Shown here: positions 1 through 64,000 of the stretch, piece by piece
Layout: the number at the start of each line of letters is the position of its first letter
Position numbering within the stretch: position 1 is the first letter of the stretch
Source of the DNA: Eledone cirrhosa
Lineage: Eukaryota
DNA length: 64,000 bases
Assembly: GCA_964016885.1 (NCBI GenBank)
Contig: OZ024741.1
Coordinates: forward strand, 95,542,001 to 95,606,000
Reading direction: 5' to 3'
Notes under the pieces: model-generated
Databases searched by the model: none
The model's input: the letters and a program-made list of their open reading frames with translations, nothing else
Told to the model about the DNA's origin: nothing
Made by a program: the position numbers and the translations under genes

Positions 1-191
1 AGCGGGAGGGAGAGAGGGGGGAATTGAGGAGTGCTACAGAAACATATATACATTTCTCTGTGTGTGTAATATATATATATATACACACATAGAAATATAT
101 ATATATACACACAGAAATATATATACATTTCTGTGTGTGTAATATATATATATACTAACAGAAAACCACCCGGTGGGTGGTTTTCTGCTAG

Positions 192-780
192 TCTATATAT
201 ATAAAACTGAGGATGTCTGTCTGTGTGTGTGTGAGTTTGAATCTCTAGAACTAGAGAAGCACCCAACCGACTGTTTTCAAACTTTACACATGTAATACTT
301 ATGTTTCAGGGAGTGTTTTGAGCAAAATTTTTTCAAATTTTCAATGCCCTAGGGACCGCATTAGGCGATTTAGCGATATCTCTCTATAATTCTTAGTCTT
401 TCTCTTTTTAGATAGATACATACATATAACGTCGCGCCCTTATAATATCTGTCTGTATGTCTGGCTGTCTGCATTACGTCACTTCCTACAATTCGCTCTG
501 CATCCAGAATGCGCCCTTATAATATCTGTCAGTATATCTGGCTGTCTGCTGCCTCCGGTTATTCTGCCACCCTTGCTCAGACAAATCTCACACTCATTCC
601 CCAAACAGATGGTAAGTGCACACAACTTCTTCCTCATGTTTTAAGCCACAGTGTTGCTTACTTACGTACCACCAGACCCTTACTTCTTTGCCAGCCGTGG
701 TTGTGGCAATACTAAGCTTAGCTAAGCGGTTATATATTTCACAATACCTTATCCCGTGCAACGCCGGGTACCACTGCTAG
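192..780 (+). mobile_element. Non-autonomous Helitron-like element, copy 1
   Basis: Starts TCTATATATATAAAACTG. Ends in a GC hairpin CCCGTGCAACGCCGGG followed by TACCACTGCTAG|T, the canonical Helitron 5'-TC / hairpin-CTAG-3' ends. No TSD. Homologous to 3316-4041. Confidence 0.8.
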
Positions 781-902
781 TTTAAAATTAAAAAAAACAA
801 CAAAAAATTTAACTCTACGTCTCGTATTGAGTTCTGTATATAGTTAGTGCTTTGTATTTTGTACATAAATAAAACTCATACACACACAAATATATATAAG
901 TA

Positions 903-942
<40 letters not shown>

Positions 943-1060
943 GATAGATAGAAAGAGAGAGAGAGAGAGAGAGGCAAAATTCCAACTGTGGCGCCAACCA
1001 GTTTTGGCTTGTGTGTTCAGCAAGCCTTTTCAAGGGTTTGTGTGTGTACACACACACACT

Positions 1061-1098
<38 letters not shown>

Positions 1099-1767
1099 TG
1101 CATATATGTGTATGTGTGTATGTAAGTAGTTATCTCCCCTTCCTAATATCTTCATGGTCTATATTTCTTCAGCTTCCTTTTCATCCCTTTTCTAAGATGG
1201 CTGACAAGTTATCACAAATATGTTTTTTTTCTTTCTTCCTTATTTTTTATGCTTTTTTCTTTTCGTTTGCTTTTTGTTTTCTTTTTTCCTCCAAAGACCT
1301 TTTTGTCTTTTCCAATGAAGGATGAGCATCTAAAATGTCAATATTATTTTATAACTATTGTTGTAATATACTGTTGTTTGGTATTGTTCTTTCATCGTTT
1401 TGACATATATAATTTGAACAGAAACTGTTGTCAGTAGCCCTTTGGTGTATTGCTAATGAGCTCAACCAGAATTCAAGAGATATAGTGGCCACCTTTTCTG
1501 TCATTATAGGTATTTTACCCAATTTTCTAAAGCTATTATTATTTATAACAATTTCCTGTTTTTTTTCTCTCCAAGCTCTTCAATTTATTTAACTTTCTGA
1601 TAATTATGTTGAAGTTGTAATTTATAACTGGGATGTCTAGTGTATTCATATCAACAATATTTTTTCTAGGAGTGAGTTCAGTTTTTTAAAATATTAGATT
1701 GTATATTCTGTAGCACTCTTTTCTTATTTTCTCTTTCATTTCTGTGTGTTATATTTTATCAGTTTAA

Positions 1768-1986
1768 CCCTTTACCTTTACATTACTCTATATATACTAT
1801 TATATTTTCGCAGTAAATTCTTTACCTCACATAATTATCTCACATAATATCAAATCTATGATTTTGATGTTATTTATTTTGAGAACACTAGCTTAACATA
1901 AGTATGGGTGGCTGGTTAGAGCCAGTTTAAACAGGAAAAAGGTGAGAGAATTATGGCCAGATATGGCCGGTTTAAATGCTAAAGGG
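1768..1986. mobile_element. piggyBac-type MITE
   Basis: TTAA on both sides. TIRs CCCTTTACCTTTA / TAAATGCTAAAGGG. A second copy lies in the opposite orientation at 25899-26090. Confidence 0.75.
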
Positions 1987-2186
1987 TTAATCTATTCATA
2001 AGTAATTGGATGGGTGGTTCTGGTCCAATTCATTGCTGTTAATGGCATCACCATGACCAGTGCTACAACACCCATCAACTCCCCAGTTTTCTCTTCCCTT
2101 AAAATTTATGACCTTGTGTGTAAGTTAGAAATCCTCCTCCTCCTCATTATTATTTTATAGCTAGAATTATAATTATAATTAAGAAC

Positions 2187-2822
2187 AGTGGATTGGCAGT
2201 ATCAGCAGGGCATCAGATAAAATGCTTTGCAACATAGAGTTACAGCCCTTTACATTCTGAGGCCAAATCACTTTGAGGTTAGCTTTGCTTTTAATTCTTA
2301 CAGGGTTGATAAAATAAAGTACTAGTCAAGTACTGATGTAAATATAATTAACTTTCCCCTCCGACAAATTGCTGGCCTTGTGCCTAAATTAGAAATCATT
2401 ATTATAGAGGATGGTAGGTTGGCAGTATGGGTAGAGGGTTGGACAACATGCTTTGTGGCATAGAGTTATGGCCCTTTATATTCAGCGTTCAAATCCCTTC
2501 AAGGTTAGCTTTGACTTTCATCCTTACAGGGTTGATAAAATAAAGTACCAGTAATGCACTGGGGTCGATTTAATTGACTTTCCCCTTCCCCAAAATTGTT
2601 GGCCTTGTGTCTAAATCAAAAACTATTATTGGTGGTTTGGCAGTACCAGTAGAGCGTCAGACAGCATGCTTTGCAGCATAGAGTTATGGCTGTTTACGTT
2701 GTGAGTTCAAATCTTGCCGAGGTTAACTTTGCCTTTCATCCTTACAAAGTCAATAAAATAAAGCACCAGTAATGCACTGGGTAATTGCTGGTCTTGAGCC
2801 AAAAGTAGAAACCATTATTATT
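2187..2822 (+). mobile_element. Three head-to-tail copies of a tRNA-derived SINE (Meta/MESC-domain-like)
   Basis: Each copy has an A-box-like TGGCAGTATC, a B-box-like GTTCAAATC, the central GAGGTTAACTTTGCCTTTCATCCTTACGGGGTCGATAAAATAAAGTACCAG domain (with substitutions) and a GGCCTTGTGCC..AGAAACCATTATT tail. Confidence 0.85.
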
Positions 2823-2823
2823 A

Positions 2824-3315
2824 TCTATATATATATAAAACTGATGTTGTCTGTGTGTGTCTGTGTGTATGTGTGTGTGTGTGTGTGTGTCCTCATTTTT
2901 GCAAAGTCTATACAAATCCACATTTCTACTCCAATTGACTTCAAACTTGCATTTATATATTTCTTGAGGTCTAAAGATATTAACTGCAGCTTTTATTTTT
3001 CAATTTTCTGTTGTTAAAGGGGTGTTAGGCGCCGGTTATCCATCTCCGTCGCGCTCTTATAATATCTGTCTGTATGCCTGCTGTCTGCATTACGACATTC
3101 TGACGAACATTGATGACGTATTATGTTCGCTATTTTCCGTTCATTGCCAGGGAACGTCTTCACGAACCAAAGTATCGTCTTCCTGTTTTCCTTCAGCTGC
3201 AACGTTTTTTTAAATATTTACTTCTGCATTCACAGATTGATGTTTTTAGTTTCAGAAGATCCCGTTAAGGGTGAAAGCAACGATTCTTTGCTTAAACTTT
3301 AATCTGTTATTTTAA
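2824..3315 (+). mobile_element. Helitron-like 5' portion without its own 3' end
   Basis: A|TCTATATATATATAAAACTG start. The internal motif CGTCGCGCTCTTATAATATCTGTCTGTATG is shared with copy 1. It runs directly into the next Helitron. Confidence 0.6.
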
Positions 3316-3370
3316 TCTATATATGTATTATATATATATATAAAACTGGGTAAGGATGTATGTATGTATG

Positions 3371-3404
<34 letters not shown>

Positions 3405-3432
3405 TGTATGTATGTATGTATGTATGTATGTA

Positions 3433-3463
<31 letters not shown>

Positions 3464-4041
3464 GAAACTGAGAAGAACCCACCCGATCTTTTTCAAACTT
3501 TACATGTGTATTACTTATATTTTAGGGAGTGTTATACACATAAAAAAATTCAACTGTTTGATCCCCTAGGGCCTGCATTAGGTGAAAAACTGCATTTTTT
3601 CCAGCTTTTTAGGGATTTTTTGAGGCGTTACGTCAGACCGATTTCCTTGAAATTGCAACTATGTATTAGTCAGTTTCTTCTTCATACCTTGAGCAAAGAA
3701 AATCCAACTTTTTCGGCCCGCATTAGGTGAAAATCTTCATTTTTTTCAGCTTTTTAGGGCTTTTTTGAGGCGTTACGTCTAGCCGATTTTCCCGAAATTT
3801 CAAGGCATATTATGCACATAAAAAAAAAAATTCATTTTCTTGCTCCCCTAGGGCCCGCATTAGGTGAAAACCTGCCTTTTTCCTGCTTCATCGAGGAAAA
3901 TCTTAGATTATCCAGCCATCAGAGTATTTGGTTTATTTTCTTTACATATTGTCCAGGCATGCAGTTTTTCCACGATTAGGTCTGTTGGTGGCCCACGTTC
4001 CAAAATACCTTATCCCGTGCAACGCCGGGTACCACTGCTAG
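3316..4041 (+). mobile_element. Non-autonomous Helitron-like element, copy 3
   Basis: A|TC start and the same 3' end as copy 1 (ATACCTTATCCCGTGCAACGCCGGGTACCACTGCTAG|T). Three internal subrepeats of about 140 bp are marked by GCATTAGGTGAAAA. Confidence 0.8.
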
Positions 4042-4052
4042 TTATTAATAAG

Positions 4053-4305
4053 GGAAGTGGATTGGCAGAGTTATTAGAAAATTGGACAAATGCATTCAAG
4101 TAATACTGTAGCTGTCGAATGTGGGTGTCACTGCTAGCAATATTTTAGTTGATTAATTTTAGTATTATTATTATCGCTTTGCCTTTCATACTTTCAAGAT
4201 TGATAAAATAAAGTTCCAGTAATGCACTGGAGTTTATTTAATCGACTTTCCCCTCCCCACAAATGTGTTGGCCTTGTGCCTAAATCAGAAACCGTTATTA
4301 TTATT
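4053..4305 (+). mobile_element. Degenerate or interrupted Meta-like SINE
   Basis: Head TGGATTGGCAGAG at about 4058. Central domain and tail at 4177-4305. Confidence 0.65.
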
Positions 4306-4955
4306 ATTGATGTGAATTTTATAAAGAACTTCTCCAACAGTTATGTATTGTTGAGATGTATTTTAAGTAGAAATGAAAATTATTATTTTTTTTCACAAAG
4401 GTGTCAATCTTTTAATTATTCTTACATGTGCTGCTATGTTTAGTCTGTAACAAAAATCATTTTTTTTTTGCCAGCTTAAAAACAAACAACAACAACAACA
4501 AAGTTCTGTAGATAACAGATAGTTCTGGAGTTCTGGTAGTATGTCACCTCATATTTTTTGGTTTATTATGGCTACCCATCCCAGTTATTAATGCTCCGTC
4601 CACTTTGTAAGAAAAAATATATTAAAAAAAGATGCAAAAATAAAAAAAAATATGAAAACCAGAAAAACATACATAAAAAAAGAAAAAAGTACATAAATAA
4701 CAAACAATAAGATTTGAAGTCCAGTAATTTTCTTTATTATAACTTCCTAGAAAATATGGTTTTTGTTTTTTTCTAATATAGAAAAACTGTTGGTATAAGA
4801 ACAAAAACAAAAAAAAAAAATGATAATAATTGGCAGTTCTATAATTTGCAATGATGATGTTTAAATGGACAGGGACCTTTGTCACTCTCAGGGAGTCAGT
4901 GTGATACCATATGAAGTTGGTTATATTTTCAGAAGGAAATATGCACCATTTTCTC

Positions 4956-5441
<486 letters not shown>

Positions 5442-5763
5442 AATTATGTGTGTGTATATATTACTGCACAGCTTGTTATGGTTTTCTCTTTTCTTGTTCA
5501 AAATTTGTTTACTGTTATTTCAATCTTGTACAATTTCATCAGTTTAAAAGTTTGTATGAGGGTCAATTTTGAAGCAACAACCCACCAAAATGATCCACAC
5601 TTCACCAGAATAATCTGTGCCTAAAATGGTTTTGATAACGTTTTATCATCAAACAATATCATTTATTATCATTGTTATTATTATTATTATTATTACAGTT
5701 GCATTTATCTTGCTTTATGTTCATACGAGTTATCACCAAGTCACAACCAGTGACCTCAAGAGA

Positions 5764-5806
<43 letters not shown>

Positions 5807-6899
5807 TTCTTGGAGTCTCAGTCATTGATGTTATTTAACTGGAAAGTTTGTTCAAATGAACATCAAGACTCAGATATTCATGTCGTATCAGAGGGTTATT
5901 ATTATTTTATTTTATTTTTTTAAATGTAAACTCCATTTTAAAAAAAATAACCCAACCCAATAAGTTAGGACCAACTTCAAATGTTTGTATGGTGTTAGTG
6001 AAAACTCTGAAATTTTTGGACATAAAATTTCAGAGAGGCCTCTTTGACAGAAACTGCCTTAATGTTATATATAACATATCTACATATGCATGCACCATTG
6101 ACTACTGCTGCCTATACTCTGTGAAATGTTGTTATTGTTGTAATAGCCAGTAACAGCAGCAGTTATTGCAGTCATTTATTTTCAACACATTGCCTTACTC
6201 CTAATATATGCTGATAACTTAAATCAATTTTACAGAGTAGTTTAAACTACTACTTTTTTTATAAACACATTTTCTCTCCCTCTCTCCCTTATCCTGTCAA
6301 TCCATAACCATGCAATGTTATAAAAAAAAAGATTCTTATACATCTCTTGTCACAGTTGAAAGAATTTGAGAAAATATCTCTGATACCCTTGTCCCTTACC
6401 CCTAATTTGTTTTTGAATCTTTTTGAATAAAATCATTCAATGCCTTTTTTTTTCTTCTTAAAAATAAAAATATTCTTACCAATTTTTTAAACCTTTGATA
6501 ACCAAAACAATTTTTGCTTTGAAAATCACTTAAGCTACAGTATAATTTTCTGTTGAAACTTCAAAGCAATTGTTGTCCATTGTCATGAATAATGGCAATA
6601 TTTCTATCAAAATGAACATAGTAAGTCTGGTAAACCTCTGTTCAAAGTAGTTTTAGCCAAAGAATCTGAGATAATTGTAGTTTAGTTTCATCTATTATTA
6701 CACTCTTTCAAATGTTTACTCTTTCTTAACACTTGAGCTATATTCTCACATACTAGACTAACAGTTGGGATATAACTAACTTATTAGTTAAAGTAACTTA
6801 CTAAATGTAATTGAGTAACTGTCAGAAATATTATGTAAAGTATTTTTACTAGATAAATAGACTGAATAGTTTTCTTATATAATAAAGTATTATCAAATA

Positions 6900-7045
6900 A
6901 GGCGGCAAATTGGTAGAGTTGTTACAATGTCAGATAGAATGCATTCTGAGTCTCAGCTCTCTGATTTCAAATCCCACCGAGGTCAACTTTGCCTTTCATC
7001 CATTCAAGGTCGATAAAAAAAAGTACCAGTCTAACACTGGGGTTA
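6900..7045 (+). mobile_element. Degenerate Meta-like SINE
   Basis: GAGGTCAACTTTGCCTTTCATCCATTCAAGGTCGATAAAA core preceded by a tRNA-like head. Confidence 0.7.
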
Positions 7046-7570
7046 ATTCTTTTTCCATACCTCTTTCTCATTTCCTTTCTCTCACTTTCTGTCTTTCTCT
7101 GGAAGAAATCTGCTGTATTCAGACCAGGAGAGATGAGCTCTGCTAGGTTTAAAATTACCCTAGAAACACTATATGTCAAAATGGTGCCCCTATGACTCTC
7201 CCAGGAGTTATCAATCCATACTATCAAATAAGTTCATTGTTTGTAAAACTAAACAGTTACAGTTAACAATGTCACTTGGAGAAATACATATTTTGTACTC
7301 CTACACTACACAACTATATGTATCTATCCCTTTGATACCAAACTGCCTGAAACTACCCTGAATTGATGATACAAAACTACTCATTTCAAAATGTTTATCC
7401 TTATAGTAAAACCTTCCATTATAATTTTATTTTAGAAATTTTTGTTGAGTAATGTTCAAGATGTGAAGGCACGTCACCTAGTGATTAAATTCCTCAACTG
7501 GGTTGTGTGTTGTGTTCTTAAGCAAAACACTTCATTTCACATTGCTCCAGTATGATGGTGATAATGATAA

Positions 7571-7960
7571 TAATAATGGTTTCTTTATTAGTCACACAGG
7601 GTTCACATTAATAAGACATTAAGGACGGCACATGATGATACAGTATGAGTTTTTGCATGTAAAAATTTCAAACAAAAGCAAATTCCCCAGTGGAGGGGAG
7701 ACTTCCAAGAGTCACTCATGAAGAAAGCACACAAAAAGCCATAGACACCTTGATAGCTAGGGCAAGTGCCCCCTCCCAGTTCTCCTCTAATCTACAGGTG
7801 CACACTGAGAGCAGGCCTCTTCACTTGGCCATGCTCGCCACACTTTTTCCCCTTTAAGTTAAACCTGAAAAAGTTAATCAGGGTACTGAAGAGGAAAGAG
7901 CTTGTCTTCAACTCTTTCAATAGTGTCCACCACAAGGCCTCTTTCACCATGGTCACCAGG
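7571..7960 (-). mobile_element. 3' fragment of a Tx1/L1-like LINE
   Basis: The minus-strand end CTGTGTGACTAATAAAGAAACCATTATT matches the 3' ends of 47896-48718 and 8311-8727. Remnant coding similarity is also visible. Confidence 0.55.
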
Positions 7961-8310
7961 AATAGTGATAATAATAATAATAATAATAATAATAGAATGT
8001 GGATGATGAAAACAGAAACAGTCCCTATTAGTAATAGATGCCCTATGAATGATAAAAACAAAAAAAAAACAAAAAAAAAACACTGATAGATACCCAAACC
8101 CCAAAACATACAAAACTCCTTGGAATTGCACTTATATTACATAGTATTTCCATTAGAATGGAAATATTTCCAAGAACAACACTACACATACCCAGGACAC
8201 ACATAGCTGTACATGGTAATGTAATGACCTCATGTTATGAAAATATGACCAATGATAATGATAATAATAATCATAATAATAATGATGATAATAATAATGA
8301 TAATGACATA

Positions 8311-8727
8311 TAATAATGGTTTCATTTATTGGCCACAAGGGCCTACATATAGGGGACAATACTGTAGACAGGGACAGTGGGTGTTTACATATATATAACG
8401 TGTAAAAAATATAACAATAACAAAATAACAATAAAATGCAAACAACAGAATTCCACAACAGAGATGACTTAGGTACCCCATCAATCCTGAACCATCCAAC
8501 ATTTTGAGGCACCTGGGAAGGGTACCTCTCTCCTCCTTAAATTAACCAACCAACAGGCGCATACTCAGAGCAGGCCCATTAATATGGGCCACTCTCACCA
8601 CCGTCACTAACCTTTCAGCAAATGTACTGGTGAGCAGCACTTCTCTCTCCAGCCTCACTCTCCTAGTGAAACTTGAACAAGTTAATGAGGGATTGACCGA
8701 AGAGAAAAGTGTCTGTCTTCAGTCCTT
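8311..8727 (-). mobile_element. 3' fragment of a Tx1/L1-like LINE
   Basis: The minus-strand end is GGCCCTTGTGGCCAATAAATGAAACCATTATTA. GGACTGAAGACAGACACTTTTCTCTTCGGTCAA is homologous to GGGCTGAGGTCAGACACCTTTCTCTCCGGCCAA in the copy at about 48308. Confidence 0.65.
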
Positions 8728-9199
8728 AATAACAATAGTAATTGTTTCTACTTTTGGCACAAGGCCAGCAATTACCCCAGTACATTACTGGTACTTTATT
8801 TTATCGACCCCGTAAGGAGAAAATATAAACAGTTTTTTTCTCACATACTTATCAGAATGAAATAGATAAATAATTTTCTATGATTTCTAGAAACGTTGCA
8901 CAAGTCTGTGTATTGTGTGAGGATATGTTGAAACAATTTTCTAATATAATATATATCACATATCTTACAGGTCAATCATTTTATCTGTTTTGTCTTTAAA
9001 ATCATAAAACAGCATCATCTATATTTCTAGTTTAGCCTCCTCTGATCACTATTATCATCATAACTTATATACACACATATCATATACACACACATATCAT
9101 ATACACACACACATATCATCATCATCGTCATTTAACATCAGCAGGGAAAATGGATGTTAAATTATGATGATGATATATATATATATTTGTGTGCCTGTG

Positions 9200-9248
<49 letters not shown>

Positions 9249-9275
9249 ATGTATATAAATATATATATATGTATG

Positions 9276-9607
9276 TATTATTCAAAATATTAATAAATGA
9301 AGACATTCAGATAATCAAAATATGTTTTATTATATATATTTTGAAGGTACTGTGCTGTTTCCTTTCAGTACGTCCTCGTCAAATAAAATACAAGAATTGA
9401 TGTATGACATACCTCAACGGTCTTGATGGTTCAATTCCAGTATTGGCAGTTGAACTATCAAGACAGTTGAGGTATGTCATACATCAATTCATATATTTTA
9501 TCTGACGAGGACGTACTGAAAAAACAGCACAGTACCTTCGAATATATATAATAAAACATATATTTTGATTATCTGAATGTCTTCATTTATTAATGTTTTG
9601 AATAATA
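9276..9607. repeat. ~330-bp near-perfect palindrome with a degenerate hammerhead in each arm (Penelope pLTR-like)
   Basis: The arms are reverse complements centred near 9441. The plus arm reads TTTTAT CTGACGA GGACGTACTG..CAGTACCTTC GAA TATATATA ATAAAA. Confidence 0.85.
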
Positions 9608-11096
9608 TTAATAACTCCAGAAAACATTTTTGTAGAGTGCTTTTAATCTATTGTAAAACTATATTCATTGAGTAATCAATGAACCATATTAATCTTTGGT
9701 TATATATGTATGTATATATATAAATATATATGTATGCATGTATATATGTGTATATATATGTATGTATATGTGTATATATATTTATATATGTATATGTATA
9801 TATATAATATATTCTACAGATGTAAAACAAATAACTCACCTCCCTATCATATTTAGAATATTACCTCAATTTTGCATCATATTTTTGTTCCATTTTTGTT
9901 TTGTTTTATTTTGTTTTTGTCTCCTGAAGAACTTTAATATATTTTTTATCATATATTTAAATGTATTTCTGTCAGAAGTCGCGACTGGCAGATAGTATCA
10001 GCAATGGAAAGACTAATATTTGGACCGATCTAATGATTCGTTCTTTTCCTTAAATCTGTCTTATACTCATATTGAAATAGTTTAAAACACTTTATCAACC
10101 ACTGTATTCAGCTTTGTAATAATTCTACTACTTTTTTTTTAAATTTCATTTTCCACAATTATAATCCCAAAAATTTTGCAATTTTATTTCCTCTGACAAA
10201 AATTAAAAATAAGATATGTCTGAATTTTTTTGCTTGTTTTTTTTTGTTTTTTTTTTGTATTCTTTTTCAAATGAATTCTAGCCAAAACACAAATAAAGGA
10301 TCTTACTTTGTATGTTTTTCAATCTATTTATTTTTTCCATACTTTCTCTTTAAAAAATCTTAGAAGAGGGTTGAGAAATATTATACAATGCATGTAAGAA
10401 TAAGTTTAACTCACATGATACCAAACTACCAGAATCCATCTCATAATTTCATATAAAAACCTTTATTAAATTTTATTCCAAACACAAGTTTAATAATGAG
10501 AAAATTATTTAACTAGATCTCTTCAAATTCTTGAATATTTCCAAAATGATTTGAAAATCATAGTCAGCATCTTTCATTAGAAATATGGTAATGAATGGGT
10601 TTCAAATTGTGTAGATACAAAATATAAATAATTACATATAGTAAATAATAGATTATAATAAAGTCTAAAATAAGTAAAACAAGATTTGATTCTAGATCAG
10701 AGGCAAGGTTTAGATGGGTTGTTATAGCCTGAGACTAGACTGGTTGGAGGACCAGGTTCATATGTTCTAAATTTTGACATGGTATCAATAACTGGATACT
10801 CTTCCTAAGGCCAACTATTTTATAGAGTGTATTGAATGCATTTTTCCTTTGCACCAGCACTACCACTTTACAGAGCATACTAGGTACATTTTATCATGGC
10901 ACCAGCATGAGAGAGGTTGTCATATTTTTAGCCAAATTAAAGAGTCCTCATTGTGTTTTCTCTTCAAAATTTTTTATAGAATGCAGATGCAAATTTTGGC
11001 CACCAATAATGTTATCCAGCTGGTAAAATGCTGAGGGTCTGGTGGAATTATAGTAATACCTATTATGATAATTGTTTCTTTATTAATTAATGTCTA

Positions 11097-11250
11097 TAAT
11101 TGTTTCTACTTTTGGCACAAGGCCAGCAATTACCCAGTGTATTACTGGTACTTTATTTTATCGACCCCATAAGGATGAAAGGCAAAGTTAACCTCGGCAG
11201 GATTTGAACTCAGAATGGCAAGGGCCGTAAATCTATACTGCCAATCCAAT
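11097..11250 (-). mobile_element. Meta-like SINE
   Basis: Reverse complement of the SINE consensus. A shorter partial copy lies at about 8735-8815. Confidence 0.85.
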
Positions 11251-11288
11251 TAATGTCTATAATAATGATATTTATGATCTTTTCTTTG

Positions 11289-11757
11289 TCCACTTATTCC
11301 TGGGAGGGTCATGGAGGCAGAGTCATCAAACACTCCTTCCAGTGGGACCTGTTAGAAGCAACCATCTCCAACTGATCCGGCTGGATCCCCAAACGAGACC
11401 AGCCAAGCTTATGGATGTTATCCAACCATCTTGCTCAGGGTCTACTCCTGAGTTTCTTGCCAGTTGGTTTTGCCTGTAAAATCTGTTCAGCAATTCTTTC
11501 CTGAGACATGACCATAGTATTGGAGCTGTGATCTCTCAATTTGGGGAAGTAGCAGCCCTACCTGGAGTGACTTTCTAATCTTCAAGCTATGCACTTTATC
11601 GAGTAATGTTTTTCTAAAGATCGTTTGGAGGAACCCCATTTTGGCTGCTTGTATTTGTGATTGTATTCTTTCGGTCATTACCAAAGATTCATGACCATAG
11701 TTGGCACGTATACCGAATTGAAATGAGTTTGGCTTTTACACCTACCTCCCTTCTGAA
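11289..11757 (-). mobile_element. 3' fragment of an RTE-clade (Expander/Rex3-like) LINE
   Basis: Translation SQIQAAKMGFLQ..LLDKVHS..SLQVGLLLPQIERSQLQYYGHV resembles RTE C-terminal motifs. Homologous to 45229-45700. Confidence 0.75.
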
Positions 11758-11760
11758 TAC

Positions 11761-11826
11761 TGAATAGCATTAAAGAATAGCATTAAAGAATAGCATTAAA
11801 GAATAGCATTAAAGAATAGCATTAAA
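11761..11826. repeat. 13-bp tandem repeat (GAATAGCATTAAA) x5
   Basis: Direct inspection. Confidence 0.9.
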
Positions 11827-12174
11827 AAATCAGTTTGTAGTGAGTTATATCTATTTTTTAAAATGAGTTTATATTCCAGTCGGGGGTAGGCTGGTGTTGG
11901 CTGGCACAATTATGCGAAAAGACAAGTTGAAGACCAGTACTGGATGGCACAGAAGCGATGAGCCAAAACCATCTCACTTGGAACCTGGCACTGGATGACA
12001 CCACTATGGGAAGGGACAGGCCAATTTTGGACGCATCGAACCCCTCCCACAGTGGCAGCCAAGTTTCAGGGCCTGGTAATTTCCATGCGACGAACCCTTC
12101 AAGTATAAAACCACCATTTTTTTGGAGGTGTGTATATATGTGAGTAGGGAAGAGGTGGTGGTGGCATTGGATGG

Positions 12175-15100
12175 CACACAAACGTATGGACCACCATACC
12201 GTTCCCTCTATTTAGCTGATGTAGCTGCTATTTCTAGCACACCTATGGATCACTACGAGGTTCCACCTATTTACCTGCTATTTCTAGCACACCTGTGGAC
12301 CACCATGAGTTTTCCCCTATTTAGATGCTATTTCTATATGGTTCTCCCTATTTAGCTGGTATTTCTAGCACACCTATGGACCACCAAAAAGTTTCCGCCT
12401 ATATAGCTGCTATATCTAGCACAACTATAGACCACCATAAGTTCCCCTATTTAGCTGCTATTTCTAGCAAACGTATAGACCACCATCAGGCTCCCCCTAT
12501 TTAGCTGCTATTTTAGCACAGCTATGGATCACCAAGCAGTTACCCATATTTAGCTGCTATTTAAGCACACCTACCGACCACCATAAGGTTCCCCAGGATA
12601 AGCTGATGTAGCTGCTATTTCTAGCACAAATACGGACAACTATGAGGTTCATCCTATTTAGCTGCTATTTCTAGCAAGCCTATGGATCTCAATGAGATTT
12701 CCCTTATTTAGGTGCTATTGCTACCACATATATGGACCACCATGAGGTTCTCCTTTTTAGCTGTTATTTCTAGCACACTTTTAGACCACCATAGGTCGCC
12801 CACCTAATTATCTGATGTAGCTGCTATTGCTAGCACACCTATAGACCACAATGAGGTTCACCCTATTTAGCTGATATTTGTAGCACACTTACGGACTAAC
12901 ATGAGGCTCCAACTATTAGCTGCTATTTCCAGAACACCTACGGACCACCATGTGGTTAACTCGATTTAGCTGCTTTTTCTAGCACAACTATGGACAACTA
13001 TGAGGTACCCCCTATTGAGCTGCTATTTCTAGTACACCTATGGACCACCATGTGGTTCCTTCTATTTAACTGCTATTTCTAGCTCACTTATGGACCACCA
13101 TGGTGTTTCCCCATTTAACTACTATTTCTAGCACACATATGGACCACCATCATGTTCCCCCTATTTAGCTGCTATTTATAGCTCACCAATGGACCACTAT
13201 GTGGTTCACCCTATTTAGCTGCTTTTTCTAGTACATCTATGGACCACCATGATGTTCTCTCGTTTTAGCGGCTATTTCTAGCACACCTATGGATTACTAC
13301 GAGTTTTCCCCTATTTTGCTGCTATTTCTAGCACACCTATTGACCACCACGAGTTTCCCACTATTTTACTGCTATTTCTAGCTCACCTATGAACCACCTT
13401 GATGTTCCACCTATTGGGCTGCTATTTCTAACACACCTATTGACCACTACGAGCTTCCCCCTATTGGGCTGCTATCTCTGGCACATCTATGGTCCACCTT
13501 GAGGTTCCATCTATTTAGCTGCTATTTCGAGCACACCTTTGGTCCACCATGAGGTTCCCCTTATTTAGCTGCTATTTCTAGCACACCTATGGACCACTAT
13601 GGCGTTCTCTTTATTTAGCTGCTTTTTCTAACACACCTATAGACCACCATATTTCCCCTACTTATCTGCTATTTCTAGCGCACCTGAGGAACACCATGAT
13701 GTTCCACCTACTTAGCTGCTATTTCTAGCTCACCTAGCCACGACGATGTTTCTCCCAAATAGCTGCAATTTCAAGCACACCTATGGACAACATTTTGGTT
13801 CCCTATATTTGACTGCTATTTCTAGCACTCCTATGGACCCACATGAGTTTCCCCCAATTTAACTGCTATTTCTAGCAAACATATGGACCACCATGATGTT
13901 CCCTAGTTTTAGCCGCTATTTCTGGCACACCTATGGACGACTACGAGTTTCCCCCTATTTTGCAACAATTTCTAACACTTCCACCTTGAGGTTTCACTTA
14001 TTTAGCTGTTTTTTCTAACACACCTATGGACTACTATGAGGTTTCCCCTATTTAGCTGCTCAAATATGGACCACTATGTGTTTCCCTCTATTTAGCTCCT
14101 ATTTCTAGCTCACATATGGACCACACAGAGTTTCCTCCTATTTAGCTGCTATTTCTAGCCGCCCCCCTATAGACAACTATGAGGTTTTCCCCATTTAGCT
14201 GCTATTTCTAGCACACCTATAGACCATAATGAGTTTTCCCCTATTTAGATGCTATTTGTAGCACACCTATAGACCACCATGATGTTTCCCCTATTTAGCT
14301 TCTATTTCTAGCACACCTATTGACCACCACGAGTTTCCCCCTATGGACCACGTTGATGTTCGCCTTGTATTAGCTGCCATTTCTAGCACACCTATGGACC
14401 ACAATGAGTTTTCCCCTATTTAGATGCTATTTCTAGCTCACCTATGGACCATCATGATGTTCCACCTATTTAGCTGCTATTTCTAGCTCACCTATTAACC
14501 ACCTTGATGCTCCACCTATTTAGCTGCTATTTCTAGCACACTTATAGATCACTATGTGGTTCCCACTATTTAGCTGCTATTTCTAGTACACCTATGAACC
14601 ACTACGAGGTTCCCTTTTTTAGCTCGTATTTCTAGCACAGCAGTGGATCACTATATGTTTCTCCTATTTAGCTGCTTCTTCTAGCTCAAATATGTGTTTC
14701 CCTCTATTTAGCTGCTATTTCTTGCTCACATATGAACCACACTGAGTTTCCTCCTATTTAGCTGCTATTTCTAGCTCACCTATAGACCACTATGATGTTC
14801 CCCCTATTTAGATACTTTTTCTAGCACATCTATGGACTACTATCATGTTCCACCTATTTAGCTGCGATTTGTAGCACACATATGAGACACCATGAGGTTC
14901 CCCTTATTTAGCTGCTATTTTTAGCTCACCAATGGACCACTACGTGGTTCACCCTATTTAGCTGCTTTTTGTAGTACACCTATAGACCACCATGATGTTT
15001 CCCCTATTTAGCTTCTATTTCTAGCACACCTATTGACCACCACGAGTTTCTTCCTATGGACCACCACGATGTTCGCCTTGTATTAGCTGCTATTTCTAGC

Positions 15101-15833
15101 ACACCTATGGACCACTATGAGGTTCCCTTTTTTAGCGTGTATTTCTAGCGCTGCAGTGAATCTCTATGTTTCCCCTATTTAGCTGCTTCTTCTAGCTCAA
15201 ATATGGACCACTATGTGTTTCCCTCCATTTAGTTGCTATTTCTAGCTCACATATGGACCACTATTAAGTTTTCCATATTTAGATACTTTTTACATCACAT
15301 CTATGGACTACTATCATGTTCCACCTATTTAGCTGCGATTTGTAGCACACATATGGGACACCATGAGGTTCCCCTTATTTAGCTGCTATTTCTAGCACAC
15401 CTATGGACCACCATGACGTTCGGTTCCCCCTATTTCTAGCACCTGTATAGATACCATGAGGTTCTTTCATTTTAGTTGCTATTTCTAGCACATGTATGGA
15501 CCACCACGTGGTTTCCCCTATTTAGCTGCTATTTCTATTACACCTATAGACCATTATGAGGTTCTCCCTATTTAGCTGCTTTTTCTAGAGCACTTATCGT
15601 AAACCATGATGCTCCCCCTATTTAGCTGGTATTTCTAGCACAATTATGGACCACTATGCGCTTTCCCCTTTTTTAGCTGTTATTTCTAGCACACCTATGG
15701 GCCACAATGTGGTCATCCCTATTTAGCTACGGTGTCGATAAAATAAAGTACCAGTAATGCACTGGGTTATTGCTGGCCTTGTGCCAAACGTGGAAACAAT
15801 TAATAGAACACTCATTGTCCACCATGAGGTTCC

Positions 15834-15837
<4 letters not shown>
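12175..15837. repeat. Diverged 50-bp satellite, about 70 units
   Basis: Consensus CACACCTATGGACCACCATGAGGTTCCCCCTATTTAGCTGCTATTTCTAG, with block duplications such as ~14281 versus ~14994. Confidence 0.95.
15728..15805 (+). mobile_element. 5'-truncated Meta-like SINE inserted near the end of the 50-bp satellite
   Basis: TACGGTGTCGATAAAATAAAGTACCAG..GAAACAATTAATA. Satellite sequence resumes after it. Confidence 0.85.
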
Positions 15838-15900
<63 letters not shown>

Positions 15901-16965
15901 TATAGATACATATATATTTACACATACACATATATATATTTATCCATAAATATATATATATATATATTTATCCATATATATCCATGTATATATATATATA
16001 TATATATATACATGGATATCTATGGATAAATAAATATATATATACATATTTACACGTGAAAAACGTTCCTACTTTAACTTCTTTCTGATTGTACCCATTT
16101 AACCACAATCCCCACCACCACCACGACCACAACAACAACAACAACCACTTCTGCCACCACCACAACCACAACCACCAACAACCACTTCTGCCACCACCAC
16201 CATCACAACAACAACAACCACTCTGCCATTATCACCACCATTACTACCACCACCACGACTCCCTTGTCCTTTTATTATGGTTATTTAGCAGTTCTGCAGA
16301 ACTTTCCTCTACTAACATGGTGTACACTACACTGATCTCAACTGTATTGATGGGATCTGTAACAATTGATTTACTATAAAATATCATCATTATCATCATC
16401 CTTACCATTATATAATAAAATAAAAGAAATAATAAAAATAATAACAATAGTAATTATTATTATTGTTGTTATTATTATTAGTATTCCAGTTTAAAAAAAT
16501 AGTTTCTCAAATAAATACTTCCTATTATTTTTAAACACAACCCCAAAACATACACATACACACATACACAAAACAAACAAATAAGAAAGCCAAAGCCACA
16601 CATATAGACAAATACTAGAGTCTGTGTTGTGTTGTATTCTTATTTGAACTTATTCTTTGCTTTGGACTTATTAACATATTTCACACATAAACTCTGAGAA
16701 GACTGGATATTTTTTTGTTATTGATGTTAGTTGGGACTGTAATTATTGGTGAAAAAGAATTGGTTAAAAATAGCCCCAAAGTCTGTGTTGTTACAACAGG
16801 AAGGGTGCCAAGAAAATTCAGATTTTGCTCATATTTTTCAGTTTTTTTTTTCGTATTTTTTATTATTTTTCAACCGATTTAACTAGATATAAAATAAAAG
16901 GCAGAGTCAACTCTAACCTATGGATAATCTATTTTGTTCTGTTAAACGAGGAACATTTCTAGATT

Positions 16966-19900
16966 TGGTGGTGTGTTCTATGTGATGTCGAAGTTACACA
17001 CTATATTGTGGTGTGTTCTATGTGATGTGGAAGTTACACACTATATTCTGTGGTGTATTCTGTGTAATGTGGCTGTTACACACTATATTGTATTGTGTTG
17101 TGTTTGATATAGAATTTACACACTATATTGTGGTCTGCGGTGTTTGATGTGGAAGTTATATACTAAATTTTGTGGTGTGTTCTGTGTAATGTAGAAGTTA
17201 CACACTATATTGTGTTGTGTTGTATTTGATGTGGAAGTTACACACTATATTGTGTTGTGTTGTATTTGATGTGGAAGTTACACACTATATTGTGGTGTGT
17301 TCTATGTAATATGGAGGTTACACACTATATTGTGTTGTATTTGATGTGGAAGTTACACACTATATTGTGTTGTGTTCTATGTAATGTGGAAGTTACACAC
17401 TATATTGTGGTGTGTTCTGTGTAATGTGGAAGTTACACACTATATTGTGTTGTGTTGTATTTGATGTGGAAGTTACACACTATATTGTGTTGTGTTGTAT
17501 TTGATGTGGAAGTTACACTATATTGTGCTGTGTTCTATGTAATGTGGAAGTACCACACTATTTTGTGTTGTGTTCTATGTAATGTGGAAGTACCACACTA
17601 TATTGTGTTGTATTTGATGTGGAAGTTACACACTATATTGTGTTGTGTTCTATGTAATGTGGAAGTTACACACTATATTGTGGTGTGTTCTGTGTAATGT
17701 GGAAGTTACACACTATATTGTGTTGTGTTGTATTTGATGTGGAAGTTACACACTATATTGTGTTGTGTTGTATTTGATGTGGAAGTTACACACTATATTG
17801 TGGTGTGTTCTATGTAATGTGGAGGTTACACACTATAATGTGTTGTATTTGATGTGGAAGTTACACACTATATTGTGTTGTGTTCTATGTAATGTGGAAG
17901 TTACACACTATATTGTGTTGTGTTGTATTTGATGTGGAAGTTACACACTATATTGTGTTGTGTTGTATTTGATGTGGAAGTTACACACTATATTGTGTTG
18001 TGTTGTATTTGATGTGGAAGTTACACACTATATTGTGGTGTGTTCTATGTAATGTGGAGGTTACACACTATATTGTGTTGTATTTGATGTGGAAGTTACA
18101 CACTATATTGTGTTGTGTTCTATGTAATGTGGAAGTTGCACACTATATTGTGGTGTGTTCTGTGTAATGTGGAAGTTACACACTATATTGTGTTGTGTTG
18201 TATTTGATATGGAAGTTACACACTATATTGTGTTGTGTTGTATTTGATGTGGAAGTTACACACTATATTGTGGTGTGTTCTATGTAATGTGGAGGTTACA
18301 CACTATATTGTGTTGTATTTGATGTGGAAGTTACACACTATATTGTGTTGTGTTCTATGTAATGTGGAAGTTACACACTATATTGTAGTGTGTTCTGTGT
18401 AATGTGGCTGTTACACACTATATTGTATTGTGTTGTGTTTGATATAGAATTTACACACTATATTGTGGTCTGCGGTGTTTGATGTGGAAGTTATATACTA
18501 AATTTTGTGATGTGTTCTGTGTAATGTAGAAGTTACACACTATATTGTGGTGTGTTCTATGTAATGTGGAGGTTACACACTATAATGTGTTGTATTTGAT
18601 GTGGAAGTTACACACTATATTGTGTTGTGTTCTATGTAATGTGGAAGTTACACACTATATTGTGTTGTGTTGTATTTGATGTGGAAGTTACACACTATAT
18701 TGTGTTGTGTTGTATTTGATGTGGAAGTTACACACTATATTGTGTTGTGTTGTATTTGATGTGGAAGTTACACACTATATTGTGGTGTGTTCTATGTAAT
18801 GTGGAGGTTACACACTATATTGTGTTGTATTTGATGTGGTAGTTACACACTATATTGTGTTGTGTTCTATGTAATGTGGAAGTTGCACACTATATTGTGG
18901 TGTGTTCTGTGTAATGTGGAAGTTACACACTATATTGTGTTGTGTTGTATTTGATGTGGAAGTTACACACTATATTGTGTTGTGTTGTATTTGATGTGGA
19001 AGTTACACACTATATTGTGGTGTGTTCTATGTAATGTGGAGGTTACACACTATATTGTGTTGTATTTGATGTGGAAGTTACACACTATATTGTGTTGTGT
19101 TCTATGTAATGTGGAAGTTGCACACTATATTGTGGTGTGTTCTGTGTAATGTGGAAGTTACACACTATATTGTGTTGTGTTGTATTTGATATGGAAGTTA
19201 CACACTATATTGTGTTGTGTTGTATTTGATGTGGAAGTTACACACTATATTGTGGTGTGTTCTATGTAATGTGGAGGTTACACACTATAATGTGTTGTAT
19301 TTGATGTGGAAGTTACACACTATATTGTGTTGTGTTCTATGTAATGTGGAAGTTACACACTATATTGTGGTGTGTTCTATGTAATGTGGAGGTTACACAC
19401 TATAATGTGTTGTATTTGATGTGGAAGTTACACACTATATTGTGTTGTGTTCTATGTAATGTGGAAGTTACACACTATATTGTGTTGTGTTGTATTTGAT
19501 GTGGAAGTTACACACTATATTGTGTTGTGTTGTATTTGATGTGGAAGTTACACACTATATTGTGTTGTGTTGTATTTGATGTGGAAGTTACACACTATAT
19601 TGTGGTGTGTTCTATGTAATGTGGAGGTTACACACTATATTGTGTTGTATTTGATGTGGAAGTTACACACTATATTGTGTTGTGTTCTATGTAATGTGGA
19701 AGTTGCACACTATATTGTGGTGTGTTCTGTGTAATGTGGAAGTTACACACTATATTGTGTTGTGTTGTATTTGATATGGAAGTTACACACTATATTGTGT
19801 TGTGTTGTATTTGATGTGGAAGTTACACACTATATTGTGGTGTGTTCTATGTAATGTGGAGGTTACACACTATATTGTGTTGTATTTAATGTGGAAGTTA

Positions 19901-22900
19901 CACACTATATTGTGTTGTGTTCTATGTAATGTGGAAGTTACACACTATATTGTAGTGTGTTCTGTGTAATGTGGCTGTTACACACTATATTGTATTGTGT
20001 TGTGTTTGATATAGAATTTACACACTATATTGTGGTCTGCGGTGTTTGATGTGGAAGTTATATACTAAATTTTGTGATGTGTTCTGTGTAATGTAGAAGT
20101 TACACACTATATTGTGTTGTGTTGTATTTGATGTGGAAGTTACACACTATATTGTGTTGTGTTGTATTTGATGTGGAAGTTACACACTATATTGTGGTGT
20201 GTTCTATGTAATATGGAGGTTACACACTATATTGTGTTGTATTTGATGTGGAAGTTACACACTATATTGTGTTGTGTTCTATGTAATGTGGAAGTTACAC
20301 ACTATATTGTGTTGTGTTGTATTTGATGTGGAAGTTACACACTATATTGTGTTGTGTTGTATTTGATGTGGAAGTTACACACTATATTGTGGTGTGTTCT
20401 ATGTAATATGGAGGTTACACACTATATTGTGTTGTATTTGATGTGGAAGTTACACACTATATTGTGTTGTGTTCTATGTAATGTGGAAGTTACACACTAT
20501 ATTGTGGTGTGTTCTGTGTAATGTGGAAGTTACACACTATATTGTGTTGTGTTGTATTTGATGTGGAAGTTACACACTATATTGTGTTGTGTTGTATTTG
20601 ATGTGGAAGTTACACTATATTGTGTTGTGTTCTATGTAATGTGGAAGTACCACACTATTTTGTGTTGTGTTCTATGTAATGTGGAAGTACCACACTATAT
20701 TGTGTTGTATTTGATGTGGAAGTTACACACTATATTGTGTTGTGTTCTATGTAATGTGGAAGTTACACACTATATTGTGGTGTGTTCTGTGTAATGTGGA
20801 AGTTACACACTATATTGTGTTGTGTTGTATTTGATGTGGAAGTTACACACTATATTGTGTTGTGTTGTATTTGATGTGGAAGTTACACACTATATTGTGG
20901 TGTGTTCTATGTAATGTGGAGGTTACACACTATAATGTGTTGTATTTGATGTGGAAGTTACACACTATATTGTGTTGTGTTCTATGTAATGTGGAAGTTA
21001 CACACTATATTGTGGTGTGTTCTGTGTAATGTGGAAGTTACACACTATATTGTGTTGTGTTGTATTTGATGTGGAAGTTACACTATATTGTGTTGTGTTC
21101 TATGTAATGTGGAAGTTACACACTATATTGTGGTGTGTTCTGTGTAATGTGGAAGTTACACACTATATTGTGTTGTGTTGTATTTGATGTGGAAGTTACA
21201 CACTATATTGTGTTGTGTTGTATTTGATGTGGAAGTTACACACTATATTGTGGTGTGTTCTATGTAATGTGGAGGTTACACACTATAATGTGTTGTATTT
21301 GATGTGGAAGTTACACACTATATTGTGTTGTGTTCTATGTAATGTGGAAGTTACACACTATATTGTGTTGTGTTGTATTTGATGTGGAAGTTACACACTA
21401 TATTGTGTTGTGTTGTATTTGATGTGGAAGTTACACACTATATTGTGTTGTGTTGTATTTGATGTGGAAGTTACACACTATATTGTGGTGTGTTCTATGT
21501 AATGTGGAGGTTACACACTATATTGTGTTGTATTTGATGTGGAAGTTACACACTATATTGTGTTGTGTTCTATGTAATGTGGAAGTTGCACACTATATTG
21601 TGGTGTGTTCTGTGTAATGTGGAAGTTACACACTATATTGTGTTGTGTTGTATTTGATATGGAAGTTACACACTATATTGTGTTGTGTTGTATTTGATGT
21701 GGAAGTTACACACTATATTGTGGTGTGTTCTATGTAATGTGGAGGTTACACACTATATTGTGTTGTATTTGATGTGGAAGTTACACACTATATTGTGTTG
21801 TGTTCTATGTAATGTGGAAGTTACACACTATATTGTAGTGTGTTCTGTGTAATGTGGCTGTTACACACTATATTGTATTGTGTTGTGTTTGATATAGAAT
21901 TTACACACTATATTGTGGTCTGCGGTGTTTGATGTGGAAGTTATATACTAAATTTTGTGATGTGTTCTGTGTAATGTAGAAGTTACACACTATATTGTGG
22001 TGTGTTCTATGTAATGTGGAGGTTACACACTATAATGTGTTGTATTTGATGTGGAAGTTACACACTATATTGTGTTGTGTTCTATGTAATGTGGAAGTTA
22101 CACACTATATTGTGTTGTGTTGTATTTGATGTGGAAGTTACACACTATATTGTGTTGTGTTGTATTTGATGTGGAAGTTACACACTATATTGTGTTGTGT
22201 TGTATTTGATGTGGAAGTTACACACTATATTGTGGTGTGTTCTATGTAATGTGGAGGTTACACACTATATTGTGTTGTATTTGATGTGGAAGTTACACAC
22301 TATATTGTGTTGTGTTCTATGTAATGTGGAAGTTGCACACTATATTGTGGTGTGTTCTGTGTAATGTGGAAGTTACACACTATATTGTGTTGTGTTGTAT
22401 TTGATATGGAAGTTACACACTATATTGTGTTGTGTTGTATTTGATGTGGAAGTTACACACTATATTGTGGTGTGTTCTATGTAATGTGGAGGTTACACAC
22501 TATAATGTGTTGTATTTGATGTGGAAGTTACACACTATATTGTGTTGTGTTCTATGTAATGTGGAAGTTACACACTATATTGTGGTGTGTTCTATGTAAT
22601 GTGGAGGTTACACACTATAATGTGTTGTATTTGATGTGGAAGTTACACACTATATTGTGTTGTGTTCTATGTAATGTGGAAGTTACACACTATATTGTGT
22701 TGTGTTGTATTTGATGTGGAAGTTACACACTATATTGTGTTGTGTTGTATTTGATGTGGAAGTTACACACTATATTGTGTTGTGTTGTATTTGATGTGGA
22801 AGTTACACACTATATTGTGGTGTGTTCTATGTAATGTGGAGGTTACACACTATATTGTGTTGTATTTGATGTGGAAGTTACACACTATATTGTGTTGTGT

Positions 22901-25718
22901 TCTATGTAATGTGGAAGTTGCACACTATATTGTGGTGTGTTCTGTGTAATGTGGAAGTTACACACTATATTGTGTTGTGTTGTATTTGATATGGAAGTTA
23001 CACACTATATTGTGTTGTGTTGTATTTGATGTGGAAGTTACACACTATATTGTGGTGTGTTCTATGTAATGTGGAGGTTACACACTATATTGTGTTGTAT
23101 TTGATGTGGAAGTTACACACTATATTGTGTTGTGTTCTATGTAATGTGGAAGTTACACACTATATTGTAGTGTGTTCTGTGTAATGTGGCTGTTACACAC
23201 TATATTGTATTGTGTTGTGTTTGATATAGAATTTACACACTATATTGTGGTCTGCGGTGTTTGATGTGGAAGTTATATACTAAATTTTGTGATGTGTTCT
23301 GTGTAATGTAGAAGTTACACACTATATTGTGTTGTGTTGTATTTGATGTGGAAGTTACACACTATATTGTGTTGTGTTGTATTTGATGTGGAAGTTACAC
23401 ACTATATTGTGGTGTGTTCTATGTAATATGGAGGTTACACACTATATTGTGTTGTATTTGATGTGGAAGTTACACACTATATTGTGTTGTGTTCTATGTA
23501 ATGTGGAAGTTACACACTATATTGTGTTGTGTTGTATTTGATGTGGAAGTTACACACTATATTGTGTTGTGTTGTATTTGATGTGGAAGTTACACACTAT
23601 ATTGTGGTGTGTTCTATGTAATATGGAGGTTACACACTATATTGTGTTGTATTTGATGTGGAAGTTACACACTATATTGTGTTGTGTTCTATGTAATGTG
23701 GAAGTTACACACTATATTGTGGTGTGTTCTGTGTAATGTGGAAGTTACACACTATATTGTGTTGTGTTGTATTTGATGTGGAAGTTACACACTATATTGT
23801 GTTGTGTTGTATTTGATGTGGAAGTTACACTATATTGTGTTGTGTTCTATGTAATGTGGAAGTACCACACTATTTTGTGTTGTGTTCTATGTAATGTGGA
23901 AGTACCACACTATATTGTGTTGTATTTGATGTGGAAGTTACACACTATATTGTGTTGTGTTCTATGTAATGTGGAAGTTACACACTATATTGTGGTGTGT
24001 TCTGTGTAATGTGGAAGTTACACACTATATTGTGTTGTGTTGTATTTGATGTGGAAGTTACACACTATATTGTGTTGTGTTGTATTTGATGTGGAAGTTA
24101 CACACTATATTGTGGTGTGTTCTATGTAATGTGGAGGTTACACACTATAATGTGTTGTATTTGATGTGGAAGTTACACACTATATTGTGTTGTGTTCTAT
24201 GTAATGTGGAAGTTACACACTATATTGTGGTGTGTTCTGTGTAATGTGGAAGTTACACACTATATTGTGTTGTGTTGTATTTGATGTGGAAGTTACACAC
24301 TATATTGTGTTGTGTTGTATTTGATGTGGAAGTTACACACTATATTGTGGTGTGTTCTATGTAATGTGGAGGTTACACACTATATTGTGTTGTATTTGAT
24401 GTGGTAGTTACACACTATATTGTGTTGTGTTCTATGTAATGTGGAAGTTGCACACTATATTGTGGTGTGTTCTGTGTAATGTGGAAGTTACACACTATAT
24501 TGTGTTGTGTTGTATTTGATGTGGAAGTTACACACTATATTGTGTTGTGTTGTATTTGATGTGGAAGTTACACACTATATTGTGGTGTGTTCTATGTAAT
24601 GTGGAGGTTACACACTATATTGTGTTGTATTTGATGTGGAAGTTACACACTATATTGTGTTGTGTTCTATGTAATGTGGAAGTTGCACACTATATTGTGG
24701 TGTGTTCTGTGTAATGTGGAAGTTACACACTATATTGTGTTGTGTTGTATTTGATGTGGAAGTTACACACTATATTGTGTTGTGTTTTATGTAATGTGGA
24801 AGTACCACACTATATTGTGTTGTGTTCTATGTAATGTGGAAGTACCACACTATATTGTGTTGTATTTGATGTGGAAGTTACACACTGTATTGTATTGTGT
24901 TGTATTTGATGTGGAAGATACACACTATATTGTGTTGTGTTCTATGTAATGTGGAAGTTACACACTATATTATGGTGCGTTCTGTGTAATGTGGAAGTTA
25001 CACACTATATTGTGTTGTGTTGTATTTGATGTGGAAGATACACACTATATTGCGTTGTGTTCTAAGTAATGTGGAAGTTACACACTATATTGTGGTGTGT
25101 TCTGTGTAATGTGGAAGTTACACACTATATTGTGTTGTGTTGTATTTTATATGGAAGTTACACACTATATTGTGTTGTGTTCTATGTAATGTGGAAGTTA
25201 CACACTATATTGTGTTGTGTTTGATGTGGAAGTTACACACTATATTGTGTTGTGTTCTATGTAATGTGGAAGTTACACACTATATTGTGTTGTGTTTGAT
25301 GTGGAAGTTACACACTATATTGTATTGTGTTGTATTTGATGTGGAAGATACACACTATATTGTGTTGTGTTCTATGTAATGTGGAAGATACACACTATAT
25401 TGTGTTGTGTTTTATTTGATGTGGAAGTTACACACTATATTGTGTGTGTTCTATGTAATGTGGAAGTTACACACTATATTGTGTTGTGTTGTGTTTGATG
25501 TGGAAGTTACATACTATATTGTGGTGTGTTTAGTATCATGTAGATGTTACACACTATATTCTGGTGTGTGTATAGTGTGATTTTGTTGTTATACACTATA
25601 TTGTGGTGTGTTTATAAGTATCATGTTGATGTTACACACTATATTGTGGTGTGTATTTAGGGTAATGTGAAAGTTACTCTATCATGCCGTGTGTTCTGTG
25701 TGATGTGGAAGTTACACA
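16966..25718. repeat. Homogeneous 40-bp (35-bp variant) satellite with higher-order repeats
   Basis: Unit GTGGAAGTTACACACTATATTGTGTTGTGTTGTATTTGAT. The GGAGGTTA variant recurs at 17821, 18056 and 18291 (235-bp period). The GTACCACACTATTTT variant recurs at 17550, 20647 and 23862. Confidence 0.97.
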
Positions 25719-25898
25719 ATTGGTTATGCAAGCTACCAAGGGATCTTCTACAGGGTTGCTTGACATGCTAAAAGAAATTAACTGCTAAATCTGGCTCAGA
25801 TTATGTCCCATTGTCTTTAAATAGGAAGGATACAATATAAATAAGAAAAAAATAATGTGGTGGTCATGGTTGGATTTTTTAAATATAGCTCTGCTTAA

Positions 25899-26090
25899 CC
25901 CTATAGCATTTAAACCAGCCGTATCTGGCCAGAATTTCCTCACCTCTTTCTGTTCAAACTAGCCATAACTAGCTGCTCATGCTTATGTTAAGGTATTGTG
26001 TTCAAAATCTCGTAGGTTCAATATCATGTGAGATATAGTGTTTACTGTGAAAATACATAGTAATTATAGAGTAATGTAAATGCTAAAGGG
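25899..26090. mobile_element. piggyBac-type MITE, copy 2
   Basis: TTAA TSDs and TIRs CCCTATAGCATTTA / TAAATGCTAAAGGG. Reverse-complement homolog of 1768-1986. It appears nested in an older SINE-like repeat related to ~47310-47550. Confidence 0.8.
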
Positions 26091-26169
26091 TTAATCTGGG
26101 CCAATTTGAGGCTAAACAGCAACAACCAGTGTGTCTTATGAATATTGTTTTATGAGTCCTATACAAGCG

Positions 26170-26275
26170 AGACACGGTCACCCGACCAATCTTGCCTCAA
26201 GTGGGGCAACTCCTGTCTGACCCATGCTAGCGTGGAAGATAGACGTTAAATGATGATGATGATGATGATGATGAT
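26170..26275 (+). mobile_element. SINE/LINE 3' tail ending in (GAT)n
   Basis: CCCATGCTAGCGTGGAAGATAGACGTTAAATGATGATG. A related minus-strand tail lies at about 27735-27785. Confidence 0.6.
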
Positions 26276-26739
26276 TATTTTAGGGGTGAGTAAAATGTAA
26301 ATTGGTGATATTCATTGTCTTTACTGAAAGCATTAGTGGTGGTGTATGTGAAATGAAATGGCTCCAGCTGGGAACTGGAATTGATGTAAATATTTAGGAC
26401 ATTTCAGTTTACTCTACTATATTTGCAGCACACCAGGTGTACTCTGTACATTCATTGGTAAATGAATGAAGACAAGATAGAATTGAGAGTACTCATCATT
26501 CTTGTCAAAGACAAGGCAACCTCCCTGGCGCTGTTGCCATGATAAAATGCACCCAGTATACTCTGTAAAACAGATGGTGCTAAGAAAGGCATCTAGATAT
26601 GATGTGTTTCTTTAAGCGATCTAGGGGGCAATAACTCTGAATATCAACTGACTTGGGTTGTGATGACCTATCTAATAAATACCAGGATGGAAAATGATGA
26701 TGATGACACACAAACATCTTACACTGCATTCAGAGAAAG

Positions 26740-27130
26740 GACATTCTCTTACTTGCCATAAATGATTGATAGATATGCTCCAAATTCTGATCCACAGATA
26801 TTCAGTCTCCAGTCTGTCATTTCTACTAGAAAGGTCTCTGTTCCTCAAGCTAGCTGACCTCATGCCACCTCCATTTGAGAATTCTCTCCTCATTCATTTC
26901 TCATCCTCTAAACACCCATATTGTGTCCGCTCCCCCAAGACCTATACTAACTATTTAGCCCAATCCTTCTTCCCAGAACATTGTCCCTCCGGAATTGTCT
27001 TCCCACATATGTCTTTCCTACAGGAGTCAACCTGCAATAAATTAAACTAAGCATAAGCAACACCAATCTCAAGGACCTTCAAAGGTCACAGGCATGGCCC
27101 CTGCCTCCATACCTAACAAATAAAAAAAGA
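26740..27130 (+). mobile_element. Old LINE 3' remnant (CR1/L2/Jockey group)
   Basis: HPYCV..TYTNYLAQSFFP followed by a frameshifted (W)NxLP..VFP..NLQ motif and an A-rich tail. Confidence 0.45.
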
Positions 27131-27875
27131 CTTTATTTCTTTATTAATCTGACTCTATGAAGGTTGGTCTGGATTAACCATTTAGAAAAATATGCAGGTG
27201 TGTAGGGCCTTAAGTAAAGAAGGGTTCATAGAGTTTTTCCAGTATATGGAGGCACCATAATATTTGCAGTGCTTAGGGCCTTGGAAGGTAATAATCTGGC
27301 TCCGTACAGAGGATTATTATAGGCCAGACTCACAGAGAAGTGAGTTATAGGTGAATAAGTCAATTTACAGTATATTAAGAATGTTGTAGTTTGCTTGAAG
27401 TATTATGGGATATGGAAAGTGGTTATGTCTTAGAAGCTGCTACAATGCAAGTGGGGTTGTAAATATTAGGGTAATACTACACAAACCATACAGAGTTATT
27501 CAAAGGTCCTCCCCAACATTCCCCAATGTTCTCAATGGATCCCTGGATAACAGATGGTGCATCTGAAATATAGTAAGACAAATAAATATTTCCAAGAAAA
27601 ACAAGAATTAGAAATTCTTGCTTTTCTTCCTCTTCTCTGCTTAACCCCAATTCTATCATTCCTCAACTGATTTTGTTGCCATGATATTTACAATTCCACC
27701 TGCTTCAAAGAAAAACTCCTTTACGGTATATATACATCATCATCATCATCATTTAACGTTCATTTTCCACGATTGCATGGGTTAGAATGGTTGTCACATT
27801 ATGAGACAAGCCAGGTCCGGGGACCACATCATGTTCATACAGATCTGAATTTTGGCTCAGTTTTTACAGCTGGAT

Positions 27876-28090
27876 GTACAGTGCTCAGGTGCACTACAAC
27901 TCATCAAAGATGTATATATAGTACATAGAATAATGTACAAATGTCAGTCTTGATATACACACAGATACATGCATGAGTGTATATGGAGGGGGAATATCCG
28001 GTGTAGTGTTTGCGAATTTCGGGAAGCATGGAAGTTTTGAAGGATGCAGCGTCCTGACAGCTAACAACTGATACAGGTAGTTTGTTCTAT
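27876..28090 (-). mobile_element. CR1-like LINE 3' remnant
   Basis: The minus strand translates NKLPVSVVSCQDAASFKTSML, typical of a CR1/L2 C-terminus. Confidence 0.55.
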
Positions 28091-28464
28091 GCTTAGAAAA
28101 GCTAATTTCGATTAGATCTACTTTTTCCTCGTTATTTTAATTCTCGTATCATTTTCTGTATTTTCAATTCGAGCGTGAAATACATTTGATTTGTTTTAAG
28201 TGGTGAGAAACTTTTAGGAGAGATGGACAGCAGAAAGTCTTCAGCTATGAAGCCACATCCTTAAGCAAGTGTTTCGGCTCTTAACTACTTACACTTTCAA
28301 GGAACCCTGACCGCATTCAGGTTTTGACTCCTGGGTGCTCTTTTCCTTATTCATCACTTCCAAAATTCAGTATGTCAACCATTCGTTGATCGCTCGAGAA
28401 GAGATGTGTTGACAAAGCTGGGAATCGAATATTTCAACATGATAAACAAAGAAAAGTTTACATA

Positions 28465-28652
28465 TAATTGTTTCTATTTTTTGCACAATGCCAGTAATTA
28501 TCCTAGTACATTACTGGTACTTCCATTTTATTGACCCCGTAAGGATGAAAGACAAAGTTAACCTCGGCGGGATTTGAACTCAGATAATAAAGGGCCGTAA
28601 CTCTATGCTGCGAAGCATGGCGTCCGACCCTCTACCGATACTGCCAATCCAA
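28465..28652 (-). mobile_element. Meta-like SINE, full length
   Basis: Reverse complement of the SINE consensus. Confidence 0.9.
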
Positions 28653-29228
28653 CAAATAATATTGGAAAAGTTGAACGTTACAACTTCCAATCAATTTTTC
28701 TTGTAAAAATGTTTGGCTTTATGTCATTACGCGAAAACCAATAAACAAGTTATAAGGGAAACAACTTGATGAAACATAAGGGAAATAACTCTTTATATTT
28801 CCGTACTAATTCCCTTCCTCATATGTACAAAGGGGAAGGGGAGGACAGGACATACGCATAGAACCATAAACAAACAGACTGACATACACACAGAGGCGCA
28901 CACACACACTCCCGTACACAGAGACAGAGGGACACACACACACTCTCGTACACACACACACACACACACAGAGACACCACATACTAAAACGTATTAAACT
29001 CTTTCCTCTTTGGATGTAGAGAAACTTTACAACTATTGTATTTGTGTGTTTATAATTGTGTATGTGTGTGTTTTTATACAAAACTGAGTTTCAGACATAA
29101 CCCCTTCATCAGGAAAAGAGTTCCGAGAGAGTGTGAGGGGGGAGTGGTGGAAAGACATTAAAATAAAGGGAAATATATATATATATAAAAAAGAAAATTT
29201 CGCTCTACATGGCTGAATACAATAAATG

Positions 29229-29563
29229 TAATCTGAGTTTTTCGAATATTAATAATAACATTCGATTCGTTTGCAATTATGCAAACAAGCTTCAATTTTA
29301 TAGCCATTTCAGTAGAATGAACACTTCATTCTTGCTCTTGTGTTATATATTTTCACTAGCTCTGACAGTTTGGCAGGTGAGCAGTGAGCTGTACTGATGA
29401 AGGGTAATACCCAGAAATATTAGTGTCTGCAGTCAGTTCTGTTCGCATGCCAACACAAGAGCAATGATGAAGTGTTCATTCTACTGACATGGCTATAAAA
29501 TTGAGCCTTGTTTGCATAATTGCAAACGAATCGAATGTTATTATTAATATTCGAAAAACTCAG

Positions 29564-29567
<4 letters not shown>
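29229..29567. repeat. Foldback element with 116-bp inverted arms around a 107-bp loop
   Basis: 29229-29344 is the reverse complement of 29452-29567 with few mismatches. Confidence 0.92.
29388..29433 (+). ncRNA. Type I minimal hammerhead ribozyme motif
   Basis: Stem I GCUGUA/UGCAGU, core CUGAUGA, stem II GGGU-AAU-ACCC, GAAA, a short stem III and the cleavage triplet GUC at 29425-29427. Confidence 0.7.
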
Positions 29568-29614
<47 letters not shown>

Positions 29615-29929
29615 AAATTGCTGGTCTTTTGGTTAAGTTAGAAATAAATTTATATTTCTATAATACATTTTAGATGTAGTTATAATAAAAGAAAGAAAAA
29701 GGAAGATAAGAAATTTGATAAAGATTCCCCATCATCGGAAGTGAAACAATTTGTCCACAAAATGTCATGTTTGGATCTTAACTTCTAGTTTCTTTTCTCC
29801 TGTTTTCTTTATCCTGAGTATTATCAGCCAGTAGAAAGATTCTACCATGTGTCTTTCAGAGATGCACTAAGAGAGCTTTTTAATTTTTATATTAAGGCGG
29901 TGAATTGGCAGAGTCGTTAGGGTGTCGTA

Positions 29930-30140
29930 TTAATAATGGTTTCTGATTTAGGCACAAAGCCAACAATTTGAAGGGCTGTGGGGGAGGTGGGGGTCCATTA
30001 AATCGATCTCGGTACTTACTGGTGCTTTATTCTAATGATGAAAGGCAAAGTTAACCTCGGTGGCATTTGAACTCAGAACGTAAAGGGCCGTAACTCTATG
30101 CTGTGAAACATGGTGTCCGACGCTCCACCGATACAGCCAA
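29930..30140 (-). mobile_element. Meta-like SINE, long subfamily
   Basis: Reverse complement of the consensus, including the CCCC-rich insert. Confidence 0.8.
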
Positions 30141-30256
30141 TGCTTTAGTATTTGTTCTGATTCACTGTGCTCAAATCCCACTGAAGTCCACTTTGAATTT
30201 CAGACTTTCATCTTTTCGAGTTCGATTAATAAACTACCAGTCCAGCACTGCAATCG

Positions 30257-30361
<105 letters not shown>

Positions 30362-30654
30362 ACTCCCAAAATCGGTTCCGCCAGGTTCAAAATGTTCAAG
30401 ACAACCCGTGTGTCAAGACGGCGTCCCTACGGTTCCATCAGCAGTTAAGTGCCCGTTCCATATTATCATCGAAGCTATCTGAATGTTTATTACAATTTAT
30501 CTGAGTGGTGAGGTTACCCCTGCGAGAGAAATGCTCTACTTCATAGCACACAATTTGTAAAACGACCCCACTAAATTTCCCCAAATTTATGAAATTCTTC
30601 TTCTCACCATCTTCTTCTTATTATTTAATGTCGGTAGTAGAAACAATTATTAAG

Positions 30655-30832
30655 TGTTGGTAGAGGGTCGGAGGCCATGCTTTGACGCATAGAGTTACAG
30701 CCCTTGCCATTCTGAGCTCAAATCCCGCCGAGGTTAATTTTGCTTTTCATCCTTACGGTGTCGATAAAATAAAGTACCAGTAATACACTGAGTATTTGCT
30801 GGCCTTGTGCCAAAAATAGAAACAATTATTAA
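30655..30832 (+). mobile_element. Meta-like SINE
   Basis: Matches the consensus. Followed by (AT)n and (GT)n at 30857-31018. Confidence 0.88.
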
Positions 30833-30853
30833 ATGATTTGCGGCATAGAGCCG

Positions 30854-31019
<166 letters not shown>

Positions 31020-31334
31020 ATTGTAGACACCTGACCACTTTTGCAGAACTCACCATCCTTTAGCAGAGCATCTTAATATTGGCACTCAATGAAAACCCAT
31101 TGTTTGCTTGAAATAAATGAACCTTAAACATTAGGAGTTTGTGTTTGTGTTTGTCTATAGGTACTTAGCGTGAATTTACTTCTGCCTTTGTATCGCTATG
31201 TATTTTTCTCTAAATATATATCTTTTAAGAATCCCCTTTCTTTAAATCCACCAGCCAATGACCTCCACATCCCAATCACCACCCTCTCCTACCACCAGAA
31301 AATGTAGAAATACCACCATATTACATTGACAGTC

Positions 31335-31386
31335 GGCTTTCCTGATGATTTCTTTCGAATGAAACAGTTCTAGTTCTGTAGAAGCC
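31335..31386 (+). ncRNA. Type I hammerhead ribozyme motif in a Penelope pLTR-like context
   Basis: GGCUU(U)C CUGAUGA UUUC-UUUC-GAAU GAAA CAG-UUCUAGUU-CUG UA GAAGCC. Stem III is ACAG/CUGU and the cleavage triplet is GUA. ATTAAA lies downstream. Confidence 0.7.
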
Positions 31387-31999
31387 ATTTCTATATTAAA
31401 TATTTATACTCTGCTATGTATTGAGTACCCTACGTACTATGGTTACCCCCGATTGACCCCGGGATAAACATATTATCTATCTATCTATCTTTTTATCTAT
31501 CTATCTATCTATCTATATATATATTTGCCTCCATCATGGATCAACTAAGTACTCTTGCTATATTAACACCTTTTGATCTGCTTATCTTCAAGAACTATGC
31601 CTGTAAATAACATTAATATTTCTTTCACATTGCCTTATTATGCTCCACATTACGTCCCTTTTTATCTTTTTTCTTTTCACTTCAAAAACCTTGTTTGTAA
31701 ATAACATTATTCTTTCTGCACCATTTCTTTAACATGTCCAACACCACCACTCTACACCAATACATATTATCATTTGATAATGCATAAAAATGCTGAAACC
31801 GGTAACAGACAATTATTAAATATATAAATAAATAAATAAATGCCATTGTTAATTAATAAATAAATCAACTAATACCTTAACACTTCACACAAAGTAAAAT
31901 ATTTCGTTTTAATCATTTTCTAACCCAGAAAAAAGAGAGAGAAAATAAAAAGGGAAAAAAAAAATTTTTTCTTCCTAATAATCGTCTTTTTCTCCCTGT

Positions 32000-32052
<53 letters not shown>

Positions 32053-32060
32053 CGTGTGTG

Positions 32061-32160
<100 letters not shown>

Positions 32161-32164
32161 AAGG

Positions 32165-32487
32165 GTAAAGAGTAAAAGACCCTTCGGTCACAAATGACCA
32201 TGGGATTTACACCTAGAAAGTTTCCCTCCGAGGCACAAGTCCGGGCGAGGTTGTTTGTGGAAGACCAGTAGTCGCCCACACATACCAGTCTCCCATCTCC
32301 AGGCCACTGATGTTGTCCAAGGGAAAGGCAATGGCTGATACAGCTTGGCACCAGTGACTTCGCAACTCATTTCCACAGCTGAGTGAACTGGAGCAACATG
32401 AAATAAAGTGTCTTGCTCAAGAACACAACACAAAGCCCGATCCGAGAATCTAACTCACAACCTCATGATTGTAAGCCTGACGCTCTG
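32165..32487 (-). mobile_element. Second tRNA-derived SINE family (CORE-like, resembling octopus OR SINEs)
   Basis: The minus strand has a tRNA-like head and GTGTTGTGTTCTTGAGCAAGACACTTTATTTCA. Related pieces lie at 34590-34710 and ~7465-7550. Confidence 0.7.
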
Positions 32488-32804
32488 CTATCATTTACTA
32501 GTTCGATTTAATAATATATTTTACTCCTACAAATATTGAGTTTGTTAAAAGAAATAACTATTGAAGTATTCTTTCTGAAAATACCGGTTAGTGATAAAAA
32601 GCTAAAGTAGTAATCCACCCCCTCCAAAAAAAAAAAAAAAAACCACACACAGGTTCTGTGACACAAAACTGCCTATTTCAAAGTTTTTTTTTTCTTATAT
32701 TAGATAGCAAGTAATCAGCTTGTCAATAAGAAAGCCTTATATATCTTTGGTGACTAAGTGCTCAGTGTATATATATATAATTATCATCAACATTATTGTT
32801 TTTT

Positions 32805-33990
32805 CTACAGAATTCATAATATGATCGGCTTGTCTCCCCACAGCCCCGGGGCACAGAATAGAGAAGGCGTTTCCTCGGAGGACGGCAAGGGATACGCGCT
32901 GGAAAAGCGACTCCAACTCGCGGGGCTAACACCTGCGGCTGGCTAGCTCAGCGCCTATGGCGGTGAGTAGGGAGGTAACCCTAGGGCTGAGGACACCAGA
33001 AATCTCCACTGCCAGGGGTTCAACCGCAAACCTGTCGGAGAGCGACCGGTATTTGAGGAGTTTGGCCTCCTCAGCCCGACATGCAGCAGAACTTGGGTTA
33101 ATCGCAGACTGCACCAGGTCGCAGCTGCAGAAAGTGTCGGTGCAAGTGGCATTCCAGACGAGGGGTTTGCCATCTGGCCTTTTGCCGTCCCCTCGGTCCA
33201 GCCCCACCGGCTCGAGCTGGGAAGGGAAGCCTGCAGCGTCCAAGCCATGATTTATGACCTCGTTGAGTGCAGCATGGCGTAGAAGGCGGCCGGCACTGTG
33301 GCGACAGGAAAGCGGGTGGAGGCCGAAAGAGTCTACAGTGGATCCACAGCGACATTGGTGTGGCCCGCAGATCCGGAGGCCGAGCCTCAGGGAAACGCCG
33401 ATGCGCAGGATATTGTCTAGCTGCGTGCCAGTAGAGAAGGCGGGCATGGCATGGAGCCAGGCACCACTGTGGGGTTTGGAGGCCGCACGAAAACAGGCAA
33501 GGCGGTGCTGGTCGAGCTGGCGCGTGAGCCTGTCCGAAGTCAGGCTGCACTGGATGGCATCCCAAGTGCTTTGGGGGACTTGACGTCAGCAGGGGGAGAA
33601 GGAGGAGGGACGTCTACTGGGCTAAGTCCTAGCCGGTGCCACGTCTCACAGGCAGCCTCAGGTTCTCTGAACACAGAAGGTTCTATTGTGTTTTGGAGAA
33701 CCCTGCTGACGAGGATGCGGCACGAGGTTACCGACGGAAGATACACCGGCAAGGCTAGTGAGATAGGGGACCGGAGGCCAAGGCCGCCATACCTGACAGG
33801 TAAAGTGGCCTGTTGCCATCCAATGTCGTCAAATCTGACGTTGCATATCTCCTCGGCTGCTGTTCGGATACAAGTGTCGAGGTCAGCGAGGAGAGATGCG
33901 TGGGTGTAGTATGGAGCGATGTGAAGGGTAAAGAGGAGCTTCGGCATGGCGAAGCACTTCCTCAACAGAAAGAGAACTGGGTGGCCAAAC
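32805..33990 (-). mobile_element. 5'-truncated, frameshifted CRE-clade (RLE) non-LTR retrotransposon
   Basis: WQQATLPVRYGGLGLRS; CCHC motif CRCGSTVDSFGLHPLSC; RHAALNEVI; EPVGLDRGDGKRPDG..LVWNATCTDT; AEEAKLLKY..PLAVEISG. GC-rich island in AT-rich surroundings. Confidence 0.85.
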
Positions 33991-34589
33991 AAATTAATTG
34001 AAACGCATTGTCAATGACTTTCATTAGAAATTTGGTAACGAAATTGTTAACAGAATTTTAGCAGAAAATATCTAAAATGGGTTTGTTTATTCAAATATTT
34101 ATAACATCATTTCAAGTTAACATATCATTGTGAAAATATTCAGTAAACTAAAGTAAAGACAATTGTCTAAATTTAATGGAGTCATATTGAGTTTTCAAAT
34201 AGAGAACTGATTTTTTAAAGCCACAAATAGGGTGTAATTTGAGGTACATTTGGTTCACTTGATACCTTGGAAATAAGGGTATTTATTCACTATACCCAGT
34301 CATTCCTAACAAACAACTGTATTTTATAGGAAAAAAGTAAGAAAATCTACTCAGAGCTATGTTCTAGTGTGCTGTAAAGCTTAGATTTCTCAATATATCG
34401 CAGTCTATATCCTACTCGCAATAGATATTATTGATCATATGAATATATATATATCGCTCTCGCCCGGATCTATCAACAAGATCCCAGACCTCATTCGCTT
34501 GCCGAGTGGAGTAGACCTCGTCAAATCGGACCAAGAAAACAATGTTTCCATTGCTGATATTATCTACCGGTCGCAACTCTTGGCAGAAA

Positions 34590-34710
34590 GAGCAACGTGA
34601 AAATAAAGTGTCTTGCTCAAGGACGCAACGCATCACCCGGTCCGAGAATCGAACTCACAACCTCAAGATTGCGAATCCAACTCTCTAACCACTGAGCCAC
34701 GCGCTTTCAC
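34590..34710 (-). mobile_element. tRNA-derived head and core of the second SINE family
   Basis: A box TGGCTCAGTGG and B box GAGTTCGATTC, then GTCCTTGAGCAAGACACTT. Confidence 0.75.
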
Positions 34711-34804
34711 AAATTTATATAAATATAATTGTTTCTACATTTGACTTGATTGAGGGATTAAATATCACCATTCTAAGAACTGAGAAAACTTGAAATATTA
34801 ATAT

Positions 34805-35190
34805 TAATAATGGTTTCTGATTTAGACACAAGGCCAGCAATTATCCCAGTGCATTACTGGTACTTTATTTTATTGACCTTGTAAGGATGAAAGGCAAAGT
34901 TAACCTCAGCAGGATTTGAACTCAGAATGTAAAGGGAAATAACTATATAGTGCAAAGCATATTGTCCAACACTCTACCAATACTACCAACCTACCCGCCT
35001 TATAATAATTGTTTCTACTTTTGGCACAAGGCCAGCAATTACCCAGTACATTACTGGTACTTTATTTTATCGACCCCATAAGGATGAAAGGCAAAGTTAA
35101 CCTCGGCGGGATTTGAACTCAGACCATAACGGGCCGTAACTCTTTGCTGCAAAGCATGGTGTCCGACCCTCTACCGATACTGACAATCCA
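34805..35190 (-). mobile_element. Two tandem Meta-like SINEs
   Basis: Copies at about 34805-35000 and 35003-35190. Confidence 0.88.
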
Positions 35191-35341
35191 TGGATTCAGT
35201 TTCAATCGTTTGACGTCATTTTCCTATAGTTCAGTTTTTGGATGTTCTGCAAAACATCATTTATGAACTTGATAATGAAGTTTAAGTTGCGGACTTATCT
35301 TAAAATGCAATTTGTCTAACTTACACGTTGTATGTATATAA

Positions 35342-35527
35342 TTAATTGTTTCTACTTTTGGCACAAGGCCAGCAAATTATCCAGTGTATTACTGGTACTT
35401 TATTTTATCGACCCTGTAAGGATGAAAGGCAAAGTTAACCTCGGCAGGATTTGAACTCAGATCGTAAAGGGACGTAACTATGCTGGAAAGCATGGCGTCC
35501 GACTCTCTACCGATACTGCCAATCCAC
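35342..35527 (-). mobile_element. Meta-like SINE
   Basis: Near-consensus copy. Confidence 0.9.
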
Positions 35528-35691
35528 AAATGTATGAATCATATCTGTAGCTTTTTATTTCATAAAATTGGAATTTAGTTGAAAAAGATGAAAGCTGTCT
35601 TACCAAGAAAAATAACTCTTATTGAAAGCTTACTTAATTACGTCCCTTGCAAACACGGTTATTCTTCTGCGCACATGTAGTCATACTTGTC

Positions 35692-35724
<33 letters not shown>

Positions 35725-35745
35725 ACACACACCACACACACACAC

Positions 35746-35881
35746 TTAGTTCCAAAACAAATTAACAAACCATAGTTAAGAACACACGCTTCAACCAAAG
35801 GATTCTTCAACTTGTGTGGAAGAATCCTTCGAGTGAACCGGGTGTTCTCAAGTATGGTTTGTTAATTTGTTGAGGAACTAA
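35746..35881. repeat. Imperfect 136-bp palindrome
   Basis: TTAGTTCC..ACAAATTAACAAACCATA..AAGGATTCTTC pairs with GAAGAATCCTT..TATGGTTTGTTAATTTGT..GGAACTAA. Confidence 0.85.
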
Positions 35882-35980
35882 CTCTATACCGAACTCGTCC
35901 TATGGACTGAGTGCTCTACCAGCTTTGAATATAACCTCCCCGTTTTTTTTACTACGCACACACACACACACACATATATA

Positions 35981-36334
35981 CAGTTGTCCCCCGGTATTCG
36001 CGTGGGTTACGTTCCTAGATCACCCGCGAATATTGGACGTGGTCCATAAAAATGCATATAAACGTCAAAATATAGGGTAAAATATAATTTAAAAAAGAGA
36101 GCGCGTCTTATACGAAGGAGCGTCCAATAGGCCGGCAAATATGGTATATTGTTATCGATAATCTAGCGTTAAAAATATATATATTGCCAGGAAAAAAGCC
36201 ATTAAAAAAATTGCGGAAGATATTTATGATTCCGCGAATATGCGGTGGTTTCCACGAACTATTTTTAGTTAGGTTCTAATTATCTAAGGAAAATTCAGCG
36301 AATAACCAGGACCGCGAATGCTGAGGGTACACTG
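35981..36334. mobile_element. Tigger/pogo-type MITE
   Basis: Imperfect TIRs CAGTTGTCCCCCGGTATTCGCG / CGCGAATGCTGAGGGTACACTG in a TA-rich target. Confidence 0.7.
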
Positions 36335-37019
36335 TGTATATATATAAATAATGATTATACCTAACGGCCCAGCTACCTCCCTGCCTTCTCATAATTAATC
36401 CCTTTACATACCATACTACTGATTGCTGGTCCCCCAGTTGTGTCTATTGGGTATCTACCCTGCACACATCTCACTGATCAATCTCTCATAATAGCACTGC
36501 CATGTGTAGTCTTTCTTTTCAGCAGTGCTACTGCAAGCACGCTGCTATAATACTAAATAAAGCTTTTCCCCCAACAAATTCTTGATTTTCTCAAGTGCAC
36601 AGCTTAGTAATCCGGAACATCTCACTCTGGTTCTCACCTCATAGAACATGTACTAATCTCTTCCTTTCAGTTTTCCACCAAGCTACGTATAACCGACCCC
36701 TAGCTTCTCTTCAAGTTACTAAGAATTGCTCTCTGATTCTCCCATTTTTTCAGTATTTTCAGGCCTGTCTGTTGACTCTTATAGCTCTATCAACATTACT
36801 ACTTCACTATCATATCATCTTCCGTTATGCTAGAGTTTTGCACTTTCCACAGGTTCAGATGTGCCTCTATATATGTGGTATGTTTCTACTTACTAAAGTG
36901 TGTCTTGGGGACCGGCCCAATCTCACCTCCATGCGGTAGTCTCCGGGAAAGCATGTTATAATGTTATAATGTTATAATGCTTTGTTAACAAGCCTTTGTA
37001 TGATAAAATATGTTGAATA

Positions 37020-37123
37020 ATAATTGTTTCTACTATTGGCACAAGGCCAGCAATTATCCAGTACATTACTGGTACTTTATTTTATCGACCCCGTAAGGAT
37101 GAAAGGCAAAGTTAACCTCGGCA
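37020..37123 (-). mobile_element. 5'-truncated Meta-like SINE
   Basis: Tail and central domain only. Confidence 0.85.
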
Positions 37124-37539
37124 ATGATATGCATACATACATAATGGCTGCATCTCGACTTCAAGAATTGTTATCCCACCTCATACATGTATGGCACCAA
37201 CATGACCTTTTAGCCCTGCTAAGGACTTAGATTCTTTTCTGCATATGCTGCAGCGAAAGAATAAAGAAAAACCCATGTTCACGCAACACACGTGAACATC
37301 GTGATATCTGTGCTTGAGTCTTTTTTAAGTGAAGAAAGTCCTTGCACTGGATAAATCCCACTCTCTGAACAACGATGACAGATATACAAAAAAGAAGAAC
37401 AGGTCAACATCATTGAATAAATAAATAAATAAAACCTAGCAGGAACCCACTTTTAATTTCTGCTCAATATGTCAGCAGTGAACTGTCCGACTTATTAATA
37501 AATGACATCCTTTTGAACCCTATTCATAATTGGTGGTCA

Positions 37540-38075
37540 TCGGTAAGTTGTTTTTAGGATCGGTATAGTGTCGTACAAAATTTCGTTTTAAGTTCAAATC
37601 CTCGCCCAAAATTGTTGGCGTTGCGCCTAAATCAGAAACCATTATTTTTTAGTGGATTGGCAGTATCGGTAGAGAGTCGGACACCATGCTTTGAACCATA
37701 GAGTTACGTCCCTTTATGATCTGAGTTCAAATCCCGCCGAGGTTAACTTTGCCTTTCATCCTTACGGGGTCGATAAAATAAAGTACCAGTAATACACTGG
37801 ATAATTGCTGGCCTTGTGCCAAAAGTAGAAACAATTATTTTTTATTGATTTAAGGGCGATGGGTTGGCAGTATCGATAGACGTCGGACAAAACGCGTTAC
37901 AGTATTTATTTACAACTTTCTACGTTCTGAGTTCAAATCTTACCGAGGTCAAACGTTGCCTCTCATCCTTCCAAAGTCGGCAAAGTAAAAGACCAGTAAA
38001 TAACTAAAGTTGATATAATCAACTTTCCTCTTCCCGAAATTACTGGCCTTGTGCCTAAATTAGGAATCATTATTT
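37540..38075 (+). mobile_element. Tandem Meta-like SINEs (one degenerate, two complete)
   Basis: Complete copies at about 37650-37840 and 37852-38075. A degenerate copy lies at about 37540-37648. Confidence 0.8.
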
Positions 38076-39233
38076 TCATTATAAAATGTTGTAGTTTGCT
38101 TGAAGCATTGTATATAATATATAATGTGGAAAGTAATATAAGGCTAAATAATGCAAAATGGATGGTAAGATGAAGGTAACAAAAAGTTAGTTACCTGATA
38201 AACTTGTTTTTTTGCTGTTGTTTCTTTTGTCCTAATATTTCGGGACTTAAAATTCCTTTCTTCGGGGTGTAAGGAACTCTCAGAGAAAAATGTTCCAGTT
38301 GCTTCTCTTTGGAATTAAATTTAGATTATTTAGATTATTTTTATTGATTTAATCTCATTTTGTTATTTCTTCTCTCCTTCTCCGTCTATAGAGTTACCCC
38401 CTTTTTTAAAATCAGAATCTGCTTCGACCCTTTTCCCTAATTTTCCAACGTCTTGGAAAGGCATATATTAAATACTGCTTAGGTCAGTTTAGATGACTTC
38501 ACATCTCTGCCCACGATCCATTGTACGTACTGAAATCTTGTGCACCCTAAAGTGCATGTTGGCATTCCTTTCATGGGAACAGTCAAAAAGGTTTTCACGT
38601 CCTCTGGATATTCTTCCTATAGCTCATGACAAACATTAAGGGTTGTTTATTAACAAAAACCTATCACTTGCGGTCTTCCTGTATTCCGGATTTATTTGGT
38701 TATCAGTTACTAGTAAGACCTCTCTGTAATATACATTGCACTGCATCATTTTTCTTTTCTTCTTTTCTTTGTGAATGGTTTATTTGATTGTTTTTTGAAG
38801 AACTGTGAATCTCATGTTGTCATCTGGTTGTATTTTACACACCTCTAGGTCGGGTTCGTCTTTTCTCCTTTCTCTTTCCTCCCTTTTACTCCCAGTACTT
38901 TTCTCTTCCTCACCAGTGTCTATTGCATTCTTACAATCTCATGATAACGGGACAGTGTTGTTAGTTGTGTGAAAGGAAGGTTTCTGCTCGTCAGTATTTC
39001 TGGGATCGAAGACAAGACGTAAACCAGTGTTAAGATGCGTTCCTTTAAGTACAAAAAAACGTGACCTTAGAGAATCGATAAAATACGTAATAGACATTAA
39101 ATCTTGGGATCGAAATGATGGACAAAATTCCTTAAAAGCAAAGCCCCAGCATGGCCGAAGTTTAATGAGTGAAATCCACAAGGAATAAAAGATTACCTAT
39201 AAATGTGTGTTCCTTTTTCTCTCTTAACCATAC

Positions 39234-39318
<85 letters not shown>

Positions 39319-39340
39319 TGTATATATATATATGTATGAA

Positions 39341-39418
<78 letters not shown>

Positions 39419-39443
39419 TGTATATATATATATGTATGAACTT

Positions 39444-39474
<31 letters not shown>

Positions 39475-39680
39475 AAGTATATATGTATATATATTTTGTA
39501 TATTTCGCAGTCTCTAGTCATATGAATACTAATACAACCCCCCCCCCCCCCCCCCCCGCCAAAAAAAATCCCAAAACAAACAACAAATAAAATAACAGCA
39601 ACAACCATAAACAATACTCAACTCCTACACATAAAAAGAATAGAAAAAACGGAATTCGGAAACAATGCCTTTCCCCGATA

Positions 39681-39723
<43 letters not shown>

Positions 39724-40251
39724 GATATATGTATATATGTATATATATATATATATATATATACATATATCTATATATATATATACACATCACCTTTTTT
39801 TCCTTCAAGATGAAGTGAATGAAAGCACACCTATTGCTATTAAAAAACACCGAAACGTGACTATGTGACCACAGTAAGAATTTACGAATATGGCAAACTG
39901 ACTTGGCAGATTCCAAGTCCAAATATTGGAAGGTATAACAAAGCAAAACTGCTGACGCTAACGACTATTTAGTTAGAATAGAGATTTCTTAGAAATTTAT
40001 ATTCATGCCAAACTTTCTACAAGAATGCAAACATTGTTCCATCAAAAACAAATTTATTTAAGGGAATGTAGCTAATACTTTACTATAACCAACACACAGA
40101 GTTGTATTTGTGAGTGGGTGGTTGAGAGCATGTTTGTGGCGCATGTGGGTGTCTTGTGTGTGTGTGTCTTGTGTGTGAGTGTTGTGTGTGTGTGTGTGTG
40201 TGTCTTGTGTGTGTCTTGTGTGTGAGTGTTGTATGTGTGTGTGTGTGTATC

Positions 40252-40291
<40 letters not shown>

Positions 40292-40492
40292 CTTGTGTGT
40301 GTGTGTGTGTGTATCTTGTGTGTGTGTGTGGGGGGGGGGTATCTTGTGTGTGTGTGTGTGCACGCATGAGCATTTATAGATAGGTGTGAGTGTGTGTGTG
40401 TCTATGTATGTGTATGTATATGCATGTTTTTTCGTTTATGTATCTGCGCGTTTTTGTGTATGGCTGTATATGCGTGTATAAATTTGTGAACG

Positions 40493-40573
<81 letters not shown>

Positions 40574-41149
40574 ATGTATATGATTGTGTGTATATGTATA
40601 TGGTTATGTGTGTGTATATGGTTATGTGTGTGTGATTATGTATATGTACATGATTGGTTGTGTGTGTGTGTATGTAAATGGTTATGTGTGTGCATATGTA
40701 TATGATTATGTATATGGTTGTGTGTGTGTATGTAAATAGTCATGTGTATATATATATATATATATATATGGTTATATGTAAATGACTGTGTATATTATAT
40801 GTACTCAACTCTGTGTGTGAAGGTATATTTACTTTCACGCGACTATAAACGAAACCGGATTTTAATGCCTCCCGATAGAATTAATTGTAAATCGTTTCCA
40901 GTAAATATTGTATTTCATGTTGAGTTTTCTAAAACGATTTAGAAGAACTGGAGGTGGAAAGATGGACAAGGAGAAGGGAGATTAAGTATTTATTCAAATA
41001 CTTTTACATTTTTCATTGTTAATACATCTTTTCTTTTACCTTAGCACGAGTTTTATAACGATGTTCAACCCCAGGTTATCCTTAAGGGAAAGACCTATGA
41101 TCTGTAGATAACTTTAATTTGTACACACTTATATACACGCGTATTGAAA

Positions 41150-43010
41150 ATGTATGTCTCTCCCATATTGGTAATTAGTGTGGGTTGGGGCTTGGTTTAC
41201 GGAATATAAGCCTGGAAATATGGATGATGTTTGACAAAGGAAATATGTATGATGTGTTAGATCTAATACAGGTGTCTAGTTCATAGTCGGCTTTGTTTTA
41301 CTGTGTTGTGTTTACCAGTTAGGACATTTAATGGTCTTATTTCCTGGCTGTTTAGTATATAGTTGGTCTTCTTTTCTGAGTGTATTATTTACGTATAAGA
41401 ACATTTGGTGTTCCTATTTCGTGGCTTCACGTTTGTTCTAGAAGTATCTACATTCAGATTTAAGTATGTGACGGTCCTATTTGCTTATTTGCGTATATGC
41501 ATGTCGTACCTTACTGTGGGGATTGGGATCCTCGTTGTCAGGTCACATGTATTAAAAATTCCATTTTGTGGATTTGAATGTTACTACATTGCTAGAGTTA
41601 ATGGATATTTGGATCCGAAAAGTGCCTATTTTTAAAATTTAATTAGAAGCATATGATATTGAGTCTTCATGACGTTGATCTTTTATTGTATGGGGTGAAA
41701 ACAGTGAGATATAAGACATGAATTCTACACCTTAATCAAAGTCTCTTCTTGAGTAGATCCATATATATCAAACTGTTGAAGAAAATCCCAGATATTAATT
41801 TAACTCACTCGATAACAGGATCAATTATTTATAGAAGATAGGTTCTATTTGTCTACAGATTAAATACTATGGGACAACCACTTGAATGAGTTACGGGAAC
41901 TGTTCACTGACTCGGTAGCTTGACCGTCTTGAGCGTGAGGTGTTTGAATCCTTTTCGCAAAGATGGAAATGGATAAAATTAAAGCCCCTGATTTTACTTC
42001 CGCCAGAAGCTTGTTTACTTTCGGTCAGTCGAAGAGAAGTATAAGGAAATGAAGATAGGCGGATTTCAATATTAATTTTAAATAATTCAATTCAATTTTA
42101 TTTGGGGGTATTTTGTTATATGTGTAGGATAATTTTTAATTTTTAATTCATTTAAATATCTATTTCGTGTATACATTCATTTGTATATATTAATCTATTT
42201 AATCGTGTATATATTAATCTATTTAAATTCCATATATTTGTTTAGTTTAAAAGTTTAGGATAAATTTTAAATATATATTTTGTTTATACAAGACTATTTA
42301 ATAGTTTACTTGAATATTTTAGGATATTTCAAATCAACATATATTTTATTAAACATATATTGATTAATAATTTATCTAGGGTAACTTCAATAACTTTTAG
42401 CTGACTTGAGACTGTTCACTGTTGGTTCATCAGACTGAAGTTTCCTTCCTTTTATTCATTTTCGCCTTTTCTGGATTTGATTTTCGTGTTAAGCATTTTA
42501 ACAATAGGTTTTATGCCTTTAGGATGTATTTGTAATTTCACATGGTTCAGGGCGGACTTGGATGGGGTTAACGGTGATTGCAGGGATTTCGGTTTGCTAG
42601 AGGGATAGGGTTCTAGCGTTTTAGATAAAACTTATCTGTTCCTCCCAGATATGGATCTAGTTGGATTATTATATAGAAACTGCGCAATATGACAGCTGCA
42701 GATTGAAAAGTGTTTACCTTCCCCATAATGGTGATTAGAACGGGTTAGTGGTTGCTTTACAGAATATGAGCCAATAAATATGGAGGCTGTCTTAGATTTA
42801 GTGTAGGCATTTAGTGCATAGTTGGCTTTGTTTTTCTGAGTGTATTATTTTGTGACTTAGGACATTCAATGGTCTCATTTCCTGGGTGTTTAGTTAATAG
42901 TTTTTCTGGGTGTATTATTTACGAGTTGGGGCATTCAGTATTTTAATTCATGGATTATTTCATGTTTGCTAAGATTTAAGTATTTAACGGTCCTCTTTAA
43001 TTATCTGTTG
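41150..43010 (-). mobile_element. Highly decayed Penelope-like element remnants (two related pieces)
   Basis: Internal duplication (~41280-41400 versus ~42815-42925). Minus-strand FHPIQ*KINVMK resembles the Penelope RT thumb. A C-terminal IKPIVKMLN-like stretch is followed by a broken CTGATGA core at about 42433. Confidence 0.4.
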
Positions 43011-43036
43011 TTATTACATTATTTTCTGTATTTATA

Positions 43037-43228
43037 AGGGCGGTGAATTGGCAGTATCGGTAGAGGGTTGGACGCCATGCTTTCTAGCATAGTTACGTCC
43101 CTTTACAGTCTGAGTTCAAATCCCGCCGAGGTTAACTTTGCCTTTCATCCTTACGGAGTCGATAAAATAAAGTACCAGTAATGTACTGAGTTGTTGCTGG
43201 CCTTGTGCCTAAAGTAGAAACAATTATT
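43037..43228 (+). mobile_element. Meta-like SINE, full length
   Basis: Near-consensus copy. Confidence 0.9.
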
Positions 43229-44109
43229 TTTTGTATTTTACAATGCAAAGCTTCTCGATGAATGTTCAAATTTTCAATTGTCACTTGTTTTTCAATCTCG
43301 CGCGCACGCGCTATGGTTAGCTACAGCTAATTGAATAATAATTTTTCTACGGAAAATACATTTAAAATCAGATAAATGCAGTACACTTACGCTCTTAGAA
43401 TCTGAAATAGAATCAACTCCCTCTATATATCCTATTACACCAAGAATTTGAAAAGTAGTGGAATTACCAATATCCCTACAAGCTGAGGCATTGTCGTAGA
43501 TGTAAACTCATGTTGAAACAGATCAAAAGTTTGCAACCTTTACCTAAAAAATATGTTGAAAAAATCTGAAGTTTTGTCTGCGGGGAAGTATATGAACAGA
43601 TTCCTTTTGAAAAATTTAATTTCAAGCCGTATAATCTACAAGTAAAAAGCATACTGACCCTTTTTACAAAATTTCTTACACTCACTCACCAGGAACCTAC
43701 CTGTCCCACCTTGCCATGCATCTTTTCATCTGACCAAATCAGATCAAGGAAAATCGAATAATTCGATGCGACTTGTGAGTGTAATTCATGAATCTCCTGC
43801 TAAGTTCTTTCATTCATTTTGTCGCCTGAAAAAACTGCACGGAGTGAATCGTCAACTTCGAAAGAACCCTGCACCCCACATGCCCACACACCATCGTGGT
43901 TCTGTATGTGTGTAGTCCTTAATATTTTTGCTTCAAACCTTGGTTCATTTTTTTCTTGTTCTTTATAGTTCTGCAACACTTTGTTTGTAGTTGGACGTCT
44001 ATGACTCAGATTTCCTTCATGTCTTTGATTTACTATTGCCTGTTGTAAATTTAAAAGCTGTTTCTTCATTTCTTTAATCTCATCTTCTGAGTCTCTAACT
44101 TTCTTTCAA

Positions 44110-44181
44110 TATTGTTATTGATTTCTCTCACTGAATTGATTATTTTCTTTCTTCCTCTATCAGTATAGTTCAATAGTTCAA

Positions 44182-44212
<31 letters not shown>

Positions 44213-44321
44213 CTTCTTCTTCTTCTTCTTCTTCTTCTTCTTCTTCTTCTTCTTCCAACATTTACACACTCTCGTGTGTTTTGTTTCTCGCCTTTTTTCT
44301 TTTCTTTCTTTTTAATGACGT
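44110..44321. repeat. Unclassified repeat end abutting (TATG)n, copy 1
   Basis: (CTT)n..CATTTACACACTCTCGTGTGTTTTGTTTCTCGCCTTTT..ATGACGT is shared with ~49010-49322. Confidence 0.7.
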
Positions 44322-44372
44322 GTGTATGTATGTATGTATGTATGTATGTATGTATGTATGTATGTATGTATG

Positions 44373-44402
<30 letters not shown>

Positions 44403-44403
<1 letters not shown>

Positions 44404-45006
44404 GGTCACCAGTTGGTGCTACTGGTAACATGTATCCCAGTACAACCTGTCTCATGGTCGGGTCGTTGGCGACTAAACTGGCAACCCCACCAAGGTTTCT
44501 TGGTGAGGAGGGTGACTTTGGACGTCCTGCAGGACTAAAACAAAACCTGTCAAAGGGCAAAGGAACTCTTAAGAGTCAATGGCCATCCAAAATCACCGGG
44601 AGAGATGACCCCTTAGCCTTTGTCAAGGCAGAATTCTAGGAGAAGGAAAACTCTGATATAACACCTGCAACTCTGATGGTATCCAATGATGTTGGCTTGT
44701 TCCTCTTTTTGGTAAATATCATCTTGGTTAAGAGAGTGGGACTGGCTTTGTGCAGTGCCTTTGCTCACTATAAAAGCTTCACGGCACAGGCATTGCTTTA
44801 TATCTGGAGATCTCTCTGCACTTGTCGTCACATGGTACCAAAGGCAATGCACTATGTGTCAATAATTGTCACAAGTGTAGTGTTTGTACCAGAGTTTTCA
44901 AGTCGCTGGCTGGACTAAAGAGTCACACTCGTTCAGCGCATCGGTAGGGGTTCTCCTACATGGATATAAAGTAGTGGCCGTACTCGAAAACGAGTTGGCA
45001 GTCACC
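44403..45006 (+). mobile_element. Non-autonomous bipartite derivative of the zinc-finger RTE family
   Basis: 44634-44796 aligns with the RTE 5'UTR at 50169-50351. 44870-44947 encodes HKCSVCTRVFKSLAGLKSHTRSAHR*, matching the last RTE finger. The tail GGCCGTACTCGAAAACGAG..GGCAGTCACC matches 54225-54256. Flanked by (TATG)n on both sides. Confidence 0.85.
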
Positions 45007-45087
45007 ATGTATGTATGTATGTATGTATGTATGTATGTATGTATGTATGTATGTATGTATGTATGTATGTATGCATGTATGTATGTA

Positions 45088-45226
45088 AGAAACTCCTTTC
45101 CAGAAATAACTTCTGGAAAAAAGAGGACATGTGTGACGTCTGAACGAATATCCTCCACCTCCAACTATCTTACCCTCCGCCTCTGTGCCCCGGTCGACAG
45201 GATGGAGAATACATTGCCCCGTAGGA
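45088..45226 (-). mobile_element. CRE-like 3' end with a (TACA)n tail
   Basis: Near-identical to 62359-62498, which continues into CRE endonuclease-coding sequence. Confidence 0.75.
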
Positions 45227-45228
45227 CG

Positions 45229-46255
45229 TTCACTTATTCATGAGAGGGTCGTGGGGACAGAGTCCCTAAACACTCCTTCCAGCGGATCCTGTCAGAAGTA
45301 ACCATTTTCAAATGACTCGGCTGGATCCTCTAACGAGAGCAGCCGAGCTCATGGATGTTATCCAACCGGCTTACTCTGGGTCTACTCTTGTGCCCTTCCG
45401 GTTGGTTTTACCCGTAAAATCTGTACAACGATTCTTTTCTGAAACATTCTAATCACATGGCCATAATACCCGAGCTGAGAAGTAGCGACTCTACCTGGAG
45501 TAACTCTCCGATGTCATAGCCACGCACTCTATTGAGTAACGTTACTCCAGAGACCCTTCAGAGGAACCCCATTTCAGCCGTTTGTATTCGCGATCGTATT
45601 CTTTCAGTCATTACCCAAGGTTCATAGCCATAGGCAAGGGCCGGCCGAATGCCGAATTGAAGATGGTAAATTTTGCTTTTACACCTACCTCCCTTCTTCT
45701 GATAACTGAATGTTGAGGCTGGCACATTACTGCACCAGCTCCTGCAATTCTTTCACTTAATTCAGCCTCTTACCTTCTATTGCTCGTGAACAGGACCCCA
45801 AGATACTTGAACTTCTCCACCTGCTTTAGTGTAACTCCATTCACATATAGCGTGTACTGCGCAGGCTACCTTAAAAAGATGAGCGTCTCAGATTTCGCAG
45901 CACTGATTTTCATTTCAGCCATGCAGCACTCGGCATCAAACCTATCAAGTGTATATCAGAGATCACCTTCTGTCAAGTTAGGTAACACCATGTCATCTGC
46001 AAATTCCTTGCCAGACGTAATTCCACTTCCAATCTAGTTACGCATGCCAATCCTGTTCATGTAAATAATGAACAAGAGAGGTGACAGTACGTACCCTTGG
46101 TGGACTCCAACTTCCACATTGAATTGTTTCGATTTAGAACCATTTATCCGAACATAAATACTCGGACATTCGTATAGACACACTAGGCAACAAGAAGTTG
46201 ACCATCGATCCCATACTCATGCAGAGCCTTCTACAGTCCAGTGGTACGCCTTCAT
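45229..46255 (-). mobile_element. RTE-clade (Expander/Rex3-like) LINE fragment, decayed RT plus 3' end
   Basis: Minus-strand remnants VGVHQGYVLSPLLFIIYM, FADDMVL, VEKFKYLGV and SRIQTAEMGFL. Homologous to 11289-11757. Confidence 0.85.
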
Positions 46256-46479
46256 ATTTATCTATCTAACCTAATTCTCTTTATAGTACTATTTCTCTCC
46301 TCCACTCAGCCAAAATCCAGCTTCCTTTTTTCACATTTCTTTAGTTCGACAAGAAAATGGAAACCATGAGTTAAAAAAACAAAACCACATGCCTTGGCCT
46401 TTTATAATATTGATTCAAATATTTTTAAAACAAATATTAATTATAGAAAAACAAACAACAGCGTCATTAGGAAGACATT

Positions 46480-47052
46480 AACAAACAACAAAGCTCCAAT
46501 AACAGTAATAACGAAAACAATCGAACTGCAACGACAACAACAACAGGAACAACAACAGCAGTAGCAATAAGAATAAAAACGATAGTAACAGCAACAGCAG
46601 CAGCAACAGGAGCAACAGCAACAGCAGCAGGTGCAATAACAATAATAATAACACCAGCAACATCAACAACAACAACAGCAGTAGCAGCAACACCACCAAC
46701 AACTTTAAGCAACAACAGGTGCAACAGGAACAATAATAGCAGCAGCAGCAACACCACCGCCACCACCACCACCACCACCACCACCACCACCACCATCACC
46801 ACCACCATCACCACCACCAACACCACTACCACCACCACCACCACCAACACCACCACCACCACCAACAACAACACCATCACCACCATCACCACCACCAACA
46901 CCACTACCACCACCACCACCACCAACACCACCACCACCACCACCACCACCGCCACCAACACCACCACCACCACCACCACCGCCACCAACACCACCACCAC
47001 CACCAACAACAAAAACTTTAGCAGCAACAACAGGTGCAACAGCAATAATAAT

Positions 47053-47090
<38 letters not shown>

Positions 47091-47160
47091 TAACAACAAC
47101 AGTAGCAGTAGCAGCAGCAACAACAACAACAACAGCAGTAGCAGCAACACCAACAACCAA
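46480..47160. repeat. Compound (CAA/CAG/CAC)n trinucleotide repeat
   Basis: Direct inspection. Confidence 0.9.
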
Positions 47161-47587
47161 AAAACGAGGAACTTTAACATCATCAAACGACATGCTAGAA
47201 ATAACATCTAAATCTCCTCCATATTTCACCCACATCATTAAAAAAAGGAAGGACAGTAAAGGTGATAAAGATTAAAGAGGGACACCACTAGAATGTCTGT
47301 GAAAATAAGTCTACTCGATCAGGGCCGACCTGGGGCTAAACAAGAACAGCATAACCAAAGGAACCTCTACGTGGTCACCCGAGCTGCTAGAAACAGCAGC
47401 CACATTTCCATCAAATCGTACCCTCTCGTTTTAGAAAAAGACGCGTTGGATAATAGCGTCTTGAGTCCCCTGTCCATCGGATAAAGACGGGATGTTCACG
47501 GTTGAAAAGTCTTTAATTATATGTCTGACCTGAGGCTAAACGACAACAGTAAGAACATCATCTATAACGTTATCATTGTAAGATAAT

Positions 47588-47808
47588 AGGGCGGTGGATT
47601 GGCAGAATCGGTAGAGCATCGAACACTATGCTTTGCGGCATAGAGTTATGGCCATTTACGTTCTGAGTTCAAATTCCACCAAGGTTAGCTTTGCCTTTCA
47701 TCCTTACGGGGTCGATAAAATAAAGTACCAGTCATGCATTGGGTCGATTTAATCGAGTTTCCCCTCTCCCCAAATTGCTGGCCTTGTGTCTATAGTAGAA
47801 ATCATTAT
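47588..47808 (+). mobile_element. Meta-like SINE, long subfamily
   Basis: Full consensus plus the GGGTCGATTTAATCGAG..CCCCAAATT insert. Confidence 0.9.
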
Positions 47809-47895
47809 AAGACAGTGGATTGGCAAACATATATGCACGCATACATGCTTTCACATACACACAAATACATACATGCTTATTTATGTATCTATCTA

Positions 47896-48718
47896 GGCGT
47901 AGAGGAGGACGAACTGGCCAGTCTGTTCGGTAGGACCTTCCGCCCGGGACCGATGGACAACTTCTAAAAGTCCCTGGCCTGGCAGTTCTACCGAGGAGCT
48001 CTACCAGTTCGAGACAAACTCTACAGACACGGGCGCCCGGGCAGGGACCCTTAGTCTGAGATCTGTCCGAGATGCGTGCGCGACGAGGAAACCGTCGCGC
48101 ACGCATTTGTACACTGCCCGGGCGTTACCAACTTGTGGGGTTATGTAGAACGACTTTTGTCGCGGGTGGGACCAATCCAGTTGACCACCGAGTCCATTGT
48201 CATGATCAAACCGCCACCCTCCTTCAAAAAAAAAAAAAATAGGAGGGGCGGTTTTCCGATGTGTTATGGCTATGGTGAAAGAGGTTATATGGTGGACGAG
48301 GTTAAAAGGGCTGAGGTCAGACACCTTTCTCTCCGGCCAACAACTGATTCGTTTTTTCAAATATCATTTTGGAAGAAGAATCAGGATGGAGAGAGAGGTG
48401 CTGTACCCCAGCAAATTTTATGAAAGGTGGGTGAATGTGGCAAAGATGGCCCGCATGGTTGGGCCTTCTCTCTATAAGCCTGTAGGTTGAGGAAAAAGAG
48501 GAAGAGAGGAAGTGGGTACTCACACTTGGTGCTCCTGGAGATGAGGGTTGTACATTTTTTCGGGGTGTGTACAACCCCTGTGTAACGCATCCCCCCTATT
48601 GGGGATTTCAATTGTTATTTGTTATTTTATTAATAGTTTTATTTTCATATACCTGTATGTAAACTCTCCATTTGTATTTGTCACCTTCTTTTGTGCCCTT
48701 GTGGCTAATAAAGAAATT
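47896..48718 (+). mobile_element. 5'-truncated Tx1/L1-clade LINE 3' end
   Basis: LAWQFYRGALPVRDKL..CPRCVRDEETVAHAFVHCPG (zf-RVT-type CCHC). AATAAA at the end. Flanked by the direct repeat TATCTATCTA (47886-47895 and 48719-48728). Confidence 0.85.
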
Positions 48719-48759
48719 TATCTATCTACTTATCTATGTATATTTATATCGATACGTAC

Positions 48760-48879
<120 letters not shown>

Positions 48880-49009
48880 TATAGAAACAGGATATCGGCT
48901 GTTATGTAATTTCAATGAATGTTTTCACCGTTTATCAAAAGAAAACGAAACAGTTTTGTATGAAAAGATTTCCGCTGAAGTCAGTTAATCGTTTTCTAAT
49001 CAATAAATT

Positions 49010-49322
49010 AACGTATGTCTCTCACTGAACTGACCATACATCGTTTCTTTCTTTCCTATTGACATCTTTAAAGTTGTCTTTTACATGTCAACATCGCCTT
49101 CTGTTCAATAGTTATACATAGTTTCATAGTTCACTGTTGCTAGTGTCACTCATATAAACATAACGCGCCATTAGACTCTTCTTCTTCTTCTTCTCATCCT
49201 ACTCCTCCTCATCCTCGTCATCCTTCTTCTTCTTCTTCTTCTTCTTCTTTCCCATAACCATTTACACACTCTCGTGTGTTTCGTTTCTCGCCTTTTTTTC
49301 TTTTCTTTCTTTTTCATGACGT
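49010..49322. repeat. Unclassified repeat end abutting (TATG)n, copy 2
   Basis: Homologous to 44110-44321. Confidence 0.7.
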
Positions 49323-49442
49323 AAGTATGTATGTATGTATGTATGTATGTATGTATGTATGTATGTATTACAACAACAACAACAACAGCGGCATCAAAAC
49401 ATAAAAAAAAGGAAGGGAAAAGAAAAAAGAAAAGGGAAGGGG

Positions 49443-49495
<53 letters not shown>

Positions 49496-50005
49496 AGAAA
49501 AAAAAAAAAGAAAGGAAAAAAAAAAAAAAAAAAAAAAAAAACTCAAAATAACAAAACACACACACACACAACAGAACAACAACATCAACTGCCACCACCA
49601 CCACCACCGCCACCGCCGTCGCCATCACCATCACCAGCGACCTGGCCTTAAGAACAACTTTAATAATAATTTTTCTGCTTTTGGCACGGATCCAGCGACT
49701 GGCCAGCGCATCACTGGTACTCTCTTTTGTTGACTCCGTGGAGAGCCATAACTCTATGCTGTAAAGCAATTATAGTAATACTGGACTGTAATACGATCGG
49801 CTTCAACTATACAAACTCTTGAAAGTCAACAGTTGACATAATCTGGTAATCTTGTATCAGTAATGACGGTAATATATATATATATATGTGTGTGTGTAAG
49901 TGAGTAGAGTAGCGTGTGTGTGTGTTTGTTGTGTGTGTGAGTGTTGCTGTGTGCACGCATATGTATGCGTGTGTGTGTATGTCGTACGTATAAGTGTCAA
50001 TAAGT

Positions 50006-50077
<72 letters not shown>

Positions 50078-50079
<2 letters not shown>

Positions 50080-50380
50080 GCGGGGACATAGAAATAATCG
50101 GGCTGGATGCCCGATCGCGCAGTTAAACCACTGGGAGTGAAGAACCCCTAGCCCATGTCAGGGTATTCTTCTAGGAGAAGGCATCTCAGGAAACTGGGTT
50201 AACTCCGATATAAAACCTGCGGCTCAGTAGTTACCGATGATGTTGATCTTTTCTTCTTTTCGGGTTATAGCTACTGTCGCTCAGAGAGTGGGATTGGTTC
50301 AGTGCACAGTCTTTCCTCACTTTAAAAATATTCGTCACGCACAGGCATTGCACGAGTGCATTAATAATTATTAATAGTGT

Positions 50381-50415
<35 letters not shown>

Positions 50416-50420
50416 TATTA

Positions 50421-50461
<41 letters not shown>

Positions 50462-53400
50462 CCCAATTCAATGATGTTCCAGAACAATGTAAACGAGATA
50501 ATTGCCAATTTGGGTTCTGGAACAAAAAAGATCATTGGCAATAAGGGCAGGGGCCCCAAGTTATCACAACCTGGGCCCGCCCGTCATCGTGCCATTGTAA
50601 TAGAGCCAAACAGGGCATTTAGTCTTGGCTGCTGGAACGTACGGACGCTGCTTGACAGGGATTCTTTGGAGCGTCCTGAACGAAGGACCGCTCTTGTTGC
50701 GAAGGAGCTTCGACGTTACGATCTTGACATCGTGGCTTTGTCTGAGACGAGGTTAGCTGGAGATGGTCATCTTACGGAATTTTGTGGAGAATATACATTC
50801 TTCTGGAAAGGAAGAGATGAAGGAACCAGAAGAGAGGCTGGGGTAGGATTTGCTGTTAAGACTGTACTGGTGAATAAATTGGAAGAATTCCCAGTGGGGA
50901 TTAGTGAGCGTCTTATGTCCATGAGAGTTCCGCTGGACAAGGGAAGATATGCTACCCTGGTGAGTGTGTATGCTCCAACTATGAATTCTGTCGATGAAGA
51001 AAAACTGTCCTTTTACCATGCCTTGAAAGGTGTTTTAAGAAATATCCCTCAGGCAGACAAAGTCATCGTGCTTGGTGACTTTAATGCTAGAGTGGGTAGG
51101 GATTTTAACACATGGAATGTAATCGGAAGGCATGGGGTGGGAAAGTGTAACAGCAATGGTATGCTCTTGCTGCAGATGTGTGAGGAGCTGGATCTGTGTG
51201 TTACCAACACCATGTTCCAACAAAAGAACAAATTCAAGACCACATGGATGCATCCTGCATCTAAGGAATGGCATCTTTTGGACTACGTCCTAGTCAGGAT
51301 GCGTGACAGACAGGATGTGCGGTGTGTTCGTGTTCTTCGTGGAGCTGAGTGCTGGACGGACCACCGCCTGGTACGCGCAAAAGTGAATCTAATCACCAAA
51401 CGTAAAATCCGGGCTCCTGGTGTTGCCCTGCCCAAAAGATTGAATGCTGCTCGTCTTGAGGATAAAAATGTGAAGAGGACATTGGAAGAAGAGATGCAGG
51501 CTGCAGATCTTGGTGAGGATTGGCCGACCCTTAAAAAGTCGGTTTATGATGTAGGCAGACGTGTTCTGGGATTGGTGCAGAGAAAACATCAGGACTGGTT
51601 TAATGAGAAAGATGTGCATATAGATGACTTGTTGGCTGATAAGAGGCGCGCTCTGTCACGCTACTTGACGGCAAGACCACAGGAGAGGAATACGTTGCAT
51701 GAGGAGCTCAGGGATGTAAAATCACGTGTTAGGCGGAGTCTTTCTCAGATGAAGGATCAGTGGTGGAGTGAGAAGGCTGGTGAGATACAAACTGCGTCTG
51801 ATTGCAATAACACAAAGCTGTTGTACAGTCTCTTGCGTGAGGTTTATGGACCGTCTTCTTCTCTGGTGACACCGATTCGCAGCAGGGATGGCAAAGAACT
51901 TCTTCGTGACTCGCAGGGAATTCTACGAAGGTGGCGGGAGCACTTTGATGATCTTTTGAATCAGCCGTCTGTCGTCAGTGAGGATTTCCTCAATCTCATT
52001 CCGGAAAGTCCTGTGAAAGTAGCTCTCGCAGAGCCTCCGACACTTGTGGAGGTTGCAGTGGCTATTTCGAAGCTGAACAGTGGAAGATCTCCAGGTATGG
52101 ATGGCATACATGCTGAGCTCCTACAATATGGTGGTGAGAGACTCCTGCAACATCTTCACTCTCTGTTTGGAAGGATATGGGCTAATGAATCCGTGCCTGA
52201 GGACTGGAGAGATGCAGTAATGGTGGTCTTGTACAAGGGAAAGGGTAACAGGAATGATTGTGGGAACTACAGAGGTATATCATTGCTTTCTGTCGTGGGG
52301 AAAGTTTTATGTAGGGTGCTTCTGGACCGTCTGCTGACACACATTGCAGATTGTGTCCTTCCTGAAAGTCAATCTGGTTTTCGTGTTGGACGCGGCACTA
52401 CTGATATGATCTTCTCAGCTAGACAGCTCCAGGAGAAGTGCATTGAACAGGGCTTGAATCTGTATCAGGTTTTTGTCGATCTGACAAAGGCTTTCGATAC
52501 TGTCAACAGAGATGCATTATGGAAGGTTCTCCAGAAACTTGGTTGCCCTGATAAGTTCCTTGCTTTAGTTAGGTCTTTCCATGACGACATGAAGGCTTGG
52601 GTTAATGTCGGAGGTAACATGTCGGAGCCTATCTCAGTAAAAAATGGAGTGAAACAGGGGGATATTCCAGCACCGACCCTGTTTGCCATATACTTTGCAA
52701 TGGTTTTCTGTGTTGCATTCAGGAATTGCGAGCATGGTGTTTACATCCGATATCGAACCTCAGGCAGCATATTTAACATCAGGCGCTTTGCTGCGAAGAC
52801 AAAAGTATTTACATCAGTCATAAGAGACCTCTTGTATGCAGATGATTGCGATCTTGTAGCGCACACAGAGAGTGATATGCAGCACATTTTGAATGTATTT
52901 TCTGACGCTTGCACTGCCCTGGGTTTGACTGTCAGTCTCAAGAAAACCGTCGTCATGTACCAACCTGCACCTGGTGGGCAGTACACTGAACCAAACATCT
53001 ATGTGTATGGCAAACGACTTGGAGTGGTTGATCAGTTTGTCTACCTGGGAAGCACTGTCAATCGATACGGCAACCTTGACGGTGAAATCTCACTTAGGAT
53101 TAGGAAAGCAAGTGATGCTTTCGGAAAGCTAGAAAGGCGACTCTGGGGTCGGCGAGACATATGCAGGAGGACAAAGGTAAGGGTGTACAGGGCATGTGTA
53201 CTCTCTTGTCTTCTTTATGCCTGCGAGACCTGGGTCACATATCGACGCCACCTTAAGCAATTGGAGCGTTTCCATCAGATGTGTCTCAGACGGATACATG
53301 GCGTTCGCTGGAGGGACCACATCAGTGATGTCGAGATTTTGGAAAGCTCTATGTGTGACAGTATAGAAGCTCTTGTGCTTAAGCAGCGACTCCGTTGGAG

Positions 53401-54024
53401 TGGTCACCTTGCCAGGATGAAGGATTCTAGAATACCAAAACAACTCTTCTATGGAGAGTTGGTTAAAGGAAAACGACCGCCACATAAACCAAAAAAGAGG
53501 TATAAGGATTCCTTGAAGGCCTCTCTGAAAGACGCTAACATCTCTGCTGATGCATGGGAAAATATTGCTGCTGATCGTAATAAATGGAGAAAGACTGTAT
53601 ATGAGGGAAAAGTTGCCTTTGAGGCATCTCGAATCGCACACGAGAAAGTAAAGCGGGACGTGAGGAAGGGTATTGCTGTTGCACTTCCAGACGGCGAGGG
53701 TCCTCCTATGTTTCTGACATGCAGCGTCTGTGCGAGACTCTGCCTAAGCAAAGCTGGACTCGAAAGTCATCTTCGCAGTCATAAAGTAAGACCAGTGGTT
53801 GACTACCAGGCTGCTGTTGGAGATGCTACTCATCATGCTTGCCAAACATGTGGTAGAGAATGTAAATCAGCAGGAGGACTCAAGCGACATGCAAAAGTAC
53901 ACGAACTCCAACCACAGCCGACTATTCCCAGTAAATGTTTTGGTTGCCGACTCTGTGCGAGACATTTTGGATCATTGGCTGGGCTAAAAAGCCACATTCG
54001 ATCGCAGCACTGTTAGTTGCTATC

Positions 54025-54062
<38 letters not shown>

Positions 54063-54141
54063 GCTTATGTGCGTGCGTGTGTGTGTATATATATATGAAT
54101 ATGTATATTATTATTGTTGTTGTCGTTATTATTATTATTGC

Positions 54142-54217
<76 letters not shown>

Positions 54218-54256
54218 TGTGCAATGGCCATACTCGATAACGAGGGGGCAGCCATC
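50078..54256 (+). mobile_element. RTE-clade LINE with an intact ORF and a (TATG)n tail
   Basis: 5'UTR homologous to the 44.4-kb mini-element, a single long ORF, and a 3' stem-loop CTCGATAACGAG followed by (ATGT)n. The true 5' boundary is uncertain because of the poly-T upstream. Confidence 0.92.
50471..54016 (+). CDS. RTE polyprotein: APE endonuclease, reverse transcriptase and three C2H2 zinc fingers (1181 aa)
   Basis: APE motifs WNVRTL, VALSETR, VYAPT, GDFNARVG, LDYVLV, TDHRLV. RT motifs YRGISLLS, QSGFR, FVDLTKAFDTV, GVKQGD, LYADD, YLGS. Fingers CSVC..HLRSH, CQTC..HAKVH, CRLC..HIRSQH. Confidence 0.95.
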   Translation: MMFQNNVNEIIANLGSGTKKIIGNKGRGPKLSQPGPARHRAIVIEPNRAFSLGCWNVRTLLDRDSLERPERRTALVAKELRRYDLDIVALSETRLAGDGHLTEFCGEYTFFWKGRDEGTRREAGVGFAVKTVLVNKLEEFPVGISERLMSMRVPLDKGRYATLVSVYAPTMNSVDEEKLSFYHALKGVLRNIPQADKVIVLGDFNARVGRDFNTWNVIGRHGVGKCNSNGMLLLQMCEELDLCVTNTMFQQKNKFKTTWMHPASKEWHLLDYVLVRMRDRQDVRCVRVLRGAECWTDHRLVRAKVNLITKRKIRAPGVALPKRLNAARLEDKNVKRTLEEEMQAADLGEDWPTLKKSVYDVGRRVLGLVQRKHQDWFNEKDVHIDDLLADKRRALSRYLTARPQERNTLHEELRDVKSRVRRSLSQMKDQWWSEKAGEIQTASDCNNTKLLYSLLREVYGPSSSLVTPIRSRDGKELLRDSQGILRRWREHFDDLLNQPSVVSEDFLNLIPESPVKVALAEPPTLVEVAVAISKLNSGRSPGMDGIHAELLQYGGERLLQHLHSLFGRIWANESVPEDWRDAVMVVLYKGKGNRNDCGNYRGISLLSVVGKVLCRVLLDRLLTHIADCVLPESQSGFRVGRGTTDMIFSARQLQEKCIEQGLNLYQVFVDLTKAFDTVNRDALWKVLQKLGCPDKFLALVRSFHDDMKAWVNVGGNMSEPISVKNGVKQGDIPAPTLFAIYFAMVFCVAFRNCEHGVYIRYRTSGSIFNIRRFAAKTKVFTSVIRDLLYADDCDLVAHTESDMQHILNVFSDACTALGLTVSLKKTVVMYQPAPGGQYTEPNIYVYGKRLGVVDQFVYLGSTVNRYGNLDGEISLRIRKASDAFGKLERRLWGRRDICRRTKVRVYRACVLSCLLYACETWVTYRRHLKQLERFHQMCLRRIHGVRWRDHISDVEILESSMCDSIEALVLKQRLRWSGHLARMKDSRIPKQLFYGELVKGKRPPHKPKKRYKDSLKASLKDANISADAWENIAADRNKWRKTVYEGKVAFEASRIAHEKVKRDVRKGIAVALPDGEGPPMFLTCSVCARLCLSKAGLESHLRSHKVRPVVDYQAAVGDATHHACQTCGRECKSAGGLKRHAKVHELQPQPTIPSKCFGCRLCARHFGSLAGLKSHIRSQHC

Positions 54257-54325
54257 ATGTATGTATGTATGTATGTATGTATGTATGTATGTGTGTATGT
54301 ATGTGTGTGTGTGTGTGTGTGTGTA

Positions 54326-54414
<89 letters not shown>

Positions 54415-54514
54415 ATGTGTGTATGTATGTGTGTGTGTGTATGTATGTCTGTCTGTCTGTCTGTGTGTGTGCATGATTATGTATGTATGTATGTATGTAT
54501 GTGTGTGTGTGTGT

Positions 54515-54580
<66 letters not shown>

Positions 54581-54613
54581 ATGTATGTATGTGTATATAT
54601 GTATGTATGTATG
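54257..54613. repeat. (TATG)n/(TG)n compound microsatellite
   Basis: Direct inspection. Similar tracts lie at 58667-58910, 59141-59895, 60277-60334 and 61861-62358. Confidence 0.95.
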
Positions 54614-57600
54614 TTATCTCTTTCTCTTAATTTCGAGTATATTTTTTTTGACCGGCCACCTTCCTGGTGGCAAGGTTGTAAAAGAAAAGAAATTGTCATC
54701 CCTTGAATCGCAAGAATGTTTTGCAAATTTTGAAGGTGCCAGCTATCGCAGCCATTTGTAGTCTATGAATTAGGGAGCTGCGCTTTTTGTCCGCAAATCC
54801 AAGTTCAGTCATACTTTGGTCCAAGCGGGTTGGTATATAACCCGTAGCTCCAATAATGATGGGTATGAAGCTAAAGGTGTATCTTGGATACTGGATTTGT
54901 AAACTCCTCATCAATGGTCCGTAAATGTCCTCCTTCTCCTGTATTTTTCTGACAACGTTTACATCAAGTGGGCAGCTGATCTCCACAACAGAACACGTTT
55001 TCAATGTGTGGTCCTAAACAACAATATCAGGCCGGTTGTGCTTTTATTTGGTGGCAGTTTTTATTTTCAGGTTCCACCAGTATTCCTTAGTGCCATCTGT
55101 CTCAATATATTCCTCCTCGTTTGTTGTTAATTTTGTTTTCCGAAGTGCGTTCCAGATGGTTCTAGCTATCCCATCGTGTCTCATGGGGAGGTAGTAGCGA
55201 GATGACATTCTTTCGAAGCTGGCAACAATGTGGCTTACATCCTCGATCTTTGTTTTACATAGCCTACATTTATTGTCAGCTGCAGGCCCTCCTCTTTTGT
55301 GCAGCAGATATTTGGTAGGGAGTTCTTGTTCCTGTATTGCATAGAGATATCCCTCAAGGTGTGATGTCATAAACTTGTCGGAACTCCATGCCAGGCTTTT
55401 GAGTGGTTTATCCCCTCTATGGTCTGTGTTTTACGCCTCAAGTATCCATGCACAACTTTTTCTGTAAATTGGTCAATTTTTTTTATCTTGTTTGAACATT
55501 GAATAGGATCTTCCAATTTCTCTGGGTGAGAGATTTATATCAGGCTTTATTCCATATCTCTCCTCCAGATCAGTCGCTATTCTAATGATATTTTTTTTTT
55601 CATGCTCATAAACCTGGGCAAGATGGTTGTCAACCTTTTTCCTCTGTTGAAGGTGTTGCTTTAGTGTTACTATCCGGGTCTCATATGTTGTTAATATTGA
55701 TTTTAGACCCGGCCACCTTCCTTGCGTGAGAAGTATAGCCTATCCACATCACCATTGATGTTAAAGTTCCCAGTAACACTGAGAAGTTTTCGAGTTCTAA
55801 CATCCATCTCACTTAGTTCTTGCAATGACCAGTTCAGCAGGCCAAATGTTGGCGTTAGAATTGGCACAGCATAAGTATTGTGGGCAATGTATTTGTTGTA
55901 TGCTGACAGTTCTGATGACCATATTTTCTTTACTCTTCTGAGGTATTCAGTTCTGGTTCTCTCCTTATTTATGGGTCCATCATATCTGACATTCTCATCC
56001 TGTCCAAGATATCTGTAGTTGTCACCTGACTGCAGAGGTTGTATTGTCAGGCCGTTCATCTCTAGATTTCTAGAGGAGGGCACAGCTCTTCCACGTTTTA
56101 CTGCCAAATATGCACACTTGGACTCACCAAATCTCATTTTGATGTCGGTTGAAAATTGTGTAATGAGGTCCAATTGTTTCTTGATGTCATTGATATTCGG
56201 CCCATACAACTTCAGGTCATCAACAAAGAAAAGATGGGAGATACTTCTGGGCCCACTTCTTTGTCCACCTTGTTTCCTGAGTAGGTAAGATAGTGGATTC
56301 AGTGAGAGAACGAAGAGTAGCACTGAGAAGCTATAACCCTGAAAGATTCCCTTCTGGTAATGTATCTTATCAGTTTTAACTTGCTCCTTCTCACCTCTAA
56401 GGATCAAATTGGTGTACCAGTTCTTGGTCAGGCGTTCAACAGCAGCTACCAATGGTTGTGGGACTTTAGCTAACTGTAAAGCCTTAATAATCCACCCATG
56501 AGGTACACTATCAAATGCTTTTTGATAGTACAGCCACACCACAGTCATGTTTCTGCGATTCTTTGTTGTTTTTTTTTCTGAATCATTTTGTTAGTTAGTA
56601 GGTGATCTATGCACCCCCCCACACCTCCCTCTTTCCACCAGCTTGCTCAGGTGTTATGATGTTGTTGGTAGCACAGTGATCCTGTAAGAACAGGTTAAGG
56701 CACCCAGTATATCATTTATACATGATGTTTTGGCAGGCTATTGGGCGGTAATTTTTAGCAAGGGTGGTTTGGCTATTTTTGGGAATGAGGAGAGTAGTGG
56801 CAGTTGATAACCAACTGGGCAGTTCTTGTGTGCCTTTAATGGTTTCTGTAAACAACGGTATGAGATCTTGCCGATAGAAAGTGAAATTCTTCAACCAGTA
56901 TCCTGTAATGAGGTCTGGGCCTGGCGATTTCCTATTCGACATTTTCTGTAGAGCTGTTTCCAGTATTGACCCATCTATGTCATATTGTTTTATCTGGTCA
57001 TGTTGGCAGTAGTCCTGTTCCAGTTCTTTTAGCCAATTAGTTTGTCTGTTGAATCCGTCATCCGTTTCCCATACAGATCTCCAGTAGCTCTCAACCTGTT
57101 CTTTTGAAGGGGTGTCGTTTACATGGATTGAGCTTTTGCCACCGAAGCTGCGATAAACTGATTTAGGATCTCTGGCAAACAATCTATTTAGCACGTGTCG
57201 TTTATGTGCTGTTGACTTATATTTTAGTCTTTCTGTTGTAGCTGTGTGTTGTTGTTTCAACTGGTGTAATTTGGAGTTCAAAGTTTTAAATTTTGTATCT
57301 CCAAATCGTCTCTCTAACTTTTTCTTTAGGTCTTCCTGGTGTCGTGTGAAATTGCTCTCTATGTTGCATTTCATAACGACTGCGATGTGTGAGATACTTC
57401 GTCTCAGGGACAAGATTTTGGTTTTTAAATTTCGCATCCACGCTGGTTCAGGCTTTCTGTTTGTATCTTGATTGCGTGGTTTTAGATGTGTGTTATATGA
57501 TAGCAATGTGACAGCTGAAACATATAACAAAACATTAAGCGTTTCAAATGTCGTTTCTACACCTTTAGATCGTATAGCTTTCAGATAATTGCCAGCTATT

Positions 57601-58664
57601 TCGTTCACCGCTTCCAATTCCAATTTAGTGGGTTCTTTACTGACTCTAGTGTTGTATGGTCTGTCACTCACATTAAGGCTGTGTATCTCTTGAAACATAT
57701 CGTTCCATATCACTTGTAGGGTGTCCACAAGTTTTTGGTGCTCTGTTTGTTCAGTAGAGTCATGAATTTCAGCCTCGTTGTTGATGTGGTGACAATTACT
57801 ACTAGAGTTAGCTGACCTTTCTCGCTGTTCTTCAGTGGAAGTGGGATGGATTTCAGCAAAATTGTTGGTGAGCTGTTCACTGTTAGATTTAGCTGGCCAT
57901 TCTCTTTGCCTGTCAGTGGAGGTGGGGTGGTTGTCTACAAGGGCTGTATTTGTAGTATCACTCAATTCCGTTAGATGTATCAATTTACATCTAATGATAC
58001 GTTTTGCCTGTTCATTTAAATGCTTTGGAGAAAAGTCTAATTCTGGGTGTTTGGAGTTCCATAAAGTTTTTAGCCTTTGCATAAAACCGAACTTTTGGGG
58101 TTCAGATTGTTTGTATGCTTCATATAATACTTTGTTAAGCTCGTAGCTCCACTGTATACAACGGTTGTAGTTGCGATATGGTCGAAGGAGACTTGTACTT
58201 TTTGCCATGATGAGTTCGTCTATTCACTAATATTTCGTATTTATTTTTCAAAATAGTCGATGATCTTCTTTAAAAGTTTCGACAAAGTTCTGTCAGAATC
58301 AAATTTAAAGTTATTCACAGCTTGGGTAATATTTCTTTTCAGTTAGTTTTTAATTCTACAACTGTGTTTTAAACGTTGTTCTTGAATCGTTTGAATCGAG
58401 AACAAAAAGAACCGTTACTTAGTATATTTCTTTATGAATGTAATATAATATAACAACACTGTATTTATATGTTAAAGTTTATGTATAATTCATATAAATA
58501 GGTGTTTTACAACACACTTACAGTTCAAACACTTATGTAGAATTATTGTATGTAATCTTACCGCGTAATGTAGCGCAACTTTTTCCAATATATGGTATGT
58601 TGCCTTCATGTAAGCCGTAATTACACACGTCCGATTATCGGACACTGACCACAACGGTCGCCAT

Positions 58665-58666
<2 letters not shown>
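54614..58666 (-). mobile_element. Near full-length R4/Dong-like RLE non-LTR retrotransposon, frameshifted
   Basis: The broken ORF carries KSPGPDLITGYWLK, NYRPIAC, KAFDSVPH, GIFQG, HLFFVDDLKLY, YRYLG, RLYFSRKEGGR, CRLC..HIV and VVEISCP. The 5' leader is about 460 bp. Both ends abut (TATG)n. Confidence 0.9.
54696..58208 (-). pseudogene. Disrupted RT plus CCHC plus restriction-like endonuclease ORF of the Dong-like element
   Basis: ORF pieces 56712-58208, 55703-56548, 55044-55370 and 54696-55004 are collinear parts of one protein. Copy 3 retains the intact motif KHNRPDIVVWD..VVEISCP. Confidence 0.88.
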
Positions 58667-58696
<30 letters not shown>

Positions 58697-58910
58697 TGTA
58701 TGTATGTATGTATGTATGTATGTGTGTGTGTATGTATGTATGTATGTATGTATGTATGTATGTATGTATGTATGTATGTATGTATGTATGTATGTATGTA
58801 TGTATGTGTCTGTCTGTCTGTCTGTGCGTGTGCGTGTGTATGTATGTATGTATGTATGTATGTATGTATGTATGTATGTATGTATGTATGTATGTATGTA
58901 TGTATGTATG

Positions 58911-59140
58911 TTATCTCTTTCTCTTAATTTCGAGTATATTTTTTTTGACCGGCCACCTTCCTGGTGGCAAGGTTGTAAAAGAAAAGAAATTGTCATCCCT
59001 TGAATCGCAAGAATGTTTTGCAAATTTTGAAGGTGCCAGCTATTGCAGCCATTTGTAGTCTATGAATTAGGGAGCTGCGCTTTTTGTCCGCAAATCCAAG
59101 TTCAGTCATACTTTGGTCCAAGCGGGTTGGTATATAACCC
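58911..59140 (-). mobile_element. Dong-like element copy 2 (230-bp 3' end)
   Basis: Almost identical to 54614-54843. (TATG)n on both sides. Confidence 0.92.
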
Positions 59141-59169
59141 ATGTATGTATGTATGTATGTATGTATGTA

Positions 59170-59206
<37 letters not shown>

Positions 59207-59223
59207 ATGTATGTATGTATGTA

Positions 59224-59276
<53 letters not shown>

Positions 59277-59577
59277 ATGTATGTATGTATGTATGTATGT
59301 ATGTATGTATGTGTGTGTATGTATGTATGTATGTATGTATGTGTGTGTGTGTGTGTATGTGTGTGTGTATGTATGTATGTATGTATGTATGTAAGTATGT
59401 GTATGTCTGTCTGTCTGTCTGTCTGTGTGTGCGTGTGTATGTATGTATGTATGTATGTATGTATGTATGTATGTGTGTATGTGTGTGTGTATGTATGTAT
59501 GTAAGTATGCCTGCATGTATGTATGTATGTATGTGTGTGTATGTAAGTATGTATGTATGTATGTATGTATGTATGCA

Positions 59578-59610
<33 letters not shown>

Positions 59611-59771
59611 ATGTATGTATGTATGTATGTATGTATGTATGTATGTGTGTATGTATATATGTATGTGTGTATGTATGTATGTATGCATGTATGTGTGTGT
59701 GTGTATGTATGTATGTATGTATGTATGTATGTATGTATGTATGTATGTGTGTATGTATGTATGTGTGTATG

Positions 59772-59805
<34 letters not shown>

Positions 59806-59895
59806 TGTGTGTATGTATGTATGTGTGTATGTATATATGTATGTATGTATGTATGTGTGTATGTATGTATGTATATATGTGTGTATGTATGTATG

Positions 59896-60276
59896 TTCTT
59901 CTGGTTTTATAATTTCACAAAGTTTTACCAATAGAGAGAGGGTCGGTTTCTAACATAGACACAAGACTCTCTCAATGGAATTTACACAACATCAACTAGG
60001 TAGATATGAATGCATGCATGCATGCATGTGTAGATATGGATGTTATTGTATGTGTGGATGTGTATCTTTTGAGTTGTATGTGTGATGTGTATATGCTTTG
60101 TATCTGTACATGTGTATATGCAGTTATTAGATGCAAAATTTTTGGAATGTTTTACATATTTTTACTGTTCCATTAATGGATTGTACTTGTAATTTCCTAA
60201 CTAGTTGTGTTCTTTCTGTTCCTGTGAAGCCTAGCTTCTCAAGATTTGTATTGAGGCAGTTACTAACATATCCCAG
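59896..60276 (-). mobile_element. 3' end of a second, diverged Dong-like subfamily
   Basis: LGYVSNCLNTNLEKLGF..RKLQVQSINGTVKICKTFQKF aligns with TGYIPTRLDQSMTELGF..HRLQMAAIAGTFKICKTFLRF. The 3'UTR differs. (TATG)n on both sides. Confidence 0.8.
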
Positions 60277-60334
60277 TGTATGTATGTATGTATGTATGTA
60301 TGTATGTATGTATGTATGTATGTATGTATGTATG

Positions 60335-61860
60335 TTTTCTCTTTCTCTTAATTTTGAGTATATTTTTTTGACCGGCCACCTTCCTGGTGGCAAGGTTGTA
60401 AAAGAAAAGAAATTGTCATCCCTTGAATCGCAAGAACGTCTTGCAAACTTTGAAGGTGCCAGCTATCGCAGCCATTTGTAGACTATGAATTAGGGAGCTG
60501 CGCTTTTTGTCCGCAAATCCAAGTTCAGTCATACTTTGGTCCAAGCGGGTTGGTATATAACCCGTAGCACCAATAATGATGGGTATGAAGCTAAAGGTGT
60601 ATCTTGGATACTGGATTTGTAAACTCCTCATCAATGGTCCGTAGATGTCCTCCTTCTCCTGTATTTTTCTGACAACGTTTACATCAAGTGGGCAGCTGAT
60701 CTCCACAACAGAACACGTTTTCAATGTGTGGTCCCAAACCACAATATCAGGCCGGTTGTGCTTTAATCTGGTGGCAGTTTCTACCTTCAGGTTCCACCAG
60801 TATTCCTTAGTGCCATCTGTCTCAATATATTCTTCCTCGTTTGTTGTTAATTTTGTTTTCCGAAGTGCGTTCCAGATGGTTCTAGCTATCCCATCGTGTC
60901 TCATGGGGAGGTAGTAGCGAGATGACATTCTTTCGCAGCTGGCAACAATGTGGCTTACATCCTCGATCTTTGTTTTACATAGCCTACATTTATTGTCAGC
61001 TGCTGGCCCTCCTCTTTTGTGCAGCAGATATTTGGTAGGGAGTTCTTGTTCCTGTATTGCATAGAGATATCCCTCAAGGTGTGATGTCATAAACTTGTCG
61101 GAACTCCATGCCAGGCTTTTTGAGTGGTTTATCCCCTCTATGGTCTGTGTTTTACGCCTCAAGTATCCATGCACAACTTTTTCTGTAAATTGGTCAATTT
61201 TTTTTATCTTGTTTGAACATTGAATAGGATCTTCCGATTTCTCTGGGTGAGAGATTTATATCGGGCTTTATTCCATATCTCTCCTCCAGATCAGTCGCTA
61301 TTCTAATGATATTTCTTTTTTCATGCTCATAAACCTGGGCAAGATGGTTGCCAACCTTTTTCCTCTGTTGAAGGTGTTGCTTCAGTGTCACTATCCGGGT
61401 CTCATTGGTTGTTAATATTGATTTTAGACCCCGGCCACCTTCCTTGCGTGAGAAGTATAGCCTATCCACATCACCATTGATGTTAAAGTTCCCAGTAACA
61501 CTGAGAAGTTTTCGAGTTCTAACATCCATCTCACTTAGTTCTTGCAATGACCAGTTCAGTAGGCCAAATGTTGGCGTTAGAATTGGCACAGCATAAGTAT
61601 TGTGGGCAATGTATTTGTTGTATGCTGACAGTTCTGATGACCATATTTTCTTTACTCTTCTGAGGTATTCAGTTCTGGTTTTCTCCTTATTTATGGGTCC
61701 ATCATATCTGACATTCTCATCCTGTCCAAGATATCTGTAGTTGTCACCTGACTGCAGAGGTTGTATTGTCAGGCCGTTCATCTCTAGATTTCTAGAGGAG
61801 GGCACAGCTCTTCCACGTTTTACTGCCAAATATGCACACTTGGACTCACCAAATTTCATT
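60335..61860 (-). mobile_element. Dong-like element copy 3 (1.5 kb, 5'-truncated)
   Basis: Highly similar to 54614-56139 with independent substitutions. Intact CCHC (CRLC..H..SC) and RPD..D..E motif. (TATG)n on both sides. Confidence 0.92.
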
Positions 61861-61921
61861 ATGTATGTATGTATGTATGTATGTATGTACGTTTGTATGT
61901 ATGTATGTATGTATGTATGTA

Positions 61922-61956
<35 letters not shown>

Positions 61957-61987
61957 ATGTATATATGTATGTATGTATGTATGTATG

Positions 61988-62058
<71 letters not shown>

Positions 62059-62101
62059 ATGTGTGTGTATGTATGTATGTGTGTGTGTGTGTGTGTGTAT
62101 G

Positions 62102-62198
<97 letters not shown>

Positions 62199-62203
62199 AT
62201 GTA

Positions 62204-62250
<47 letters not shown>

Positions 62251-62251
62251 A

Positions 62252-62286
<35 letters not shown>

Positions 62287-62358
62287 ATGTATGTATGTAT
62301 GTATGTATGTATGTATGTATGTATGTATGTATGTGTATGTATGTGTGTGTATGTATGT

Positions 62359-62722
62359 AAAAATTCCTTTCCAGAAATAACCTCTGGAAAAAAGAGGGAA
62401 TGTGTGACGTCAGAACGAATATCCTCCACCTCCAACTAACTTACCCTCCACCTCTGGGTCCTGATCGACAGGATGGAGAATACATTGCCCCGTAGGATAG
62501 TGAGGAACAGTCACTTCACCTGGCGGGGCTGGCACCTGCAGGCAGCTAACTCCGCTCCGATAGTAGTGAGTAGCGTTGTGGTCCTGTGGCCAAGAACGCC
62601 GGAAGTCTCCACAGATTCAGACTCTACCACAAACCTATCAGAGAACGGCCGATACTTGGACAGTTTGCCCTCATCGGCCTGGCACGCAGCAGAGCCTGGG
62701 CTGGCAGCCGAACGCACCAGGT
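62359..62722 (-). mobile_element. CRE-like 3' fragment with a (TACA)n tail
   Basis: SAACQADEGKLSKYRPFSDRFVVESESVETSGVLG..LLTTIGAELAACRC aligns with the C-terminus of the element at 32.9 kb. Confidence 0.85.
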
Positions 62723-62741
62723 GGTATCCCCCCCTCCCCCT

Positions 62742-62786
62742 CATCATCATCATCATCACCATCACCACCGCCACCACCATCATCAT

Positions 62787-62821
<35 letters not shown>

Positions 62822-62949
62822 CCACCGTCACCATCATCATCATAATAATCATCATCATCATCATCATCACCACCACCATCATCATAATCACCATAATCAC
62901 CATCGTCATCATCATCATCATCACCATCGTCATCATCATCATCATCATC
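62742..62949. repeat. (CAT/CAC)n microsatellite
   Basis: Direct inspection. Confidence 0.95.
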
Positions 62950-63534
62950 TCTTTCTCCTTTTCTCCTCCTCCTTATTCCTTTTCGTCTTCATCACCTTTG
63001 TTATTGTCCCCCGCCCTATTTCCTTGCTTCGCCCCCTCCCTCCCATTCTATTTCTATCCTCCTTCTTCTTCCCTGATAACATTTAACGTCTTGCATCACA
63101 TGAACCACATTAGCGAGACAAGAAAAATACAAAACAACTCTATCACATTAAGTAAAGTCTTTAGTTTACTATATCGTCGTTGTCCTTTTGAACCAGATGG
63201 TAGGAGAAGTGACTTAAAAAACCAAAATGCTTCTCCATCTTTTCTCCTCCTCTCCTCGAGCATTGGGGTCCCCCGCCCCCTGCCATAAACTTCTCTCACC
63301 CACTACTGCGACGGCCAGTAGCACTTCCACCCCCGCCACCCACCCACCACCACCACCAACAACACTTCCACCACCACCACTACCACCACCACCTCCACCA
63401 CCACCACCACCACCACCACCAACAACACTTCCTGTACGACTACCACCAAAAAACAACATTTCCTATACTACTACCACCACCACCACTAAAAACAACATTT
63501 CCAGCAGCCCCATCACACCATCTGGGTCTGTATT

Positions 63535-63918
63535 ATTGGCAGTATCGGTAGAGGGTCGGACGCCATGCTTTGACGCATAGAGTTACGGCCCTTGCCATTC
63601 TGAGTTCAAATCCCGCCGAGGTTAACTTTGCCTTTCATCCTTACGGGGTCGATAAAATAAAGTACCAGTAATGTACTGGGTAATTGCTGGCCTTGTGCCA
63701 AATGTAGAAACAATTATTAGAAAAGGACGGTGGATTGGCTGTATCGGTAGAGAGTCGGACGCCATGCTTTACAGCATAGAGTTACGTCCTTTTACAGATT
63801 GAGTTCAAATTCCGCCGAGGTTAACTTTGCCTTTCATCCTTACGGGGTTGATAAAATATAGTACCAGTCATGTACTGGGTATTTGCTGACCTTGTGCCAA
63901 AAGTAGAAACAATTATTA
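63535..63918 (+). mobile_element. Two tandem Meta-like SINEs
   Basis: Near-consensus copies at about 63535-63718 and 63725-63918. Confidence 0.9.
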
Positions 63919-64000
63919 GGATAGCGATGTTTGAGTAAACGTTTGGGACTTTAGGCAACAAAACAATGCACAGTAACATTTAACTATCACAAAACTAACA

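Follow-up and report, generated by a model that had tools for sequence, protein, structure and literature searches.

Non-autonomous derivatives of RTE retrotransposons with a bipartite structure are well described (Kojima 2018, PMC5786205), and RTEs often generate families of this kind (Kojima 2018, PMC5786205; Kojima 2020). Bipartite RTEs such as RTE-N2_Lch, RTESINE1/2, WALLSI3, MAR4_MD and Bov-A (PMC5786205) consist of a 5'UTR and a 3' end with a microsatellite tail, have lost the ORF, carry no Pol III head and keep a conserved 5'UTR domain. That domain is placed in the middle of the UTR in RTEs, and bipartite LINEs are said there usually to retain the 5' end of their parent; variable 5' ends have also been described for tobacco RTEs. 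A related design is that of the SIDEs of R2, which Eickbush 2012 (PMC3414825) presents as short, internally deleted elements with both ends kept and a proposed mobility in trans. The conserved RTE 5'UTR domain is present in Ceph-SINEs and tRNA-CORE-RTE5' SINEs as well, and RTE-2_OV of Octopus vulgaris (Petrosino 2022, PMC9115989) combines APE and RT with a C2H2 finger, a feature that the article calls relatively rare in RTEs.

The element described here occupies 604 nt on the plus strand (44403-45006) of a 64-kb stretch of DNA, which we call the window and always take at its full length. It is another example of the bipartite design known from Kojima 2018 (PMC5786205), from an RTE lineage with three C-terminal C2H2 fingers: an RTE 5'UTR is joined to the end of the ORF, followed by a tail hairpin and an (ATGT)n tail. 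Both parts derive from an RTE, and the element is ~68% identical to a full-length three-finger RTE downstream (the neighbouring RTE; Table 1). The match between the 5'UTRs (44590-44796 against 50125-50351, 156 of 229 positions or 68%, E 3e-25 in a search within the 64-kb window) bears out the homology proposed in the first-pass annotation, all of whose quoted motifs were found. Its general description of the locus as a bipartite RTE derivative is likewise retained here; the element has an RTE 5'UTR part, an RTE 3' end with a microsatellite tail and a deleted EN/RT region. The conserved domain lies at nt ~210-255 of the element, and the copy looks decayed, with one frameshift and with mismatches in its helices.

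Table 1. Features of the bipartite element, its relatives and its surroundings, in coordinates of the 64-kb window
Feature	Position	Strand	Basis
(TGTA)20 tract, likely pre-existing insertion target	44323-44402	+	TRF
First 187 nt of the element, no homologue elsewhere in the window	44403-44589	+	Window search
Inverted repeats in the 5' part	44404-44413/44476-44485; 44485-44494/44499-44508; 44511-44527 (5' arm of 17-bp helix)	+	
Conserved RTE 5'UTR domain	44590-44660	+	Aligns to neighbouring RTE from 50125
Second RTE 5'UTR block (GATGTTG..AGAGAGTGGGA..CTCACT..GCACAGGCATTGC)	44661-44796	+	Alignment to neighbouring RTE and second bipartite copy
Likely junction, TGC in which the 5'UTR homology ends and which is also the second Cys codon of finger 2	44794-44796	+	Profile fit, tblastn bound
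Decayed second half of finger 2 and 14-residue linker (length as in neighbouring RTE)	44794-44875	+	Profile, tblastn
Last C2H2 finger (44876-44941) and stop codon (44945-44947)	44876-44947	+	Pfam, ORF alignment
59-nt 3'UTR, tail hairpin CTCG-AAAA-CGAG (44983-44994), GCAGTCACC terminus	44948-45006	+	
(ATGT)20 tract, either tail or target; a decayed LINE on the minus strand shares it tail-to-tail	45007-45087	+	TRF
Second bipartite mini-RTE	37144-37419	-	UTR block, finger and tail matches
Second copy: 5'-truncated 5'UTR block	37419 to ~37300	-	
Second copy: non-finger spacer, ~50 nt, between UTR block and finger		-	
Second copy: last finger	37252-37187	-	Stop-free frame
Second copy: tail hairpin CTTG-AAGT-CGAG, then short (ATGT)n		-	
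Autonomous-type RTE, a relative, not the parent	50078-54256	+	5'UTR remnant, single ORF, tail, (ATGT)n
C2H2 fingers of the neighbouring RTE	53720-53782, 53840-53902, 53945-54013	+	
SINE-like family copies	43036-43232, 47585-47808, 37652-37843, 34806-35527, 63535-63917, 2188-2822, others		

When set against the bipartite RTEs in PMC5786205, the element shares the 5'UTR joined to a 3' end with a microsatellite tail, the loss of the ORF, the lack of a Pol III head and the conserved 5'UTR domain. It differs in that its 3' end measures ~210 nt with 1.5 zinc-finger codings, as opposed to ~40-90 nt in the tabulated examples, and in that its parent lineage has three C-terminal C2H2 fingers. By eye, the motif at 44590-44660 is also present in the Kojima 2018 supplement (PMC5786205). 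A further comparison by eye shows that the UTR motif just before the end of the 5' piece is the one near which the 5' piece of the marsupial WALLSI1A ends. The SIDEs of R2 have an HDV-like ribozyme and insert into 28S rDNA, whereas the present element belongs to the RTE clade and no ribozyme was found in it. Its conserved 5'UTR domain is 73-81% identical to SINE copies retrieved from public contigs by a motif scan; unlike the Ceph-SINEs and tRNA-CORE-RTE5' SINEs, it has no tRNA head or A/B box, and the retrieved tRNA-CORE-RTE5' copies lack the second UTR block, the finger and the tail. RTE-2_OV is described as having 1109 aa and ~600-nt UTRs, whereas the neighbouring RTE encodes 1181 aa with three fingers and its 3'UTR is short.

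A scan of prokaryote genomes for the UTR motif returned 30 loci, 24 of them on animal-like contigs of two MAG records and 6 apparently due to chance. The bacterial MAG records CAXXGD01 and CAXXMW01 hold contigs of up to 539 kb that are dense in tRNA-CORE-RTE5' SINEs and LINE remnants and look like misbinned animal DNA; at one locus (L002), the 3' part of the SINE is present in four tandem 123-nt copies.

Nearly the whole ORF is missing from the element. By tblastn with the neighbouring ORF, only aa 1140-1180 match, leaving ~1130 codons absent, including EN and RT; measured on the neighbouring RTE, the loss amounts to 3390 nt of ORF and 3509 nt in all, in good agreement with the ~3.4 kb of ORF estimated at first. 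The tblastn match runs ungapped leftward to a His codon at 44819, which sets the right bound of the junction. When the second half of finger 2 was modelled as a profile from 44 relatives, the best fit lay at 44794 and required one frameshift, at ~44818; it was matched by 3 of 300 shuffles and brought a gain of 4.6 bits in HMM score. The His-x3-His motif and the 14-residue linker keep the register of the neighbouring ORF. By these alignments a finger-2 remnant, with the frameshift allowed, is moderately supported. Since the 5'UTR homology ends at 44796 and the finger-2 fit starts at 44794, the two halves overlap by TGC, and the junction probably lies at this 3-nt microhomology and no later than ~44819. 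The position of 44850-44870 given in the first-pass annotation is thus too far downstream, with half of finger 2 and the linker retained instead.

This junction occurs once in the 64-kb window. When the 57-aa frame was compared with longer proteins and with proteins of similar length, none was found to span the linker and junction; a search of all representative proteins gave 137 matches, none covering the query from its start, which are apparently generic multi-finger proteins.

The bipartite architecture itself recurs in the window, in a second independent copy about 7 kb away on the other strand (Table 1). No finger-2 remnant was found in the spacer of this copy (130 of 300 shuffles as good), and its junction therefore differs from that of the 604-nt element; the spacer contains a hairpin (z -2.45, 4 of 200 shuffles), and the signature of the last finger is lost. 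Within the second UTR block, the 604-nt element is identical to the neighbouring RTE at 75 of 110 positions and to the second copy at 76 of 110, and these latter two agree with each other at 83 of 111. Within the window, profiles of the UTR block, the tail and finger 3 all recovered these three copies and no others; the 30 loci from the prokaryote genome scan had neither the second UTR block nor the finger or tail. Two of these three lineage copies are bipartite and none is an ordinary 5'-truncated ORF fragment. Under a model of random deletion, the probability that both breakpoints fall in the windows seen is 0.0027 per element and 7e-6 for two, values that serve as a guide only because the breakpoint windows were picked after the data had been seen.

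The last finger was annotated as still open, and so it is: the frame is free of stops for 57 codons (44774-44944), Pfam zf-C2H2 matches at 44876-44941 with E 6e-5, just below the curated cut-off, and the alignment score of 89 against the neighbouring ORF was reached by 0 of 500 shuffles. The signature S-x-[AS]-G-L-x-S-H-x-R is present in this finger and in 39 of 44 three-finger RTE relatives. There is no in-frame ATG upstream of the finger, and the in-frame ATGs give only peptides of 9 and 4 aa without it. Because the stop codon stands only 59 nt from the end of the element, any longer 3' piece includes finger sequence, and the retained finger is likely to be a passenger of a very short 3'UTR; in the 44 relatives, the ORF ends a median of 13 residues after the first His of the last finger.

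Among the three copies in the window, the 4-bp tail stem pairs in every one, in one of them by a U-G wobble, and the terminus GCAGYCAY is followed in each by ATGT repeats in the same phase. The tail of the 604-nt element is identical to that of the neighbouring RTE at 25 of 30 positions, and the tail hairpin reported initially is present as CTCG-AAAA-CGAG. An M-A-I-L-like ORF end is found in 12 of the 44 three-finger relatives, and the tail sequence ATGGCCATACTC would encode it, so that the ORF of three-finger RTEs may overlap the tail hairpin. The initial suggestion that the element defines the minimal cis sequences was overstated, as the lengths retained to the left and right of the junction are not the same in the two bipartite copies and the finger is most simply read as a passenger.

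The 5' end of the element differs from that of the neighbouring RTE. Where ~230 bp of additional 5' sequence had been noted, we count 187 nt, 44590-44633 being alignable to the neighbouring RTE. These 187 nt are probably the distal 5'UTR of the parent RTE itself, missing or replaced in the neighbouring RTE, whose short 5' remnant has a similar helix-plus-hairpin fold pattern (z -2.2, 4 of 200 shuffles). The 5' part had also been called hairpin-rich: inverted repeats are indeed present, but over the full 44403-44632 the sense strand folds no better than shuffled sequence (z = -0.48, 64 of 200 shuffles as good). The antisense strand of the same segment folds with z = -3.15 (1 of 200), the best strand-neutral helix of the 5' part is reached by 14 of 300 shuffles, and within the subwindow 44484-44602 the sense strand (5 of 200 shuffles as good) has z -2.0 versus z -4.3 for the antisense. 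The top eight strand-neutral helices contain 7 G-U versus 10 A-C pairs and the top four 0 versus 8; decay of Watson-Crick helices is enough to account for the strong antisense folding.

RTEs have been reported with HDV-like ribozymes (Ruminski 2011, as related in citing papers). An Rfam scan of the window at gathering thresholds gave no hits, and a scan of 44300-45100 with an E-value limit of 10 gave 24 Rfam matches, none of them to a ribozyme. With a descriptor of the HDV-like nested double pseudoknot (7-bp P1, P3/L3, P1.1 and catalytic C), the best sense parse, from G44404, was equalled or bettered by 31 of 60 shuffles and so lends no support to such a fold; the antisense parse has a penalty of 3, a level reached by 10 of 60 sense-strand shuffles. 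A hammerhead core was found on neither strand of the 5' part. We also discarded a pseudoknot between 44556-44563 and 44617-44624, which is reached by 110 of 5000 shuffles in the element but by 3246 of 5000 at the matching place of the neighbouring RTE, and which has no partner specificity. Identity as a Pol III SINE is rejected as well, there being no tRNA, 5S or 7SL head with an internal promoter in 44403-45006: ARAGORN predicted no tRNA genes, A/B boxes were not matched and Rfam gave no Pol III head.

The neighbouring RTE has an ORF of 1181 aa (50471-54016) with APE, RT and three C-terminal C2H2 fingers (Pfam Exo_endo_phos, E 1e-11; RVT_1, E 1e-30), its assignment to the RTE clade being made from the RTE 5'UTR domain and the layout of the ORF. 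With the last 282 aa as query, 92 relatives were found at up to 56% identity, 44 of which have three C-terminal C2H2 fingers; among the animal homologues of the ORF, only proteins from lancelet and tapeworm were named. Finger 3 of the 604-nt element is identical to that of the neighbouring RTE at 40 of 63 nt, and different codons are used in 9 of the 14 identical residues, which argues that the parent of the element split from the neighbouring RTE while both were coding. On this codon evidence, the element belongs to a lineage other than the family of the neighbouring RTE, in line with the sister subfamily proposed in the first-pass annotation. Its parent was not found in the protein sets, where the best finger-3 match among the 44 relatives was 15 of 21 aa. 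Very long runs of T or A occur at 50008-50077, 50425-50461, 54180-54215 and 49443-49541, two of them directly after (TAT)n inside the full-length RTE; these may be artefacts of sequencing or assembly, which would obscure the 5' end of the neighbouring RTE and the start of its ORF.

As annotated, the element stands between two (TATG)n tracts. Its left flank recurs at 49259-49368 (61 of 64 nt identical) with a TATG tract of its own and without the element. Both flanks of the element being (TATG)n, a target-site duplication is indistinguishable from the tract. Judged from one site, the arrangement is consistent with the RNA tail having directed the element into a (TATG)n tract that was already there, and guidance of RTE insertion by a microsatellite tail is a published model. 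The recurrent flank is a 64-nt unit (44256-44322 and 49259-49322, 95% identical) between (CTT)n and (TATG)n tracts; it contains an inverted repeat (ACACAC/GTGTGT), is rich in T at its end, and is possibly the tail of another short retroelement. On the other side, at ~46260-45088 on the minus strand, the 3' fragment of a decayed LINE, which has RT remnants and ends in (CATA)n, lies tail-to-tail with the element; its last 139 nt recur at 92% beside another TATG tract (tail paralogue at 62361-62497), and 11288-11765 is grouped with this fragment.

The window as a whole is animal-type DNA with many microsatellites, SINE-like repeats and LINE fragments. On the minus strand at 54557-62435 is an array of LINE fragments, which we take to be Dong/R4-like, with RT, a C-terminal zinc-knuckle/endonuclease-like region and long (TATG)n tracts between them, and this suggests that a second LINE clade uses the same TATG microsatellite; a 1.6-kb duplication (54557-56145 and 60276-61868) is 97.6% identical. 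An abundant SINE-like family of ~190-220 nt is represented by over 10 copies that are 78-91% identical and in part arranged in tandem. Minisatellite arrays occupy 12340-15728 (50-nt unit) and 16968-25718 (40-nt unit, ~223 copies, higher-order period 235), and GC-rich ORF fragments at 32926-34010 on the minus strand resemble, by eye, another non-LTR RT element.

We consider it reasonably probable that the 604-nt element was mobilised as a non-autonomous unit, with an intact sister RTE supplying the protein. A founder would have arisen when an RTE LINE lost 3.5 kb internally and its 5'UTR became joined to its final ~210 nt, through a template jump of the RT or through repair at the 3-nt TGC microhomology. 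The retained 5'UTR may have provided Pol II transcription signals or RNP binding, or transcription may have come from read-through; the tail hairpin would then be recognised by the RT of the sister RTE, and the (AUGU)n end of the RNA would pair with a nicked (TATG)n target and prime reverse transcription, which would leave a tract on both sides of the element. Against a family stand the absence of a second copy of the junction from the 64 kb and the low identity of the two bipartite copies (only 76/110), and their differing junctions are also what repeated one-off events would be expected to give.

Such events could have come about if the RT, copying full-length RNA, skipped to the 5'UTR while still close to the 3' end, perhaps with both RNA ends held together in the RNP, and if none of the resulting junctions was ever amplified. 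This is possible, if on the doubtful side: the junctions that differ between the two copies, the 3-nt microhomology at the join and the lack of a duplicate junction in the window all speak for it, yet the usual by-product of LINE insertion is ordinary 5' truncation, of which there is no case among the three copies. Amplified bipartite RTE families are, moreover, common (Kojima 2018; Kojima 2020). Insertion of a full-length RTE that later lost its middle by microhomology-mediated genomic deletion would leave identical-looking termini and tracts, and the microhomology is compatible with end-joining; two independent near-exact removals of the ORF are improbable (7e-6, for windows chosen post hoc), and we regard this history as unlikely. 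We give little credence to a more far-reaching reading, in which the 3' recognition signal would extend into finger-coding RNA, three-finger RTEs would repeatedly spawn parasites and the 5' ~190 nt would be an undescribed RNA element made up of a 17-bp helix domain and a four-way junction closed by the extreme 5' end; such a fold, perhaps a new one for self-cleavage or processing, would release the unit from transcripts that read through the microsatellite.

It is very improbable that unrelated fragments came to lie side by side by chance, or that the assembly collapsed in this region rich in microsatellites. The homopolymer runs beside (TAT)n (50425-50461, 54180-54215) do resemble sequencing trouble, but a tandem-repeat scan found no tandem array inside the 604 nt, the parts stand in correct order and strand, a second copy has the same design, and the element is ~30% diverged from the neighbouring RTE and so is not its collapsed copy. 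That the finger was kept as a translated small functional zinc-finger peptide is the least credible reading of all, for although its frame is stop-free in both bipartite copies, the finger has no in-frame ATG upstream and a frameshift just before it, an open frame of 57 codons is unremarkable, the protein-set searches found no matching small protein and the second copy has lost the signature.

Our search of the literature on RTEs, molluscs and cephalopods found no description of the element at 44403-45006, and the motifs of the window were absent from the supplements of Petrosino 2022 (4 of 8 files), Bonar 2026 (1 file), Martelossi 2023 (12 of 33 files) and Nishihara 2016 (files other than file 1). 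The general picture of bipartite RTEs is unchanged by this element. If its junction proves to be multicopy, non-autonomous movement of the 604-nt element would provide an invertebrate example of the known step from RTE LINE to SINE, from the less-studied three-finger lineage. The two independent deletions bracket candidate cis parts, with the second 5'UTR block, the RNA coding for the last finger and the tail hairpin present in both copies. They also offer a natural deletion series for the question of why RTEs retain the 5'UTR in their non-autonomous forms, which Kojima 2018 leaves unanswered.

Follow-up and report, generated by a model that had tools for sequence, protein, structure and literature searches.

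The window (the whole 64,000-nt stretch of DNA that was analysed) carries on its forward strand a single uninterrupted ORF of 1181 aa counted from its ATG (50471–54016), the next-longest stop-to-stop frame within the window being 503 aa. On the ORF scan, Pfam, motif searches and an AlphaFold model this ORF combines an APE endonuclease, a reverse transcriptase (RT) and three C2H2 fingers. The endonuclease domain occupies aa 55–302 (50633–51376, forward strand; PF03372/PF14529 and catalytic motifs), with an Exo_endo_phos match at aa 55–276 (E 1.3e-11), and the RT core occupies aa 595–862 (52253–53056, forward strand; RVT_1, PF00078, E 1.1e-30). The motifs found, named as in the L1/RTE literature, are WNVR55, LSETR90, SVYAP165, GDFNA202, DY271 and TDH296, followed by VDLTKAFD669, KQGD728, YADD789 and YLG858. 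The first-pass annotation had proposed an intact 1181-aa ORF with the APE and RT catalytic motifs, and this was borne out: there is no stop, the Pfam domains are present and the motifs are complete. Residues that are near-invariant in the lineage described below are nevertheless altered in the window protein at five or more positions (G107, N380, Q421, R425 and K539). The AlphaFold model, built from 59 sequences, has a mean pLDDT of 80.6; by fold it is most similar to human L1 ORF2p structures (E 6e-35), with R2 structures also matched. Apart from repeat-derived frames, no upstream ORF of at least 80 aa (ORF1) was found, and a single ORF with an N-terminal APE endonuclease and an RT but no ORF1 is the architecture of the RTE clade, another feature of which, a microsatellite tail behind a short 3′ hairpin, is also present; RTE-1 and Bov-B-type RTEs have the same organization. 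These data support assignment of the element, whose three-finger ORF is intact, to the RTE LINEs, on the basis of architecture, RTE motifs and 45–50% identity to one-finger relatives, among which are lancelet, snail and frog records.

The fingers (C-x2-C-x12-H-x3/4-H) lie at aa 1084–1104, 1124–1144 and 1159–1180 (53720–53782, 53840–53902 and 53945–54010, forward strand) and are separated by linkers of 19 and 14 aa. All three had been predicted in the first-pass annotation, and all three patterns were found within aa 1084–1180, together with agreement from the helix comparison and from the model, which places a hairpin-plus-helix at each finger (pLDDT blocks of about 70–79, linkers 56–63). The Pfam match to zf-C2H2_4 (E 7e-5) is weaker than the curated cut-off of that family. 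The SxAGL helix that was said to be common to the fingers is present in two of them (SKAGL and SLAGL) but the other has SAGGL. Across 59 three-finger proteins the helices are kept finger by finger, positions −1/+3/+6 reading S/G/(N,S), S/G/R and S/G/S in fingers 1–3 (finger 2 has R at +6 in 49 of the 59), and the linkers range from 6 to 45 aa. The short TGEKP-type linkers of tandem C2H2 proteins are absent, the helices are of an S/A/G/S type and, judged from these sequences, the fingers are not a canonical tandem array. Positions −1, +2 and +3 are taken by small residues (S, A/G and G respectively), which are poor base readers under the usual finger code; G at +3 and L at +4 are also found in one-finger RTEs.

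A homologue search with the C-terminal 422 aa as query gave 205 matches, 120 of which were listed. Three fingers were found in 58 of these 120, so that with the query (n = 121) there are 59 proteins with three fingers, nine with two, 50 with one and three with none, counts that are not frequencies in nature since the query region itself enriches for fingers. In an RT-only tree (a quick method, midpoint-rooted and built from homologues only, with neither named references nor other clades) the 68 proteins with two or three fingers all fall within one 76-row side (SH-aLRT 100), a long branch separating it from the 45 rows opposite, none of which has more than one finger. As all the two- and three-finger proteins lie on one side of this tree, the triple finger is by sequence a trait of a lineage within which the number of fingers is labile (1–3), and a single C-terminal finger is ordinary among RTE relatives. 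The claim that typical RTEs lack multi-finger arrays was thus overstated: a C-terminal C2H2 finger is something the element shares with its RTE relatives, one finger being common there (50/121), and three fingers characterize a large lineage. The one close match that bears a name is an Octopus bimaculoides fragment (69%), which together with the simple-repeat content suggests an octopod host, and a search of representative sequences added nine three-finger and two five-finger RTE-like fragments. Matches to the protein in the Atlas are eukaryote clusters. No relatives were found among viral contigs, and among the genome contigs there were only distant RTs and an RTE that has a single finger and lacks TATG; two bacterial matches to the 3′-end pattern in the genome contigs were dismissed as chance.

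Downstream of the stop codon a 3′ UTR of TG, TAT and T repeats (54017–54224, forward strand; sequence and tandem-repeat search) leads to a terminal hairpin ending in CATG (54225–54262, forward strand) that is conserved in seven of seven aligned 3′ ends, which have in common the pattern GGC..TC..GA..GCA..CATG; in the 5′ stem of the hairpin four of the eight pairs show two-sided changes. In one of the matching runs introduced below (X5), copies reach the hairpin region only about 12 nt after the stop (loose end at 54015). The hairpin runs into a (TATG)n/(TG)n array (54257–54614, forward strand; TRF period 4, 92 copies) that would be both tail and likely target. Among the 32 loci that have a finger and extend 45 nt or more past it, this combination of hairpin and (TATG)n ends five of five three-finger loci vs none of the 27 other RTE loci with a readable 3′ end, and it persists although the five loci and the window copy are only 40–54% identical in the C-terminal region. 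Of the 82 loci, (TATG)3 is found in five, exactly the three-finger five, and in 0/77 others; loci without three fingers close with short tails such as CAAG, CAT, CAA and AT, and one with (CATA)4. Where one-finger RTEs carry a microsatellite tail, it is short and the flanks are unique. The association of three fingers with a TATG tail (Fisher p 5e-6), for which the loci from the lineage are all three-finger members, counts as a single correlation, since the fingers and the TATG ends share one origin and the p value overstates their independence.

At the other end of the element, a degenerate TA/TG/TATG tract at 49886–49982 (unstranded; read from the sequence, with an inferred boundary) is likely to be the 5′ flank, and so the target, and is followed by the probable 5′ UTR (49983–50470, forward strand), which was delimited by alignment of its core to the non-autonomous derivative described below and by spacing from a conserved motif. 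The UTR comprises a T70 run (50008–50077), a conserved core (50125–50351) and a TAT/T tract (50383–50461). The nearest (TATG)2 upstream of the GGAGAAGG motif lies 206 nt away in the window copy, 196 nt in the relative L020 and, in the derivative, 238 nt; from this spacing the 5′ end of the window copy would lie near 49983. The alternative is a start just past the T run, at about 50078. Read depth over 50078–50341 is very high, this part being common to abundant short elements. No Rfam family was found in the window or the 5′ UTR, and a match to a self-cleaving ribozyme, such as some RTEs carry at the 5′ end, was absent at the gathering threshold and at E ≤ 10. Attempts to read the 5′ UTR by eye as HDV-like or twister-like were dropped, as its fold is no better than that of shuffles (z 0.04).

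Since both junctions of the window copy lie in simple repeats, no unique target-site duplication can be read; its own 5′ flank is either a T run or a degenerate TG/TATG tract rather than a clean array. The 5′ flank is informative in four metagenome loci. Two of these (L001 and L020) start in TATG arrays of about 13 and about 28 units, which exceed the length of a target-site duplication, and the other two are without TATG: L002 shows no array in its 1073 nt of upstream sequence, and L007 is a 5′-truncated copy with an A-rich 5′ flank and a short tail. A further locus, L003, stops short at the 5′ side. Two of the eight upstream loose ends of the family (among 19 shown of 1173 loose ends) are TATG-type, one of them a 984-nt contig that abuts (GTAT)n and in which the element part begins at 52769, so that it represents a 5′-truncated copy abutting TATG.

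A bipartite non-autonomous RTE derivative of 604 nt within the window (44403–45006, forward strand), recognized by its 5′ UTR, a remnant of finger 3 and the 3′ hairpin, lies between two (TATG)20 arrays (44323–44402 and 45007–45087), and its 5′ UTR is identical to the core of the full copy in 157 of 205 aligned columns. Bipartite derivatives of this kind are also described for RTE clade LINEs in the available part of PMC5786205. The derivative and the full-length element each lie inside a copy of one TATG-bearing host repeat: the left half of the copy around the element, with its TATG array, is at 49259–49368 (unstranded) and its right half continues at 62361–62497, and the second copy, which holds the derivative, is at 44255–44322/45090–45226 (unstranded), the halves of the two copies being 95% and 92% identical. 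Downstream of the element, three RLE-type LINE copies (54615–61859, reverse strand; RT, zf-RVT and RPD..E..K motif) that are R4/Dong-like by resemblance each lie between TATG arrays, one long and frame-broken (54615–58666) and two 5′-truncated (58912–59140 and 60336–61859). The description of the RTE copy as the only intact element among decayed ones therefore stands for ORFs but not for age, as the 3′ ends of these neighbours are 97.5–99.6% mutually identical, which makes them young though frame-broken. Absent from the first-pass annotation were the hairpin at the 3′ end, the derivative, the RLE-type copies nested in the tail and the skew towards A-to-G treated below.

A single target repeat thus flanks L001, L020 and the derivative on both sides, but not L007 and L002, and with these two 5′ flanks lacking TATG the pattern points to a preference rather than a strict specificity. 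From these sequences we think it quite probable that the lineage prefers insertion into TATG arrays. The TATG could instead be no target at all but the conserved 3′ tail of the element seeding and expanding microsatellites, with the 5′ arrays produced by tandem copies, by assembly at repeat nodes or by survival bias where TATG is abundant. RTEs are known to end in microsatellites and to generate them (PMC2887409), contigs often end at repeats, and the (TATG)3+ arrays of the window, 1396 bases in total, lie nearly all within 44300–62400, to which may be added the missing 5′ arrays of L002 and L007. This explanation is nonetheless distinctly unlikely in our view, as it has to accommodate a derivative between two 20-unit arrays in a host repeat with the same array in its other copy, a 5′-truncated family copy abutting (GTAT)n and the absence of such arrays from 77 of 77 other loci, and a copy placed head to tail would itself count as an insertion into TATG. 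The preference for TATG repeats suggested in the first-pass annotation accordingly survives at the level of the lineage, from the flanks of the relatives and of the derivative, with L007 and L002 as counter-examples and with the fingers as its inferred cause.

Target-primed reverse transcription, recognition of a 3′ hairpin, 5′ truncation and trans-mobilized bipartite derivatives are established for such elements. Added to these in the mechanism that we favour, the three conserved fingers would help to hold the protein on the TATG repeat, and the UAUG tail of the RNA would set the register of priming. Annealing of the tail alone seems insufficient because other tailed RTEs have unique flanks, and on sequence comparison the fingers are the conspicuous addition of this lineage. 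Given their helices, they might act not as a 9-bp major-groove array but as loosely linked binders of the minor groove or backbone, like the N-terminal finger of R2. The helix of the R2 C2H2 finger enters the minor groove and helps in target selection (sections consulted of PMC10499050 and PMC12222951), and by analogy it offers a workable model for helices with small residues. The argument for a causal role comes from the co-occurrence of fingers and TATG ends in a single lineage, and we regard the chances that the fingers contribute to the TATG preference as evenly balanced. Cleavage bias of the endonuclease, combined with annealing of the UAUG tail to nicked (CATA)n, might produce the same preference, the fingers then being passengers that bind RNA or protein. 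The current models for APE elements and RTEs invoke endonuclease-led targeting and tail–primer pairing (PMC6007223, in the part available), seven of the 36 lineage-diagnostic residues sit in the endonuclease, and the long variable linkers, the small helix residues and a finger number that ranges from 1 to 3 within the lineage all sit comfortably with such a role. However, microsatellite-tailed one-finger RTEs have short tails and unique flanks, tail-like targets seldom flank Bov-B copies (available portion of PMC13295347), the hairpin region of the endonuclease is nearly unchanged and close to that of one-finger RTEs without TATG, and the finger helices are strongly conserved at 40–54% overall identity; we therefore consider this explanation unlikely, though not negligible.

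Elements that resemble the present one in having one repeat on both sides are the microsatellite-targeting APE elements of the R1/Tx1 kind, among them Waldo, Kibi and Koshi, the specificity of R1/Tx1 elements being credited mostly to the endonuclease. They belong to a different clade, however, with an ORF1 and no C-terminal C2H2 triple, and their two-ORF organization is absent here, where there is a single ORF. Mino, another element of this kind, targets AC repeats (PMC3124438, as far as available). R2 elements likewise have C2H2 fingers that vary from one (R2Bm) to three (N-terminal, in the R2-A clade) and serve target recognition, but they differ in having an RLE endonuclease, N-terminal fingers with a Myb domain and a 28S rDNA target, no R2 chain is among the best 60 of 91 sequence matches to the finger region, and the resemblance would, by analogy, be a likeness in working only. 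Described RTEs, by the available portions of PMC6007223, PMC13295347 and PMC13708176, insert in a dispersed manner with no more than a weak T-stretch/TA signature. The present element is unlike them in its three fingers, in a TATG tail held at 40–54% identity and in the long arrays on both sides. Our literature search found no three-finger or TATG-targeting RTE; its scope lay outside Repbase, Dfam and subscription journals, which may describe the lineage.

The stretch is matched wholly or partly by seventeen listed runs (13 studies), six of them at half or more of the words; runs X11–X18, with small word shares, were excluded. In X1, depth climbs about tenfold from the start to the end of the ORF, as expected of 5′-truncated copies, and an identity of 99% or more is reached by 2421 of 9574 contigs. 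Differences of the window copy from its family were counted where at least 90% of X1 depth was unlike the window, which gave 25 among the best-supported 40 of 784 rows. At 18 of these 25 near-fixed differences the window has G and the family A, and at one the window has C and the family T, a skew (18 vs 1) with a binomial p of 5e-5 given the base counts. The 5′ neighbour is never G at the 18 sites (background 32%, p 0.001), and the 3′ neighbour is G at eight (p 0.09, not significant). The sites spread across 3.2 kb on one strand (sense), and ten of the 18 alter an amino acid, none of them catalytic or near-invariant. Relative to the closest run (X7), 12 of the 13 shown differences are G/A; X7 has the letter of the window at five other variable sites but not at the G/A ones. 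CpG context applies to six of the 18 sites, and CpG decay as the sole source of the skew was rejected because the other 12 are not CpG. Two of the sites (51982 and 52297) also have G in some other copies.

ADAR disfavours certain neighbours, and its 5′-neighbour preference fits sites that never follow a G. We think it probable from this pattern that the A-to-G changes of the window copy are inosines copied as G; the recent copy would then have been made from an ADAR-edited transcript whose inosines were reverse-transcribed to G, and with few private changes other than A to G the copy is likely to be a young insertion from such a transcript. An assembly or polishing artefact, an error bias of the RT or an unsampled subfamily might also leave an excess of this kind. 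The skew does come from the best-supported 40 of 784 rows, which were chosen by the tool, and the family as a whole leans 1.5–1.9-fold to purine transitions (in X19, G>A 167 vs C>T 89). Yet 18:1 is well above that lean, and the absence of a 5′ G, the 3.2-kb spread on a single strand and the agreement of X7 with the window at other alleles but not at the G sites make these sources improbable, though they retain some weight. Coleoid repeats are widely RNA-edited, and a role for editing of retrotransposon RNA has been proposed so far from transcript data, both according to the text available of PMC9068888. Our literature search did not find editing marks fixed in cephalopod LINE copies.

Taken together, these results suggest an RTE of a multi-finger lineage that prefers (TATG)n/(CATA)n, its fingers holding on to the repeat and its UAUG tail priming, present here as a recent ADAR-edited copy; for this composite account as a whole we see about an even prospect. 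Among APE clades only R1 and Tx1 hold site-specific LINEs (in the available text of PMC6007223, 2018, and PMC13295347, 2026), and the RTEs used in RNA-only gene writing integrate at random (PMC13708176, part available). A bolder proposal, which we make only tentatively and hold to be somewhat doubtful, is that this widespread RTE lineage of marine animals has become a third sequence-directed APE clade in which the C2H2 triple, not the endonuclease, finds (TATG)n, and that octopod insertions record ADAR-edited germ-line RNA. A compact single-ORF RTE with a natural repeat target, and with a binding module that is C-terminal and separable, would reveal how targeting arises in APE elements and would open tethered targeting to a direct test. 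The fixed A-to-G marks, if they are what they appear to be, would be direct evidence of ADAR editing of retrotransposon RNA in the cephalopod germ line, and would mean that edited RNA still transposes. If neither targeting nor editing holds, the element is an ordinary intact RTE copy.

Current activity of the window element is plausible, the signs of it being indirect: the X1 contigs at 99% or more and the few private changes other than A to G. The first-pass annotation had suggested that it may belong to an RTE family reported from octopus brain, and this did not hold. RTE-2_OV of Octopus vulgaris is 1109 aa long with one reported finger (PMC9115989, in the part available) vs 1181 aa and three fingers here, and the five primers tested of 12 LINE primers mismatch the element at 3–7 of 18–20 bases; description and primers, as far as that source gives them, thus set the two apart. 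Identity with RTE8BF of O. bimaculoides was also rejected: the best register agreed at 34 of 44 sites vs 35 of 44 for a control region, in an indirect comparison of the window element, through part of the variant lists of that source (PMC9115989), with the 3206-nt reference of RTE8BF, assuming no indels. The expression and polymorphism data for RTE-2_OV and RTE8BF do not transfer to the window family. What the element has in common with both, as far as the available text of that source describes them, is the RTE clade, the presence of C2H2, a microsatellite-filled 3′ UTR and, probably, an octopod host.

The tail of the three-finger RTE LINE carries three copies of an RLE-type LINE (54615-61859, minus strand), with a zinc knuckle and an RPD..E..K motif, which are nested within the tail, have TATG arrays on either side of each copy and are 97.5-99.6% identical at their 3' ends. 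This LINE is a second element, unrelated to the RTE, for which the same TATG repeat is apparently the target. A unique 380-bp stretch (59897-60276) also has a TATG array on each side and has no further match in the window. Two copies of a host repeat on the minus strand (one split into 44255-44322 and 45090-45226, the other into 49259-49322 and 62361-62497), having an AAG-type end, contain an internal CATA array, and in both copies this array is the point of interruption.

Read depth over 50078-50341, a piece of the RTE 5' UTR, was 6- to 100-fold higher than at the ORF start in three runs, so that the piece must also occur in short elements of high abundance, either SINE bodies or derivatives. 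A bipartite non-autonomous derivative of the RTE (44403-45006) still contains a relic of finger 3. The 187-nt head of this derivative is missing from the full copy and is similar to the 5' regions of two metagenome loci (L063 and L025). Two RTE-like protein fragments (P0222 and P0233) carry five C2H2 fingers at the C-terminus; these belong to the one-finger (RARIGL) type and represent a finger expansion of independent origin. In X7, the sequencing run with family copies closest to the window RTE, the run's own differences comprised 14 sense-strand A>G vs 5 T>C, a lean that would fit with editing marks (proposed ADAR changes copied back into DNA) in other RTE copies as well.

Elsewhere in the window there are two large minisatellite arrays: at 16968-25718 a 40-bp unit recurs about 223 times, with a higher-order pattern of 195/235 bp, and at 12340-15728 a 50-bp unit recurs about 68 times. 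A SINE-like repeat of about 200 bp is present in numerous copies on both strands, frequently in tandem (2188-2781, 30647-30830, 34805-35190, 37656-37839, 43045-43228, 47598-47781 and 63535-63919).

Follow-up and report, generated by a model that had tools for sequence, protein, structure and literature searches.

Four copies of R4/Dong-like elements in a repeat cluster

Within the 64-kb stretch of DNA analysed here (the ‘window’), four copies of non-LTR retrotransposons lie head to tail in a single orientation, all on the minus strand. Copy A (54614..58666, 4053 bp) is a near full-length R4/Dong-like element; B (58911..59140, 230 bp) and D (60335..61860, 1526 bp) are 5'-truncated members of its family, B retaining just the 3' end and D carrying one frame change near 61200; and C (59897..60277, 381 bp) is likewise 5'-truncated, a 3' end that belongs to another family in this lineage. 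We re-found the coordinates and sizes reported in the initial annotation of this DNA, along with its observation that three copies have a common 3' end and differ in their 5' truncation: A is full, B stops at the equivalent of A position 54843, and D at approximately 56139. That annotation also spoke of ‘two subfamilies’; here we would go further, as no nucleotide match links C to A at E<1e-3 and C is identical to D at 19 of 47 C-terminal residues, making it a separate family. It consists of 49 codons (60130-60276) and a 3' UTR of 230 nt, with its best tblastn match, among 34 loci, being to L004 (67% over 49 aa).

Over 1526 bp, A and D are separated by 29 substitutions, together with 3 indels. 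Between A and B there is a single difference in 230 positions, such that substitutions give no proof that B represents an independent insertion. The proposal of four separate insertions is thus not supported as it was stated, since B may or may not be independent of A.

Five arrays surround the copies: a compound (TATG)n/(TG)n array (54257..54613), which begins as the tail of an RTE element and extends from the 3' end of that element to A; a mostly TATG array (58667..58910), serving as both 5' flank of A and 3' flank of B; a compound TATG/TG array between B and C (59141..59896); (TATG)14 between C and D (60278..60334); and an array separating D from an RTE-type fragment, whose 3' end it borders (61861..62357). 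Together they make up 1911 bases, with 1128 in TATG runs and 482 in TG runs.

The RTE element in question is a full-length RTE-type LINE on the plus strand (50078..54259), with an open ORF encoding an APE endonuclease (detected by Pfam), reverse transcriptase (RT) and C2H2 fingers. At its 3' end it passes into (TATG)n, and its 5' flank is poly(T); it so provides an internal control for a family with a tail only. The fragment (62358..62500, minus strand; 88% like 45094-45226) belongs to a second RTE-type family, of which it keeps the 3' end; it has a (CATA)n tail, and its 5' junction is not in repeat. The tails of these two families adjoin in TATG arrays in two places (45007-45086 and 54257-62357), and a further RTE-derived element (44401-45007) has TATG on both sides, which suggests that such arrays draw several families. 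The array at the four copies, we infer, originated in the tail of the RTE element beside it.

Anatomy of the long element

Copy A has one ORF, running from an ATG at 58208 to a stop at 54696-54698 and interrupted by stops and five indels, with a 5' UTR of ~460 nt and a 3' UTR of 82 nt. Aligned in three pieces, it covers residues 5 to 1156 of an intact relative of 1158 aa. The first 503 aa have no Pfam match. An AlphaFold model (mean pLDDT 74.5) predicts a Myb/SANT-like three-helix domain at the N-terminus (residues 15-85; 57954..58166, minus strand). Its best fold match is the DNA-binding domain of Zeste (a middling Z of 6.6, rmsd 2.3, 64 residues aligned), with many Myb/SANT domains and GT-1 among the matches below, and we consider it to be a predicted DNA-binding module.

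The RT piece of A is in frame and carries an FVDD motif (55706..56590, minus strand; Pfam RVT_1, E 2e-15), its closest homologue being a protein from Argonauta hians (67% identity). Motifs in D, also on the minus strand, identify a CCHC zinc finger (C-X2-C-X8-H-X4-C; 60935..60988), the last Cys of which is Phe in A, and the PD...E core of a restriction-like endonuclease (RLE; 60695..60754), the latter within a model with pLDDT 90.6. All seven Foldseek matches to the C-terminal model at E<=0.001 are R2 proteins (TM 0.64-0.72), and an APE endonuclease is absent from the Pfam matches of these copies and of 35 aligned members. This succession of Myb-like N-terminus, RT, CCHC finger and endonuclease is the R4/Dong layout. 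Moreover, a profile of close relatives aligns with a louse/beetle group over 1107 columns, starting close to the N-terminus and reaching the C-terminus, the louse/beetle profile having a homologous stretch at the N-terminus too. Both architecture and fold thus uphold the R4/Dong-like identity originally proposed.

An HDV-like self-cleaving ribozyme has been demonstrated at the 5' end of Dong from Bombyx mori (PMC3774820). The first 127 nt of A have a predicted fold with a z of -3.46; an Rfam scan returned no ribozyme match, and a descriptor search for an HDV-like ribozyme in 10 sequences, made without a positive control, found nothing. Rfam matches to mir-297, mir-1277 and sno_ZL1 were rejected, all being below threshold and falling on the repeats themselves; those to mir-10 and isrG were weak and below threshold, and one tRNA-like match was seen in L017.

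Junctions with the repeat

All eight junctions of the four copies touch (ACAT)n, and none of the eight touches TAA. Read on the sense strand, the four 3' junctions take the form element|ACATACAT in one phase, and the 5' junctions the form CATACAT|element in A, B and D (A having two extra letters, AT) or CATAC|A in C. No large target-site duplication is visible around A or B in the array patterns, where short ones are unreadable in pure repeat.

The initial annotation had pointed to (CATA)n at every 5' junction as something that a tail cannot explain. The repeat is indeed there in all four cases, but its force as proof beyond tails is diminished, as every 5' flank coincides with the tail side of the neighbour upstream of it, that of D running into the (CATA)n tail of the fragment at 62358. 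As the 5' flanks mostly consist of a neighbour's tail, and two RTE-type families also have repeat ends, the window alone is weak evidence; likewise, with TATG accounting for 1128 of the 1911 array bases, finding all four 5' junctions in TATG and not in TG has p ~0.12 (0.59^4, from the share of TATG in the arrays), and a preference for ACAT over AC is not significant from the window alone.

Other sequencing runs extend the picture. Summed word depth along the element drops from 3' to 5' (in X2, from ~538,000 to 6,000), as for a high-copy, 5'-truncated family. In X21, 2,773 reads pass the ends of the compared sequence, which carried 16 bases of TATG on each side; depth at 54615 is 2,702. Among the best 24 of 2,078 loose ends, 13 are on the 5' side of the element: three lead into TATG, two are chimeras, four appear to continue the element across the indels of A and four (from X1) resemble diverged relatives on visual inspection. 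The three TATG cases comprise two new truncation points, at 55133 (X2, 2 contigs) and 55350 (X21, 445 reads that may come from one locus), together with the complete 5' end of the element at 58667 (X2, 1 contig), each next to (TATG)n. Deep loose ends in X21 at 54629, 54694, 54726 and 54771 were rejected as junctions; these sit on AATT sites with an agreement of 0.35, and we read them as library chimeras. Separately, some 5' junctions, such as that at 55350, can be read as short microhomologies.

Related loci and their flanks

Two full-length relatives, L002 and L003 (56% RT identity), have (ACAT)n on both sides. Together with the TATG junctions in other runs, they uphold the preference for (TACA)n, i.e. 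(ACAT)n, put forward in the initial annotation; the target is present at the 5' junction in 4/4 window copies, in the three loose ends listed above, and in 2/2 ACAT relatives. More broadly, 10 of 16 loci at 44-59% RT identity have a four-letter array at a flank. Eight have (ACTT)n: L001 on both sides; L004, L005 and L010 on the 5' side, the 581, 846 and 329 nt of contig on their 3' sides, respectively, being free of arrays; and L007, L008, L011 and L012 on the 3' side. L007 and L011 are one family, and L008, with AAT as its 5' flank, is the sole AAT case among the 16. By contig name, L002 and L003 belong to one assembly and the ACTT loci to two. The 6 of 16 without an array are on contigs that stop in or near the element. 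Of the remaining 26 loci, none has ACAT or ACTT and 6 have AAT/AAAT, the Dong target.

RT identity is 45-60% inside the four-letter group (ACTT and ACAT families) and 35-43% to named arthropod and Clytia proteins, with one at 27%. The four-letter group splits from the AAT/insect group with support of 100/100 in the RT tree and 100 in both C-terminal trees. Flank type requires 2 changes on the tree, equalled by 0 of 2000 shuffles, although kin share labels. The ACAT loci group together as a clade in three of the trees (95, 96 and 95) and are unresolved in the careful RT tree; for one of the trees giving this clade the careful search was incomplete, the outgroups are long-branched and the root was left unused, the others being midpoint-rooted. 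Dong is represented in these trees by a Pediculus protein, lepidopteran proteins and AAT-flanked loci, and not by named Dong, R4, Rex6, HERO, NeSL or CRE elements; that Pediculus species is listed among R4/Dong-like elements (PMC7998251), perhaps under a different accession from that used here. A scan of viral contigs gave no relative, and genome contigs yielded 8 distant loci in bacterial assemblies, which we read as animal contaminants.

Discussion

Synthesising these observations, we think it probable that the four stacked R4/Dong-like copies, from two families, have all of their junctions in (ACAT)n because the encoded protein recognises and cuts this repeat, with the lineage likely homing to four-letter repeats and not to the three-letter TAA of its kin. 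R2 is the model for target-primed reverse transcription, and by analogy with R2 and Dong, a single protein would bind its own RNA, with the N-terminal Myb-like domain and C-terminal restriction-like endonuclease together picking out an (ACAT)n run. Nicking of the (ATGT)n strand would follow, its 3' end being used to prime reverse transcription from the 3' end of the RNA, probably aided by a few CAUA units on that RNA. Copying would often stop early, generating the 5' truncations, and the repeat would be kept on both sides of the insertion; each insertion would thereby renew its target, allowing later copies to stack behind one another, head to tail and all facing the same way.

A CAUA tail on the RNA might instead do most of the work, by pairing with exposed (ATGT)n DNA, in which case the endonuclease would be loosely specific and the preference real, RNA-led and common to RTE elements with the same tail. 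The RTE-derived element with TATG on both sides and the tail-to-tail RTE-type arrays are in keeping with this, as are L008, which has an ACTT tail yet an AAT 5' flank, and 5' junctions of the microhomology type. However, ACAT is absent from 3/4 RTE-type 5' junctions in the window, as against its presence in 4/4 Dong-like copies and in both L002 and L003, and related RLE clades are mostly target-specific (PMC4640811); we therefore regard an RNA-led preference as unlikely, while noting that pairing of the tail may help priming even where the protein selects the site.

We also consider it quite unlikely that local duplication or unequal exchange in an unstable microsatellite, or mis-assembly, produced the cluster from fewer than four insertions, with B copied from A. 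The single difference between A and B, the return of a (TCTG)4-5 motif in 3/5 arrays and the confinement of all five indels in A to homopolymer runs, which fits assembly error, are what such an origin would predict; but B has a sharp 5' junction of its own, in the same phase as that of D, other runs agree with D at 6 of the 29 A/D substitutions, C is from another family, and the flanks in other samples would be left unexplained. That there is no targeting at all, with elements inserting widely, bearing a (CATA)n tail and surviving in repeat-rich junk until their tails abut by accumulation, seems to us very improbable, for although simple repeats abound in the window, and the accumulation of Drosophila Waldo-A/B near CA repeats has been argued to be passive (PMC3812793), ACAT runs make up just 288 of 55,899 bases (0.5%) outside the cluster, against 968 bases in AT and 660 in AC runs, flank type tracks the tree, and L001, L002 and L003, as lone elements with repeat on both sides, largely refute it.

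Returning to a protein that selects the repeat, the closest parallels are Dong (B. mori), DongAg, DongBg and ostracod Dong1/2, R4-clade elements with an RLE that insert in microsatellites (PMC7998251; PMC3812793), the clade being characterised by a divergent Myb/SANT N-terminus without zinc fingers (PMC7998251). Our element resembles Dong in its single ORF, Myb/SANT-like N-terminus, RT, restriction-like endonuclease and microsatellite insertion, and differs from it in target, (ACAT)n here and (ACTT)n in sister families as opposed to TAA, and in forming a separate RT clade. R2 elements (R2Bm, R2Tg) are the best solved relatives by profile (E 4e-54) and C-terminal fold; R2 has N-terminal zinc fingers and a Myb domain, and targets 28S rDNA (PMC7998251, PMC3774820), whereas we see no N-terminal fingers in our element, and the profile match does not start until position 358-387. 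Togen (NeSL-related), which targets (TG)n, and some HERO families are also RLE-bearing and microsatellite-specific (PMC4640811); going by their descriptions these are other clades, the N-terminus here fitting the Dong-type pattern.

The initial annotation had supposed a TACA target to be undescribed. For R4/Dong we likewise met no four-letter target in the literature searched, Repbase lying outside that search; among non-LTR elements in general, Waldo (WaldoAg1, WaldoAg2, WaldoFs1; R1 clade, APE endonuclease) is documented as targeting ACAY (PMC3812793), which includes ACAT. As Waldo uses an APE endonuclease, of which Pfam finds none here, and our element an R2-like enzyme at its C-terminus, a common target would be convergent. 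We would go on to suggest, tentatively and at slightly less than even odds, that this is an undescribed sister lineage of Dong that was re-tuned from AAT through ACTT to ACAT, that two or more of its families in cephalopods occupy ACAT tails sown by RTE elements, and that it converges with Waldo.

How R2-like retrotransposons switch target is an open question of practical weight, as R2-like enzymes are under development for gene insertion (PMC13580325). If the re-tuning is real, it would provide a natural series in which enzymes of one family have targets that differ by a single letter. With RT identity of 45-60% within the four-letter group, the AAT, ACTT and ACAT families should be near enough for domain swaps; these could separate reading by the Myb domain from endonuclease preference and RNA-tail pairing. 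The finding also reaches further than the initial annotation saw, in that (ACTT)n-flanked families belong to this lineage too.

With its nearest named homologue in Argonauta, our element is probably, by description alone, one of the octopus Dong-R4 families. In Octopus vulgaris, five recently active Dong-R4 families contribute 1129 of 2533 recently active insertions, more than any other LINE subdivision (PMC13282606), and O. bimaculoides has a Dong consensus with a full ORF (PMC9115989). The phrase ‘target site’ does not occur in the available text of PMC13282606, PMC9115989 or PMC8967140, nor ‘TACA’ in that of the first. A repeat target would account for where octopus Dong-R4 copies go, and could also keep short-read callers from detecting new insertions, a possible factor in the low Dong activity that PMC9115989 describes.

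Copies, junctions and coding anatomy

Four copies of an R4/Dong-like non-LTR retrotransposon, A (54614-58666), B (58911-59140), C (59897-60277) and D (60335-61860), lie on the minus strand, as placed by the initial annotation and confirmed here by sequence comparison; the four-copy feature is real. On the sense strand, ACATACAT follows the element at each of the four 3' junctions, whilst CATACAT directly precedes A, B and D, and CATAC an initial A in C, bearing out the earlier statement that every 5' junction lies directly in the repeat. Two extra letters at the 5' end of A are absent from a contig of another sequencing run (X2), so the true element start is likely, from this comparison, to be 58665. 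One 3' end is common to A, B and D. Copy C gives no DNA-level match to A at E<1e-3, has 19/47 terminal residues in common with D, and finds its best match among 34 loci in L004 (67% over 49 residues); what had been called two subfamilies are two families, with C separate from A, B and D.

B and C, which belong to different families, break off at one homologous codon (residue 1110 of P0003; window 59139 and 60273), possibly a common pause or microhomology hotspot. The 5' ends of A (58540-58666, minus) and of the related loci L001, L002 and L003 also have in common, 15-40 nt into the element, a GGACGTG motif, with weaker forms in L005 and L010; in A it is preceded by two short hairpins and followed by a long stem, and the stretch is a conserved RNA element.

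Copy A carries one ORF (58208 to 54696), interrupted by stops and five indels, some of which may be assembly errors because all five fall in homopolymer runs. An intact 1158-residue relative can be aligned with it from residue 5 to 1156, and domain and motif searches found an RT domain, a CCHC finger and a PD...E endonuclease motif. A model of the C-terminal 279 residues of D (pLDDT 90.6) matched R2 proteins in 7/7 structural hits with E<=0.001 (TM 0.64-0.72). Residues 15-85 form a three-helix unit in the model, with Zeste, Sap1, GT-1 and many Myb/SANT domains as best matches, at middling scores (Z 6.6 or less). Together these predicted features give the layout that passages of PMC7998251 describe for R4/Dong elements. 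The nearest named protein, from Argonauta hians, is 67% identical, which makes a cephalopod host likely.

Flanks and phylogeny of related loci

Two scans of contigs from other assemblies gave 42 loci (L001-L042), including a close set of 16 with RT identity to A of 44-59% (L001-L014, L019, L020); L034 was left out, its 56% extending over 25 residues only. A four-letter array stands at a flank of 10/16 close loci, which are partly non-independent (by contig name, L002 and L003 come from one assembly and the ACTT loci from two; L007 and L011 are one family). Full-length L002 and L003 have (ACAT)n on both sides, oriented as in the window, and in L001 both flanks are (ACTT)n; (ACTT)n lies 5' of L004, L005 and L010, and 3' of L007, L008 (whose 5' flank is AAT), L011 and L012. 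The contigs of the 6/16 without an array stop in or near the element. Neither ACAT nor ACTT is seen at the flanks of the other 26 loci (0/26), six of which have AAT or AAAT flanks (L016, L017, L021, L037, L039, L040). In L017, a tRNA-like match (84-167; 30.3 bits) directly follows the (AAAT)n flank at the 5' end of this AAT-group element, and could represent a SINE nested there or a head of tRNA origin. L035-L042 are Dong-like elements on short contigs within bacterial genome assemblies, three with (TAA)n flanks, and are likely animal DNA contamination.

Trees were built from chosen subsets of the available proteins (66, 47, 29 and 33 rows), the 33-row tree being a careful RT tree and the 47- and 29-row trees C-terminal; they took in no true Dong, R4, Rex6, HERO, NeSL or CRE sequence, none having been found in sequence searches. 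The split of relatives with ACAT or ACTT flanks (the 'four-letter' group) from AAT-flanked loci and the named proteins of arthropods and Clytia has support of 100/100 in the RT tree and of 100 in each C-terminal tree. ACAT rows plus Argonauta form a clade in the 66-, 47- and 29-row trees (support 95, 96 and 95), with no resolved clade in the RT tree. On the latter, flank type changes twice, the minimum, matched by 0/2000 shuffles, a test that overstates the case because relatives share flank labels. Since ACTT families branch to either side of the ACAT group in these midpoint-rooted trees, ACTT may have preceded ACAT.

Copies in other sequencing runs

Four of 23 runs were compared with copy A plus 16 bases of flank per side. 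In two (X2, X7), depth drops steeply towards the 5' end, the pattern expected where a family has many copies cut short at that end. Loose ends, where run sequence leaves copy A, were listed for 24 of 2,078 rows, 13 of these at the 5' side. Among the rows listed, three of the 13 have a (TATG)n flank: at 55133 (X2, 2 contigs) and 55350 (X21, 445 reads, possibly one locus), both truncation points absent from the window, and at the full-length end, 58667 (X2, 1 contig). Two more, on AATT sites with agreement of 0.35, were rejected as likely library chimeras; of the remaining eight, judged by eye, four run on into element sequence past indels of A and four resemble diverged relatives. Reads that run beyond the stretch ends number 2,773 in X21, where depth at 54615 is 2,702, figures consistent with most 3' ends having a TATG flank.

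Repeat arrays and RTE-type neighbours

A full-length RTE-type LINE (50078-54259, plus) borders the cluster on one side, its 3' end leading into (TATG)n; on the other side lies a piece of a second RTE-type family that has a (CATA)n tail. As RTE elements generate microsatellites from their own tails (PMC2887409), the cluster's array probably originated as the tail of an RTE element. The LINE's unbroken ORF of about 1180 aa carries C2H2 fingers at its C-terminus, and the 3' UTR consists mostly of microsatellites; by description, the element resembles RTE-2_OV in passages of PMC9115989. A non-autonomous RTE-derived element (44401-45007, plus) is 67% like the RTE 5' UTR over part of its 5' region and RTE-like at its 3' end. 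The second family is decayed, with (CATA)n tails (45086-46230, minus; 62358-62500, minus; 11288-11765), and twice lies tail to tail with an RTE-type element across a TATG array.

Across the window, TATG runs of four or more units number 36/36 on the plus strand, with no such CATA run, and cluster at 3.4, 44-45, 49 and 54-62 kb. A short element of about 65 bp recurs at 44256-44325 and 49250-49325, each time between (TTC)n and (TATG)n runs, and may represent a SINE end or the end of some other repeat-associated family. Two large minisatellite arrays are also present: 16968-25718 holds about 223 copies of a 40-bp unit, with a higher-order period of 195/235 bp, and 12200-15730 is built of 50-bp units.

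A model for insertion

By analogy with R2 and Dong, we think it probable that the protein targets (ACAT)n, inserting by target priming such that copies stack. The protein would bind an (ACAT)n run and nick the (ATGT)n strand, which would then prime reverse transcription from the 3' end of the element RNA, perhaps with help from base pairing by a CAUA tail on that RNA; if copying ended early, 5' truncations would result, and, because repeat would stay on both sides, the target would be renewed and copies would stack in a single orientation.

Taken alone, the window is weak evidence for such targeting: within the five arrays, TATG runs make up 59% of bases and TG runs 25%, so that 4/4 5' junctions in TATG would arise by chance at about p=0.12, and each copy's 5' flank doubles as the tail side of the next element. 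The RTE-type neighbours act as controls; 3/4 of their 5' junctions in the window lie outside ACAT, but the element at 44401-45007 has TATG on both sides. Insertion led by tail pairing, with a loose nuclease, is an unlikely alternative. Partial local duplication, not exclusive of the other readings, is slightly less likely still; A and B show a single difference (1/230 positions), and A and D, compared across 1526 bp, show 29 substitutions and 3 indels. Passive accumulation we consider very improbable, with ACAT runs forming 0.5% of the window outside the cluster.

Returning to (ACAT)n targeting, Dong targets TAA in silkworm, mosquito and snail (passages of PMC3812793), whereas the window copies have ACAT flanks and fall outside Dong in the narrow, TAA-targeting sense. 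The same passages give ACAY as the target of Waldo, an APE-type element (its R1-clade label comes from the title of a paper cited there); those of PMC4640811 describe (TG)n targets for Togen and microsatellite targets in some HERO families, and those of PMC3774820 a 5' ribozyme in B. mori Dong. For the present elements Rfam gave no ribozyme match, a descriptor search lacking a positive control gave none in 10 sequences, and the first 127 nt of A fold with z -3.46. Published catalogues list Dong-R4 families of octopus as abundant and recently active, and the passages searched (PMC13282606, PMC8967140, PMC9115989) name no target for them; target terms do not occur in PMC12988792, passages of PMC7650587 added nothing on Dong, and a single mention in PMC10294476 has R4-Dong nearly confined to cephalopods among molluscs. 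Full-text searches, whose repeat terms covered ACAT, found no four-letter R4/Dong target, and five phasings of that repeat returned no paper; Repbase, Dfam, Kojima and Fujiwara 2004, Fell et al. 2025 or supplementary files may record one. The element likely works as Dong does, on a different repeat, and belongs to a broader lineage in which both ACAT and ACTT flanks occur.
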